A stretch of 64,000 nt of DNA from a virus, in IMG/VR virus record IMGVR_UViG_3300027763_000038, positions 44,771 to 108,770 of that record. The stretch is one strand, 5' to 3'. The position numbers were made by a program, and so were the translations under genes. Of the stretch, positions 1 through 64,000 are shown in pieces. Below the pieces are notes generated by a model. It ran no database searches, had not been told where the DNA came from, and worked only from the letters and a program-made list of their open reading frames with translations. The first letter of the stretch is position 1. The number at the start of each line of letters is the position of its first letter.

Positions 1-3000
1 CTGTGCTTGTTACTTTACTTGGTATTGCATATGGATGAGCGATAGCGGATCCTCCTATTTTATCTTCAATATCTCCACCATTATTTCTGGTAAGATTAAT
101 GCTACCTCCCATAACAAAACAATCTTTTACTAGACCAAAAATACCCCTAGCGACTCCTCCTAGTTTTATTGTTCTACTTGTGCTACTTAAAACTGTAAAT
201 ACATTTGGATTTAAGCTATCTATACCAAGACCAACTCCCCAATTTGTACATCCCCAACCTGGTGGTCCTCCTGCACTTGATGTGTTAGCACAACCTCCTG
301 CTCCACGAGGAAAAGGAGAACTTGGAATTTTTCTTCCTTGAGAATCAAGAAAGTTTGGACTGCAATTGTAAAAATTATAAGTCCAATAATATTGACCAGC
401 TAAATCCGATGGATATGGACAAGCATATGGCTTATATTGATCTTGAGCGGATTGAGATAATAAATCTGCAAGATCATTATTTCCAGCATTTCTAGCTGCT
501 TGGGCATCTCTTTCAGCTTGGGCTATTGCTAGCCATGCTTCTCTATCTAGAATAGGCCAATATGGATAAGTGAGCTGATTGCCATCACAATCAACATCTC
601 CATAAATTTTTCCAGAGGTAAAGGCGTGATAAAATCCAAGATTTCTTCTTTCTAGCTCTTCGCATTTTTTTAGCAAAGTGTAATTAGCAAGTTGTCTATC
701 ACTAACAATTAAATTATTAGTAATAGCAGATTCAGTATATATTACTCCTGATATACTTTTCCCATCTACTGTGGCTAAAGCGATTATTTTACCATTTTCT
801 CTAACAATAGAAATATCAATAGTCTTACCAGCAACCTCTGCTGTGATAGAATCTCCTACTTTCAAGATGCCTCTTATTGATAATGACCCAGATATTTTAC
901 GATTACTAGTATCTGCTGAGGTATCTAAATCATAAGGAATATTTTTGTATACATCTTTTGCTTCTATCTTGGGATAATTATACTTAATAAGATCTGTAAA
1001 AGAAACTGAATTATTAACATTGTCTATAGTATTTAGATTAATCTTTTGTTTTTCTCCATACATTAGCCTAAAAAACATTTCGTTAGCTAATATGTCGGTA
1101 TTTTGAACTAATGCTGTATGATCATCTACTATACTATCATTCATTAATGATTGATATTCTTCATTTAATACAGAAATTCTGTTATTTATTGGCCTAGGAG
1201 ATACATTAGTATTACAATTGGAAGCTGGATACAAAGTATTATCTGGGGTAAGCTCTAATCTTTGAATATATTTTAAAGATTTATTTCCTATTGGATTATA
1301 AAAACCAGCATCATATGATAGAATATAAGGGATATCATTATTTTCATCAGTTAATTCTTTTGTTTTGTTAATTTCTATATCATATGTTCCGCTGTATGAG
1401 ATATATCCAGCAGTATTCATCCCACACGCTAAACTTGAACATGCTCCTGGTGGAAGATTGTCTGTATCACAGTATACTGGAAACCTAGAAAAAACACCTC
1501 CCGTATATGGAACTTGTTTGAAATGATCAAATTCCAAAACGTTATCTGCAAATGTTTGTTGATCAGTGGGAACTAATGGATCAAAGACTCTATAACAACC
1601 ATTTGAATTTACTCTTCTTGTAGAATTAATTTCTCGTAATTGAAAAGGAGAACTATCTACTCTTAGCGTATTAGTATAAAAAGTTTTATTTGAATTGATT
1701 GTTAAAGCAGACTCTAAGAGCTTACCAGCTCTCAAATTTACCCAAAACAAATTAGCAGTAGGAGAAATAAAATCATTTTCATAAGGATGTGCAGATCCTA
1801 AATTTGCTAGAATACCACTAATTTTAATAGATCCTAAAGGTATTTTATTGGCATCAATCATTTGTTGTAAATGAGGTTGGATTTTTTCTCTAAAGTCATT
1901 TGTAACATTATCACCTGACTGAGGAATATTGATATCTATAAAAGATAGATAATTTTGATAATCTTCTATTGATCCATTAGTTAAAATATCTAAACCAATA
2001 TTATATGGTTGATGTATTGTAAAATTTGCTAATCCGGAGTGAGTAATAAATAAGTTATTATTATTTAAATTAATATTATATCTATGTATTTTATAATCGG
2101 TATTATTAATGATAATCTTAAAAAAATTATTATTATACAAACTAGATGGATATATGACATTTAAGTAATCGGAACCATAAAAATATTGAGATAAATCATT
2201 AGTTAATTTACCATCAAAACTAAAAATATCAGACCACTTGGTTAAATAATTCCCATTAACTAATAATGTATCATTCTCTCTAGCTAGTGTGGGTTGGCTT
2301 TGATAAAGAAAAAATGAGTCCGCCCCCTCTTGGTTGGATGAATCTAAATTCAATAAACTAAAATCAATATAGGACTGCTTATATCTTATATCTTGATCAA
2401 ACTTTATTTCTGTATAAAAATTTCTATACTCATTAATAAGGCTATTGCTTCTTTTAATTTTATTCTTGCTCTTATCTATAGTCACATGATATAAGCTTTT
2501 TTCAATAATTTTAGCATCATAATTTTCTGATAGATTTTCTTTGTTATAAATTTTAACAGTTTGATTACATTTCTTTTTAGTATCAAAAATATATCCTTGT
2601 CTATTTCTTTCGTTATAACCTATGTGTAAATCACTAAAATTAGTATATAAACGATTATAATCTACCAAAGAATAAGAATTGCGGTTATTTTTTGCTCCAT
2701 TTCCTCTATATTTCCATCTTTCTCCATTAACTAATATTAATTCTGGATAAGTAGCAGTAATTTTATCTTGCTCATCTGTTGTTAGCTGATCAATAGAATC
2801 ATGCAACGTCACTAGTGCCGAATCATTTTCTCCTAAAATAAAATATAATCTTACCCCATCAAGTTTTGCTGTTCTAAGATCATCTTCATTTTTAATAAAG
2901 TCCGTATGGAAAAAGGGGTATTTTTTTTCTGAATAGTGTGTAATTTGATTTCCACTAGGAATAAAATTATACATAAAGCTGAAATTTATATGTCCTTTTG

Positions 3001-6000
3001 GTGATACTGGTATTATTGGACCATCAACCATTTCGAAAGAATCTTGACTAGAATATTTAAATAAATATGGTTCTCCAATATATGTATTATTGTCTTTTTT
3101 AAATCCAAAAACATCGTCAGTATTATACTCATACCACCTATCTTCTAATTTCAGGTACAGCCTCGGTTTTTTGTGTGATTCAAATCCATTAATTTGAGCA
3201 AGTATCTTTTTCACATCATCTGTAAAATTTCCTATTAATATAGAGCCAGAATTATACGGGGAACCAGAATTAAAAAGTTCTTTATCATAAGAAATATATG
3301 GAGATTGTTTCAAATATTCTATCGGACTATTTCTAATAGTTTGTTCTCCATTAATAGATAAGTCAGTTTTATATGTAAGACCACTATTAGGATGAAAAAA
3401 TCCTCTTTTTAGAGTTCCCATTCCGGTAGTAGACGGAATAGCAAAATTAATGATTTGTTTTCTTGGAATTCTAGTAAATTTAATAGGAACCAGAATATTT
3501 TCGTCTCCTCCTATTATATTACTAGCAAGACACGAATTACCATTTGGAGGATATAATACATATTGGTTACCTCCGAGTATCGCCTCTAGATAAGGATTAG
3601 TAATCTGTGCTGTAATCTCAGATGCTGTATTTCCTTTTTCTACAACTATTTTTTTCTGTTTATCGTATACTACTGTGTTATTAATATCTACTTTACTAGC
3701 AAATCTTTGATATCCTGCATTAGGAATAGATTCAAGTTCGCCATCGACAGAAGTAAAAGAAAGTGTGGTTCTAAAAAGATCAACATTCTCTAATACTTCT
3801 GCCCAAATATCTGCATGAATAGTATCATAGCTAGGCAAAGAAAAAGCCCATGAGCTATATACATAATTAGGTAGACTAAGCTGAATAGATTTTTGACATC
3901 CATAAGGCATTTCTGGATCAATTTTTTTATTAACAGCATTTAAAATAGTGCCTGTTGCTGGATGATTTGGTATTGTCTCACTACCTAATATTCCAGTAAT
4001 ATAATTAGATGAGTACCCGCCGTATGATTTTAATCTCGGACTATTTGAGGTAGATAATCCAGGAGTAAATCTTAATGGATCATTACTAAAAATGAAAGAG
4101 TTTTGGTTGCAAATATAAGGATATTCTGTGAAAGTAGACAAACCAAGACAACCACAAGTATTTTGATTAGGAAAAGCTCTACATTCATACGTGTCTTCGT
4201 TCGATCCTCTTAGTTTTTCTATTTTTAAGCTATAAAGTTTAATACCAGCATCTTTAGTAGTAAATGTAATTTTTGCTCTTGGATTATTAATGAATTGTAA
4301 TGATACGTTATTAACAAACACAGTACTATTATCTACTCCAAAAATTTTACTATCGTAGTATACTCCTCCTTGATGATGAAAAGCTGCTTTATCAATTCTT
4401 GGATTAATAGCAGTAGCGCTATATCTTCTATCTAGTTCAGCTTTTGGATATTTAGCATAATAATGTTTCAAACCAGTAGAATAAACCATTTCTTTGATAA
4501 GATTATCATTGAAATAAACTCCGGCCATTTTTGCAGCCTTATCAGTTTCTACCACCCCACTTATACAAGTCTGGGAATATCTTGTTCTAGTGTCTCTTTT
4601 TGTCTCTAGTTTTAGATTAGCCAATTCTAAAGACTGAGAATAATCGAAATTTTTTCTAAGACCAGGATCAGAACAATCTTTCATCCCTTTCAAACTAGCA
4701 CTAGAAAGTCTATAGGTATCTGATAATTTAACAGTCATATCAAAATCCAAATCCACATAACATGCGGCATCAATATTTTTAGTAAATTCTAGTGTGGTTG
4801 TGGATTGAGGTGGAAACCAGATATATGCACCATATTTATTAGCTAGTGCAGTTATCAGGTCTCCTGTAGTTTTTATATAGTCTAATTTACTAAGCGAATT
4901 AATTGGACTAGTAGACATGTCAGCATTAAATCCAGATAATTGCTTGTATTCATTAAGTACATAGGTTTGGTCTAAATTTCTTTTTAATAGATCTATTGTA
5001 ATTTGATCATATTCTGGAGATGTACATAATAATGCAGATAGCTCGAATATTTGTATAGGGTTTAGAATACTAATACTAGAATTTCTTTCATGATCTTCTT
5101 CATTAATGTAGTCCAGTGCTGTATAAATACTATAGAATCGATCATATAGATTACTAGAAATATAAGTAAACTTAGAACCACTAGGAATAACTCCTACAAC
5201 ACCATTATTTTGAATTAGTTTTAGACCAGAAGGACAGAACTTAGTAGTTCCTCCTCTATCTCCGCTATAAGGAGGATATTCTGGGCCGTCATTAGTAGCA
5301 TAGAATACGTCTCCGGGAGAAATATAAAGATCAACGCCAGATATTGGTCGAGGATCATTTATTATCCCGGTTTGATAGTATCTATACCAGCCTAATACTC
5401 CAGAACTATAATTCCACTTCCAATGAGACCCAAGTTTAGTATGTTTAACAAATATATTGTCATAAGTTTTATTGTTAAAACCATGTGGTATTACAGAAAA
5501 TTCATCTGGTGTTGGTAATACATCTCTCCAATTTGGCCAAGGAATATTATCTCCAGTAGGCCCTATTAGTCCATCAAATATGGAATATTCGGGATTATAT
5601 CCAGATGAATCAGGATTAACGTGAGTAAGTATAAAATTGCCACAAGTTTTACCAACTTGTAAAAACTTAGCATACGCTTTATTATGATCATCTATATTAT
5701 CGTATTGAGAAGTTTCTTTATCATATGGTATTTCTCCCATTCTTTCTTTCAAAGACCAATCGATCATCATTTTTGCTTCAGTTGTATTATCACTAGTAAT
5801 AGTAAAATTTCTTAACTCAGATAATTTGATGAAATTTTCAAAGCCTAATGGCTTGTTAGTTACTGCTGGAAATTGATCTTGATATTTCCAATCATAAAAT
5901 TCAGTTAAATATTTTTGATTTAGTAATGGTATTTTAGGAAGATAATCATCTTTAAACATTCTATTATCACAAGATCCTGATCCGGTACAACAGATAGTCG

Positions 6001-6328
6001 TAATAGGAGACAAAGGAGTACAATAGTTACAATCTAAACCAAATATAGGTTTTTCCAAATCATTATAGTTTCCAACATAATTAATTGCTGATGAACAGTT
6101 AAATGGATCAAAAGCTTGAAGTAAAACCGTCTGAGGCTGAGTGAGTAAGTCAACATACTTATGATTTGAAATATTTCCACTAACAACAATAGGTCTCCAT
6201 AGGCCACTAGTACCAGAACTAAACGCAGGAACTAGATTTCTAAGTCTGGACATATCTACCTCAACACTAAGTCCAGTTAAGGTAGCTTCGGTAAATAAGG
6301 ACCTATTAAATAGCGTACAACAGCTCAT
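1..6328 (-). CDS. Giant Cys-rich hypothetical virion (tail tip/baseplate-region) protein, >2109 aa, 3' end beyond the window edge
   Basis: ATG at 6328, just past the previous stop, reads MSCCTLFNRSLFTEATLTGLSVEVDMSRLRNLVPAFSSG...; the same frame is open at the left edge (...KIGGSAIAHPYAIPSKVTST). The track lists no stop-bounded minus ORF here, consistent with one ORF lacking an in-window stop. Confidence 0.88.
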   Translation of the reverse strand, partial: MSCCTLFNRSLFTEATLTGLSVEVDMSRLRNLVPAFSSGTSGLWRPIVVSGNISNHKYVDLLTQPQTVLLQAFDPFNCSSAINYVGNYNDLEKPIFGLDCNYCTPLSPITTICCTGSGSCDNRMFKDDYLPKIPLLNQKYLTEFYDWKYQDQFPAVTNKPLGFENFIKLSELRNFTITSDNTTEAKMMIDWSLKERMGEIPYDKETSQYDNIDDHNKAYAKFLQVGKTCGNFILTHVNPDSSGYNPEYSIFDGLIGPTGDNIPWPNWRDVLPTPDEFSVIPHGFNNKTYDNIFVKHTKLGSHWKWNYSSGVLGWYRYYQTGIINDPRPISGVDLYISPGDVFYATNDGPEYPPYSGDRGGTTKFCPSGLKLIQNNGVVGVIPSGSKFTYISSNLYDRFYSIYTALDYINEEDHERNSSISILNPIQIFELSALLCTSPEYDQITIDLLKRNLDQTYVLNEYKQLSGFNADMSTSPINSLSKLDYIKTTGDLITALANKYGAYIWFPPQSTTTLEFTKNIDAACYVDLDFDMTVKLSDTYRLSSASLKGMKDCSDPGLRKNFDYSQSLELANLKLETKRDTRTRYSQTCISGVVETDKAAKMAGVYFNDNLIKEMVYSTGLKHYYAKYPKAELDRRYSATAINPRIDKAAFHHQGGVYYDSKIFGVDNSTVFVNNVSLQFINNPRAKITFTTKDAGIKLYSLKIEKLRGSNEDTYECRAFPNQNTCGCLGLSTFTEYPYICNQNSFIFSNDPLRFTPGLSTSNSPRLKSYGGYSSNYITGILGSETIPNHPATGTILNAVNKKIDPEMPYGCQKSIQLSLPNYVYSSWAFSLPSYDTIHADIWAEVLENVDLFRTTLSFTSVDGELESIPNAGYQRFASKVDINNTVVYDKQKKIVVEKGNTASEITAQITNPYLEAILGGNQYVLYPPNGNSCLASNIIGGDENILVPIKFTRIPRKQIINFAIPSTTGMGTLKRGFFHPNSGLTYKTDLSINGEQTIRNSPIEYLKQSPYISYDKELFNSGSPYNSGSILIGNFTDDVKKILAQINGFESHKKPRLYLKLEDRWYEYNTDDVFGFKKDNNTYIGEPYLFKYSSQDSFEMVDGPIIPVSPKGHINFSFMYNFIPSGNQITHYSEKKYPFFHTDFIKNEDDLRTAKLDGVRLYFILGENDSALVTLHDSIDQLTTDEQDKITATYPELILVNGERWKYRGNGAKNNRNSYSLVDYNRLYTNFSDLHIGYNERNRQGYIFDTKKKCNQTVKIYNKENLSENYDAKIIEKSLYHVTIDKSKNKIKRSNSLINEYRNFYTEIKFDQDIRYKQSYIDFSLLNLDSSNQEGADSFFLYQSQPTLARENDTLLVNGNYLTKWSDIFSFDGKLTNDLSQYFYGSDYLNVIYPSSLYNNNFFKIIINNTDYKIHRYNINLNNNNLFITHSGLANFTIHQPYNIGLDILTNGSIEDYQNYLSFIDINIPQSGDNVTNDFREKIQPHLQQMIDANKIPLGSIKISGILANLGSAHPYENDFISPTANLFWVNLRAGKLLESALTINSNKTFYTNTLRVDSSPFQLREINSTRRVNSNGCYRVFDPLVPTDQQTFADNVLEFDHFKQVPYTGGVFSRFPVYCDTDNLPPGACSSLACGMNTAGYISYSGTYDIEINKTKELTDENNDIPYILSYDAGFYNPIGNKSLKYIQRLELTPDNTLYPASNCNTNVSPRPINNRISVLNEEYQSLMNDSIVDDHTALVQNTDILANEMFFRLMYGEKQKINLNTIDNVNNSVSFTDLIKYNYPKIEAKDVYKNIPYDLDTSADTSNRKISGSLSIRGILKVGDSITAEVAGKTIDISIVRENGKIIALATVDGKSISGVIYTESAITNNLIVSDRQLANYTLLKKCEELERRNLGFYHAFTSGKIYGDVDCDGNQLTYPYWPILDREAWLAIAQAERDAQAARNAGNNDLADLLSQSAQDQYKPYACPYPSDLAGQYYWTYNFYNCSPNFLDSQGRKIPSSPFPRGAGGCANTSSAGGPPGWGCTNWGVGLGIDSLNPNVFTVLSSTSRTIKLGGVARGIFGLVKDCFVMGGSINLTRNNGGDIEDKIGGSAIAHPYAIPSKVTST

Positions 6329-6334
6329 TTGATA

Positions 6335-9300
6335 TTAACACCTATAAGATTGTAAAACCCATCCGCTACCCATAAAGGTAAATAGTCCTGCATCTCCAAC
6401 ATTAACATTAAAATCTAAAGGATTAGAGAAAGTTGTTAGATAAGTTCCAGAAGTATTACGATATAGATTATACATATCTACAGAATTTGCTCCTCTAATA
6501 ATACCGGAAGTCATAGATGGTTTATTAAAGATTGGTTCATAAAATCCATTCTGGCCATTATAGTTACAGTAAACATGAGCTCCTCTAGGAGCACCATTAA
6601 CTCCTAGTGGATCTTTTACAAATACTAAACGACGTAATCCACTAGCTAATGGCTGATTACTATAAGAATCGTCTACTATCTCACCACGAGATGGTTGATT
6701 ACCTACTAAATCTGTTTCTATAACTACCCAAATTGGTTTATATCCATTGCCTCCAGCAACCCAAACTCCAGCAACGTCATCCCATCTAAGATCAACAGGA
6801 CCAACTGGCCATGTTCCTGGTAATTGCCCCCAACCTTTATAAAAAGAATTTTCTTTGTATGGTTCTGTCCAGGTTTGATCAGGTTTTTGAGTTTGGTTTT
6901 TGTATATAATATTACCACTAGTATCTTTAACAATTTCTCCATTAGTATCTAATTTTGGTTCACCAGAAGAGTTAGGAACTGGAAATCCTTCTAAATCATA
7001 TCCCCAAGCATGAACCATCAATGGTCCTCTTAATCCAAAAAATCTTGCATTATTAGCAGGACAACCAGATGCGCCCGTTGGACCAGGAATAGATTTAGCT
7101 GCACAATGATCAATATAATTTTGATCATAGTCAAGAAAGTTTTTCTCTATTGTTGATGAATAAGCAAATTTTAAAGAATTTCCTGTCTCGGGGACTGTCA
7201 TACCCAAACCAACCAAGTCGATACTATGTCCAGTAAGATCTCCAGATTGTCTATTTTGAAAACAACTAAATTCTCCAGTAGCTAATAATACAGGATTTAA
7301 TGTGGAATAATTAATAATAGTATTTTGATTGGTTTCACCAGAAGGTTGTCCAGTATTGGCATTTTTAGAAATAATAGTTAAATCATCTCCACTAGCTAAA
7401 ATATATGGAGGATTTGTTTGTTTTGGAGAAGAACTCTTGTAAGCTCTTTTTTCTTTATTATCAATAGTTTCACAAAATGGACAAACATCAGTCTGGCTAG
7501 ACTTTAATTGTATTAGTCCTGCAAAGCCTGATGGTTGAGATCCTGAATCTCTAGGTATGTCAAATTTTTCCCAAGTATAATTGCCACTACCTTTACAAAA
7601 TGCGCAGTTATCTCTAGGATATTTTGTAATATTATAAGTAGAACCATATAGTGTTGGATAAAAAGAAATAGGAGATAATAAACCATCTAAACTCATGAAT
7701 GATTTTTGACTATAATCATCTTTTAATTCTCTTGGTAGTTCTTGAATATCTTGAACAGAGACATTGGTTAAGTATCTTAACATGTCTTTAGTATTATAGC
7801 TTGTATTTTTAGAATATGGAAATTTTGACCATGATGGAGAAAATCCTAGATCAGCATAAATATCTCCAATAGAACTTTGGAAATTTAACTGAGGATATGC
7901 GGCGCCAGCTAAAATCTCGAACGGACTCCATCTTAATGGCTTAGGAGTGTCTGCACCACCAAGTAAACCATTATTAGACTTGGGGAAAATATTTGATTTA
8001 ATTTTATTTAGAGCACTATTTATGCTATTATTAGTGTCTCTTCGTCTTTTCATAAATTCTAAATTAGTATCACGAATTCTATCAGAATTTTCTTTATTAA
8101 AAAACCCTATTTTTTTAACATATGTTCTCATATTATAAGAGGAAGTAATACCAGCATTATTAAGACTAACATTAAAATTAGTTACTATTGGTCCTGCTGT
8201 ATCTTCAGCAGTTAATTTTAGTACACTTCCTATACTATATGACTTACCGTTAGGATCTTTTAAAAGCAAACCCACAGCGCTAATACTACCTTGTTCAGTA
8301 ACTTGTTGGTAGTTTATATCATCTTTAATTATATTCATGACAACAGCATCTAAAGCATTCGTTCCTCCATAATTCCAAGGAACTAAATCATCCTGAACAT
8401 TTACTTTAACTCCACCAACCAAATTATTTACTAAATTATTCAAAGCATCCTGATTGTATGGGTTGTCTGCATCTGGTGGGATAAATATTAATGAAGAAAC
8501 ACCTTGTAAACCTGGATGATTAATCCAGGGACCATAAGTATATCTATTGTATTTAACTGGAACTGCCGCAAACTCAGGACACGTTGCTTTTTTAGCAATA
8601 ACAACATTCTCTGCTGAATTATTAATAGATATACCGTGATTACCACCAATTAATTTCATTGTACTAGAAAATCCCCAAGCACAAAGAATAGCTTTCCAAT
8701 TCATAGGATTAGAAGTAGCTTTTAATGAATTATTTGTGCGAGATCTATTATTTGGGGGTTGAGCAGATCCTCTGTTCATTATGATTAAAGCATCATGCAA
8801 TTGAACATAGGATAAAGAATCCTGTGCATCAGATTTTCCTCCTCCTAAATATAAAGGATCTGGTAAAGATAAAATAGCTCTAGGACGATAAAGATCGTCA
8901 ATGTCTTTTAAGAAAATTACTTTTGGTTCAACTTCAGACTTGACATACATTTTAAATTGCCAGCCTGATGGAATTGGTTCTCCATGAGGAGTAGTAGGAG
9001 CCAGGGTTGCTCCAACCAAAGTGTTAGTAACATTTTCTAATCCAAGATTAGATATTGTTGGATTTTGGTATGGCACATACAAATATTGATCAGGTTGCAT
9101 ACTGTGATCTAAAGGAAAATAAAAATATTCACTTCTGTCTACAACAGAACCAAAAGAATGAGACATAGCTAACATTAGAGCAGTTAGTGAATTGGGATCA
9201 TTCCTAGTAGCAAGATAAGTTTGAGACCAAAAATCTCTAGAAGCAAAATCTCCATTAGCATTAAATCCTAAAATAGGCTGTATTTTATTGTCATCGTCTG

Positions 9301-11803
9301 AAAATAAAGAAGCTTGCGAGGAACCAACAACTATTGTATCATCTATAAAGTTACCTTCTTCTTCCCAGGCCCCATCAGTAGCTATTTCCCAATCGGTATA
9401 AAATCTACTACTAGTTGAATAAGCAAAACCTCCATAACTAACTGATGTCTCCCCATCACTATTACTAAAAGGAGACGTTTGATACCATCTCATTTTAGGT
9501 GTTTTCACCATAAATTTCTTACCATAGTAAGTATTACAAATATTTGCAAAAAAATCATGTATCTTTTTTAAATCTGCATATAATGATTGAACGTATGGCT
9601 GAGAATTTTCAATACTAATAGTATATGCTCTTGGTTCTTTAGTCTGAGTAACTGTACTTTTATTAACTGCATCCCAATTAATAATATTTAAACCAGCTAA
9701 AAAATCTCTTCTATTACCAAAAGTAGGATATTGAGCACAAAAAGCTGAATATATTAAATCTGCAATGTCTGTATTAAATATGTTGTCAAAACAATAAGAA
9801 AACCAAGCTTCAAATCCACCACCAGCTGATCTAATTTCATTTTCTAAAACTACAAACTCACCACTAGAGCCAAAAGATTTAGTTAATAAAGATGTAATAT
9901 CATTATTTCTAAAAACAATTTGTAACTGACCTGTCTTACGGTCTAAATATACTTTTCTCGGTTCATGCCAGTCAATAGCTGATGGTACTGTGGTTGTGGT
10001 AGTATCTTGACCATGGTAACCAAAATATGGACTAATTAAATCATTGTATAAAGGATAGCTTTCATTATTTGCAAAAGCAGGATTAGGATTACCTCTGTAA
10101 CGAGAAGCTGGATCTTGTTCTTCTGTAGGAAAATAATTTCCTCTATAAATATTCAAAGAGGTTCCAAAAGTATCTATAGTCTGAAATACGTCCCAATCAT
10201 TAATTTGACCAACTGCTGATCCGCCATCTGTAGAGGTTTGAGTATATCTAGTGCTACCAGCATCTGGTATTCTAAAATAATTTTCATAATTAGTACCAGC
10301 ACTAGTGGTGCCACCAAAATCCATAAAATGACCAACACCATTATTATAGTATGGATCAAAAACTAAACTACTCTGTTTAGAAGATATATGTACAGATTTA
10401 ACTTGTAATAATCTTTGCTGTTTACTTCCAATATACATGGATCTAATTTCTTTATCATTATATTCTTGTCCATATGTATAAGAACTCACTTTTGCTCCAG
10501 CACCAACTAAATTAGCTACTATTTTTTTAATAATTTCTCTAGGTGGTTGATTTCTTTTACTTACTGTACGAATGACAATAACTCCAGAAAAATTACCGAC
10601 TTCATTAGGATAATTACTATCTGGAAGTCGAAAATCCACATAAAAGTCAAAACCAGAACCATTGCATATTTTGCTTATAAAATCAAGTATACTAATAGTT
10701 GGACCAGTATTTAAAAATAAGTCATTAGGAGGTATCGGTAATTCACTTAAGTCTAATTTTAATTTTGTTCTTCTAACACTATCTGTTGCTAAAATATTAG
10801 GACATAAACCACATTCTTGCAGAGTCATAGTTTGGTGAGGAGTAGCATTTGTGCTGAATATTTGTTGACTACTAACATCAACAGGAACTCCACTCATAGT
10901 TAATGGATGTTTAGCAATAATTGCTCCATACGGAGAAAATGGGTTACTTATGCCTCCCGCTAAGTCTTGTAACGCATAATAAATTTGTAAAGCTGAAACT
11001 CCACTATCTGTTTTCCCAGCATATCCAAAGCCTTTGTTTTCTAAATATCCAAAAATATTAAATACATTTGGCATATTGCCCTTAACAATATCTGATGTAT
11101 AAACACCAGTAGTATTTGATGGAACAGCTATGTCATCATTAATTTCAGTTGATATTGATCCCATGTAGTCATCAATAATTAACCAAGACCCAGCTAGTAA
11201 ACTAGCATAACTTTTTAGTGTAACTTCAAATAAGCCACTACCGCCTTGACCACCATTAGCTTTCCAATCGGAAATCATTCCTCCAAAAGATATTCCGGGT
11301 GAAAACTTAAAAAAAGCTGGAGCACCAATAATGTCATAAGCATCACGAACCAAGCTACTATCTGGATCATATTTAGGTAGTCCTAAAAATCCTGGATCTG
11401 GATCAGTCCAGTTTTTTTTCACATTATTAGCATTATCCCAGTAAACTTTTCCAAGATCATTATATTGATTTTGATCTGCTATTTGTGGACTTATAGTTTT
11501 GAATAAATTTCTACCAGGATCAGCATCACTAAATGAACCATCTGTGTTTCTTCTTAGCGCTGTGGATCCTCGGTTAGTATTAGAATTAGTATTAGCTACC
11601 AGAGTGTTAAGTGGACCATATTTTGTTGAGGCCGGGTGATATGCAGGGTCTGATACTAAGTTAATTGTTATTGAACTAGCATCGGCACCCCATCCTAGAT
11701 TCATATTAAAACTAGTTAAGCTACATCCTAAAAATAATGTCTGATTATATGGCCCTACTTCTTCATATGATCCAGGACATGTAAACGGATTCTGTGGAGG
11801 CAT
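6335..11803 (-). CDS. Putative tail tip/baseplate hub protein (1822 aa) with a CxxC...CxxC motif
   Basis: Position downstream of TMP and Dit-like gene; beta-rich N-terminus (LGCSLTSFNMNLGWGADASSITINLV; FGGMISDW; ISKICNGSGFDFYVD) resembles hub proteins; CAFC/CPFC pair; AAGGA RBS. Confidence 0.55.
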   Translation of the reverse strand: MPPQNPFTCPGSYEEVGPYNQTLFLGCSLTSFNMNLGWGADASSITINLVSDPAYHPASTKYGPLNTLVANTNSNTNRGSTALRRNTDGSFSDADPGRNLFKTISPQIADQNQYNDLGKVYWDNANNVKKNWTDPDPGFLGLPKYDPDSSLVRDAYDIIGAPAFFKFSPGISFGGMISDWKANGGQGGSGLFEVTLKSYASLLAGSWLIIDDYMGSISTEINDDIAVPSNTTGVYTSDIVKGNMPNVFNIFGYLENKGFGYAGKTDSGVSALQIYYALQDLAGGISNPFSPYGAIIAKHPLTMSGVPVDVSSQQIFSTNATPHQTMTLQECGLCPNILATDSVRRTKLKLDLSELPIPPNDLFLNTGPTISILDFISKICNGSGFDFYVDFRLPDSNYPNEVGNFSGVIVIRTVSKRNQPPREIIKKIVANLVGAGAKVSSYTYGQEYNDKEIRSMYIGSKQQRLLQVKSVHISSKQSSLVFDPYYNNGVGHFMDFGGTTSAGTNYENYFRIPDAGSTRYTQTSTDGGSAVGQINDWDVFQTIDTFGTSLNIYRGNYFPTEEQDPASRYRGNPNPAFANNESYPLYNDLISPYFGYHGQDTTTTTVPSAIDWHEPRKVYLDRKTGQLQIVFRNNDITSLLTKSFGSSGEFVVLENEIRSAGGGFEAWFSYCFDNIFNTDIADLIYSAFCAQYPTFGNRRDFLAGLNIINWDAVNKSTVTQTKEPRAYTISIENSQPYVQSLYADLKKIHDFFANICNTYYGKKFMVKTPKMRWYQTSPFSNSDGETSVSYGGFAYSTSSRFYTDWEIATDGAWEEEGNFIDDTIVVGSSQASLFSDDDNKIQPILGFNANGDFASRDFWSQTYLATRNDPNSLTALMLAMSHSFGSVVDRSEYFYFPLDHSMQPDQYLYVPYQNPTISNLGLENVTNTLVGATLAPTTPHGEPIPSGWQFKMYVKSEVEPKVIFLKDIDDLYRPRAILSLPDPLYLGGGKSDAQDSLSYVQLHDALIIMNRGSAQPPNNRSRTNNSLKATSNPMNWKAILCAWGFSSTMKLIGGNHGISINNSAENVVIAKKATCPEFAAVPVKYNRYTYGPWINHPGLQGVSSLIFIPPDADNPYNQDALNNLVNNLVGGVKVNVQDDLVPWNYGGTNALDAVVMNIIKDDINYQQVTEQGSISAVGLLLKDPNGKSYSIGSVLKLTAEDTAGPIVTNFNVSLNNAGITSSYNMRTYVKKIGFFNKENSDRIRDTNLEFMKRRRDTNNSINSALNKIKSNIFPKSNNGLLGGADTPKPLRWSPFEILAGAAYPQLNFQSSIGDIYADLGFSPSWSKFPYSKNTSYNTKDMLRYLTNVSVQDIQELPRELKDDYSQKSFMSLDGLLSPISFYPTLYGSTYNITKYPRDNCAFCKGSGNYTWEKFDIPRDSGSQPSGFAGLIQLKSSQTDVCPFCETIDNKEKRAYKSSSPKQTNPPYILASGDDLTIISKNANTGQPSGETNQNTIINYSTLNPVLLATGEFSCFQNRQSGDLTGHSIDLVGLGMTVPETGNSLKFAYSSTIEKNFLDYDQNYIDHCAAKSIPGPTGASGCPANNARFFGLRGPLMVHAWGYDLEGFPVPNSSGEPKLDTNGEIVKDTSGNIIYKNQTQKPDQTWTEPYKENSFYKGWGQLPGTWPVGPVDLRWDDVAGVWVAGGNGYKPIWVVIETDLVGNQPSRGEIVDDSYSNQPLASGLRRLVFVKDPLGVNGAPRGAHVYCNYNGQNGFYEPIFNKPSMTSGIIRGANSVDMYNLYRNTSGTYLTTFSNPLDFNVNVGDAGLFTFMGSGWVLQSYRC

Positions 11804-11831
11804 TTGATATCCTTGTATTCTTAAAACTAAA

Positions 11832-13439
11832 TTATTGTTCTATGCATCTTACCCATTCCCAAGTTTTACTAGTACTGATTCGTCCTTCTTTTGGATTCCA
11901 ATTACTAGTATTAGCCGTTACATACGATTTGATACCTGCCGTATTAGCATATCCAATTGTAAAACTGGCAGGATTAAATCTTTCTACTACACCTGTTATA
12001 GTAGTATAGTGGTCACCTGGGAATAAAAGATCTACTAAACTACTAGGTTTAGGAAGCACTACTTCAAAATTAACAGTTCTAGATGATGAACTAAAAGTTC
12101 CCAAATCTTGCAAAATAGGACCTAATTTACGTCCTAATACGAAAATAGAAGCAATCATAGGAGTAGCATGACGATCATCAATACTTAGTGTTTCGCTAAT
12201 AGCTCCACTAACCAAGGGTCTTGGTCTATTGTTAAAAACCCAACTATATGTTATTGTTCCTTCCGCAGGATTCATTCCTTCTGTTATGCTCATAGGAACA
12301 GGGTTTATTGGAGCAAGTCCGCTGCTAACGGAAGTTGAATAACCCAGAGTCATCAAAGTACCAGTAGCAAAAGCGCTACTTATTCTATTAATTAAACCAG
12401 ATTTTATTTCAGCATATCCACTTAATGCGTTAACAAATTTGGTACCATTAGTTCCATTTGCATGAGTATTATCGTTATATAATTGATTTAATGTACCAGT
12501 TAAAGATCCACTAAGATATGGAAGCATACTACTATTGTATATATTTCCACTATTCATTAACTCTAAACCTTTTATTGTACCCTGTACTGTTACAGTTCTT
12601 AATAATTCTGAGTCTAATGAGCTATCAATATTAAAAGTTTCTATATATGGTAATGTTACTCCACTAGGTACTCCTATCCAATTATCTGTTATTCTAAAAG
12701 ATCCTTCAACTTCGCTAACATTTAAACTTCTAACAAAATTATATAGCTTCAATCCAACAACACCACTATATGTTGGAGGTTCTCCAAGTTGATAATTTAC
12801 CCATCCTTTAGCATTTTGCACAGCACTAAATGAAGATCCTCCACCACTATTAGGTATGTACTTGCCTACTGCTCCAAGAGTACGAGTAATTCGATAAAAA
12901 GGATAATGTTGTCCTTGGTTAAAAGAAAGAGCAGGATTTCCATATCCTGGCAAATAATTACCTAAACTAAACGGCCCCTTAGCAAATGCTGTTTCATCTA
13001 AAGTTTCAATACTCCATTCGTCTTGAGTGCTATTAACATAAAATGCTGGACTAATACCTGTAACAACACTATCTTCAAATTGTAAACCAATACTATAGTC
13101 AATAGTAGTTGTCCAATTATTATCTGTTTTATTAGCAGAATATTGGGATACTTTACCTCCAGAAAATATACTAAGAGTTGACCCACAACCAACTGTTAAT
13201 GTACCGCCATCGACAAATACGGATCTCAAACCACTTTCTAATGTTAGCAGTTGTGGCAATCCACTATTACCACTACCCGTAAATAATTGTCCTTCTAAAG
13301 TAACAGAAGTGGTTGCTCCAATAGTTCTTCCCGCTCCATTTCTTTGATATTCTTTAGAAATAGAAACAGACGGAACTGGATATCCACTTGCTCCTTGAAA
13401 ACTAAAAGATCCATATTTAACAAATGCTGACGTAGCCAT
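11832..13439 (-). CDS. Putative distal tail/baseplate structural protein (~535 aa)
   Basis: Track ORF 11832..13466; the ATG at 13439 (MATSAFVKYG) follows AAAGGA and is the likelier start; beta-strand-rich (TSVTLEGQL, RTVTVQGTIKG); position after TMP. Confidence 0.5.
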   Translation of the reverse strand: MATSAFVKYGSFSFQGASGYPVPSVSISKEYQRNGAGRTIGATTSVTLEGQLFTGSGNSGLPQLLTLESGLRSVFVDGGTLTVGCGSTLSIFSGGKVSQYSANKTDNNWTTTIDYSIGLQFEDSVVTGISPAFYVNSTQDEWSIETLDETAFAKGPFSLGNYLPGYGNPALSFNQGQHYPFYRITRTLGAVGKYIPNSGGGSSFSAVQNAKGWVNYQLGEPPTYSGVVGLKLYNFVRSLNVSEVEGSFRITDNWIGVPSGVTLPYIETFNIDSSLDSELLRTVTVQGTIKGLELMNSGNIYNSSMLPYLSGSLTGTLNQLYNDNTHANGTNGTKFVNALSGYAEIKSGLINRISSAFATGTLMTLGYSTSVSSGLAPINPVPMSITEGMNPAEGTITYSWVFNNRPRPLVSGAISETLSIDDRHATPMIASIFVLGRKLGPILQDLGTFSSSSRTVNFEVVLPKPSSLVDLLFPGDHYTTITGVVERFNPASFTIGYANTAGIKSYVTANTSNWNPKEGRISTSKTWEWVRCIEQ

Positions 13440-13474
13440 AATAATAAATGTCCTTTCCCTAAACAAACTTAAAA

Positions 13475-16400
13475 CTAAACTGATCCGTATAGAGGATTAG
13501 CTCCAGGATGATTAAGCTGATTAACTCTAGCAGTAGCTGACCATAGAGCAGTCCATCCACCACCACCACTAGCAACTATACTAAGTCTTGGGATACTACT
13601 AGTATTTCTTATTTCTGTAGATAAGCTCATCACACTTGGCATAGTATCTCCATAGTATCTAACATTTTCATTACCAAATTTATAAAACTCAGTACCAGCC
13701 GCTGATCTATATACGCCACCCTCAATTTCATATGTTCCAGCAAATTTTCTAGGACCCTGTGGACCACCTTGTACACCAGACTGCCACAATACTGAAACAC
13801 TAATTTTATAACCCCAAACTCTATCATATTGAGCAGAGCTTAAACTATAAAAATCATTAAAATTAATACAATTATTTGAAGTTTCATCCGATATAACGCT
13901 ACTTTTTGACCAATTAGTAACTAATGGATTACCAACACCATTTGGTCCTGTTGTGCGAGTTCTTAGATAATACTGAACATATTGAGATGATCCATCATAT
14001 ACTCTGTTAACATCATTATGGTTAAATGAACCACCCGCAAATGAGTGACTATTATATGTGCTGGTTACTGAAGGTTTGTAACCAAAAGCTATACCAGGAC
14101 AACTTTGTGGATTACTTGTTTCTACTTGGGTTTGATATGCTTTAAGGCCGCTAGCAGTAACCCAGGCATAACCATTATACGCAACATATGCACCATCGTC
14201 TTTATCAGTAAATTGACTTCCATTAGAATTTCTTTTGGTAAAACCAAAATTAGTAATAAATGAACCATCTGCTCCTTGTGCAGTAGAGACGACATTGAGG
14301 GGGTAACTATTGCCGATAATATCAGTAGAGTATGCTGTGAACTGATTATTAATATCAAGATTGCTAAAACGAATATTTCCAGAAGCATCAGTTCTTAAAT
14401 AATATCCTGATGGAGCAGTATCATTTCCCACCTTCAATTCTGTTACCCATGCTTTACCATTTACATATAAAGCAGCTTTTGGATTATAGGTAGATAAATT
14501 AGCAGCAGGAGTATTTATAGCTACTGCTCCAGTTGGACTAATATGGAAACCTTTAAGTTCAATTAAGCCAGAATTTAAAACTGAAAACCTGTTACCTAAT
14601 CCACGATTATTAAATACCGTATCTACTTGTGAATTAGAGCTTAAAATTATGTTGTAGTAACTATCATATCCATTTGTTGGAACGGTGTCTTCTGTAACAT
14701 CAACGGATGCGCCCATAGCCATAACTTGCTGTGAATTAATCCAGCGAAGAGAGCTATTTCCAGTAGAATATGCAGCACTATTAGAAAATAGAAGAGTGTT
14801 GGGTCTGGTAACATAAGAAGATAATTTACCATTATTATTAACATACAAGTAAGTTCCAGTTAAACTAACTGGCAATGTTAATCCACTATTTAAACCAATA
14901 TTATGGAAATTACCAGAGTTACCACTAACATTATAAAAGTTAATTTTATGATTAACATAATCGGTATCAAATAATACTCTAGCAAAATCTACCCCACCAC
15001 TACCACGGATTCTTACTTTATATGTTGCTGCTTCATCATTTAAGAATAGTCCAGTACTATTAATATAAACTTCATTATATCCACCTAAATTAAATCCTAA
15101 TTGTTTGATAGTAGGATTATATGCAATCTCAGTAATACCACTAGCTCCCTTATCTGTAACCTTGAATAACATACCTCCATTATCACCAGATAATCTAACT
15201 GGTAGCTGCCATGTTCCAACACCATTAGTGTTAGTTGTTAGTACATAAGCGTCAGGAGCAGAAAAACCTAGTTTGAAATCTGTTGTAGTGAAAAGTCCAC
15301 TAACAGAAAGAGAGGACGTGGGACTATCTGTATTAATACCAACACGATTATTATTAAGATTAGCATTGATAACGCTGGTAGAATCTGAAGCAGACTTAAC
15401 AATAAGGTTTTGTTGTAGTTTACCAGAATTAAAGACAATCTTATAGTTATCAAGAATCATCTTATTGCTATTATTAGTTCCTAAATATATAGTATCATCT
15501 ACAACACCAGTCAAACCATAGCCGATAGCTATATTTCTAACACCAGATACATAATTATTATATCCTAAAATTAAACCACTACTAAAAGGATATTTGTTAT
15601 TGGATCCGACAACAATATTATTAGACCCGTAAACAGGATTCACCTCTGCTCCACCAGCCCCACCCATTCTTTGGTATGGCATAATAAGTCCACTAACAAC
15701 AGTAGACGCAGTATTATTATCATCAAATGCGTTATTCATATAGTAATAACCATTTGTACGATCAAGAATAATTGGAGTATCAAGTGTGATATAGGTTATA
15801 GGCTCTATGGTATCTTCAACAATAGCTGTGATAGTTCTTGTAAAAGTATTACTCACTGATGGAGGATTCTGAAAAGAAACTAATATTTTATCTCCCTGTA
15901 AATACTGGGCTAATAATCCTTTGGTTGGAATATTAATAACAGTACCGCCAACATCCGTCATTGTACAGGTATTTCTTGTGTAACCTAGAGTATTATTACG
16001 ACCATAAACAATATTATTTAAGCCGTCTAATTTATTTGAGGTTCCAACAGCGATACCATTATTAACAACTTGATTATATCCAAGAACAATATTACCACTA
16101 CCAAAAACATCCATTTTTTTATCAGCAGTATTGAAAACAATTGATTCTTGACCAACAAGATTAATTTTGCTACCTACTGTGCCTAATTGACTTCCAACTA
16201 ACGAATTAGAATTACCAACATTATAAGCGCTTGTGCTATTTTTAAGATTGTTATATGATCCTAAAGTATTGCTATTTGAACCTGATATAGCATTTTTATT
16301 ACCAACTACAATATGACTATTACCAGCATATACAACATTATTAATACCAGCAACTATAGAGTTGATAACAGTTCCGGCCGGTCTTTTACCTGATCCTGTT

Positions 16401-17842
16401 ATAGTTCCAACAGAATCAATATAAACCCCTGTCTGATTGTTCAATATACCGAGAACTAAATTATTTGTACTAGCTGATGAAACAGCATTAGTGTTGCCCA
16501 TAACTAAATTATTAGTAACAGATCCACTAATATTATTAGTATTGCCTAATATAACAGATCCAGTAATATTTTCAGTAATATTGGATTGACCAATCAATAA
16601 TATCTGGTCTGGAGTACCACTAGTTAAATTATTATTAATACCAATTAAAATACTTTGTGATAAACCATCTTTTGTATTAATATTACCCATACCTAAAAAT
16701 AATAGCTTATTAGAGTTAGATAGAGACATATCATTACCGATAAAAATACCACTAGTCATAGTATTTAAAGATTGATTTGATCCTATGGAGATTAATTTTG
16801 ATCCTAGAATAGAATCAGAACTACCATAAATATTATTATTGTCTCCAGTAACAGAAACTAATGACCCAACAACATTATTAGAATTACCAATTAAATTATT
16901 CAAGTTTCCTATGTATATGTTATTGTTGCCACTGTTGGTGGCATAGGCTCCAAAAATAATACCTGATGATCCGGTGTTTGAAGATAATTGGGTTAAACCA
17001 ATACTCATATCTCCATTAAAATTATTATTATCTCCCATCAAAATATTGTTTGATCCAGTAAGGGAGTTGGAGTTACCAATAAAAATATTGGATATGCCAG
17101 TAATGGCTACAGTATCACCCATAGCAATATTGTTAGCTCCAACAAATTTAGAATTATTAACCAGAGCAACAATTTTAGAACCATTAATAGTATTAACACT
17201 ACCAATAATTAAACCACTATTAGATAATCCACTATTATATGCTCCGATACTTGTGATACCCACGCCGGTCACAGCATTATTACCACCAACGACAGTGTAT
17301 GCATAACCAGAAACGCTATTGTTACCGCCCAACACTACATTCTTAATATTAGCCCTAAAAACGGGAGTATTGGTACCGCGATTATCAACAGTAAAAAGAA
17401 TTTCGCCACTAGTATAGCCAGTGATAGGATCTAATATCTTAGAGATAATTTGTCCATAGGCAATTTCATTATAACTAGTATCTCTACCAGCCAAATTAAT
17501 AGTAGCTGGTAAACTTCCTGATAGTGGTGTTGTTTGGGGATTATGAACTAATAATAGAGTAACCCCAGTAGGACAATTTGTTACGCTTTCAACAATTAGA
17601 CCATCTTTAGAGCATGGAGCAACAACATGCAGAATAGCATCTGGTACACCCGTACCAATACCTAATCGTCCAGTTGAGGCATCAAAATACATCAAGCCAT
17701 TGCCGGTTCCTTTAATGCTAAAATCAATATCTAGCTTATTAATATTAAAAGAGCTAGCGACACCAGAGGTGTTTGATAGTTTTATATCTGGTGTTGTACC
17801 AGAACCAATATTTAGTATACCGGAAATTGTTGTGTCAGCCAT
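13475..17842 (-). CDS. Tail fibre/spike with long Gly-Asn beta-helix (YadA-head-like) repeats (1455 aa)
   Basis: GRLGIGTGVPDAILHV and RVGINTDSPTSSLSVSG fibre motifs; long run of (I/V)G.NN repeats; start overlaps the TMP stop. Confidence 0.75.
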   Translation of the reverse strand: MADTTISGILNIGSGTTPDIKLSNTSGVASSFNINKLDIDFSIKGTGNGLMYFDASTGRLGIGTGVPDAILHVVAPCSKDGLIVESVTNCPTGVTLLLVHNPQTTPLSGSLPATINLAGRDTSYNEIAYGQIISKILDPITGYTSGEILFTVDNRGTNTPVFRANIKNVVLGGNNSVSGYAYTVVGGNNAVTGVGITSIGAYNSGLSNSGLIIGSVNTINGSKIVALVNNSKFVGANNIAMGDTVAITGISNIFIGNSNSLTGSNNILMGDNNNFNGDMSIGLTQLSSNTGSSGIIFGAYATNSGNNNIYIGNLNNLIGNSNNVVGSLVSVTGDNNNIYGSSDSILGSKLISIGSNQSLNTMTSGIFIGNDMSLSNSNKLLFLGMGNINTKDGLSQSILIGINNNLTSGTPDQILLIGQSNITENITGSVILGNTNNISGSVTNNLVMGNTNAVSSASTNNLVLGILNNQTGVYIDSVGTITGSGKRPAGTVINSIVAGINNVVYAGNSHIVVGNKNAISGSNSNTLGSYNNLKNSTSAYNVGNSNSLVGSQLGTVGSKINLVGQESIVFNTADKKMDVFGSGNIVLGYNQVVNNGIAVGTSNKLDGLNNIVYGRNNTLGYTRNTCTMTDVGGTVINIPTKGLLAQYLQGDKILVSFQNPPSVSNTFTRTITAIVEDTIEPITYITLDTPIILDRTNGYYYMNNAFDDNNTASTVVSGLIMPYQRMGGAGGAEVNPVYGSNNIVVGSNNKYPFSSGLILGYNNYVSGVRNIAIGYGLTGVVDDTIYLGTNNSNKMILDNYKIVFNSGKLQQNLIVKSASDSTSVINANLNNNRVGINTDSPTSSLSVSGLFTTTDFKLGFSAPDAYVLTTNTNGVGTWQLPVRLSGDNGGMLFKVTDKGASGITEIAYNPTIKQLGFNLGGYNEVYINSTGLFLNDEAATYKVRIRGSGGVDFARVLFDTDYVNHKINFYNVSGNSGNFHNIGLNSGLTLPVSLTGTYLYVNNNGKLSSYVTRPNTLLFSNSAAYSTGNSSLRWINSQQVMAMGASVDVTEDTVPTNGYDSYYNIILSSNSQVDTVFNNRGLGNRFSVLNSGLIELKGFHISPTGAVAINTPAANLSTYNPKAALYVNGKAWVTELKVGNDTAPSGYYLRTDASGNIRFSNLDINNQFTAYSTDIIGNSYPLNVVSTAQGADGSFITNFGFTKRNSNGSQFTDKDDGAYVAYNGYAWVTASGLKAYQTQVETSNPQSCPGIAFGYKPSVTSTYNSHSFAGGSFNHNDVNRVYDGSSQYVQYYLRTRTTGPNGVGNPLVTNWSKSSVISDETSNNCINFNDFYSLSSAQYDRVWGYKISVSVLWQSGVQGGPQGPRKFAGTYEIEGGVYRSAAGTEFYKFGNENVRYYGDTMPSVMSLSTEIRNTSSIPRLSIVASGGGGWTALWSATARVNQLNHPGANPLYGSV

Positions 17843-20800
17843 TATTTTCTCCCTAAAGCGCCTTCTGTTTGATCACTAAGAGTACCCATAGCTCTACCAA
17901 CTTCTGCAACAACCATGTTACTGATTGCTGTTTCACTGAGCTGCTTTAACACTTCTGCTCCATTAAATACTACTTCAACTTTATGATTACCCATAACATT
18001 AATAACTGGTGGTAAGTTTATTGCTTTTAATTGGCCAATAAATTCTGCAAATTTTGTCGTAAACTGGCTTAATCCATCCATATTGGGTGAGGATGAGCCT
18101 CCACTATTAGATACACCACCACCAGCACCAGATTCATCAGTCATTCCACCATTAGCTAAATACTTAACGCTACCACCACGACTATATCGATTATTGTTTA
18201 TAGCTTGTAATAAGGGAAGATTTTGCTGGGCTGATGCTCGGTTAACAACAAACTCGCCCGGTGTTAACATAGCAGGAACAGTATCGCTTCCCCTTGGAAT
18301 ATAAGGAATCATCATTCCATGGTTAGCATAAATCATTCCACCGTATTGTTTATGAGTTGGTTCGGTGGTTGGAGGTGGGGGTGTTTGTTCTGGTTTTTTC
18401 TCTCCTGCAACTGAATTACCAGAAGCTTGTGATGCTTGTCCAGACATTATTTCGGGATGTTTCTTAAATAATATTCGCCATCCAGCATCAATAGCATCGC
18501 CTTCTATTTTTGCTCTTGCTTGACCATTAAGTATATCTAAAATACTCTTACCATTAACTCCTATTTTGCTAGCTTTTGGATCACGCTTTAAAATTGTATA
18601 AGCCTGTAAAGAATTATTGTAAATTGTTGTTAAATACTTATGTCTTTGTGTGTCTATGTCATATTGTTTTTTAGCATTAGTTTTAATTTCATCAGCTGAT
18701 AGTTTACCCCATACTGACCAATATTTGTCTGCTAATCCTTCAGCAGTTAATGACTCATTTATTGCATCTGCTTTTAAAGCATCAAACATTTGTGGACTAG
18801 TTTCAGCTTCATTTTTAATTTGTAAGATTAATGAGCCAGTTTGAGTTTTAGCGAGTGATCTCTCCATAATTATTTTTTGTTTTTCTTCTTCTGTTGGCGG
18901 CTGTGATCCTTTTGGGACACTACTAGATGCACCTGCCATATCGGCCCAACCGCCGCCTTTAGCATATATGACTCCTCCCTGAGAATAAGCTTCAGTTTTA
19001 CCATTATTAATGGCTTTTAATAGAGGTAGATTTTTTTGTGTGGCAGCTCTGTTTACTACAAATTCTCCGGGTGTCAACATTGCTGGAACAGTATCTGTTC
19101 CTTTTGGTTCATAAGGAATCAACTTGCCTGTCTGTGCATAAATTACTCCGCCAGAAGCTTTATATTCTGGTTTAAGACTCAAAGGCCCGAGCACTTTACC
19201 ATTGCTATATTTAAAATCCTGCGGTAAAATACCAGGAACAATTGTTGCATTTCTTTGATAAATCTCTTTTGCTCCTACTTCATTATAATATGTCTCTCTA
19301 AATTTATTAGGAAAGTCTATTCCACCAAGCTCTTCTGGAGATACTGCAACTAAATCATTAATATTGGTAAAAGGATTGTTTTTTAATTTAAATCCTATAT
19401 CTTGACCAAGCTGTTCTAATGCATCTATTAGATCTTGATGTCCAGATTGTTGTAAGTCATCAACAGATGCTTTACCTCTAATAAAATCAGCTTCAGCTTT
19501 AGCTTCAGGATTTTTTGATATCAACTCTAACAGAGTAATATTCAAAGCTTTAGCTGTATTTTTAAGTTTTTCTTCTGTTCTTTTGATATATTGTGATTTT
19601 ACAGATATTAATTCTTCTCTGAATTTTTTAGCAGCCTCTATTGCTGCTTTTTGTTTGGGTAAATTATCTACTATTTCTTTTAGATAATTTTTTCTATCTT
19701 CTACATTTTGTTTATTATTATATTCTTTGTTATTTTCTTTGTTTTGTTCTGTTCTCTCTTTTGATTCTTTTCTTATTTGTGCATCAGATTTTTCTACAAC
19801 AGTTATAAGTTTTCCATCTTTGCCTCTTATGGTACTTGCTACTTCTCCATTTTCTTTTCTTTGTTGTCCCTGTTCTGTTAAAGATCTTCCTTTTGGATCT
19901 TGCGGATCTGGATCATTTAAGCCTTTAAATTCACTACCACTTATTGCTAATAGTCTTTCAAATGCTGCTGTTGGTCCACCATCTTTCAGATATACTACTC
20001 CACCAGAGGAATAACCCTTACTATCACTACCACCTCCACTATTAATTGACTTTAATAAATCAAGATTATTTCGTGTAGCCTTAGCATTAACAACGAATTC
20101 GCCAGGAGTTAGCATAGCAGGAATAGTATCTGTGCCGCGAGGTTGGAAATTAATTAATTTGCCTGTACTAGCATAAACTGGTCCACCATTGTCAAATCCA
20201 TATGCTTTCATTATCTTTTTAAGTAATTCTTTTGCTAAACTATTCTTTGAAAACTCACTAGTTTTCATAGATTGTATAATATTTGTAAATACTTCTCTAT
20301 TATCATCTACTAACTGTTGACCACTATAAGGAGAATTAGTAACCTCTTTTAAAGGAGCCCATCCTTTTGGATCTAGAGCAAAATTTTGAATATCTGGTTT
20401 CAAACTATCTAATACGTCTGTCTTCATAAACATATTATTTTTATCTTGTAAAGCATGTCCCAATTCATGTTTTAATAGTTCTGGATCTTGATTTTTACTA
20501 GAAATTTTCTTTGTTGTTGCATCATATTGTGCATCATATTTAGGAGATTGACTATTGGGTTCAAATGATTTTACTCCAAATTGTGCGTCAGCATATTCTT
20601 TTAATTTTTTCTTACCTTCTTCACTACTAGTATATGGATATAATTGTTGAGCTAGATCAGAACTTAATCCTTTAATTAAACCTCCTGTAGAAGCATATAT
20701 AACTCCACCCTTTTCTCTATATTGTGGAGGTAATGGTGGTGGTCCTTTTGGTGGTAACGGAGGTGGTCCTCCTGCTTGTCTTGGAAGTGGAGGTGGACCA

Positions 20801-32800: not shown

Positions 32801-34293
32801 GCACCTTTAACAGCGGCGAATAGTGTTATGATTGGTAAAAGTTCTTTAGCAGCATCGGCAACTTTAATGAAAGCATTAGCTAAACTCAACCCTACTGTTA
32901 CCATCTTCTGAAAACTATCAGTATTTCCAACACTACGAATGAGTGTTAAAAATTCTTCTCTAGTTTTGGATATTTGGACAGCTAGTGCTAACTGACCTTT
33001 AGCAGCGTCTGTGGCTAAAGAGCCTTGTCCAGCTTGTGCGATCTTTAATGCATCTTGTGCTGTGGTAAATTCTTGAATCAATGGAATAACTTTACCAATT
33101 TGTCTAAAACCACCAAGTTCTTCTACTATATTAGAAAATTTAAGATCTCTGGGATCTATTTTACCTAAGCCTTCACTTAATAATTGAACAGCTTTATATG
33201 CTCCTACAAATTTACCATCTAGATCTGTTAGATTAACACCATATTCTTTCAAGGCTTCAATAGTGTCACCTCTTTGAATTCTGGTAAAGATTGTTCTTAA
33301 GCCAGTGGCAATAGTTTCAGCACTTTCTCTGGTTGTTGCTCTAACGCTGGTGAAGACCGCAATGAATTCATTAAGAGCATCTTTGCCTTCACTTACTCCT
33401 TTGCTAGCTGCGGCAAACACACCACCGGTACGCTGAATAGCAGCAATAATATCACTAGATTCCACAGCAAATCTTGCTGATACAGCATTAATGGAACCTA
33501 ATGCTTTTTCTAGATCATTAGCTCCAATTTTAAACTGTCTCATTAAAGCAATAGAACCTTCTACTGTTTGATTCATATTATCAAAAGACGGGGTCAAAGC
33601 ACTCAAAGCCAAAGCATTTAATGCTATTTCGGTTTCTTTAGCGCTTAAACCAGCTTGAGATAATGTTACTGCAACAGTAGCTAAATCTTTAGCTGCGACA
33701 CCCAACTGACCAGATAATGAAGCTATAGTTACCTGTAATTTACCTAAATTTTCTTTACTTTCACCAGTAACTTGAGAAATACGAGTTATTTGTTTATCAA
33801 AACTAATAAATTCTGAAATACCGCTCTTGATAGCCCCAACTAATCCATAGATTAATACGGTAGAGCTACTAAATGCAGCAAAACGTCTAACAGCCAAACC
33901 AGCTTGATTACCAAATTCTTCTATCTCGGTTCTAGAGCCAGCGATAGCTCTTTGTGATGCTCTAGCAGAAGCTTGTACTCCTTGCAAAGCAGCAGATATT
34001 TGCCCAGCATGATTAGGCATACTTACAGCAGCAACACCCCTCATTGCATTCATCATATCTCTCATAGCGTTAGCAACATTTGTTGCCGAAGAAGCTGTTG
34101 TTGTGAGAGTAGAATTAAGATTATTTAAAGAAGAGTTTAAACCGGCAATTACTTGAACAGTAGCTGGGTTTATCTTAAGATTAACATTAGCAGAGATCGT
34201 ACCTAATTGTTTTTTAATGTTAGATACAATAACATTAACATTAGATGGTCCCTGTAAATTAATTTGTGCTGTTAAATTAAATCCTTTAGACAT
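17842..34293 (-). CDS. Giant tape measure protein (5483 aa) with repeated GG...TPGEFV modules and embedded enzymatic domains
   Basis: N-terminal TP901-type TMP core (ITRISQVTGES...LSQAGLSAKE...ESAETIATGLRTIFTRI); long Ala/Gln-rich helical regions and hydrophobic segments; position after tail tube and chaperone-like genes; GAGG RBS. Confidence 0.92.
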   Translation of the reverse strand: MSKGFNLTAQINLQGPSNVNVIVSNIKKQLGTISANVNLKINPATVQVIAGLNSSLNNLNSTLTTTASSATNVANAMRDMMNAMRGVAAVSMPNHAGQISAALQGVQASARASQRAIAGSRTEIEEFGNQAGLAVRRFAAFSSSTVLIYGLVGAIKSGISEFISFDKQITRISQVTGESKENLGKLQVTIASLSGQLGVAAKDLATVAVTLSQAGLSAKETEIALNALALSALTPSFDNMNQTVEGSIALMRQFKIGANDLEKALGSINAVSARFAVESSDIIAAIQRTGGVFAAASKGVSEGKDALNEFIAVFTSVRATTRESAETIATGLRTIFTRIQRGDTIEALKEYGVNLTDLDGKFVGAYKAVQLLSEGLGKIDPRDLKFSNIVEELGGFRQIGKVIPLIQEFTTAQDALKIAQAGQGSLATDAAKGQLALAVQISKTREEFLTLIRSVGNTDSFQKMVTVGLSLANAFIKVADAAKELLPIITLFAAVKGASAITQFASGFGRGFTGGGRRNNAPGFATGGLVPGQGDSDSIAARLTPGEFVIRKSAVKAIGAHNLHRLNKANGGRIQKFSNGGLTQSYTIDQLLTRDGSSTIQKAIGKTNIEAVGDSAKIRIVPRSIDLKPADFKKIWDMASEKASTSKRYKSYAGVDVSGENRAKLDDIIQSSKNQKNRKRAVSEKETEVGKLGSAENRWGKAYETLIISKLKQGWESASNKTNYPVDLIQKAENQAIQKIGEAKFKTSDTEDIDLVSKMLRYRIDKNQVGFAGSKNGLFKENNKKDKDPNVFLGNLDYFWEANQKDKFYSWIQTQQKNKVPGFNSGGSVRKFVDAGIVTPTSGKAATSTDIFRVLTLDEVIKDTGSNAGDIQRILKKRNSLTPSEQVIKDKILAKYTEKTSGIKKANNLDIQKATTDGLLFGAAGFKGRAFPTTDRMEIPGLKNPVKVRITSGVLDKEAAGKDIKRMTQAMNAVSAKSTKNMQIRQILKEVGPIYSDFDRTLAFGADKILADPKQPRFSEFSDKDKVRDALKNATLSKLGLALVAQVRKTPQLLDNLHVISARPKNTMGLIGEWLASKNLPIRNLEGVGGPDNTAEKIAQLKVEYMQANPGAFIDDDKRNIDAARAAGMNVYHYANKKVKASDRKKMGEANAHGYIAESIIHQLGGPIANKAATNYGIDFPDGLKDASKYFKLPPNIPTDAKLTLNGPAELKGQIGNYLKARGYADGGLVPGVGSQDTVPANLNVGDFVIRKKAVQTIGANKLSSLNRKAAGGSINTTVPALLTPGEFVINKKTASRIGTPTLNRLNHADKVSGFNSGGLVGGVQEFATGGAVQRLFFGGRAGPAARPNTVNTETIGVSGNTAQRLSELAEVLSELGVASSRSGQLLRRGYQATAAEAERAYNADILMARAAGASATVLYDLQRALQQSQQEARNEVRIRQQLGNVNGRQIQEALSMVDEELERLTVTARAAATAAGTLTDEEVEAEVRAGAGARRTQAFENVNASGVLTGVGGGVDLAGIGATGDDLERTMMALMRDADTLDQMNQEYIRQRRHAMAEEARLDGNLARAARIRAGLERDVEQVISAEVRARRQAVEEAARSAGSRDTGTRDRNNGNRGLLMAGGIITVGSLISQQMDTKASAGQASAAAGLNTASQSAGVAIGVISQLQDFEQHLRDAGTEVGDMGANAVRAGRRLLMVGSFIFTAVSVIKDMTNAMNEFKLEVESKKLEFAMKGVEQEFEVLRKDVKNLDFTRLNNKLEAASTAFANQINILSTRTLYTFTNLFDALATFTGNGVGGEEGLRQRSDILRLGGSQAYYRASNSAEDTNVEFNKIIPQLAQEQAAMGRALGDSLLESFKERAKRGESVKDITSDPNFDKFSESLANADAVIRQKILEVENSGLGNAQINSIKESIIKNAGEEKARQQVNIVLREKEAQALQRSTYAFTGSLNRMFKNMEQAISATSNALDSMQKSIDANIASLTGSAALQNINSQTSNIISNPRAYSRASVSQAQSTGAGFFGQSSGLVKSLLKVGETAENTIMKTINDTVQQNPEANDEIIGSKITTNVNKALKDLGLPPEFVDKLSGQIGKAIADLRKSGDDKISFGDLQEKVAGLSSTLDTAKGVSDIVVKALDHFNSALNTYSSNINKIIDLEISSREKLRKAEDILINSGVELSKVFGESINLEKSRARTQARVGRFTGGVTDPDKIFNQILKLNTEKNIAESSRAQAGERGAAGAEDFAKFSKDVQNNSIALRESYNALRFLADNTENASEAMQKIQDVQQRNAGKVSFIEKLATATPDEAASLGNALNRLQKNINGQINTINSSTGAQKAYFEALQSGASGFEAMRAAQTAFANERKETLGALQDIMPFLGEGRQASNVRANVLESMLKESGMGISPMMMDVLNNLRNPQADPAVAAAMTYYNEAIALQSSANEHLANIDQHLAQDTTEANAKALATALSDVTLTFFNQQLVDIAANINNLVPVKPQARAAGGIIYAEAGQMVNFQPKGSDTVPAMLTPGEFVVNKKATANNRSLLESINSHKYSSGGSVRYYDRGGFVHDAGDPSDFTKSSSISQIKLLNLNTPNVINDLLKAQNKLYNTPSVYTFLDSRKQTPEPTKDNYDLKDLEPTAGVVVPGFGPIIGRKNNKEVDYQRDPAEEALLNRFSAIKSDDTFFHINSLDKGSFGTTNIKELNFEEYKRKAAENNIKWELPKFDLPNNYGPVPNITDFKLNIPDAFSSNIISNPYGIIVPDEAGGMPTLDVATNRMYQIYEATNGGVKENAISIDPPFFQAPVGAAPGSSLAGLDFKPKGSIVGRNLVMNNLTKNIISHDKIADLKIKNDEAYAEYEKTRDFLNAPTFKEDTVIDEDAKHALEIQAQLSKVYNGNSIGEIIKGKTLIEKYFPTIKGVENAGSLMILQDSATEAINKLIMEYAANPIAAKDKNIVFSGKNLKKPAIGDFVKDVPINIFSVDKAGAMDLPAKPFPYIVNASLEDLDADLRKKIEKELTAKNPGGISMKRLPPETLSIPVNDLLNSFNIQKQFKDTLSLNGQNLDFKVSYDEWEGKLFKPDTNEFNPHISKYLLPAKNDKTFFESLDISKRRITTNGVNRFTGQELLQSIADGSNVGNVTTNLTDYIKLIVNGGKDNGERQKLLDSLSSKFKGSFIKSQDMTFPDVDTLITPFDRDSITTFNVGKHILEALDAAKIQAAEGSDQIEGKALGNQGVGDADLPKAVRATAKGALSIFGRAKVPGLSNSWLSRYIGKIPNMVNLKPSGAKNMAAYASGVMEQFGAYLSNIGTKSNNPNQYQGLKELWTLASGASQAFSGLANGNSSLFGQFVASDLKLIDLFRSLGAGTLMRRITGLALNDDWKNLLANTAKGKSRKVGINSLGKQKELSEDNLPTTLQELIDLVFNPYTEFDDSDTRFVLMDKLVNDLSNFKEGIGIPYFDRNTMAFISKNVQSLEKWYHGDGDKWLGQDYLFDKKLKPEARIPAFFDSASDNSFTDIYQEANDAQVTLGLGSKFGRLPSPNWFRARVAQGLQTGGMVYAANGGQMIQFQPRGTDTVPAMLTPGEFVINRKATQENLPLLKAINQGGNPKALSKGGVIYAQDGTQVPSLSVNGGVSIPTVISGNEFKTVDYNTNIKLQQKAKQEAQSKMLQQYQKDMELFEQSLQEDINNLVTSKSSPEMDKDTRFLASKKIISYYETIKKRNKEILFVSGRDGLLGTGDDIVPEQEMSLDDLSLKYSMLGLTPGVGIPFDVAAAVVDVMRGDLTGAGLSLASTVEGVGQVAGAAKIAAGVKAATAAKAATAAMAGVGLFATLKKFKPLKSDAVLDAIKTQTAKNMPAGLNTDELKALSELQTKIKNGGLDLSSAADITKQFDIAKNTTGATSAFAKMIDSIKTLAIQGDLGDAAKVVDDISGAKGGIFSTITKNIAGRLKSGALLLGGGVAGATLFSGGIHKYNTAAEARHKLDPETVKAATADATVVNGIPAGDPGRARAPVPAGGPAPAAKPQTPQEKIDAIIREFQFPKIRLGKQTQADLNKVKDPIKRLNMYENKAKLLRADPNLEYRSMGGLIYAQDGMLVPGSRLMDPRLVQQNQNYMPEMTPTQGELDFANQQAKLQTQQAKITTDNSGRQWHTPEGEISAYGPPPGPGLMGESLYQRAGAAWGMFTAVAGAARSKGGARGKGQKSAARTLPPKPKSATNTAVQQKVAELTKRKAQVQSEVTTINQKIKEATDRRKALLGDNKEKDLLEGIHDGRETFGSKLSFRDTKYTLTRDKVNTDLLLKDFARATGKQVTQSTVQSDEFLAYIKSAILEPLAKTPEELIARQSRGLIVNGIKQDGKLTLEDIQKFAKDPEGISRLDQQIRGGNSDAHMIMGPGGTINTGRNFGNTKEVDMLYRALENGNLDHVQGVTPALRKSLEQTLLFQQIRVEEAQIKAFKTQVRSLESQISNIEAGINQGNQLLNPPEQAPAVAVPPKPLPPPPPPLRNGPPPLPRQAGGPPPLPPKGPPPLPPQYREKGGVIYASTGGLIKGLSSDLAQQLYPYTSSEEGKKKLKEYADAQFGVKSFEPNSQSPKYDAQYDATTKKISSKNQDPELLKHELGHALQDKNNMFMKTDVLDSLKPDIQNFALDPKGWAPLKEVTNSPYSGQQLVDDNREVFTNIIQSMKTSEFSKNSLAKELLKKIMKAYGFDNGGPVYASTGKLINFQPRGTDTIPAMLTPGEFVVNAKATRNNLDLLKSINSGGGSDSKGYSSGGVVYLKDGGPTAAFERLLAISGSEFKGLNDPDPQDPKGRSLTEQGQQRKENGEVASTIRGKDGKLITVVEKSDAQIRKESKERTEQNKENNKEYNNKQNVEDRKNYLKEIVDNLPKQKAAIEAAKKFREELISVKSQYIKRTEEKLKNTAKALNITLLELISKNPEAKAEADFIRGKASVDDLQQSGHQDLIDALEQLGQDIGFKLKNNPFTNINDLVAVSPEELGGIDFPNKFRETYYNEVGAKEIYQRNATIVPGILPQDFKYSNGKVLGPLSLKPEYKASGGVIYAQTGKLIPYEPKGTDTVPAMLTPGEFVVNRAATQKNLPLLKAINNGKTEAYSQGGVIYAKGGGWADMAGASSSVPKGSQPPTEEEKQKIIMERSLAKTQTGSLILQIKNEAETSPQMFDALKADAINESLTAEGLADKYWSVWGKLSADEIKTNAKKQYDIDTQRHKYLTTIYNNSLQAYTILKRDPKASKIGVNGKSILDILNGQARAKIEGDAIDAGWRILFKKHPEIMSGQASQASGNSVAGEKKPEQTPPPPTTEPTHKQYGGMIYANHGMMIPYIPRGSDTVPAMLTPGEFVVNRASAQQNLPLLQAINNNRYSRGGSVKYLANGGMTDESGAGGGVSNSGGSSSPNMDGLSQFTTKFAEFIGQLKAINLPPVINVMGNHKVEVVFNGAEVLKQLSETAISNMVVAEVGRAMGTLSDQTEGALGRK
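18150..32730 (-). repeat. Eight dispersed protein-level repeats (GG...[GS]DTVPAMLTPGEFV[VI]N..A...N..LL..IN) within the TMP
   Basis: Copies at approx. 32580-32730, 30480-30630 (degenerate, NLNVGDFV), 30330-30480, 26600-26810, 23450-23670, 19975-20200, 18950-19165, 18150-18350. Confidence 0.93.
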
Positions 34294-34304
34294 TATTGTA
34301 CCTC

Positions 34305-34346
34305 AAAAAAGAAACACCATGCTGCAATGATACAACATGGTGCTTC
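34305..34346 (-). terminator. Rho-independent terminator-like hairpin immediately upstream of the TMP RBS
   Basis: Minus strand GAAGCACCATGTTGTA-TCAT-TGCAGCATGGTGTTTC followed by TTTTTT; ~16-bp stem with G:U pairs, then GAGG and the TMP ATG. Confidence 0.75.
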
Positions 34347-34374
34347 GATGGTGAAAAAAGATGTAAATAAATTA

Positions 34375-35280
34375 TCAAGTAGTTGCAGGGGGTACTGGGG
34401 TTTCTGCTGGGACTGGTTCTGATTCTGTAGTTGTAGTTGTAGTTGTAGTTGTCTCATCTTTAGTCACTTCGGGTTTGGTGTCTTGTTCTAAAACTACAGG
34501 TTTTCCTTCTTCATCCAAGAATGGTTCAGCATCTACCACATAATCACCATCTCTATCAACTCTGTTACCATTCTTATCAATGTAGTTGCCTTCCTCATCA
34601 ATAAATCGACCTTGTTCGTCGATCAATCGACCATCAGCATCTACCAACCGACCTCTCTTATCTACCAGCCTTAGCTTCTCATCAACAAACTTATACTTTT
34701 GAAGGAACTTATTTTCAGGTAAATTCTTCTCAAAATTATTATCTAAACCATAAATCATACTGGCCAATTTTTGAGCACCCAACAAGGCAACAGGATCGTC
34801 AGCCTTATTCAAATACTCTTCTAAACTATGAAAATAGGGATCATTTGTATCTTTATACACCACACAAGCTGAGACTAAATAATTAAATCTAGCATTATCA
34901 GCTTGACCTTCTGCACTATGATTATCTAAAGATGTACGAACACTAATTAGGTCTCTAATTTCTGACCTAATTTCTTTCATCTTTAAGGCCAATCCTTTTG
35001 CATCTTTGAGACCGAAACCACCCTTGGCGAGTCTCTTTTCTCCGTCTATTAATTCTTGTTGTAAATCAGAGAACTTTCTCTGTTTCTCTGGATTCCACAA
35101 GCCCTGTTCTTCAAGGAGATCATCCATCTTGGCTCTAACAACAGATTTGGACTTGATAGCATCTGTGAAAGCTTGATTGTAAGCCTTCTGGCCCTCTCTT
35201 TGATCATTTAGTGAGGGTGATCTGACCATAAAGTGTTTTTCGACGCCATCGACTACAACGCTAAAGTTTTCAGTTTTCAT
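34375..35280 (-). CDS. Putative tail assembly chaperone (301 aa) with 7-aa DxxG repeats and an acidic Thr-rich tail
   Basis: Directly upstream of TMP; charged helical N-terminus; LVDKRGR-LVDADGR-LIDEQGR-FIDEEGN-YIDKNGN-RVDRDGD repeats; AAGGA RBS. Confidence 0.55.
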   Translation of the reverse strand: MKTENFSVVVDGVEKHFMVRSPSLNDQREGQKAYNQAFTDAIKSKSVVRAKMDDLLEEQGLWNPEKQRKFSDLQQELIDGEKRLAKGGFGLKDAKGLALKMKEIRSEIRDLISVRTSLDNHSAEGQADNARFNYLVSACVVYKDTNDPYFHSLEEYLNKADDPVALLGAQKLASMIYGLDNNFEKNLPENKFLQKYKFVDEKLRLVDKRGRLVDADGRLIDEQGRFIDEEGNYIDKNGNRVDRDGDYVVDAEPFLDEEGKPVVLEQDTKPEVTKDETTTTTTTTTESEPVPAETPVPPATT

Positions 35281-35283
35281 TAT

Positions 35284-35598
35284 TTATCCTTCCTGAGAAT
35301 TTTGATTATCTTGGTTCTTTGTTACTGGAAAATTATAGTGATATCTTGTTTTGAAAACACCACCATATCTATAAAAGTCTTCTTTAATTTGTCTAATTTG
35401 ATTATTACCATTATTCAAAATTTGATTTCTGGTAAAATCCCAAATGTCAGCGAATTCTTCTTCTTTTTCTGTGAGGTCACCATCTTTATCTTGACCCCAT
35501 AAAAATCCAAGATTTTCTTCAATGCGAGCCAATGCTCCAATCATTGTTGTTTGAATTCTTCTTTCCATATAAAATTTAAGTCTATCTGGATCGTACAT
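35284..35598 (-). CDS. Hypothetical protein (104 aa), tail assembly region
   Basis: Track ORF, co-oriented, GAGG upstream, tight spacing. Confidence 0.75.
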   Translation of the reverse strand: MYDPDRLKFYMERRIQTTMIGALARIEENLGFLWGQDKDGDLTEKEEEFADIWDFTRNQILNNGNNQIRQIKEDFYRYGGVFKTRYHYNFPVTKNQDNQNSQEG

Positions 35599-35599
35599 A

Positions 35600-36646
35600 C
35601 TAACCTCGTTTCTGTTGGTCCTTTAATTGATTAAATATCCTAGCTTTAACATCTGGCAGTTCTGCATCTCTTACGGGGCCATCACTTGATACCACCATAT
35701 TCATTTTCTGTTGTATTGTTTGTAATCCTTGTTCCGAGTTAAGATCAAATATATCCTGTGCTTGCTCTCTATTGTTAGCCATCAAAAATACTTCGGCAGA
35801 ATCCTTAATTTTGCCGCTCAACATATTATCTACACCCTTTTCCTTTTTTTGTTTCTCGTTTTCTTGTCTTTGCAATAACATCCAACCATCAAGAGCATCA
35901 TCATCAGCTATGATATCATCTTTAGGACACTCTGGATGTTCCTGTATCTTATCATACATACAAGAAATATTAATCAAGCTTTTTTGTTCTTCTGACCATT
36001 CTTTAACTGATTCATCTAATATATTAGTTTTATTATTATTCCAATAATTTCTCCAATAATCACTTCGTGCTACTGCTTTATATGTGCTAACATCAATAAC
36101 ATTATGAGAAATAATTGACATAATACTATTGAAAAGATTAAAAGATATAGAAATATCATAATCAAAAACTAACTCATCAGAGTCAAAATGATACAAAGAG
36201 TTCGTGATAATAAATTCATTTTTTATGTTATCACAATAATGTTCTAATGTTAAATAATCTAGACTATGTTGTTCTTGATAGAATTTATCAATATCCTGTC
36301 TGGTATTCTTTATCTTTTGTTTTATTTTATTTTTTTGAATAGTATCATAATATGATTTATAAAGACTAATCTTTTGATTATCTAAACTCTTCTCTACCTT
36401 GGTTAAAATCTTTTTATGATCTCTACTAATAATATTTGTTTCAATTAATAAATCTTCGATATCTTCCATCAAAACAAAATCACTATAAATATTATTTTCA
36501 TAAGCAGAAACATAGAGTAAGTCTGCTTTCATCTTTAAAGACAAAGAAGGTTTCCTAAGCTCATAAGTATTGTTATTATGAGAAAAAACTTGCTTTCCTG
36601 ACAATATCCTATGAACTAGTATTTCATATTTCCTAGTTTCATTCAC
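35600..36646 (-). CDS. Hypothetical protein (348 aa), possible second tail assembly chaperone
   Basis: GTG-start ORF between tail tube and TMP; charged and helical; HPECPKDDIIADDDALDGW segment. Confidence 0.6.
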   Translation of the reverse strand: MNETRKYEILVHRILSGKQVFSHNNNTYELRKPSLSLKMKADLLYVSAYENNIYSDFVLMEDIEDLLIETNIISRDHKKILTKVEKSLDNQKISLYKSYYDTIQKNKIKQKIKNTRQDIDKFYQEQHSLDYLTLEHYCDNIKNEFIITNSLYHFDSDELVFDYDISISFNLFNSIMSIISHNVIDVSTYKAVARSDYWRNYWNNNKTNILDESVKEWSEEQKSLINISCMYDKIQEHPECPKDDIIADDDALDGWMLLQRQENEKQKKEKGVDNMLSGKIKDSAEVFLMANNREQAQDIFDLNSEQGLQTIQQKMNMVVSSDGPVRDAELPDVKARIFNQLKDQQKRG

Positions 36647-36648
36647 AT

Positions 36649-36783
36649 TTAGTTATCTGTAGAAATAACAGAAGTCTGCAAATTAGACATTTCGTCTAGT
36701 TTTTTTTGCAGACTTTCTATTACTTTTTGACTTTGTAGTAGCTCTAAATAAAGCTTGCCTATTACCGAAAAGATATCTTCCAT
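36649..36783 (-). CDS. Small coiled-coil protein (44 aa) not in the ORF track
   Basis: Manual translation MEDIFSVIGKLYLELLQSQKVIESLQKKLDEMSNLQTSVISTDN*; GAGGA just upstream of ATG; fills the gap between neighbours. Confidence 0.7.
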   Translation of the reverse strand: MEDIFSVIGKLYLELLQSQKVIESLQKKLDEMSNLQTSVISTDN

Positions 36784-36828
36784 ATTAGTCCTCGAACCTG
36801 TGTCTTATGATAAATTAACGATTAACTA

Positions 36829-37926
36829 TTAATAATCTGTACCTGCAACTGGTAGACCACTCTCTACTACACCAGAAGGATCATTATAGGCTAGTGCTTT
36901 ACCAGCAGCTTGTACACCAGCTGTTCCTGTTGGAGCAGTATAAGTGAACTCACTATAAGTGGTATAACTATAGGTGATTGATGCATTTGAACCACCAGTA
37001 TCGCCACCGGTGAAGTTAACGCTGGTTAGCTTGTTCTTGCTACCAAGATCAAGTGTTGTTCCATCACATAACTTAATAACAATTTGCTTGTTAGTTAGTG
37101 CCTTGGGATTACTGCAACTAGCATTACTTGACCCAGCAACACCAACCATATCACCAGTATTAGCTGTTACTTCGATTTCTGTTGTAACTTCAACAGGGAA
37201 TTTGATGTAACGATAGAATGGTGTTCTACTGCCGAGCTCACGAATTTGCTCACGACCAAGATTCATACTAACAGTAACATTATTGATCTTGGAACCAGAA
37301 GGAATACCACCACTACTAGACGAAACAGTACCACCAACGCCAGCAGCACTACCCGAATTGGGAAGAATACTATCCTTGCTCCACAAGCCTCTTCGGAGAA
37401 TACCAAACTGGTCGCTTGGACTACCAGTAGCTAGTACTGAATCGGTTGTGCTTAATGTACCGGTTGCCCAAGTCTTATCATTGGATACTAGAGTAACGTC
37501 TTCTGTAAAATTTCCTTCTGTTGGGAATTTGTAACTTACTGAAGAAAGATAAGCTGGAGCACATTCAACTGAAGCTAATGGAGTACCAGTAGCTTGTGTT
37601 TGGGTATCAGAGAATAATTGCATTCTTACGCCACAACGATTGTTAGCCAAAGAAGCTAATGAGCCTGTTCCCATAGACATAGCATAAATTGTGGGGAAAC
37701 CATCAAGAACCTTACTCAAAGTGATTTCCACTTCTGGAATTTCTTCATAGTTATCATATAGTTCAATCTGGCCCATTTGATAAATTGGCTCCAGATTAAA
37801 GTTAGTATTCATACCAACACTTTGTAAACCTTGTATTGTGTCGTATGCTGGATTCTTACCAGTTACTGTACCACTTGGTCCGTTAATTTGAACAGATTGA
37901 CAAGCATAATAAATACGGTTGGCCAT
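36829..37926 (-). CDS. Putative major tail tube protein (365 aa)
   Basis: Position between terminator-like and chaperone-like genes; two similar beta-rich halves (GLQSVGMNTNFNLEPIYQMG / INNVTVSMNLGREQIRELG); GGAG RBS. Confidence 0.7.
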   Translation of the reverse strand: MANRIYYACQSVQINGPSGTVTGKNPAYDTIQGLQSVGMNTNFNLEPIYQMGQIELYDNYEEIPEVEITLSKVLDGFPTIYAMSMGTGSLASLANNRCGVRMQLFSDTQTQATGTPLASVECAPAYLSSVSYKFPTEGNFTEDVTLVSNDKTWATGTLSTTDSVLATGSPSDQFGILRRGLWSKDSILPNSGSAAGVGGTVSSSSGGIPSGSKINNVTVSMNLGREQIRELGSRTPFYRYIKFPVEVTTEIEVTANTGDMVGVAGSSNASCSNPKALTNKQIVIKLCDGTTLDLGSKNKLTSVNFTGGDTGGSNASITYSYTTYSEFTYTAPTGTAGVQAAGKALAYNDPSGVVESGLPVAGTDY

Positions 37927-37948
37927 GAGATGTCTCCATTAAATTTGG

Positions 37949-38911
37949 CTAAATGATAACTTCAGTCGTTAATCTTATTGTACACCAATATAAATTTTTA
38001 TTTCGACTTTCCATGTCTGTTATTGCTATATCTTTAAAAAAACATCTATTCCATCTGTAGGTTGGATCTGTAACTAAATCACAATAAATTTTACCAGAAT
38101 TATTTAGAGATCCTCGGTAATTTAAGGGGTTAACTCCATTATTGACCACTTTGTTAATATCGTATAAGAAAATAGTTTTTTCTTTTTGCAGTCTAATAAT
38201 ATCCATTATTTTGTGCTGGTCTTGTGCATTTTCTGCAAAAACATGTAATAAAATATCTTGAGTAACAATAAGATCAGTACCACCCATTTGCCATCCTTTA
38301 GCAGAGCTTGAGGCTATAGGCTCAATAACTATGCAGGGCATTTGAATTCTATGATTAGAAGACAATTGATAGTCTCCTTTGTCTCTTTGATTTATTGCTG
38401 GAGATGGATCATAAGTAGCCTGTTGTATTTCTGTCCAATAAGGATCCATACTACTTTTATATACTTGACACCATCTATAAGAATACTCCATACTTACAGG
38501 AGTATTAGCTGGTAATGGTTTATCAAAAACCACTTGTCCTAAAGGATAATTAATATAGTATGATAGTGCACCACTACCAGTTGGTGCTGGATAATTTACA
38601 TTGTTAACTTTAATTCCACTGATATTTTTAGGTTGAGTATTATTGTAAACAATACCAGTTTCCCAAACCCAGTCTTTTTTCGGGGTCTGCCAAACCTGTC
38701 CTTTTGTAAAACCGGGCTGATCAGAAGTTTTTAATTCATGAAAAGTGCCACCGTATAGTCCACTAGTAGGGATTTTTACATTAACAAATCCTCCGATATT
38801 TAAGAAACCCCAGTCTAAAAAGGTTTTAAGATTTTCTTCCAATTGACTAAGTAAATAGCTATCTCCTATTTGAGTCACATTATTAAATTTAGTATAATTT
38901 TCACAACTCAT
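37949..38911 (-). CDS. Putative tail terminator/neck protein (320 aa)
   Basis: Immediately upstream of the tube gene; C-terminal part MPCIVIE...QDILLHVFAEN...IMDII resembles tail terminator proteins. Confidence 0.5.
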   Translation of the reverse strand: MSCENYTKFNNVTQIGDSYLLSQLEENLKTFLDWGFLNIGGFVNVKIPTSGLYGGTFHELKTSDQPGFTKGQVWQTPKKDWVWETGIVYNNTQPKNISGIKVNNVNYPAPTGSGALSYYINYPLGQVVFDKPLPANTPVSMEYSYRWCQVYKSSMDPYWTEIQQATYDPSPAINQRDKGDYQLSSNHRIQMPCIVIEPIASSSAKGWQMGGTDLIVTQDILLHVFAENAQDQHKIMDIIRLQKEKTIFLYDINKVVNNGVNPLNYRGSLNNSGKIYCDLVTDPTYRWNRCFFKDIAITDMESRNKNLYWCTIRLTTEVII

Positions 38912-39552
38912 ATCTGATTCTCAATTTCTTTTTGGATAAGGTCGGGTATGGAAGTATCTAATTTTTCTAATGCTCTAGTAATCCAATTACTATTTTTGGT
39001 ACCAGCAAATTCTGGTGGCACTCTCCAGTTTTGCTTAGATGGCTTCATTATAGCTAATCCAGTTCTTGAATATGGACTAGGACCAACAACTACCTCATAA
39101 TTTCTAACAATAATTTTATCTCCATATAATAACAACCATTCTAACCATGGTAATACAGCTTGACTTAATCCATCTACCACTAAAGCAGAGTCGCTAGTCA
39201 ATACATCTTCATAGTTGTCTTTGATCATATTAATATTGAATCCACCTCTTAAACCAGAAGATGACATAGTTATTGGAGTAGCATTAATAACAATATTTTT
39301 AGTCCATATGTTAATAATTTCATTAACTTTCTGAGCTGATGAAGGTATGCCAAATTCATACTTTAATTTACCAGTCAATAAAGATTGATATTCTGGCTCA
39401 TCAACTATTACCTTATAAACTACTTGTGGTATAGATTTAGCCAGGGCAGGGACAGCTTTTTTAAAAGCCTGCTCCATATGATCTTTGATGCTGGTTAATA
39501 TCTGATTTCTGATATATGAATCAGACTCTAGTATTTTTGCTGTAATTCTCAT
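38908..39552 (-). CDS. Putative tail completion/neck protein (214 aa)
   Basis: Synteny; WLEWLLLYG and AGTKNSNWITRALE resemble HK97 gp10-like proteins; 4-bp overlaps with neighbours. Confidence 0.45.
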   Translation of the reverse strand: MRITAKILESDSYIRNQILTSIKDHMEQAFKKAVPALAKSIPQVVYKVIVDEPEYQSLLTGKLKYEFGIPSSAQKVNEIINIWTKNIVINATPITMSSSGLRGGFNINMIKDNYEDVLTSDSALVVDGLSQAVLPWLEWLLLYGDKIIVRNYEVVVGPSPYSRTGLAIMKPSKQNWRVPPEFAGTKNSNWITRALEKLDTSIPDLIQKEIENQI

Positions 39553-40082
39553 GCTCTAGACCACATAGTAACGATATATCTGTTATCTCCTAAACCACAA
39601 GGTTGAGGATCGCCAGCAGTGACATATGTATAACCACCATAATTTGCTATATTTTTATCGATAGTAATATATTGAGCGTTTTTAATTTTTGGTAGCATTG
39701 ATATTGGGCAGATTGTTTGGACCATGCCATCGGCTATGTTAATAGCATCTGCTTTAGTTGACCAATTAAACCAATATTTACTATCAAAAAGAACTGCCAT
39801 GTATATAGTTTCTTCATTAGCTTTATCAATTAAGCCATATCCATTACAAACTGGGCAAATACTACTATTGGGGAAAGCTACTGGGCCGGTTCCATTATAC
39901 TTATTTAAAGATCTTTGGGACATTGGATCATATAAGCAATTATTGCATAATGAATTATTAGAAGAGCCATATGATATGGTACAAGGAACTGATAGAGCTG
40001 TGTTGGCTAGTATGGCATCAATTGCTTGATTATATATTGCTTTAAACTCTTTGGATATCAAAGCTTCAAAAGGATTGGCCAT
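39549..40082 (-). CDS. Putative head-closure protein with Zn-finger insert (177 aa)
   Basis: Synteny; CNNC...CPVCNGYG; C-terminal GDPQPCGLGDNRYIVTMWSR; GAGG RBS. Confidence 0.5.
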   Translation of the reverse strand: MANPFEALISKEFKAIYNQAIDAILANTALSVPCTISYGSSNNSLCNNCLYDPMSQRSLNKYNGTGPVAFPNSSICPVCNGYGLIDKANEETIYMAVLFDSKYWFNWSTKADAINIADGMVQTICPISMLPKIKNAQYITIDKNIANYGGYTYVTAGDPQPCGLGDNRYIVTMWSRA

Positions 40083-40105
40083 AATATTTTCCTCAAAGAA
40101 TGATT

Positions 40106-40124
40106 CTATATTATTAATTACACC
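40106..40124 (-). promoter_or_regulatory. Candidate phage promoter motif GGTGTA-N10-TAG
   Basis: GGTGTAATTAATAATATAG in the 42-bp gap before the 40082 start; same motif recurs in other intergenic gaps. Confidence 0.55.
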
Positions 40125-41057
40125 TTACCAGCTATAGTGGGCTATTCTGTGCCATAGATTAGTAGCGACACATAGATATAAATAATTTGAATCCCAACAG
40201 ATTTCTCCTGCAATTCCTTGTGAGAAAGAGGCTGGTGGAGTTCTAAAAGGAAACTGATTCCATCCTATAATATCAGAAGTGGGATGATGATGACCAGACA
40301 GAGCATAGTTACCAACAGGTTGAGGAGTATAACTTAATGCTCCTGTTACGTCAGGAAAAGAAAGATTAACTATTCCTGTTCTATTATTAAAAGATACCAC
40401 TCCGCTATTACCTACTGAACTAATAGTAATAGTATTACTTCCATTATCATAATCTACATTAGTATAACCACTACCTAAAATATTTAAGCGATCATTACTA
40501 GTATAGTCCATTCTATTAGTAAGTCCATCTCCTATATAAAAGGTATGAATATGACCACTAATAGCATAGTTTCCACTAGCTTGTTTGTTATCTAATATTC
40601 CAGATAATCCATTAATTTCTGATATAGTGTGATTATGACCAGAGAAACTATAGTTTCCAGATCTCTGTGGCACATATCCTAATCTATCAATGATATTAGT
40701 AGCAGTAAGAAAAGATGATCCTGCTTGAGTATTAATAGTCATTGTTCTACTAAAAGGATTAAACTTCACTTCGGTATCACCAGACCCTACAACATTCAAA
40801 TAATCTCCACTAGATAAATTTAAGTTTATTCTAGGTTCAACTCCATCATAAACAGAAAACGAAATATTTGGATATGATATTGAAGATGGGTGGACTTTCA
40901 TATAGTCTAACCCCGACCATGCTGATAATCCATCTCCTATCTTGAGTCTTTTTGAATCAGTTTCGTATCCTGGTTCTCCTAATCCCAAAATAGGATTAGT
41001 AGAAAACCATTCTCCACTTGGAGCTCTTCTTAATCTTATTCTTTTATATTCACTCAT
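40125..41057 (-). CDS. Short fibre/decoration protein with Mtd-N/hyaluronidase-N-like anchor and HxH repeats (310 aa)
   Basis: RIRLRR...NPILGLGEPGYETDSKRLKIGDG N-terminus; three GNY.[FIL]SGHxH repeats; C-terminal GEICWDSNYLYLCVATNLW. Confidence 0.7.
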   Translation of the reverse strand: MSEYKRIRLRRAPSGEWFSTNPILGLGEPGYETDSKRLKIGDGLSAWSGLDYMKVHPSSISYPNISFSVYDGVEPRINLNLSSGDYLNVVGSGDTEVKFNPFSRTMTINTQAGSSFLTATNIIDRLGYVPQRSGNYSFSGHNHTISEINGLSGILDNKQASGNYAISGHIHTFYIGDGLTNRMDYTSNDRLNILGSGYTNVDYDNGSNTITISSVGNSGVVSFNNRTGIVNLSFPDVTGALSYTPQPVGNYALSGHHHPTSDIIGWNQFPFRTPPASFSQGIAGEICWDSNYLYLCVATNLWHRIAHYSW

Positions 41058-43510
41058 AGTTTTTTTACTCCAAAAATTAACCCTGTAACTTCTGATAATG
41101 TCCAGTTTTGTTGTGTAGTTGGATTTTGATTAATGTAATATTGATATGTTTTGTAACTGGTCTTAGTAACATTGTGTTGTGGGCCAATCTCTATATAATC
41201 ATCTGCTTTAGTTTTAAATGCTGAAGTTGGAGCACTAAAATTAGTTGTATAACGATTTACTCCTGAAGTAATTCTGTACTCATCTATGTAACCATCTTTA
41301 CCAATACTAAGATATGGTTTAGTGCTGTCATAGGAAATAAAATAAGATGATATATCAGATACAGCATTTGGAATAGTATAAATAGTATTAAATGTTCCTG
41401 TTGTTTCATAATCAGATCCACCAAAAAAGTTTCCACTAGTTGATAATTTGTAAGAACTACCTGACTGACCATCAAGGTAGCATACTATATTATTGCTAGA
41501 ATTTCTAGTAATAGCAACATGATGCCAGCCAGTGGTTGCTGTGCTAGGAAAATATAGTTGTCTTGTAACTCTACGAGGATTGAATTGGTTTAAATAATTA
41601 GAGACATATTGAATTCCACTAATATTAGCACTAAAAGAATAAAATTTAGAATCAAAATCTTGTGGATCAATAACAACAGTATCTAATGGTGGCAATGAAA
41701 CTTTATCAAATAAGGATATAGATGTTGTATTATTAGTAAAATATACCCATGATTCTATAGTAAAAGGAGAAGTTGATAGGTCTGGATGATTTAAATATAT
41801 GTAAGAGTTTTGATTTGGAAAACTAATGCTACGAGTACCAATTTTACTAATTGAAGCTGTAGAATTAGTTTGTCCATAAATATTAAGGGTTTTGGGAATT
41901 GTAGCATTATCTACGATAGGACTAGAATCTCCATGCAAAAGTAAAGAAATGTTTGGCTCATAAATATCGCTTTGTCCTGAATATAATACATTAATAAATT
42001 TTGTATCAAGATATTTTTTTCTAGCACTATTATAAACTTTCATTCCTCCAATAGCATCATTAAAATTCCCTCTCCAAACTGACTCAGTATCAAAAGAGTT
42101 AAAAGTAATATTTAAAAGATAGTTTGGTTTGCTCATTTTAACTGCATCTATATTTCCACTATCTATAGTTTCTATATTATTTCCATCAGCGTCTGGTATT
42201 AAAAAGGCTCGTCTATGGCTAGGATAGTCGTTATACGGAATATCTCTTGTTCCTCCGTCACCATCTCCACCTCCTATAACTCTTCTGTATACAGTACGAA
42301 AAGCTGGGTCTTTGTACCATTTTAATAATCCATCAGACGATCCATAGTTATCAATTAAACTACCGCTTACTCCAGGATAAACAGACATAACTTTAGCAGA
42401 ACTGCCTAACCAGTAGGAGGGTGGAGGATCCGTGTTATCTACTAATGCTAAGTCATCTAATAGCCATACTCTTCCTCTCATATAATACCATGAATCTTTC
42501 CAATTTTCCTCTCCTTGGATAGATGGCGTTACTCCATTCATAACAGCACTAGAATAGGTTCTATTATAAAAACGTAAATTATTAAAATTAAAACCACTAA
42601 TAGGTAAGCTAATATCCCATGATTCTTTAGTTATTGTTGGATCACTATTTACTACTGGAAGATTAATATCTTCGGCATTAATATATAACAAAGGAGGACT
42701 TGTAGATTTATCTACTGAAAATTCTAAATGACACCATCTACTAATCATAGCACTAAAGCCATCTCCTCTATTAGAGTCTGTAATTGTTAATATTTTATTA
42801 TTGCTGGTATTAAATACAGAACTTATCTGATAACGACCAATTGTTCCAGAAAGATTAAGATCAAAATAGCCAAGAGTTTGATCGTTCTGTTGAATTTCTA
42901 ATGCTAGTGTTTCTTTTTTGCCATTGATAGGTAATAAATTATCTCCACTTATTTTAACAACATTAACTGTTAGAGAAGACAAATCTCCGCTATTAAAACT
43001 AAATAATGTATGTCTATGAGGATATGAAGAATAGTCAGTATGTTTGGACTCTAAACCAAGACACCTCATTGATAAGTATGATATGCTTCCAGTTGAAACT
43101 GGAAATCCACTAGCTTGTAAGTATGTTGGATATTCTACACTTGTGCTGTTTTCTAATTCTATATTAGTAAATGCTAAAAATCCTGGTGGACTTCCAAAAC
43201 CAGGATATGAATTTTTAGTATAATAAGTTGTTCCCAAAAAAGAATAAGATGCTCTATTATCAGTATATCTACCACTAGGAACTAATCCGTTAATAGATGT
43301 GGGAGTAGAATACTTGTATATGAAGGCTAATCTATCTCCTCCTATATTATTTCCAAATATCCCATCAAGAGCCTGATCTTCTATGGTTGTCGGAGCATAT
43401 CCTCCAAATGCATATTTAGGAAAATATTTAAATTGACTAGACCAGTACTTGGGATCTAGTTCATTAAAAACTAATCCTTTATCAAAGCCTTCAAAAAATA
43501 AAGTAGCCAT
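41054..43510 (-). CDS. LamG/concanavalin-A-like lectin domain virion protein (818 aa)
   Basis: SLLLHGD...FTIESWVYF...WHHVAITR...YLDG...GYIDEYRITSGVNRYTTNFSAPTSAF; AGGAG RBS. Confidence 0.8.
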   Translation of the reverse strand: MATLFFEGFDKGLVFNELDPKYWSSQFKYFPKYAFGGYAPTTIEDQALDGIFGNNIGGDRLAFIYKYSTPTSINGLVPSGRYTDNRASYSFLGTTYYTKNSYPGFGSPPGFLAFTNIELENSTSVEYPTYLQASGFPVSTGSISYLSMRCLGLESKHTDYSSYPHRHTLFSFNSGDLSSLTVNVVKISGDNLLPINGKKETLALEIQQNDQTLGYFDLNLSGTIGRYQISSVFNTSNNKILTITDSNRGDGFSAMISRWCHLEFSVDKSTSPPLLYINAEDINLPVVNSDPTITKESWDISLPISGFNFNNLRFYNRTYSSAVMNGVTPSIQGEENWKDSWYYMRGRVWLLDDLALVDNTDPPPSYWLGSSAKVMSVYPGVSGSLIDNYGSSDGLLKWYKDPAFRTVYRRVIGGGDGDGGTRDIPYNDYPSHRRAFLIPDADGNNIETIDSGNIDAVKMSKPNYLLNITFNSFDTESVWRGNFNDAIGGMKVYNSARKKYLDTKFINVLYSGQSDIYEPNISLLLHGDSSPIVDNATIPKTLNIYGQTNSTASISKIGTRSISFPNQNSYIYLNHPDLSTSPFTIESWVYFTNNTTSISLFDKVSLPPLDTVVIDPQDFDSKFYSFSANISGIQYVSNYLNQFNPRRVTRQLYFPSTATTGWHHVAITRNSSNNIVCYLDGQSGSSYKLSTSGNFFGGSDYETTGTFNTIYTIPNAVSDISSYFISYDSTKPYLSIGKDGYIDEYRITSGVNRYTTNFSAPTSAFKTKADDYIEIGPQHNVTKTSYKTYQYYINQNPTTQQNWTLSEVTGLIFGVKKL

Positions 43511-43570
43511 AGTATCTCCTAGACCAGAATTATATTGCTTAATATGATCATTATAGTGGTCAATATAGTC

Positions 43571-43588
43571 CTATAGGTTTAATACACC
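43571..43588 (-). promoter_or_regulatory. Candidate phage promoter motif GGTGTA-N9-TAG
   Basis: GGTGTATTAAACCTATAG in the gap upstream of the LamG gene. Confidence 0.55.
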
Positions 43589-43591
43589 GGG

Positions 43592-43783
43592 TTAAATGAT
43601 TGAAATCTGTAAGTCACATGGAAGATCATATTGTAATATTTCTACAGAAACATACGATACTAATGCGGAAAATTCTGGTTTTTTATAGGTTAAGAAATCA
43701 TGACCTAAAGATGAATAATAGACTCTATAAATTTCTCTATCTTGGTATGATAAAGGATATCCAAAAAATGGAGGTAAGATCAT
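43592..43783 (-). CDS. Small hypothetical protein (63 aa)
   Basis: ATG preceded by AGGAGAAAGTT; co-oriented; fills the gap. Confidence 0.7.
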   Translation of the reverse strand: MILPPFFGYPLSYQDREIYRVYYSSLGHDFLTYKKPEFSALVSYVSVEILQYDLPCDLQISII

Positions 43784-43795
43784 AACTTTCTCCTA

Positions 43796-44950
43796 TTAGT
43801 CTGGACCACCATTGGCATCAGTAGTGTCGCCGGATAATATCATAGTATTAGTTCCAGCTTTTACAAGAGTTGCTATAGAGTACTGTCCAACTAATTTGGA
43901 GTGTCCTAATCTATTAGATAATCCAACTCCAGATAGTCTAACCTGACCAGACCCAAGTTGAGAAAGCAAACAATTAAACCCTGGAGATAAGCTACTACTA
44001 AATTGTACATTAACTGCATGATCATTATTAGTAAATGTTAAAACTTTACCATTATCAGACTGAGATATAGTATAGCCGGAAGATGAAATATTTTGCAGAG
44101 AAGCGGAGAATCTTGTTAGTTCTCCGTCTCCTAAAGATTGAGTGCCTGTGAAACTGTTTCCTCCAGAGAGTCTGGCAAAAAGATCAGCAGATAAGGTAGA
44201 TATACTACCCAAACCCAGAGTATCTCGTTGTGCAGCTGCTGAAATATCATTGATTAGTACTTTACCAGCATTACTAATTGGTATTGTTGAATATTGATCA
44301 ACACCAGTACCATATATAAGCTGATTTGCCGTAATCTGTAAATTACTTAATTGTGTTAATCTATTATTGTATGCTTGAACATTTGTTCCAATAGTTAAGC
44401 CAGTAACAGATAGAGTTAAGGTATTCAAGTCCTGATCTGCATAATTGAACTGCAAAGAGGTTCCTGCTTTCAATAAATCAGCTACTCTATCATCCACAGA
44501 CTCATTGAAGTTATTAATATCGCTTGAAACATGATGATGACCCAATGGAGAATATTGTGAGCTTAAACTATCAGATGAAATATTAATAGTTTTAGTATTT
44601 GGTAAAAATGAAACTGTAGTTCCTCCGGCTCCAACAATATTTAATGTTTCGTCTTCTTTAATAATTATACTACCAACATTTAGCTTAGTTAAACCAGTTC
44701 CCGGAGGCCCACGCAAACCAGATGGGCCAATTTCTCCTTGTGGACCTGCGGGACCAGTTTCTCCTCGTAAGCCGCTAGGTCCAGTTAATCCAGTTAATCC
44801 TCTTTCAGCATAAACTACACTAACAGTATTGTCAAAACCATCTACAATGCTCAGATTGGTAGTAATAACATTCGGACTATCAGAACCAGCTATAGACTGA
44901 TTTATGACTAAAATTTTGGGAGATGAAGGTGTGATATTAACAGTAGCCAT
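43796..44950 (-). CDS. Collagen-like fibre protein (384 aa)
   Basis: About 11 GXY triplets (GLTGLTGPSGLRGETGPAGPQGEIGPSGLRGPPG); LGHHHVSSDINNF motif; IGTNVQAY and AAAQRDTLGLG fibre motifs; YTISQSDNGKVL C-terminal domain. Confidence 0.78.
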   Translation of the reverse strand: MATVNITPSSPKILVINQSIAGSDSPNVITTNLSIVDGFDNTVSVVYAERGLTGLTGPSGLRGETGPAGPQGEIGPSGLRGPPGTGLTKLNVGSIIIKEDETLNIVGAGGTTVSFLPNTKTINISSDSLSSQYSPLGHHHVSSDINNFNESVDDRVADLLKAGTSLQFNYADQDLNTLTLSVTGLTIGTNVQAYNNRLTQLSNLQITANQLIYGTGVDQYSTIPISNAGKVLINDISAAAQRDTLGLGSISTLSADLFARLSGGNSFTGTQSLGDGELTRFSASLQNISSSGYTISQSDNGKVLTFTNNDHAVNVQFSSSLSPGFNCLLSQLGSGQVRLSGVGLSNRLGHSKLVGQYSIATLVKAGTNTMILSGDTTDANGGPD

Positions 44951-44965
44951 AATTTATTAATATCC

Positions 44966-47900
44966 TTATGGTTGTTGAGTTAAGTTTACTGTTACTGTAT
45001 CGGAACCAGTATCATCATATGCTCTGATATTAAGAACCTGTAGACCTCTCCAGTTATAATTTACACTATTAGTACTAGACAAAGTAATAGTTAATCTATC
45101 TGTAGTGCTATTATAGTTATCATTCATTTTAGAGGTATTGAGGGATCTGGAGAAAATACACATACTATTATTAACTAAAATTTCTGGAGTATTATTATAA
45201 ACAGGCCTGAGTCCTCCTTCAATTTCAAAACTAAAATTCCATGATCCATTAATATTAGTAACACCAGAATCAATAACAGACTGAGGAAGAATAATTTTAA
45301 GTGGTTTATTTATGTAAACAGGATACTCTACCATGTATTTTTTAGGAGTCAAAGAAGTACCAGAGAATGCTGGTAAGCCACTATTCTCTAAAGAAAAAAT
45401 CTTATATTTATAGTCTTTATAGAGACCTGTTGGAGTACCACTCAAACCAAATTTCCATTCTCCTTTTTGAGAGAAAGTAATATTGTTAAGTTTAATTTGA
45501 TCGTAATAATTTTGTTTGATATCATAAAAATCTGTATTATTTAATGGTCCAAAAGCGAATGTATCAGGTCCGTTAAAAGATGCCCTTAAAGAACTACTAT
45601 CTCCAGATACTATAGAGATTCTGTAGTTAGAGAGTATTATATTATTTTCAGTAGAAATTGAAGCGCCATCTGTTATGTCTATATAATCTCCTGTCTTGTA
45701 AGGAATACCATTATGATGTATTAATAATGATGTCACTCCAGCTGATTGGTCTATTGATTGAATATAGCATTTATCATATACTGTTACTGTTCCAACTGTT
45801 GAAATACCATTATATTGATATGGCAGTGTCATTGTGCTACTATAACTGTCATTTAAAATTATACCAGTATTAAATGATATATAATCTCCACTAAAATTAA
45901 CTAAAACAGAATCGTTGGGTTTAAATATGTTAGTAGCATTAGCTGGTAAAGAAATATTAATTTTTTGGTTTGTTGTTCCACCAAAGAATCCGGAATGTTG
46001 ATATGTTCCAATTAATATTTTTTCATTAAGTTTTTTCTGTAATACACCAGTAAATAATGGACGATAATCAGCTAAGTCCCAAATAGTACCATCTGATAGC
46101 TGATAAAATGGAACTCTTTGGCTACCTCCACTAAATGGAACATAACCACCCAATGCTCTAACAGAATATCCTGATATTGGCTGTCCACTCATGCAGCTGA
46201 TACTATTTTTGATACCTGTAATGAGGATCGGAGGGAAGCTTGATTGGGTTGGGTTATCATCTCTATTTCCTCCTTTGTGGATCCAAAAATATTCATTTTC
46301 TGCATAAGGAATAGCATTATATTTATAAGTTGGAAATTTATCAGATGGCTTATCGATAAATAGAGATAAAACAGTTCCGGAATTAAAAACATAATTGAAT
46401 TGAATAGGACTACCACCAGCGGTCCCAGCAGCAGAAGTAGAAGTAGAACCACTGTTTAACGGAGTTCCTGAGATACAATGTTTAATAAGGTAATTAATAG
46501 ATACTAATCTATAGTTTTCTGTTAAGTCTTTTTCATATTGAGAAATACCATACGCACACTTGCTTAAAAGAGCATATGCCTGATTATTATATGAGAAAGG
46601 AACATTATCACCACCCTGTGCTGGTGGAGGAGCAAATAATTCTATAGATGGTCTTGGAACACTTATTCCGCTAATTCTAAGATATCCTGTTTCCCAACAA
46701 TTAGAAGTTTTCATTGTATACACAGAAGGAAAAGTAGAGTATTCTGATATTGTAGAAACATTAAGCCCAGTTAAAAAGATATCATCATTTCTAAAAGAAC
46801 CAGATACTGGTATTGAGGCAGAAAACGATGGCCTCATTCTTCCAAATAAGCCATAGTTTGTGGGGTCATTTATGCTTTTAAGTTTAATTATACCACAGCC
46901 TAGTATGGATTTAGTACTAGTAGAATCTACTGTACCCTTAAAATTATTGAGATTTGATGTATTTATTGATTTTATAGCAGATTGAACAAATCTACCGGAA
47001 CCAACACCGAAAGTATGTCCAGTAACTGCTATATATTTAACACTTGGGTTTCCACTCTGTTTGACTATGTATGTGCCATTAAAACCATTAGTATTTAAAG
47101 TATCATTATTAAATTCAACATATACTAGACTACCAACAGTATTAGTTAATTTTGTATTGGTAATATTATCAATATAGACATTATAATTTCCTGCTGCAAA
47201 ATTTCCTCCACTATAACGGAATGAGGATGTTTGACATTCGGAATGAGGCAAAATACTAGTACATGTCAAAGCATCAGAGATAGCTGGTGGCCAATAATTT
47301 TGCTGTCCATTTGCATCTATTGGATTTGTACCAGATGGTTGTTGAACAGAATTTATATCATTGCCCCTCTCTGTATATGCTGGTTTAGTCCCATCAAAAT
47401 AAACTGTTAAATTAATAGGAGAAGCAGGATTAGCTGTAGAAATATCTGTAAACTTTATTTCTTTAGTAGCAGACTTATTTCTTGCATCAAAAACTTTGAA
47501 AGTAAAAATATCTGGATATGAAGTACCACTAGCAAATGTTAAAGGTTCTCCATAGATTCTTAAAGTTCCAGTACTCATATTATTCCAGGGGGAGCTTGGA
47601 GTACCTCCAGGAAATGATATAGTATAATTAAGACCTAAAGGTAAAGAACCACTAACAGTCCAACCCGACATTCCGGTAGGTTCTGGACATTGTGCTCTTG
47701 TATTAGTATAAAATTGCCAATAATTATTAATTGGTGCCTGACCGCACAATGGAGATAATTCAATAGTGTCTGATGAACCAGGCATTGTTCTAATACTCGG
47801 TCCAGGATGACCGATACCCTGATCTATCAATGTTGTGTATTTTATTATAGCTTGTTTTTTATCTGAACTCAAATATAAATTTTGAGTAGTATCAGTATCA

Positions 47901-50900
47901 ATAGCAGTAATAAGAATTTGTTTATTTCCTGAAATATTACATAGAGGTAGTCCACTAAAACTAAATAACCACTTTTTCTTATTAGCATTCCAGGATCTAC
48001 CAATAAAACATGCTGCTTGATTTTCTATTGGAATTTTTGGATTATATCCGGAACAGGAAGAAGGAAAGCCAGACAAAAGAATAGTTGGAGGATAATTAGG
48101 ATTTTCTAAACCGCCAATAGTAGCAAAAGATACCTCCCAAGGAAAACCCTCTCTTGCAGGATAGAATGGTTCTGTAACATCTACAATTTGAAATGGTACT
48201 GTATCTCCTCCGATACTAGATAGATAAGAAGAATCTAATTCTACTAAATTAAGTTTGCCTACTCCATAAATTTTATCTGTAGCAATACCTTTACATTTTA
48301 CTAATAACTGAGAATAGCTATTATCTCCTAATGAAGTATTTTGATTAGTAACATCAAGAGAAACATCCCATTTAGCAGTCATCGGGGATCCAGAATAAGC
48401 GTACTCCCATGTTGATAAATCTTTATCGTACTTAGTATATGGTCTTGTTAATTGAATTGTATTCTCTGTTAGTGGCGAAGCAGCGATTGTAACTCCGGGA
48501 GGTTGTTCTGGTGGAGGTAAAGCTTGTTTAATATCTAGATTAGATTGATAACTATTATTAGGTGTTGCATAAATAATAGATCTAATATTATCTAGATATT
48601 GTTCTTTTGTAAAAAATAATCTTATTGTATTTGTATTACTGGAGAATCCGTCTTCAGCGTAAACTAAAATATCTTTATATCCTAATTCTTCTGTTGCTTT
48701 ACCAAAAACATCTTTTTTACCATCTACAAATACTGACCATGAATGATTAATTTCATCATATTTTGTAAATAAAACATACTCTAGGGGCTGTGATAAATAG
48801 TTTCCTAAAGTTGGTAAATTAGATAACCTTACCCTAGGAGGAAGGTCATTACGATGAGACCCTACTCCATTCTGTACTTTAAACTGTAAAGCCCATAATT
48901 CTTGAGGATCATAAACTAGAGGTTCTATAAGTTCTGATTTATTAACTACTATTTTTTTATATAGAGTTAAATTGAAGGTTTGATTTTTTGTATATCTTAC
49001 CCAGCTAACGCTATCGTCTGGAGCTATTACTGGTTGAGATATTGCAATATTAGTATTAATAGAAGGATAATATCCTACAGAACCACTAATAGATGCATTT
49101 ACTCTATATCTTTGAGAAGCAGTACTATATTCCACAATAGAACTAATAGACAAAGCCTGAGTATTAGTAGTAAAAGTAACAACAGGCTCACTTAGAGAAT
49201 CATAAAAAGCTGGAACAAAGAATGAAAAAGAAACTACATCACTAGGATTAGTAATATCTATATAAATATCATTATCAAGTCCCTGTGGATTAATAGAGTA
49301 GGCTGGCTTAGATTGGGTATTATCTAAAACTACTACGGTTCCGCTTTGTGATGTTAAAATTTCAGAAGTTATAAAATCTCTTATAGTCAATACAGGATTA
49401 AAGATACCAGTATTAGAACCAGCTGAACCAATGAATACTTTGGTACCAGAAGCATTTGTTAATTCTTCGTTAATCATAGTCGGAGCAGATGCTGGATAAT
49501 CATTTATTGTTAATGAATAGCTCTGACTATCTGTTGGGAGATTTTTAATATCAAATGGTAATATCCAATTTATTGCGCTATTCTTATAAACATAAGTTGT
49601 TCCAGCATATTCCATCTTTGGTAGAACTTTAGTCGTTAAAGATATATTAGTAGAATCCGTTCCACTCTCATCATTTACTGTAATAGTAATTGTTTTATTA
49701 TTCACATATTGTACAATATCTGAGATTAAAACTGGAATTGTCCACTGTTTTGTAGAACTACTATATATTATATTAGCAAAATCTATATCATATGATCCAA
49801 CTCCATAAATATTCACTCGTGGAGCAGATCGGTTCAGGTCATTTGACCACTTCCCTGCACCATTTAATACTGTAAGTTTAAGATAGATTTGATTCTTTGA
49901 GGAAGGAATAGTGATAGAATTATCCGATACAATTCTATATGTTACTTCGTCATTAAACAGATATTCGATTTGAGAAATCTTAAGTAGGTCGGGTGGAAGA
50001 GATATAAGCTGTGTTCCAGCTTGTCCGTAGTGGATAGTGCCGCTGTATCCTCCAAAATTATTAATATCTTTATTGAAGTGTATTAGATGTTTCCATCTGT
50101 GAGACTGATCATTATATGAGTTGATATAATAGTCTACTAAATTATTACTTCCTAAAGAAATATTTCCTTGTGATGTTTCAAAAACATTATTTAAATTAGG
50201 ATTTCTATTAGATTTAATATTGTAGTCACTATCTATGATATAAACTAATCCACTACGACCAAGATAGTCGGAATCGAATGGCATATTAAGAGTAAAAGTA
50301 TCGGAATCTAGTCTGTCAGCTATATAATAGCTACCATTGATTTCTGGGGCATCATCACTAAAATCAAAATAGAATTTCTTATTAACTCCCCAAGGCCTAA
50401 CATAACCACTGCCATTAGAAGTAGTAGCAGTATTAGATTGTTTACCAACATCTTGACGATTAACTATGTCTGGTATATTACGGAATTGATCATCATTATA
50501 TACTGAAATTCTAACACATAAAGTACCAGAGGAACAATTTTGACTACTAACTCCTATGGTATATATTCCTGTTTGTGGAGCAGGAACATTGGTTCCGGAT
50601 GGATCTCTTGGCCAAGATGCTGTAAAACCACCATGAGAGTGATAGTATATATTATTATTAAAGGGGATATTGCAATTACCAGATACAGACCCGATGAATG
50701 AAATATATCCTGTCGGTTGAATTTGTTGATCTAAAGTAAGACCTAAAGGATTTGTAAACCTATATTGATTATACCACTCTGTAGCAAATCTATTAAGTAA
50801 TACATTATTATTCCCGTTAATTCCAATTCCAGAAAAAGCAGTATCTCTTGCATTAGACTGTGTAATTCTAATATTTCTACTTACTCCTGAACCAAAAGAA

Positions 50901-53900
50901 CTATTACCATCATAACTAAGAATAGTTAGTTGGTCATTTGTGTTCAAATAGCTTCTTGGTAATGATAAGCTATCTATGTAGATAGAGTCTCCATTATAAA
51001 AATATGAATTAGTTTTTCTGAGTCCATTATATCCATTATTTATACATGTTTTATTATTGAGAAAAATTTTGGGTTTAATATTAACTACCAAACTAGTTTC
51101 TGTACTATATAGATTTGGTGTGTTATTCTCTAAAATAATAGATTTGTCTGGAACAATATCAGTAGTTTGGATATTTTTTAAGTCAAAAAAGGAATATGTT
51201 GGATATCTCCCAGTTGTATAAATAATTTGGTTACTAGAATTAAGAGATGGTACAATATGAGTAACTGACCCAGATGCTGCTTTGATTTCTAACACGTCTT
51301 GATAATCAACAGGAATATTAATACTAACTGGTATTTTCATTCCAGAAACATAGGGCTTTGTGTTCTCTATTGAAAATGGGTATGGAGGAATACTATTTAA
51401 AATAGATCCACCATGATTAGTAATTACGCTTGCTGGCAATAATGAAGTAGTATTAAAAATAGTAGAGTTATTTAGTTTCATAGTTGCTTGACTAGGGATC
51501 ATAGTCAATGTTTCGCTAGCAGTTCTATCAGCATCTGTAACTACGATTGAAACTGGACTAGTCTGTGTTCCTGTAAATGGCAAATTAAGAGTAATAGAAT
51601 CTGAGGTTAAACTTTGTACAGTAGACTCTGGATTCCATCCAGGAGTAGTAGAATACAGCCTCATACCAATAGCAATAGAACCAATTGGAGATGGAGAACA
51701 ACCACTAATAATGTATCCACTAGTCTCTGTAAAGCCACTAATAGAAATTGAAGGACCAAAGTTAATGGTTTTAGGATAGGAACCTACTCCGCTAACAGTA
51801 TAAAAATAACAATATCCAGACAGACTTAAAAATCCATCATTACAACCACTAACAATATAATTTTTAGTATAGTCTGTGCCAGTATTTGGAGTAGAAGATG
51901 CAGAAAAATCATAAGATAGTTGTGGAGCTTCAAAAGTTATTTTATCTAATGCTACAGATCTTAATGTTGGATTAATAATATGACCAACTATAGTAGATCC
52001 ATTACTATTAATTAAAGAATTACTAGAATATAAATTAACTCCAGAAAAAATTTGTGTTTCCCATAAAGATTCTCCACAATATTTTGCAATATTTGATCCA
52101 GGAACAATTTTAACTCCAAAACTAAAAGGTTCGTCTATTCGTATTATAGAAATTGGAAATATATGACTAGAGTTATATGATAAAGATGAATTAGTTCCTA
52201 TAACACTATTTTTCTTTAAATAAGATGTTATATCTGATTTATTAATATTGAATATGCGATTATAATTATGAAATATTGTACCACTAAAATTAAATGAATT
52301 AAGAATAGTGTATTTACCTTGAATAGGTTTTTCAAAATATTTTGGTTGATTAATCTCTGTCAATAGATAGTTTTGAGAATCTTTTACAGAAATCTGATTT
52401 CCACTAATAGATAAAATATCAAATAGATTATTTTTTGGTATTCTATTTGCATTATTGAATGGGGCATCTACAAATTTAATAGGTACCTGATTTAGAATTT
52501 TGGGGTCTAATATTTGAAAACCATGATTTCTATCAATATTTAATAATACTGTACCATTAGAATTAAGTCCCTTATCCGGATACCAGTAAGAATTTTGTAT
52601 CTCAAATCCAGTATTTGTCAATTCACTAATCTTTTTATAGTTATCATCTAGAGGAATAGATCCTGTATTAGAACTAATAAAATTTAGATAAGCGCTAGAT
52701 TCATTTGGTTCTAAATAAAGATTTTCTGGTAAATTGATAGAAATTTGACTTGTGCCTGTATTAGAATAAAAATAAACAACTCCAGTTAAATAATATCCAG
52801 CAGATAATGTATATTGATTTGTTTGTGTTGAAAAACCATGAATATAAGATCTAGTAGTATCAGCAGGGCAATAACCAGATTTTTCTGTAACCGAAGAATA
52901 TTGTAGACCTGAAGGATAATAATTTCCGCTATTGGGTATTGTTCCGCTATATGTAACTATAGTGTCATGAATTCCACTCTTAGTAAAAGGAACATCTAAA
53001 ATAAAGCTTCTACCAATAGTAGAAATAGATATTGGGATCGGACTAGTCTGTGTTCCTGTGAATGGTAAATTTATAGTGATAGAATTTGCAGTCAAGCTTT
53101 CTACGCGAGAATTTGGATTCCATCCAGAAAGACTACAATATAATTTCATTCCAGAAAAAATAGAACCAATTGGAGATGGTGAACATCCGCTAATAACATA
53201 TCCGCTATACTCAGTAAAACCATTAATATTAATAGGTTCTACAACACCAGAAATATTAGCAGATGTTAGTCCGGTATGAGAGGTATAGATAGTTAAACCA
53301 GTGACCAGTGTGTATGGTGTTCCGTAAACTGAAACACTTTGTGAGGAAGTAGTATTAGAATAGGTTTTATAAAATGGATTACACTCACTTATAACATTAC
53401 TTCCACTAACTAAAACACCACTAAAACTATTGGAAGCTGTAGAAAATTCTAAATAAGGAGAATATCCTCCCGGAGTAGAAAGTTTCCCAATAATAGTTCC
53501 AATTGATGAATTTTCTTGAATAGTTGAATTAGATAGTATTATCGAATCACTGATATTAGTTCTAGTAATTGTTGGAGCTGCTGTTGTGGTAGTTGTAGTA
53601 GTTACAGTGTCAGTTAAATCTAGAACATTAATAATAAATGATTTCTCTAAAATTCTACCAGACATATCTGTGCTTCTTACCCTGATTTTATAAGAAGATT
53701 TACTTTCATAATCAAAAGACTGCATATTTATTAGATAGTCATTTTGTATACTAAAATTCCCATTATCATCACTACCTTCTCCGCATACCAGAGAATAAGA
53801 GAATGGAGTAGAGGGTAATTCTATAGCTTCTAAATTTTTATCGAATAATGAAATTTTACTAGATCCATTAGCTGATGTATATTGAGTATATATTCCCTCA

Positions 53901-56900
53901 TATCTATTAAAAACAGTTGGAAATCTATTGTATGTTGCGGTATAGTTTCTTCTGGGAACTAGTGTGAGCGTACCAGAATTTGTGCTAGCAGGGGTAATCG
54001 TGGCTTGCTGTCCACTAAAATTAGCAGTTAATCCACTAACAACAACGCCCACAGTTGGACGGCCACAATAAGTAGTATCAATACTTCCACTAATGCTATC
54101 TACTGAGTCAAATCCATATGTTCCTAATCCAAATTGAACGGTGGGGCTACTGTCAAATGTATATCGACTATGATTAGTGGTTTGACAGAATCCTAGGCTA
54201 TAAATAGAAAAACCATCAAAAACCCCTGTGAAATTTGGAGTGAATGTAATTATATTGTTATCTACACTAGTAACTTTACCTGTCTGAGCCAAACTAGAAG
54301 GGTAATTATTCTGATCTGGTCCAAAGGTAATCAACATTCCTGAATAGATAGAACCTACTGGATTAGTAGTTGTATAAGATAATGTATTTCCACCAGTATA
54401 AATATTTCCAGATATTCTAATAGAACCAACCCGATCTGTTTCTTCAACATCTCTAGGATCTAAAACAAAAAATTTGTCAGTAAGAAAATAACCTCTCCAC
54501 GAATGCTCTGCTACTGTAAAATTATGTTTATCTATTATGCTCAAAACTGTATATGGTTTAGTTAACGGTTTACGGATACTACCAACCAACATATTTAAAT
54601 TAACCGCACAGCCAGTTACTAGAGCATGGTTGTATGACCTTACAAATAAATTTGGATTTCCATCATTTTGAGAAAACCAACCATTAGATAAAGGCTTTTT
54701 TAAATTTAGAACAACATTGCCGGAATTTGTTTTTATATAGTTGCCTTCCAAATTTAGGTATTCTGGAGTATACTTATACAAGGATTCGGTATTCTGAGCT
54801 AAGACTGGTAATGATTGTAGTGGGGGTCCACCAACTTTTACATTTTGTATCTGTACATCATTGTCTAATTTATAATGAAAGTAGTGTGTTCGTTGCTGAG
54901 AATCATTATAGATTTCTTGTTTTGTGGTGTCTTTTAGAACAGAAGTTACGTTAAGAATTGAAGTAATATTATTTGGGTCTCTATAAGTACTATTTTTAAT
55001 AATTCCACTAGAAAAAGAAAATAAAGCAGCTCCTGTTCCGGCGGCTTTATTTAATAGAACCTCAAGACTATAAGCTACTGTTTTATTCTTAGGTATGGAT
55101 ATAGAAGGACTCATAGTATAATATGAGCCATTAGTCTCTGTACCATTAAGATACAAAGCAATAGTCGAAAATTGCCCTTGTGCAGACGCATTGTTAGTTG
55201 AGTCTGTTTCTGAGAATGCTCCAAAACTAAACTGGTTATTTGCCCATGTGTATCCATAATTACCAGCAGCTATCGACGTTGGTTTTAGTGTTTTTGATCC
55301 AACATTGAAAGCAATACTATTATTCCCAGAAACAATATTATTACTACCTACCGCCAACCCATTATCAGCATAAATTTTATTATTCAATCCTACAGCAAGA
55401 GACCTATTAGCATCATTTAATCCTGTATTTGTAGAACCAATAGCAACATTAGCATCAGATGTAACCTGAATAACATTACCAGTCTGACGGATATATGAAT
55501 TACTAATAGTACGACTAGGATCACTAGTTCTTTCATCAAATCTAGGGATATATCCTAAGTCTCCCTCTAAACTATTAAATTCTACTTTGTGATAGTCAAA
55601 TAGTCCTGTCATATTAAATGCATCTGTATAATATGTTCCAGGTTTGCCATGTAATAGGTCTGCATTTAAATTTACTACCATATTGGTATTACTACCAACA
55701 TTTAATGGAGGGTCACTTTGTCCAAAGCTAGGAATTATTGATACTTGACCATTTACAGTTATTCCATCAGCAAAACGCTTCACCCCACTAACTACTTGAG
55801 GATCAAGTCTACTAATATAGATATTATCAGCTACTCCTCTAAACAAAACAATATTAGGATCACCAAGTAAATTACTCATTAAATAGACAGAATTTTGATC
55901 TCCACCATTTATGTCTTCTCTAAATGCTGAACCTGCACCACCACCATCCAAACTAGATGGGTCTGCTGTAATATTAGTAACTAACCTTAATTCTTTTTCT
56001 GCCGGATAATAAGCTAAAATACCAGTTCTTTGAGCAGCACCACCATAAATAAAACTAAATCCTCGTGGCTCGCTTGGTAAAATAGAGGCAGAATTTGTTC
56101 CGAAGACCGGTATATTATCTTTTACTGTTAAATTATTTCCATCAAGATTAACATCTCCATTTATAGTAACAGGACCATAAATAGTGTCTCCAGAAATCGA
56201 CACTGGACGATATCCTAGTGCCTGAACAATGTCGTTGTACGTATTATCTTGTCCATTAATAACTATACCACGATCATTAACTTGAACCTTAGTATATGTT
56301 CCAGCAGTAGCTTGGATTGGTAGATTACTATTGCCAATAGTTCCAGTATGAGTACTTAAATCCAAAAAAACAGAAGAACTAAAACCATCTAATAGATCAG
56401 CATCAAGACCAGATCCAGAACCATCGTTACCTCGATGCCAAGGAGTATATCCTAATATAGCTAATATATCAGCAGAGCTAAGGTTTCCACCAGAAACTAC
56501 TCTTCCCTTTGAATCTGTAGTAACTTTACTATAAGTTCCAGGAACACCAGTAGAAGATAACGAAACTATATCACTAGTAACTAGAATATCCTCTGATCCA
56601 TTGATATTGAGAACTACCGACCCATTTGGTAAGGTCAGATCTCCTCCTCCAGTAAGACCAGATCCTGCTACTATATCGATCTTTGTTCCGCTAAGAAGTA
56701 TGGTTCCTGTATTGAGTGGAAATGATGAGATCTTAATACCATCGTAATATAATAGTCTATTACCAGCAAAGGTTGAATTATTAGTTCCACCCTTACTGAT
56801 TGGTACCATACCTTCGATAACACCCAAATCTAAATCCGAAAGACGAGCAATAGTACCATCTACTGCAATTTGATTAGACTCATTAATAAATAAGCCTTCT

Positions 56901-57331
56901 CCAGTATTTATTCCAAGAGTAATAGTTTTGTCTGAACTATTTCTATATAATCCAGAACCATTAATAACTCCAGTAACAGAAGCATTTGATCCAGCAGCAT
57001 CTAAAATATTTTGAATACTATAATTAGAACTAGATAACTTATTTCCATCATAGTAAATAATATTACCACTAGAGAAAGTGGTATTATTGGTGCCTCCACT
57101 AGAAATAGGCAATTTATCAAATATTAAACCATCTTTTCCAGGTTCTCCTTTTGGTCCAGCCGGTCCTGTGTCGCCCGGAGGACCTCTCTCAATAGCAAGA
57201 AGATTTATTTTATTTAGTCTGTTGTCTGATATAACTATATTAGTAGTAATAACAGTTTCTGGATCTACTTCTTGTGTTACAACCAGATATTTAAGTGGCT
57301 GGATTTCTTCTTCTACTCTGACTATGCTCAT
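44966..57331 (-). CDS. Giant mosaic fibre/adhesin (4121 aa)
   Basis: Short collagen; two PISxGGTNN repeats; GTYSKVTTDSKGRV and GTYTKVQVNDRGIV fibre repeats; GSGLDADLLDG; YadA-like G.NN repeats; cadherin-like segment; internal ~65-aa duplication; PIG/Ig-like GSLPLGL segment. Confidence 0.8.
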   Translation of the reverse strand: MSIVRVEEEIQPLKYLVVTQEVDPETVITTNIVISDNRLNKINLLAIERGPPGDTGPAGPKGEPGKDGLIFDKLPISSGGTNNTTFSSGNIIYYDGNKLSSSNYSIQNILDAAGSNASVTGVINGSGLYRNSSDKTITLGINTGEGLFINESNQIAVDGTIARLSDLDLGVIEGMVPISKGGTNNSTFAGNRLLYYDGIKISSFPLNTGTILLSGTKIDIVAGSGLTGGGDLTLPNGSVVLNINGSEDILVTSDIVSLSSTGVPGTYSKVTTDSKGRVVSGGNLSSADILAILGYTPWHRGNDGSGSGLDADLLDGFSSSVFLDLSTHTGTIGNSNLPIQATAGTYTKVQVNDRGIVINGQDNTYNDIVQALGYRPVSISGDTIYGPVTINGDVNLDGNNLTVKDNIPVFGTNSASILPSEPRGFSFIYGGAAQRTGILAYYPAEKELRLVTNITADPSSLDGGGAGSAFREDINGGDQNSVYLMSNLLGDPNIVLFRGVADNIYISRLDPQVVSGVKRFADGITVNGQVSIIPSFGQSDPPLNVGSNTNMVVNLNADLLHGKPGTYYTDAFNMTGLFDYHKVEFNSLEGDLGYIPRFDERTSDPSRTISNSYIRQTGNVIQVTSDANVAIGSTNTGLNDANRSLAVGLNNKIYADNGLAVGSNNIVSGNNSIAFNVGSKTLKPTSIAAGNYGYTWANNQFSFGAFSETDSTNNASAQGQFSTIALYLNGTETNGSYYTMSPSISIPKNKTVAYSLEVLLNKAAGTGAALFSFSSGIIKNSTYRDPNNITSILNVTSVLKDTTKQEIYNDSQQRTHYFHYKLDNDVQIQNVKVGGPPLQSLPVLAQNTESLYKYTPEYLNLEGNYIKTNSGNVVLNLKKPLSNGWFSQNDGNPNLFVRSYNHALVTGCAVNLNMLVGSIRKPLTKPYTVLSIIDKHNFTVAEHSWRGYFLTDKFFVLDPRDVEETDRVGSIRISGNIYTGGNTLSYTTTNPVGSIYSGMLITFGPDQNNYPSSLAQTGKVTSVDNNIITFTPNFTGVFDGFSIYSLGFCQTTNHSRYTFDSSPTVQFGLGTYGFDSVDSISGSIDTTYCGRPTVGVVVSGLTANFSGQQATITPASTNSGTLTLVPRRNYTATYNRFPTVFNRYEGIYTQYTSANGSSKISLFDKNLEAIELPSTPFSYSLVCGEGSDDNGNFSIQNDYLINMQSFDYESKSSYKIRVRSTDMSGRILEKSFIINVLDLTDTVTTTTTTTAAPTITRTNISDSIILSNSTIQENSSIGTIIGKLSTPGGYSPYLEFSTASNSFSGVLVSGSNVISECNPFYKTYSNTTSSQSVSVYGTPYTLVTGLTIYTSHTGLTSANISGVVEPININGFTEYSGYVISGCSPSPIGSIFSGMKLYCSLSGWNPNSRVESLTANSITINLPFTGTQTSPIPISISTIGRSFILDVPFTKSGIHDTIVTYSGTIPNSGNYYPSGLQYSSVTEKSGYCPADTTRSYIHGFSTQTNQYTLSAGYYLTGVVYFYSNTGTSQISINLPENLYLEPNESSAYLNFISSNTGSIPLDDNYKKISELTNTGFEIQNSYWYPDKGLNSNGTVLLNIDRNHGFQILDPKILNQVPIKFVDAPFNNANRIPKNNLFDILSISGNQISVKDSQNYLLTEINQPKYFEKPIQGKYTILNSFNFSGTIFHNYNRIFNINKSDITSYLKKNSVIGTNSSLSYNSSHIFPISIIRIDEPFSFGVKIVPGSNIAKYCGESLWETQIFSGVNLYSSNSLINSNGSTIVGHIINPTLRSVALDKITFEAPQLSYDFSASSTPNTGTDYTKNYIVSGCNDGFLSLSGYCYFYTVSGVGSYPKTINFGPSISISGFTETSGYIISGCSPSPIGSIAIGMRLYSTTPGWNPESTVQSLTSDSITLNLPFTGTQTSPVSIVVTDADRTASETLTMIPSQATMKLNNSTIFNTTSLLPASVITNHGGSILNSIPPYPFSIENTKPYVSGMKIPVSINIPVDYQDVLEIKAASGSVTHIVPSLNSSNQIIYTTGRYPTYSFFDLKNIQTTDIVPDKSIILENNTPNLYSTETSLVVNIKPKIFLNNKTCINNGYNGLRKTNSYFYNGDSIYIDSLSLPRSYLNTNDQLTILSYDGNSSFGSGVSRNIRITQSNARDTAFSGIGINGNNNVLLNRFATEWYNQYRFTNPLGLTLDQQIQPTGYISFIGSVSGNCNIPFNNNIYYHSHGGFTASWPRDPSGTNVPAPQTGIYTIGVSSQNCSSGTLCVRISVYNDDQFRNIPDIVNRQDVGKQSNTATTSNGSGYVRPWGVNKKFYFDFSDDAPEINGSYYIADRLDSDTFTLNMPFDSDYLGRSGLVYIIDSDYNIKSNRNPNLNNVFETSQGNISLGSNNLVDYYINSYNDQSHRWKHLIHFNKDINNFGGYSGTIHYGQAGTQLISLPPDLLKISQIEYLFNDEVTYRIVSDNSITIPSSKNQIYLKLTVLNGAGKWSNDLNRSAPRVNIYGVGSYDIDFANIIYSSSTKQWTIPVLISDIVQYVNNKTITITVNDESGTDSTNISLTTKVLPKMEYAGTTYVYKNSAINWILPFDIKNLPTDSQSYSLTINDYPASAPTMINEELTNASGTKVFIGSAGSNTGIFNPVLTIRDFITSEILTSQSGTVVVLDNTQSKPAYSINPQGLDNDIYIDITNPSDVVSFSFFVPAFYDSLSEPVVTFTTNTQALSISSIVEYSTASQRYRVNASISGSVGYYPSINTNIAISQPVIAPDDSVSWVRYTKNQTFNLTLYKKIVVNKSELIEPLVYDPQELWALQFKVQNGVGSHRNDLPPRVRLSNLPTLGNYLSQPLEYVLFTKYDEINHSWSVFVDGKKDVFGKATEELGYKDILVYAEDGFSSNTNTIRLFFTKEQYLDNIRSIIYATPNNSYQSNLDIKQALPPPEQPPGVTIAASPLTENTIQLTRPYTKYDKDLSTWEYAYSGSPMTAKWDVSLDVTNQNTSLGDNSYSQLLVKCKGIATDKIYGVGKLNLVELDSSYLSSIGGDTVPFQIVDVTEPFYPAREGFPWEVSFATIGGLENPNYPPTILLSGFPSSCSGYNPKIPIENQAACFIGRSWNANKKKWLFSFSGLPLCNISGNKQILITAIDTDTTQNLYLSSDKKQAIIKYTTLIDQGIGHPGPSIRTMPGSSDTIELSPLCGQAPINNYWQFYTNTRAQCPEPTGMSGWTVSGSLPLGLNYTISFPGGTPSSPWNNMSTGTLRIYGEPLTFASGTSYPDIFTFKVFDARNKSATKEIKFTDISTANPASPINLTVYFDGTKPAYTERGNDINSVQQPSGTNPIDANGQQNYWPPAISDALTCTSILPHSECQTSSFRYSGGNFAAGNYNVYIDNITNTKLTNTVGSLVYVEFNNDTLNTNGFNGTYIVKQSGNPSVKYIAVTGHTFGVGSGRFVQSAIKSINTSNLNNFKGTVDSTSTKSILGCGIIKLKSINDPTNYGLFGRMRPSFSASIPVSGSFRNDDIFLTGLNVSTISEYSTFPSVYTMKTSNCWETGYLRISGISVPRPSIELFAPPPAQGGDNVPFSYNNQAYALLSKCAYGISQYEKDLTENYRLVSINYLIKHCISGTPLNSGSTSTSAAGTAGGSPIQFNYVFNSGTVLSLFIDKPSDKFPTYKYNAIPYAENEYFWIHKGGNRDDNPTQSSFPPILITGIKNSISCMSGQPISGYSVRALGGYVPFSGGSQRVPFYQLSDGTIWDLADYRPLFTGVLQKKLNEKILIGTYQHSGFFGGTTNQKINISLPANATNIFKPNDSVLVNFSGDYISFNTGIILNDSYSSTMTLPYQYNGISTVGTVTVYDKCYIQSIDQSAGVTSLLIHHNGIPYKTGDYIDITDGASISTENNIILSNYRISIVSGDSSSLRASFNGPDTFAFGPLNNTDFYDIKQNYYDQIKLNNITFSQKGEWKFGLSGTPTGLYKDYKYKIFSLENSGLPAFSGTSLTPKKYMVEYPVYINKPLKIILPQSVIDSGVTNINGSWNFSFEIEGGLRPVYNNTPEILVNNSMCIFSRSLNTSKMNDNYNSTTDRLTITLSSTNSVNYNWRGLQVLNIRAYDDTGSDTVTVNLTQQP

Positions 57332-57768
57332 GTGTCACATGTCCCACAATCGTTCTGTGTGTCAATATTACATTCAAATGCATCTGTACCAGGAACATTT
57401 CTAGAAATTAAAGACACTCCTCCTTGTAATATTCTAAATACTTTTTTCCCACCACCACTATATAAATCGTTGGGTTCTTGTAATTCAAAGTCGTATCTGG
57501 CGGTACCGAAGTTGTATAATGCGGTTTGAGCTGCTGGTATTTTTAATAGAACTTTTCCGATTAATGGGTCTATAGTGAACTCATATTCACTACTACGAGT
57601 ATTAGTTATAAAAGTCCTTGTTATGGGGGTTTCTTGATCCTCTATCCATCTTATTCTAGCACACCAATTAGTAATATTAACGGGTACATTCATATCATCT
57701 CTATATTCAAAAGCAATAACGAATGCCGTACCTTTTTCTATAGAGAAATTGTAGTCTGCTGCTGGCAT
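57328..57768 (-). CDS. BppU-N-like fibre attachment/adaptor protein (146 aa)
   Basis: YNFSIEKGTAF...PVNITNWCARIRW...GKVLLKIPAAQT...ARYDFEL...RILQGGVSL pattern, common upstream of phage fibre genes. Confidence 0.6.
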   Translation of the reverse strand: MPAADYNFSIEKGTAFVIAFEYRDDMNVPVNITNWCARIRWIEDQETPITRTFITNTRSSEYEFTIDPLIGKVLLKIPAAQTALYNFGTARYDFELQEPNDLYSGGGKKVFRILQGGVSLISRNVPGTDAFECNIDTQNDCGTCDT

Positions 57769-57783
57769 AGTAATCTACTCCCA

Positions 57784-58299
57784 TCATGAATAAAAATATC
57801 TTGAACGATAAGTATTGCCCTGCAAGTATCTCGGGTTGAACTTGTTGCCAACAAATGGACTAAGCACCGCAGTAACAGCACTAGCATCTCGTACATTCCA
57901 ATTAAGAACTAAGTCCTGATATAAAGCACATGGTCCGGTCTCTAATAAGAGCTTTAATCCTTCTAAACTGCCTTGTACACTCAAGCTAGCTGGTCCAAGA
58001 GAAGCTCTAATACCTTCAGTTGCTGATTTAGTTCTAACTGTACTTTGATCAATAATACAAGCGCTTTTCAAAGCAACCAAACCGATAAATACATCGTCGT
58101 GATAATCAAGAGGATCTGGAGTTAATGTACCATTAGATACATCCACAGTATATTGATTGTCTAGAGTAACCTCAAATTGGACATATTTTGATGCAACAGT
58201 TATTACCTGGATCAGTCTTTCGTCGCTATAAACTGGCTGATCTGTAAGATCATTAATCAATGTGCGAACAATAAGAGGTATTTCAATAGACCAGCTCAT
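57784..58299 (-). CDS. Putative head-tail adaptor/connector (171 aa)
   Basis: IVRTLINDLTDQPVYSDERLIQVI N-terminus resembles SPP1 gp15-like adaptors; AAGGA RBS. Confidence 0.55.
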   Translation of the reverse strand: MSWSIEIPLIVRTLINDLTDQPVYSDERLIQVITVASKYVQFEVTLDNQYTVDVSNGTLTPDPLDYHDDVFIGLVALKSACIIDQSTVRTKSATEGIRASLGPASLSVQGSLEGLKLLLETGPCALYQDLVLNWNVRDASAVTAVLSPFVGNKFNPRYLQGNTYRSRYFYS

Positions 58300-58315
58300 A
58301 ATTTGATCCTTTTAT

Positions 58316-58471
58316 GTGTATTAGGGCTATTCTTTAATACACCTTATGGTAAAGACTGTGGTTTTTAAAATTAATTGGCTAATAGCTAATCCTGTAAGAT
58401 TTCCTACTTATAATATACACCAGAGAACATTAGTCAATCATACTGAAGATAAGGGTGTATTTGGAAGATAG
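58316..58471. promoter_or_regulatory. Divergent regulatory region with three GGTGTA-N8-9-TAG motifs and an inverted repeat
   Basis: Minus-strand copies at 58327-58343 and 58404-58421; plus-strand copy at 58454-58471 before the GT start; GTGTATTA/TAATACAC inverted repeat at 58316-58342. Confidence 0.6.
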
Positions 58472-58485
58472 GACATAGGATTAAA

Positions 58486-59196
58486 ATGATATCATACTGC
58501 TCTCAAATTAAAAATAGATTTTATCAGTTTCAACAAACTTTCTCTCATAATATAAATCATATCAAAAATAATCCAGACACTGAATGGATCATTGTGGATT
58601 GTGATTCAAAAGATGGGCTATATCAGTATATGTCAAAATTTGGAATTTCTGAAAGAGTTCATTATCATAAAACATTAAACTATAAGAACTATTCAATTCC
58701 AGTAGCTAAGAATTTAGCAGCGCGGTTGAGTTCTGGGGATTATGTGTTCAATTTGGATATTGATAACTATATTGGAAATGCCACAAGTCAAATAAAAAGC
58801 CTTGGAACAAAAATTGGCGTGTATTGTAATATTTTCAAGCGTGGAGTTTATGGTAGGATAGGATGTTCTAGGAGAGTTTTTAATATGGTGGGTGGTTATG
58901 ATGAATCTTTTTTACCAGCTGGCAAACACGATATTGATTTTATGGCTAGATGCAAATTAGTTAATTATTACTTTAAACATATTCCCTGTATGATCAACCC
59001 AATTTTAAACTCTAAGATAGAAACCACCCTTAATACCGGTAGTGACATGAATTGGGAAACTATGAATAATCTGAATGGAGAAAAAATGGAATATAATCTA
59101 GAAAATAAAATTTACTGTCCAAATAAAAAATTCACAAGCTGTACTTTTGAATATAATTTTACTAAACAAATTACCTTATCTGAGGAGATAATATAA
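58486..59196 (+). CDS. GT-A fold glycosyltransferase (GT2 with GT7-C-like segment), 236 aa
   Basis: EWIIVDCDSKDG; AKNLAARLSSGDYVFNLDID (DxD); VGGYDESFLPAGKHDIDFMAR; AGGA RBS. Confidence 0.85.
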   Translation: MISYCSQIKNRFYQFQQTFSHNINHIKNNPDTEWIIVDCDSKDGLYQYMSKFGISERVHYHKTLNYKNYSIPVAKNLAARLSSGDYVFNLDIDNYIGNATSQIKSLGTKIGVYCNIFKRGVYGRIGCSRRVFNMVGGYDESFLPAGKHDIDFMARCKLVNYYFKHIPCMINPILNSKIETTLNTGSDMNWETMNNLNGEKMEYNLENKIYCPNKKFTSCTFEYNFTKQITLSEEII

Positions 59197-60308
59197 TGCT
59201 ATTAACATTAAATAAGAATAGAATGGACCAACTAGCCCCTGATCAGATAGCATTTTATCAAGGACAATGTGGAGATATTCTCAATGCTCCACTACCAAGT
59301 ATCACACAAAATCCTGCTGAACTAAAACAAAAAACAGGAGCTAATAATTTTACTAGTCTAGCTCCCTTTTATCATCCAGACCCGAACTCTCCAACAGGAT
59401 TTCCTTATATCCGAATTGATGGAACAAGGAACCTTGAGTCTAGAAAAAGTTCTGATAGTCCATACTTAAATTCTATGCTATCTTTAGTGGCTTCAGCATC
59501 TACTTTATATTACTATACTAAGTCAGAAGACTATGCTATTAAAGCTATGGAAGTTCTTTACACTTTCTTTCTTAATGAAAATACTAAAATGAATCCTAGT
59601 ATGACATATAGCGGAATAGTTATTGGAGATAGTATGGATGATCTGCGTATTAGAGGAGCAGTTATTGATAGTAATATATTATCAGTATTACCAGATTTTA
59701 TTGAACTACTTAAACCTAGTCCTCATTGGACAACTGAACTAGATAATGGAATGGTTTCGTGGTTTGACTCATTAAGCGATTGGTTCAAAACTAATCCTAG
59801 AGGAGTCTTGCAAGCTAGTTATAGTCATAATATTAAAACCTCATATATGAAACAGTTATGTTCTTATCTTTGTGCTTGTGGAAAAGAAGTTGAAGCACGA
59901 ACTTATTTGGAAAATAATCTTAGAAGCTTATTAAGTGCTCAGATAGATACTGACGGTAAACAGATATTAGAGATGAACAGAGTAAAAAATAGGCACTATA
60001 GTAATTTTAATTTAACTCTACTTGTAAATCTAGCTACTATAGCTAACTCATTGGGTATTAATGTTTGGAACTATGAGGATAGTGAGGGTAAGGGGAGTAT
60101 TAAGAAGGCTATGAAATATTTAGCCTATTATTATCTTAATCCAACTGAATGGACCACATCTAATGAACAGAATAATTCTGCTATGACACGATCATGGCTA
60201 CAAGCAGGGGTAGAATTATATGATGATCAAATCTTACAAGATGTTTTTAGAGAAGTTAAGATTTATAATTTTACCAGCGTTACAGACTATATTACCTTAC
60301 CCAATTAG
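59196..60308 (+). CDS. Alginate lyase family (PL5-like) protein, 370 aa
   Basis: SLAPFYHPDPNSPTGFPYIRIDG, FFLNENTKMNPSMTY, QIDTDGKQILEMNRVKNRHYSNFNL and GSIKKAMKYL match family motifs as I recall them; GAGGAG RBS; start overlaps the GT stop. Confidence 0.8.
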   Translation: MLLTLNKNRMDQLAPDQIAFYQGQCGDILNAPLPSITQNPAELKQKTGANNFTSLAPFYHPDPNSPTGFPYIRIDGTRNLESRKSSDSPYLNSMLSLVASASTLYYYTKSEDYAIKAMEVLYTFFLNENTKMNPSMTYSGIVIGDSMDDLRIRGAVIDSNILSVLPDFIELLKPSPHWTTELDNGMVSWFDSLSDWFKTNPRGVLQASYSHNIKTSYMKQLCSYLCACGKEVEARTYLENNLRSLLSAQIDTDGKQILEMNRVKNRHYSNFNLTLLVNLATIANSLGINVWNYEDSEGKGSIKKAMKYLAYYYLNPTEWTTSNEQNNSAMTRSWLQAGVELYDDQILQDVFREVKIYNFTSVTDYITLPN

Positions 60309-60895
60309 GTGAAGTATAATACAATTCCACCGGGAGAACCATTTGTTGCCGAGTTGACATTAGCATTTCCTGCAACGCCCTTAAATCCAGCAGTAAGACT
60401 ACTTCCAGAGAGCGTTATAGCGGCTACTCTTCCTTGAAAATCTAATGTTCCACTAGCATAGAATGTTCTATTAAAATCACCTCCAGAACCAACGCCATTG
60501 TTTCCAAGACCGTTCCCGCCCAGAACATAATTTCCTATTCCTCCTGCTCCTGTTATTGTAACTCCACTATAAGTTAGTGTAGTATTTCCTCCAGAAGTAC
60601 TACTACCATCTCCTTGAAGTCCTGCCGCTCCTACAACATAGGTCACTGTTGCTCCTCCAGTAACGCTATATGTTTTGACCGCTTCTCCGCCATAATAACC
60701 ATCATCTGTTCCTTGACAAGCACTAATATCATATGTTCCACCAGATCCACCACCAATAACCCAAGCCTTCATGCTTGTGGCTCCGGTTGGTACTGATCGA
60801 CTAGTTCCGGTAGTTATAACAAAAGCTACTGGAGTAAAACCACCACCTCCACCTGCCACTATTTTCTTAAACATATTAAATTTAGCACTAAACAT
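60305..60895 (-). CDS. Glycine-rich phage virion domain protein (196 aa)
   Basis: SVPTGATSMKAWVIGGGSGG...GGATVTYVVGAAG...GGNTT...GSPGGIVLYF pattern typical of Gly-rich fibre-tip domains. Confidence 0.7.
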   Translation of the reverse strand: MFSAKFNMFKKIVAGGGGGFTPVAFVITTGTSRSVPTGATSMKAWVIGGGSGGTYDISACQGTDDGYYGGEAVKTYSVTGGATVTYVVGAAGLQGDGSSTSGGNTTLTYSGVTITGAGGIGNYVLGGNGLGNNGVGSGGDFNRTFYASGTLDFQGRVAAITLSGSSLTAGFKGVAGNANVNSATNGSPGGIVLYFT

Positions 60896-60901
60896 AAATT
60901 A

Positions 60902-62824
60902 CTAATAGTTTTGACTAAAAGCCCCATACCAATATGTTCCATCGCTTATAAAACTTAGGATATCCACTTTACTAGCTGTTGTAGTAATTACAGGAGCTGT
61001 TCCACCACTCCATTTTACGCTAGTGAAAGTTGCCGTAAATGATCCAGATCCGCTACTCAAGAATAATGTGAAACTTTTCCCAGCGGTTGCCGTTGGCATA
61101 GTAAACGTACAATTACCAGTAAGAGTGCAAGTTTGAACAGTTCCGTTCGTTAAGGCTATTGTTTTAGCAGTAGCGCTGTTGCCTATAACAACAACACTTT
61201 CTGTGAAATCATTAAACGTTAAGGTGCCAGCTAAATTAGTATTTCCTACTACGTGTAATTTGCTTGTTGGTGATCCAATACCTATTCCAATATTACCCGA
61301 GCTATTTGCGATAAAGCTTTGAACACCAGTATTAGATATGGCTACTGATCCACTTGCTGGAAAATAAAACCCCGTAGAGAGATCATTATTTGAACCTATT
61401 GATGGAGTACTAACCGAGCCACTACCCATTTGCAAAGAAGTAAAAATACCTGTAGTGCCAGCAATTGATCCAGTAACATCTAATGTTGAAGTTGGAGCAG
61501 TTTTGTTGATACCAACAAGTCCATTACTTGTTATAACCATTCTTTGGGATGGTGAATTAAAAGTATTTGAACTTGTACTTGTAAAAAATCTTAACTGGCT
61601 AGCAAGATTAGTTAAACCGGAAGCTGGTGCTGCCTCTGTGCTGGCTTGTATTCTTGCGCACTGTGTGGTAATTGTTCCATCATAATTCATTGTCTCAAAT
61701 TGTATGACTCCTAAATTATCTCCAGAAGCTACTACACTGGGAGAAGAGAATGATCCTCTATATTTTCTAAAAAACATAAAAGGACCAGCCGTTGTAGTCT
61801 GATATTTAGCTAAAACATTATTTCCACCACCTTGATCACCTATAAAAAATAAATTACCAGAATTATTATTAAGAAAATAGATACTATCTCCACTAGTATA
61901 TATTGAACCACTACCACTAGTAATATTTATACCATTAGAAAAATTACCACTAGGAGCAGATAATATTAATCCATTAAAAGTTAAACTTGTTTGGGCACTA
62001 ATTCCACTAGTAGATCCGTCAGAGACTAATACTCTATTAACCCCAGAATTTGTTATAGTAGCACTACCTCCACCGGCAGAAGCTGTAGAATTAATTGTAA
62101 ACGATCCACTAGACGGAGTAACTGTAATATTAGTTCCTGCAATTATATTGGTTACAGGAAGCAAACCACTAACAGTACTATTAAAATTAGTTATATCTGA
62201 GGTTACATGGGTATGACTAGCAGCAGCATAATCAGTTCCAGCAATTGCAATACTTGGAGCGCCCGTACTAGTAGTATTTTTAAGAAGACCATTACTAAGT
62301 CCTGCTAATGAAACACCATTAATTTTTGTAACTGTAGCATTTAGTGAGCCAGCACTTCCAGCAGCTGTAACATCACCGCTAATACTAATGGTCTGGTCAC
62401 CGGTATTAGTACCGCTACTACTTCCACTAAAAGTACCGCTTTGAGTAGCTAGAGTACCTAATCCTAAAGATGTTCTTTGTGCTGAAGCATCTGCCCCGGT
62501 TAATAATGCTCGTCCAGCAGTTGTACTATCACTGATATTACTTGCTGTATGAGTATGTCCAGACAAACTTACACCAGTACCATTTACTTGTAAACTTTGA
62601 GTAAAATTGCCGCTTGGAGAAGATATCGAACCAGTTAATGTTCCTCCAGATAATAACAAGAAAGAACCAGTACCAACCACACCCAAACTATTATAAGCTG
62701 TAACACCATCTCCAATTTTTAATTTAAGAGTATCGGTTTCGAATATTGGCTCTCCACTAGCAACAATTGGATTGGTAGCACTAAGTGATGTTGCTAATCC
62801 TCTTTTAATTTGAATATCTGGCAT
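60902..62824 (-). CDS. Fibre protein with Mtd-N-like anchor (640 aa)
   Basis: IQIKRG...NPIVASGEPIFETDTLKLKIGDG; HTH repeats; GLVGINKTAPTSTLDV and GNIGIGIGSPTSKLHV; C-terminal VKWSGGTAPVITTTASKVDILSF; GGAG RBS. Confidence 0.78.
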   Translation of the reverse strand: MPDIQIKRGLATSLSATNPIVASGEPIFETDTLKLKIGDGVTAYNSLGVVGTGSFLLLSGGTLTGSISSPSGNFTQSLQVNGTGVSLSGHTHTASNISDSTTAGRALLTGADASAQRTSLGLGTLATQSGTFSGSSSGTNTGDQTISISGDVTAAGSAGSLNATVTKINGVSLAGLSNGLLKNTTSTGAPSIAIAGTDYAAASHTHVTSDITNFNSTVSGLLPVTNIIAGTNITVTPSSGSFTINSTASAGGGSATITNSGVNRVLVSDGSTSGISAQTSLTFNGLILSAPSGNFSNGINITSGSGSIYTSGDSIYFLNNNSGNLFFIGDQGGGNNVLAKYQTTTAGPFMFFRKYRGSFSSPSVVASGDNLGVIQFETMNYDGTITTQCARIQASTEAAPASGLTNLASQLRFFTSTSSNTFNSPSQRMVITSNGLVGINKTAPTSTLDVTGSIAGTTGIFTSLQMGSGSVSTPSIGSNNDLSTGFYFPASGSVAISNTGVQSFIANSSGNIGIGIGSPTSKLHVVGNTNLAGTLTFNDFTESVVVIGNSATAKTIALTNGTVQTCTLTGNCTFTMPTATAGKSFTLFLSSGSGSFTATFTSVKWSGGTAPVITTTASKVDILSFISDGTYWYGAFSQNY

Positions 62825-62834
62825 TTAAAATCTC

Positions 62835-64000
62835 CTATGCTGCGGATACGCTCACATTGGCAAAGTATTGACTATCTGCTGGCTGCGTACTACTAATAGT
62901 TATAATGTCTCCAGAAATGACAGACACAGTGCGAGTATTATTTATATTACTAGAAACATAATGAATAATACTCCCATTCTTTTTGATAGTCGCGTTGTCG
63001 TCTGAGCCGTCATCGTCCTGAAAGTCAAACCGGACCGTTACAGTAGCTGTGCCGCTTGCTGTCCAAGAATATCTACTTAATCCATCTACTGTTTCAAGAT
63101 ATATACCAGCAGCACGAGTAAACGGACTAGCAGCTGTTCCGCTACCGGTAAATGTACTAGACCCATTATTACGAGCTATTGTTAGTAAAGAACCAGCTGG
63201 AGCTGCGGTTGTGGTCGTAGTTGTGGTAGTGGTGGGCGCTGCTGTAGTTGTTGTGGTTGTGGTAGTAGTAGCAGCTGTTACTGTTAATATTGCAGAATTA
63301 GAATATATGTTTGATAATAACGACTGTAAATTACATCTATAATAGTATCCATTTTTACCAATTTGAACACTAGTTAGTGTTAAAGTAGAAGAGGTAGATC
63401 CAGAAACTTCTGTCCAAGTTGAATTATTAGAACTTTCTTGCCATTGATAAGCTATTGATGATGTTGGAGACGAGGCTGTTGCTGTAATACTAAACGTTGC
63501 ATTTGACGATGATACCACAGAGGTCGCTGAAGGTTGTGAGGATATTGAGATTAATGGATAGGTACCAGCATCTATGCTAGAAGAGCCTCCACCACTAGCT
63601 GTAGAGTTGATTGTAAATGACCCACTAGCTGAAGATACTGTTATATTAGTTCCAGCAATTATGTTCTTTACAGGAAGTAAACCACTAACACTACTATTAA
63701 AATCTGTGATATCTGAAGATGTATGAGTGTGTGAACTAGCAGCATAATTACCAGATGGCTGTAATCCTGTTACTGATATTGTAAAATTACCAGTTGTAGG
63801 AACAATATTAATATATGTACTTGCTATAATATTTTTAACTGGTAATAAGCCACTAATAGAAGTATTAAAATCAGTAATTTGTGAAGAAGTGTGGTTGTGT
63901 GAACTTGCGGCATAGCTACCAGATGGTTGTAAACCAGTAACAGAAATTGTAAAATTGCCAGTTGATGATACAATATCTATATAAGAACTGGGGGTGATGT
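62835..64000 (-). CDS. Fibre/decoration protein with 56-aa HxH repeats, Ig (I-set-like) domain and Thr-rich linker; 5' end beyond the window
   Basis: The frame of track ORF 62835..63518 stays open to the right edge; ISSQPS...ATFSITAT...AYQWQES...TLTLTSV...YYYRC...SNSAILTV Ig pattern; (T8-9)AAP twice. Confidence 0.8.
   Translation of the reverse strand, partial: ITPSSYIDIVSSTGNFTISVTGLQPSGSYAASSHNHTSSQITDFNTSISGLLPVKNIIASTYINIVPTTGNFTISVTGLQPSGNYAASSHTHTSSDITDFNSSVSGLLPVKNIIAGTNITVSSASGSFTINSTASGGGSSSIDAGTYPLISISSQPSATSVVSSSNATFSITATASSPTSSIAYQWQESSNNSTWTEVSGSTSSTLTLTSVQIGKNGYYYRCNLQSLLSNIYSNSAILTVTAATTTTTTTTTAAPTTTTTTTTTAAPAGSLLTIARNNGSSTFTGSGTAASPFTRAAGIYLETVDGLSRYSWTASGTATVTVRFDFQDDDGSDDNATIKKNGSIIHYVSSNINNTRTVSVISGDIITISSTQPADSQYFANVSVSAA
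63597..64000 (-). repeat. 168-bp (56-aa) tandem repeat, about 2.4 copies visible
   Basis: ccagatgg(c/t)tgtaa at 63751 and 63919; unit GLQPSG.YAASSH.HTSS.ITDFN.S.SGLLPVKNIIA.T.I......G.FTI. Confidence 0.85.

Follow-up and report, generated by a model that had tools for sequence, protein, structure and literature searches.

The long open reading frame at 17842..34293 on the minus strand of the window (the whole stretch of 64,000 nucleotides analysed here) encodes a tape measure protein (TMP) of the TP901-1 / PhageMin_Tail type (PF10145), in which eight copies of a module shared with lambda gpH are interspersed with mutually unrelated blocks. Our preferred reading, held with modest confidence, is that of a modular, cargo-bearing TMP whose modules act as functional joints. 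That most of the modules are actually cut appears unlikely.

A giant tape measure protein with a conserved core

The frame (P0001) is uninterrupted over 5,483 aa and comes from an IMG/VR phage record of 108.8 kb whose completeness is estimated at 73%. Pfam places PF10145 (PhageMin_Tail) at aa 190-382 (E 6e-21, 75.6 bits vs a cut-off of 33.2), and the PHROG tape-measure families 4211, 28, 167 and 1533 also match, in agreement with the initial annotation, which had described a 5483-aa ORF with a normal TMP N-terminus. Outside PF10145 the protein reaches no Pfam or NCBIfam cut-off, and a PDB sequence search with aa 1-5000 gave no match. Two relatives labelled 'glutaredoxin 2' (P0065) and 'MlaD' (P0090) by JGI likewise gave only PF10145 in Pfam. 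Recoding, considered for the two small ORFs upstream of the TMP, which lie in frame across a TAA stop, was rejected; the site, which has a Shine-Dalgarno-like sequence, is a normal gene junction. Neither PHROG nor Pfam assigned a family to the ORFs flanking the TMP gene, so the tail-module context is documented only in part; fibre-like genes (Mtd_N, collagen, laminin-G) are found at 40-63 kb of the window. Species genomes scanned with the N-terminal TMP core for a hint of the host contained no relative. The phage is large, uncultured and of the siphovirus type, and its TMP belongs to a large, uncultivated family with members of 3,000-7,900 aa.

The protein begins with an N-terminal TMP core (aa 1-523; 32725..34293, minus strand as for all features below) that carries PF10145, ends in a hydrophobic Gly-rich stretch and is kept in about 100 of 104 giant relatives. 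It is followed by module 1 (aa 524-584; 32542..32724), a lambda-like copy of class I (GFATGG...ARLTPGEFVIRK...NLHRLN). Together, the PF10145 domain, the hydrophobic stretch and module 1 form a conserved core of ~600 aa that resembles lambda gpH without its tip-binding tail. Beyond this core the protein is a chain of cassettes, each ending in an [FY]xxGG half-motif or a full gpH-type module of ~75 aa, and then a conserved tail of ~100 aa.

The first cassettes are block A (aa 585-821; 31831..32541), with a PD-(D/E)xK-like signature (signature 1: E704, D727, E742-x-K744), and block B (aa 822-1224; 30622..31830), which contains a HAD domain and a second such signature (signature 2: E1158, D1179, D1200-x-K1202). 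Modules 2 and 3, both class I, stand in tandem at aa 1225-1334 (30292..30621), with HMM matches at aa 1225-1273 and 1278-1334. The long body that comes next (aa 1335-2496, ~1,160 aa; 26806..30291) is conserved, with aa 1960-2496 kept in about 88 of 104 relatives, and has the composition of an ordinary ruler (Pro 0.5-2.2%, a single hydrophobic segment at aa 1697-1715). All the remaining modules are of class II. Module 4 (aa 2497-2567; 26593..26805) precedes block C (aa 2568-3545; 23659..26592; Pro 5.2%, aromatic residues 8.9%), which is found in about 20-40 of 104 relatives and for which the ESM Atlas yielded nothing usable. Module 5 (aa 3546-3619; 23437..23658) precedes block D (aa 3620-4074; 22072..23436), with Gly/Ala-rich hydrophobic segments from aa 3752-3770 onward. 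Then come two cassettes that start with half-motifs: cassette E (aa 4075-4528; 20710..22071; GGLIYAQDG at its start and a poly-Pro tract at its end) and cassette F (aa 4529-4700; 20194..20709), where GGVIYASTGG leads into a helical block with HELGH at aa 4609-4613 and a conserved Glu at aa 4667. Module 6 (aa 4701-4775; 19969..20193), module 7 (aa 5045-5118; 18940..19161) and module 8 (aa 5315-5386; 18136..18351) enclose the charged block G (aa 4776-5044; 19162..19968) and block H (aa 5119-5314; 18352..18939), both of which differ among relatives. By analogy with lambda, T5 and Douge (PMC12617516, PMC10038345, PMC13033339), the conserved C-terminal tail (aa 5387-5483; 17845..18135) probably binds the tail tip.

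The initial annotation had reported eight GG modules and several further short motifs, at the borders between unrelated blocks. All of these are present: the module HMM returns eight copies, and the short motifs are located at ~aa 594-599 (KFSNGG), ~aa 822-827 and ~1314-1319 (GFNSGG), ~aa 534-538 and ~1326-1330 (FATGG), from aa 4076 (RSMGGLIYAQDG) and from aa 4526 (REKGGVIYASTGG). BLAST of the inter-module blocks against each other found no similarity at E<=0.01, and a plain self-BLAST gave only the identity match.

The gpH-type module and exchange at the joints

The full module spans ~75 aa with the pattern GGhhYA...DTVPAMLTPGEFVVN...[FY]xxGG, and short [FY]xxGG half-motifs occur besides. Its eight copies are spread over aa 524-5386 (HMM E 9e-12 to 2e-35). 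At E<=1e-3 the HMM matches 17,247 protein clusters, as well as 180 cultured phage records, in which the annotated TMP gene was hit in 39 of the 40 matches listed. TMPs of 600-7,900 aa hold 2-11 copies. All 105 giant TMPs have 2-9 modules; the first copy starts the series at ~aa 524, and ~150 aa separate the last one from the C-terminus. This distribution marks the module as an ancient, TMP-specific element.

An alternative is that recent duplication or recombination left the repeats behind as neutral scars, or that the ORF is an assembly artefact; unequal recombination can create repeats, and metagenomic contigs can be chimeric. We think that this can hardly be right. The copies are 61-79% identical as protein, but their synonymous sites are saturated: between copies, identical residues use the same codon at a frequency of 0.476, vs 0.49 expected under independent codon choice. 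This saturation implies that each copy is kept by purifying selection, and the reading as neutral scars of recent duplication was rejected on these grounds. The architecture moreover recurs in over 230 independent proteins, which come from many samples, and two relatives (P0002 and P0003) match P0001 at ~80% identity over aa 1-4090.

These two relatives both lack cassettes E and F. The difference between P0001 and P0002 thus amounts to two cassettes, both of which bring a GGhIYA half-motif of their own. More widely, 57% of homology breakpoints are no more than 40 aa away from a full module (n=594; 20% expected), and the boundaries of indels between close relatives fall within 15 aa of an [FY]xxGG in 63% (n=76; 7% expected). 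Cassettes are therefore gained and lost among relatives at the GG joints; the initial annotation had proposed aligning related TMPs to see whether cargo is swapped exactly at the motifs. Segment content is not identical across relatives, which differ in the cassettes that they carry. Such exchange suggests that the set of proteins which a tail brings into the host can change.

Module copy number tracks TMP length (r 0.65 over 236 proteins; about one per 700-1,000 aa), as it would in a plain, very long ruler. Under that explanation, which is possible though on the unlikely side, the modules would be docking or oligomerisation nodes (a tube/hub hook or a chaperone-binding site), placed once per ~700-1,000 aa for solubility and register; nothing would be cut, and the blocks would mainly add length or act tethered. 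In agreement with it, modules also flank the long conserved stretch of aa 1335-2496, which looks like a ruler. A fixed register is, however, unlikely, since the tandem modules 2 and 3 are only ~5 aa apart and the spacings between modules range from 7 to 1,700 aa.

As a monomer, the module core was modelled with pLDDT ~40-56 except for one helix. The module is thus not predicted to fold alone, and the models suggest flexible, Gly-flanked joints; such low confidence is equally compatible with docking and with cleavage.

Enzyme-like blocks between the modules

Motifs and predicted structure both indicate that one insert is a genuine HAD phosphatase fold, capless and of the phage Pnkp 3'-phosphatase type. 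It covers aa 989-1139 (30877..31329), with DFDRT at aa 997-1001, I-S-ARP with S1061, K1102 and DDD at aa 1115-1117. DFDRT, S1061, K1102 and DDD are invariant in 10 sequences, down to 39% identity. The model (pLDDT 86-94) had only HAD enzymes as its top Foldseek matches in the PDB, among them 2ah5 (E 8e-5) and the T4 Pnkp phosphatase (5uj0_A, TM-score 0.66 on the target), and its top viral matches in BFVD are Pnkp phosphatase domains. The cut-offs of curated families were missed (TIGR01509, 16.1 bits vs 29.4; no Pfam HAD match); with fold and motifs present, the insert is a member of the HAD superfamily and not of a curated family. The initial annotation had read a HAD motif here and proposed modelling with Foldseek as the check; the four catalytic motifs and the predicted enzyme fold were both recovered. 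The block is carried by 86 of 236 TMPs, and DxDxT is kept in 78 of the 86. This implies that catalysis, and not length, is under selection, which weighs against a plain ruler. Such a fold extends the known TMP enzymes past wall-degrading motifs and the RNA polymerase of P23-45.

The HExxH...E motif and both PD-(D/E)xK signatures appear to be conserved as motifs only. H4609, E4610, H4613 and E4667 are invariant in seven giant TMPs (26-39% identity) and three IMG/VR loci, so the motif and its downstream Glu noted earlier stand; a zincin fold was not recovered. The model of the block has pLDDT 57-82 with a best Foldseek E of 0.8, VIA aligned it to generic helix bundles (best Z 5.0, rmsd 3.8 over 106 aligned residues), and Foldseek, VIA, a PDB profile search and Pfam gave no zincin match. 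The alignment used for the fold model of block F excludes its best homologue, L018, which MAFFT had misaligned alongside module-only rows; a repeat scan of IMG/VR with the F-block profile found no additional loci. The block always directly precedes a joint and is present in few relatives only, so it is not the general protease. For the two PD-(D/E)xK-like regions, the E/D/(D/E)xK residues are invariant in both, but fold or profile support for the nuclease-like reading is absent (pLDDT <50 in both; nothing below E 0.1 in PDB profile searches; no Pfam match).

Block D had been read as pre-toxin-like. It has no Pfam or NCBIfam match at E<=0.1 over aa 3620-4074, and its Gly/Ala-rich hydrophobic segments are typical of TMPs; the reading is unsupported. 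Part of the larger claim, of a string of cargo proteins that would be injected, is supported in that at least one block has an enzyme fold. On the other side, ~1,160 aa are ruler-like by composition, and searches turned up no free-standing homologues for the HAD and HExxH blocks: for block B (224-718 aa) we found a single partial fragment on a 1.3-kb contig, and for block F (86-342 aa) none.

Proposed function of the joints and comparison with known systems

In TMPs of this type, tail length is expected to follow protein length, at ~1.5 Å per residue. The whole TMP would lie extended in the tail lumen and set a tail of a predicted length of roughly 0.8 micrometre; if the whole length acts as a ruler, relatives of up to 7,872 aa would exceed the tail record of ~0.8-1 micrometre (P23-45, P74-26). 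At infection the TMP would be expelled before the DNA, its helical and hydrophobic segments would form a conduit through the envelope, and the enzyme cassettes would refold and act inside the host. The modules would serve as functional joints. Their most likely role is anchoring or docking within the tube or hub, the role suggested for JBD30; in addition they may flag sites of maturation cutting, like the one beside the single module of lambda.

The initial annotation had described a FATGG...GEFV motif in lambda gpH, with processing to gpH*, and had proposed that this element is multiplied here. The description is correct (HMM i-E 2.7e-5; BLASTP with module 1, 48% identity over 31 aa, E 5e-6; PMC12617516), and eight copies here compare with one in gpH. 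Like our TMP, gpH has a hydrophobic Gly-rich stretch before its module (FATGG...GEFVFTKEATSRIGVGNLYRL..YATGG, aa ~725-800); it differs in that its 853 aa contain only this one module, and it has neither an inserted enzyme nor any known enzymatic activity. The TMP described here has half-motifs in addition to its eight modules, and cassettes fill the ~4,700 aa from module 1 to the C-terminal tail. Lambda gpH is cut in a Gly-rich zone at ~aa 690-710 (an approximate position) into gpH* and gpHC, whose C-terminal tail binds the tip; the region around this maturation cut is without known function (PMC12617516). Ancient, selected copy by copy and present in up to 11 copies in long TMPs, the module offers a comparative handle on the function of the lambda element.

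Cutting in gpH occurs just upstream of the module start (FATGG, ~aa 726), and the module falls in the cleaved-off gpHC, where no ordered structure was resolved (PMC12617516), which weighs against a plain ruler. The position of the cut agrees with a true polyprotein, in which a phage or host protease would cut at or near every module or [FY]xxGG joint, in tail maturation or after ejection, and yield about nine proteins, the phosphatase and the HExxH block among them. T5 pb2 offers a partial parallel: it is cut after R1127 into pb2* and pb2C, which parts a fragment with a metallopeptidase motif from the channel-forming part (PMC10038345), and the cut follows a hydrophobic stretch, two residues ahead of GGMMY (R|AEGGMMY). 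There is, however, one cut and one enzyme in pb2, no HExxH and no significant module HMM match; the resemblance, being without statistical support, is a lead only. Cutting at every joint would also agree with the Gly-flanked, predicted flexible joints, with cassettes that carry a half-motif of their own and with the constant position of the HExxH block before a joint. Against it, the lambda site is mapped only approximately, the HExxH block is too rare among relatives for a general protease, and the ~40-aa core of the module is conserved more strongly than a cleavage site requires. The phage record (~73% complete) was searched for JAB and NlpC/P60 peptidases; none was found, and no protease candidate emerged. 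We consider a true polyprotein unlikely. The fullest form of the idea would make the gpH-type module a reusable maturation or release signal and the tail lumen a delivery system for cassettes: cleavage at the joints would split the TMP into about nine proteins ejected before the DNA, with a Pnkp-like 3'-phosphatase and possibly zincin and nuclease-like domains as cargo swapped at [FY]xxGG, for example against host defences in the first seconds. We regard this as improbable.

Thermus phage P23-45 provides the one characterised giant TMP, gp96, a protein of 5,002 aa that carries a fused virion RNA polymerase delivered to the host, and a tail of ~800 nm (PMC10770324). Both are giant TMPs that bring, or in our case would bring, an enzyme acting in the cytoplasm into the host; in gp96 the cargo is N-terminal, one cargo is known and our module HMMs gave no significant match. 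As gp96 is full-sized in virions (PMC10770324), delivery of cargo does not need cutting, an observation that a plain ruler also accommodates.

Polyvalent proteins of phages and conjugative elements are likewise giant, virion-delivered and multi-enzyme, with processing by a zincin-like peptidase proposed (Iyer et al. 2017, PMC5512222). They are not tape measures, and the word 'tape' is absent from that paper; of their domains (MPTase-PolyVal, ART, ParB-like and others) none was detected in our TMP by Pfam at E<=0.1.

Other cultured phages carry one or two modules. The single module of Pseudomonas phage JBD30 gp46 (aa 1015-1071) coincides with an AF2-multimer 'hook' (aa 1022-1066) proposed as the baseplate anchor of the TMP (PMC11445458), and this too would suit a plain ruler, as would the TMP of mycobacteriophage Douge, described as a single 1,699-residue trimer (PMC13033339). 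Douge gp16 has two modules, at aa 967-1029 and 1412-1460; Slarp and Schmidt have one each, at 65-70% of TMP length. In the 3,312-aa TMP of Nodularia phage vB_NspS-kac65v162 two modules lie at aa 897-948 and 986-1020. Enzyme motifs inside TMPs were already known, for example the peptidoglycan-hydrolase motif of TM4 (PMC1796659). The TMPs of the mycobacteriophages and JBD30 differ from the one described here in having 1-2 modules in 1,100-1,700 aa and embedded motifs that are wall-degrading and not Pnkp-like, and cassette exchange has not been described in them. With two module copies each, the cultured phages Douge and Nodularia phage kac65v162 are tractable systems in which to address what the module does.

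The tape measure gene and its repeated module

The window forms the final 64 kb of a single-contig viral record of 108,770 bp that IMG/VR classes as linear and ~73% complete. ORF 17842-34293(-), an open reading frame of 5,483 aa, was confirmed as a tape measure protein (TMP; P0001), and the observation that it is segmented by modules stands. PF10145 (PhageMin_Tail) matches aa 190-382 (E 6e-21, far over the gathering score) and the first ~500-950 aa from the N-terminus are also covered by several PHROG profiles for tape measures. Among cultured phages the closest TMPs are of the SPbeta type, with 27% identity in the N-terminal core only, and the second half of the protein had no match in 50,697 phage records.

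The genes flanking the TMP lack a family assignment. Immediately downstream (window 2-17842(-)) are four large ORFs of 1,455, 544, 1,822 and >2,109 aa, the last size being a lower bound because this ORF leaves the window edge. PHROG searches with the three complete ORFs gave no match, and a Pfam scan of the same three detected only a weak antifreeze beta-roll match, in the 1,455-aa ORF; all four presumably encode unusually large components of the distal tail, the hub and the fibres. Between 40 and 63 kb of the window, the TMP strand carries genes resembling fibre genes, whose products have Mtd_N, collagen and laminin-G domains, and Mtd_N (major tropism determinant N-terminus) opens two of the proteins (40125-41057(-), E 2e-11, and 60902-62824(-), E 1e-10). 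Upstream of the TMP, on the same strand and within the structural region, is a second giant ORF (44966-57331(-); 4,121 aa, 12.4 kb coding), in which no Pfam family was detected at E<=0.01. A GT2 glycosyltransferase and an alginate lyase (PF05426, E 9e-51) are encoded on the opposite strand of the tail/fibre gene region (58486-60308(+)).

The initial annotation proposed that a junction motif of the lambda gpH type had been multiplied in P0001, and regex and HMM scans indeed detected eight copies, of which module 1 matches lambda gpH (48% identity over 31 aa, E 5e-6). Three lambda-like copies (modules 1, 2 and 3; aa 524-584, 1225-1273 and 1278-1334) follow GFATGG...LTPGEFVIRK...NLHRLN. The five class II copies (modules 4 to 8; aa 2497-2567, 3546-3619, 4701-4775, 5045-5118 and 5315-5386) follow GGhhYA..G.h.F.PkG(S/T)DTVPAMLTPGEFVVN..AT..NL.LL..IN...[FY]S.GGhV. 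Across 957 cores from 236 proteins, the upstream flank is x(K/F/R)(A/S/N)xGGh(V/I)YA and the downstream flank (Y/F)(S/N/A)xGGhV; isolated half-motifs are found in P0001 at aa ~594-599, 822-827, 4076-4087 and 4526-4538. The class II copies are 61-79% identical in protein sequence and use the same codon at 47.6% of identical residues, against 49% expected under independent draw. Since same-codon use is close to the independent expectation, these copies are old and unhomogenised, each under purifying selection; the codon test rules out a reading of the copies as neutral scars. The blocks between modules had been described as unrelated, and no similarity among them was detectable.

Sequence comparison shows that the module has long been part of tape measure proteins. 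Several PHROG profiles for TMPs align with it in their C-terminal tenth, and tblastn with one copy identified 180 cultured-phage records, at a single place each, with annotated TMP genes underlying 39 of the 40 matches listed. The module lies at aa 893-939 of 1,391 in the Slarp TMP, at aa 738-782 of 1,101 in the Schmidt TMP and, as a single copy ('FATGG...GEFVFTKEATSRIGVGNLYRLMRGYATGG'), at aa ~725-800 of lambda gpH. The Douge TMP (PDB 8zdo, 1,699 aa) has two copies. The 3,312-aa TMP of the cultured cyanophage Nodularia phage vB_NspS-kac65v162 (L007) has two neighbouring modules (aa 897-948 and 986-1020) that lie just 28-31% along the protein, distant from its C-terminus. A scan of the P23-45 TMP detected no module. 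Against 1.84 billion representatives, the module profile had 17,247 matching proteins at E<=1e-3, of which 860 passed E<=1e-30. In the best 150 of the 17,247, protein length runs from 600 to 7,900 aa and each protein contains 2-11 matched stretches.

Cassette exchange at the joints

A word-indexed search recovered 104 relatives of P0001 (3,000-7,700 aa, on contigs of up to 240 kb). All of them carry modules (2-9); the initial one sits at ~aa 524, and ~150 aa separate the final one from the C-terminus. Module count correlates with TMP length (r 0.65, ~1 per 700-1,000 aa; 236 proteins). The longest members, P0107 and P0108 (7,794 and 7,872 aa), have 9-11 module matches; if every residue counts as ruler, their tails would reach ~1.2 micrometres, beyond the P74-26 record.

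By coverage among relatives, the conserved islands of P0001 are aa 1-590, aa 1960-2570 and the modules, together with the C-terminal ~100 aa, and aa 600-1200, 2600-3500, 3640-4680, 4800-5000 and 5130-5300 are variable. The relatives P0002 and P0003 share ~80% identity with P0001 in aa 1-4090 and 62% in aa 4677-5483, and lack aa ~4090-4677. Where P0001 carries blocks E and F, P0002 has one intact module; the P0001 counterpart reads GGLIYAQDG-[block E]-GGVIYASTGG-[block F]-GGPVYASTG and then the core of the module, so that its surplus amounts to two cassettes that each bring a half-motif.

An all-against-all comparison yielded 38 distinct indels of >=120 aa (76 boundaries) between relatives with flanks >=55% identical. 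With BLAST alignment ends that are approximate and drawn to conserved joints, 57% of the 594 points at which homology between P0001 and a relative breaks off lie <=40 aa from a full module (20% expected), and 63% and 78% of the 76 indel boundaries lie <=15 and <=30 aa from [FY]xxGG (7% and 13% expected), in keeping with the swapping of cargo at the motifs that had been envisaged. At L018:3001-3480 (IMG/VR contig 3300032242_002454), the half-motif GGVVYAQDG stands alone after the HExxH block and the module core is missing. Because this block ends without a module core, a half-motif can by itself close a cassette.

A predicted enzyme fold and conserved signatures in the blocks

The HAD enzyme suspected in block B is well supported. 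Its motifs DFDRT (aa 997-1001), I-S-ARP, LK and DDD-x-RN are invariant in 10 sequences down to 39% identity, and the AlphaFold2 model of the block is confident for aa 989-1139 only (pLDDT 86-94). The top Foldseek matches of this model are HAD enzymes only, including AphA, Pnkp1 and the T4 Pnkp 3'-phosphatase (5uj0_A, TM-score 0.66 on target), and the best matches in a viral structure library are phage polynucleotide kinase/phosphatase domains. The block is present in 86 of 236 TMPs, with DxDxT kept in 78 and the DD motif in 73; comparison with curated families stayed below cut-offs, and no close free-standing homologue was found.

For the HExxH block F, the motif was upheld. Seven giant TMPs (26-39% identity) and, in addition, three IMG/VR loci all keep H4609, E4610, H4613 and E4667, and a GFxxGG joint always directly terminates the block. 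The model is helical (pLDDT 57-82), but no zincin was recovered by Foldseek, VIA or PDB profile search. Both PD-(D/E)xK-like signatures are invariant (E704/D727/E742-x-K744 and E1158/D1179/D1200-x-K1202), with no profile match and model regions of low confidence. Block D, annotated as pre-toxin-like, had no family match and reads, by its sequence, as Gly/Ala-rich hydrophobic segments common in TMPs. The low-proline stretch aa 1335-2496, whose C-terminal portion (aa 1960-2496) is conserved, looks like ordinary ruler by composition; block C comprises 978 aa.

Possible roles of the joints

Modelled as a monomer from a 47-sequence alignment, the module core reached pLDDT ~40-56 except for one helix over NAKATRNNLDLLKSIN, and is predicted not to be a self-folding globular domain. 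The FATGG motif and C-terminal processing of lambda gpH had been described correctly: gpH is cut at about aa 690-710, in a Gly-rich region, into gpH* and gpHC, just upstream of the module position, and gpHC residues ~690-817 are unresolved (PMC12617516). Given these positions, the lambda module falls in the unresolved part of gpHC. In T5, a mapped cut after R1127 parts a metallopeptidase-motif fragment from the remainder (PMC10038345); it lies two residues ahead of 'AEGGMMY', whose likeness to the module is without statistical support. We consider it improbable that most modules of P0001 are cut; obligatory cutting is opposed by the 5,002-aa P23-45 TMP, which carries an active RNA polymerase and stays full-sized in virions (PMC10770324). 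In JBD30, an AF2-multimer-predicted 'hook' (aa 1022-1066) would anchor the TMP inside the baseplate, and cleavage at R1066 is speculation only (PMC11445458). The one module that we found in JBD30 gp46 (aa 1015-1071) covers the same residues as this hook. The modules could accordingly be periodic anchoring nodes that are not cut, a reading we consider less likely than not.

We slightly favour a modular, cargo-bearing TMP with functional joints, a reading that overlaps with cutting at most modules. The structural half of the initial interpretation holds: a gpH-type junction module is present in multiple copies, cassettes are exchanged at the joints, and one or more blocks have a genuine enzyme fold. 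Its mechanistic half, under which the TMP would be cut into separate injected effectors, is a hypothesis. Both enzymes carried within TMPs and the maturation cleavage of TMPs have precedents, to which P0001 adds a cassette architecture with many modules and a phosphatase of predicted Pnkp-like fold.
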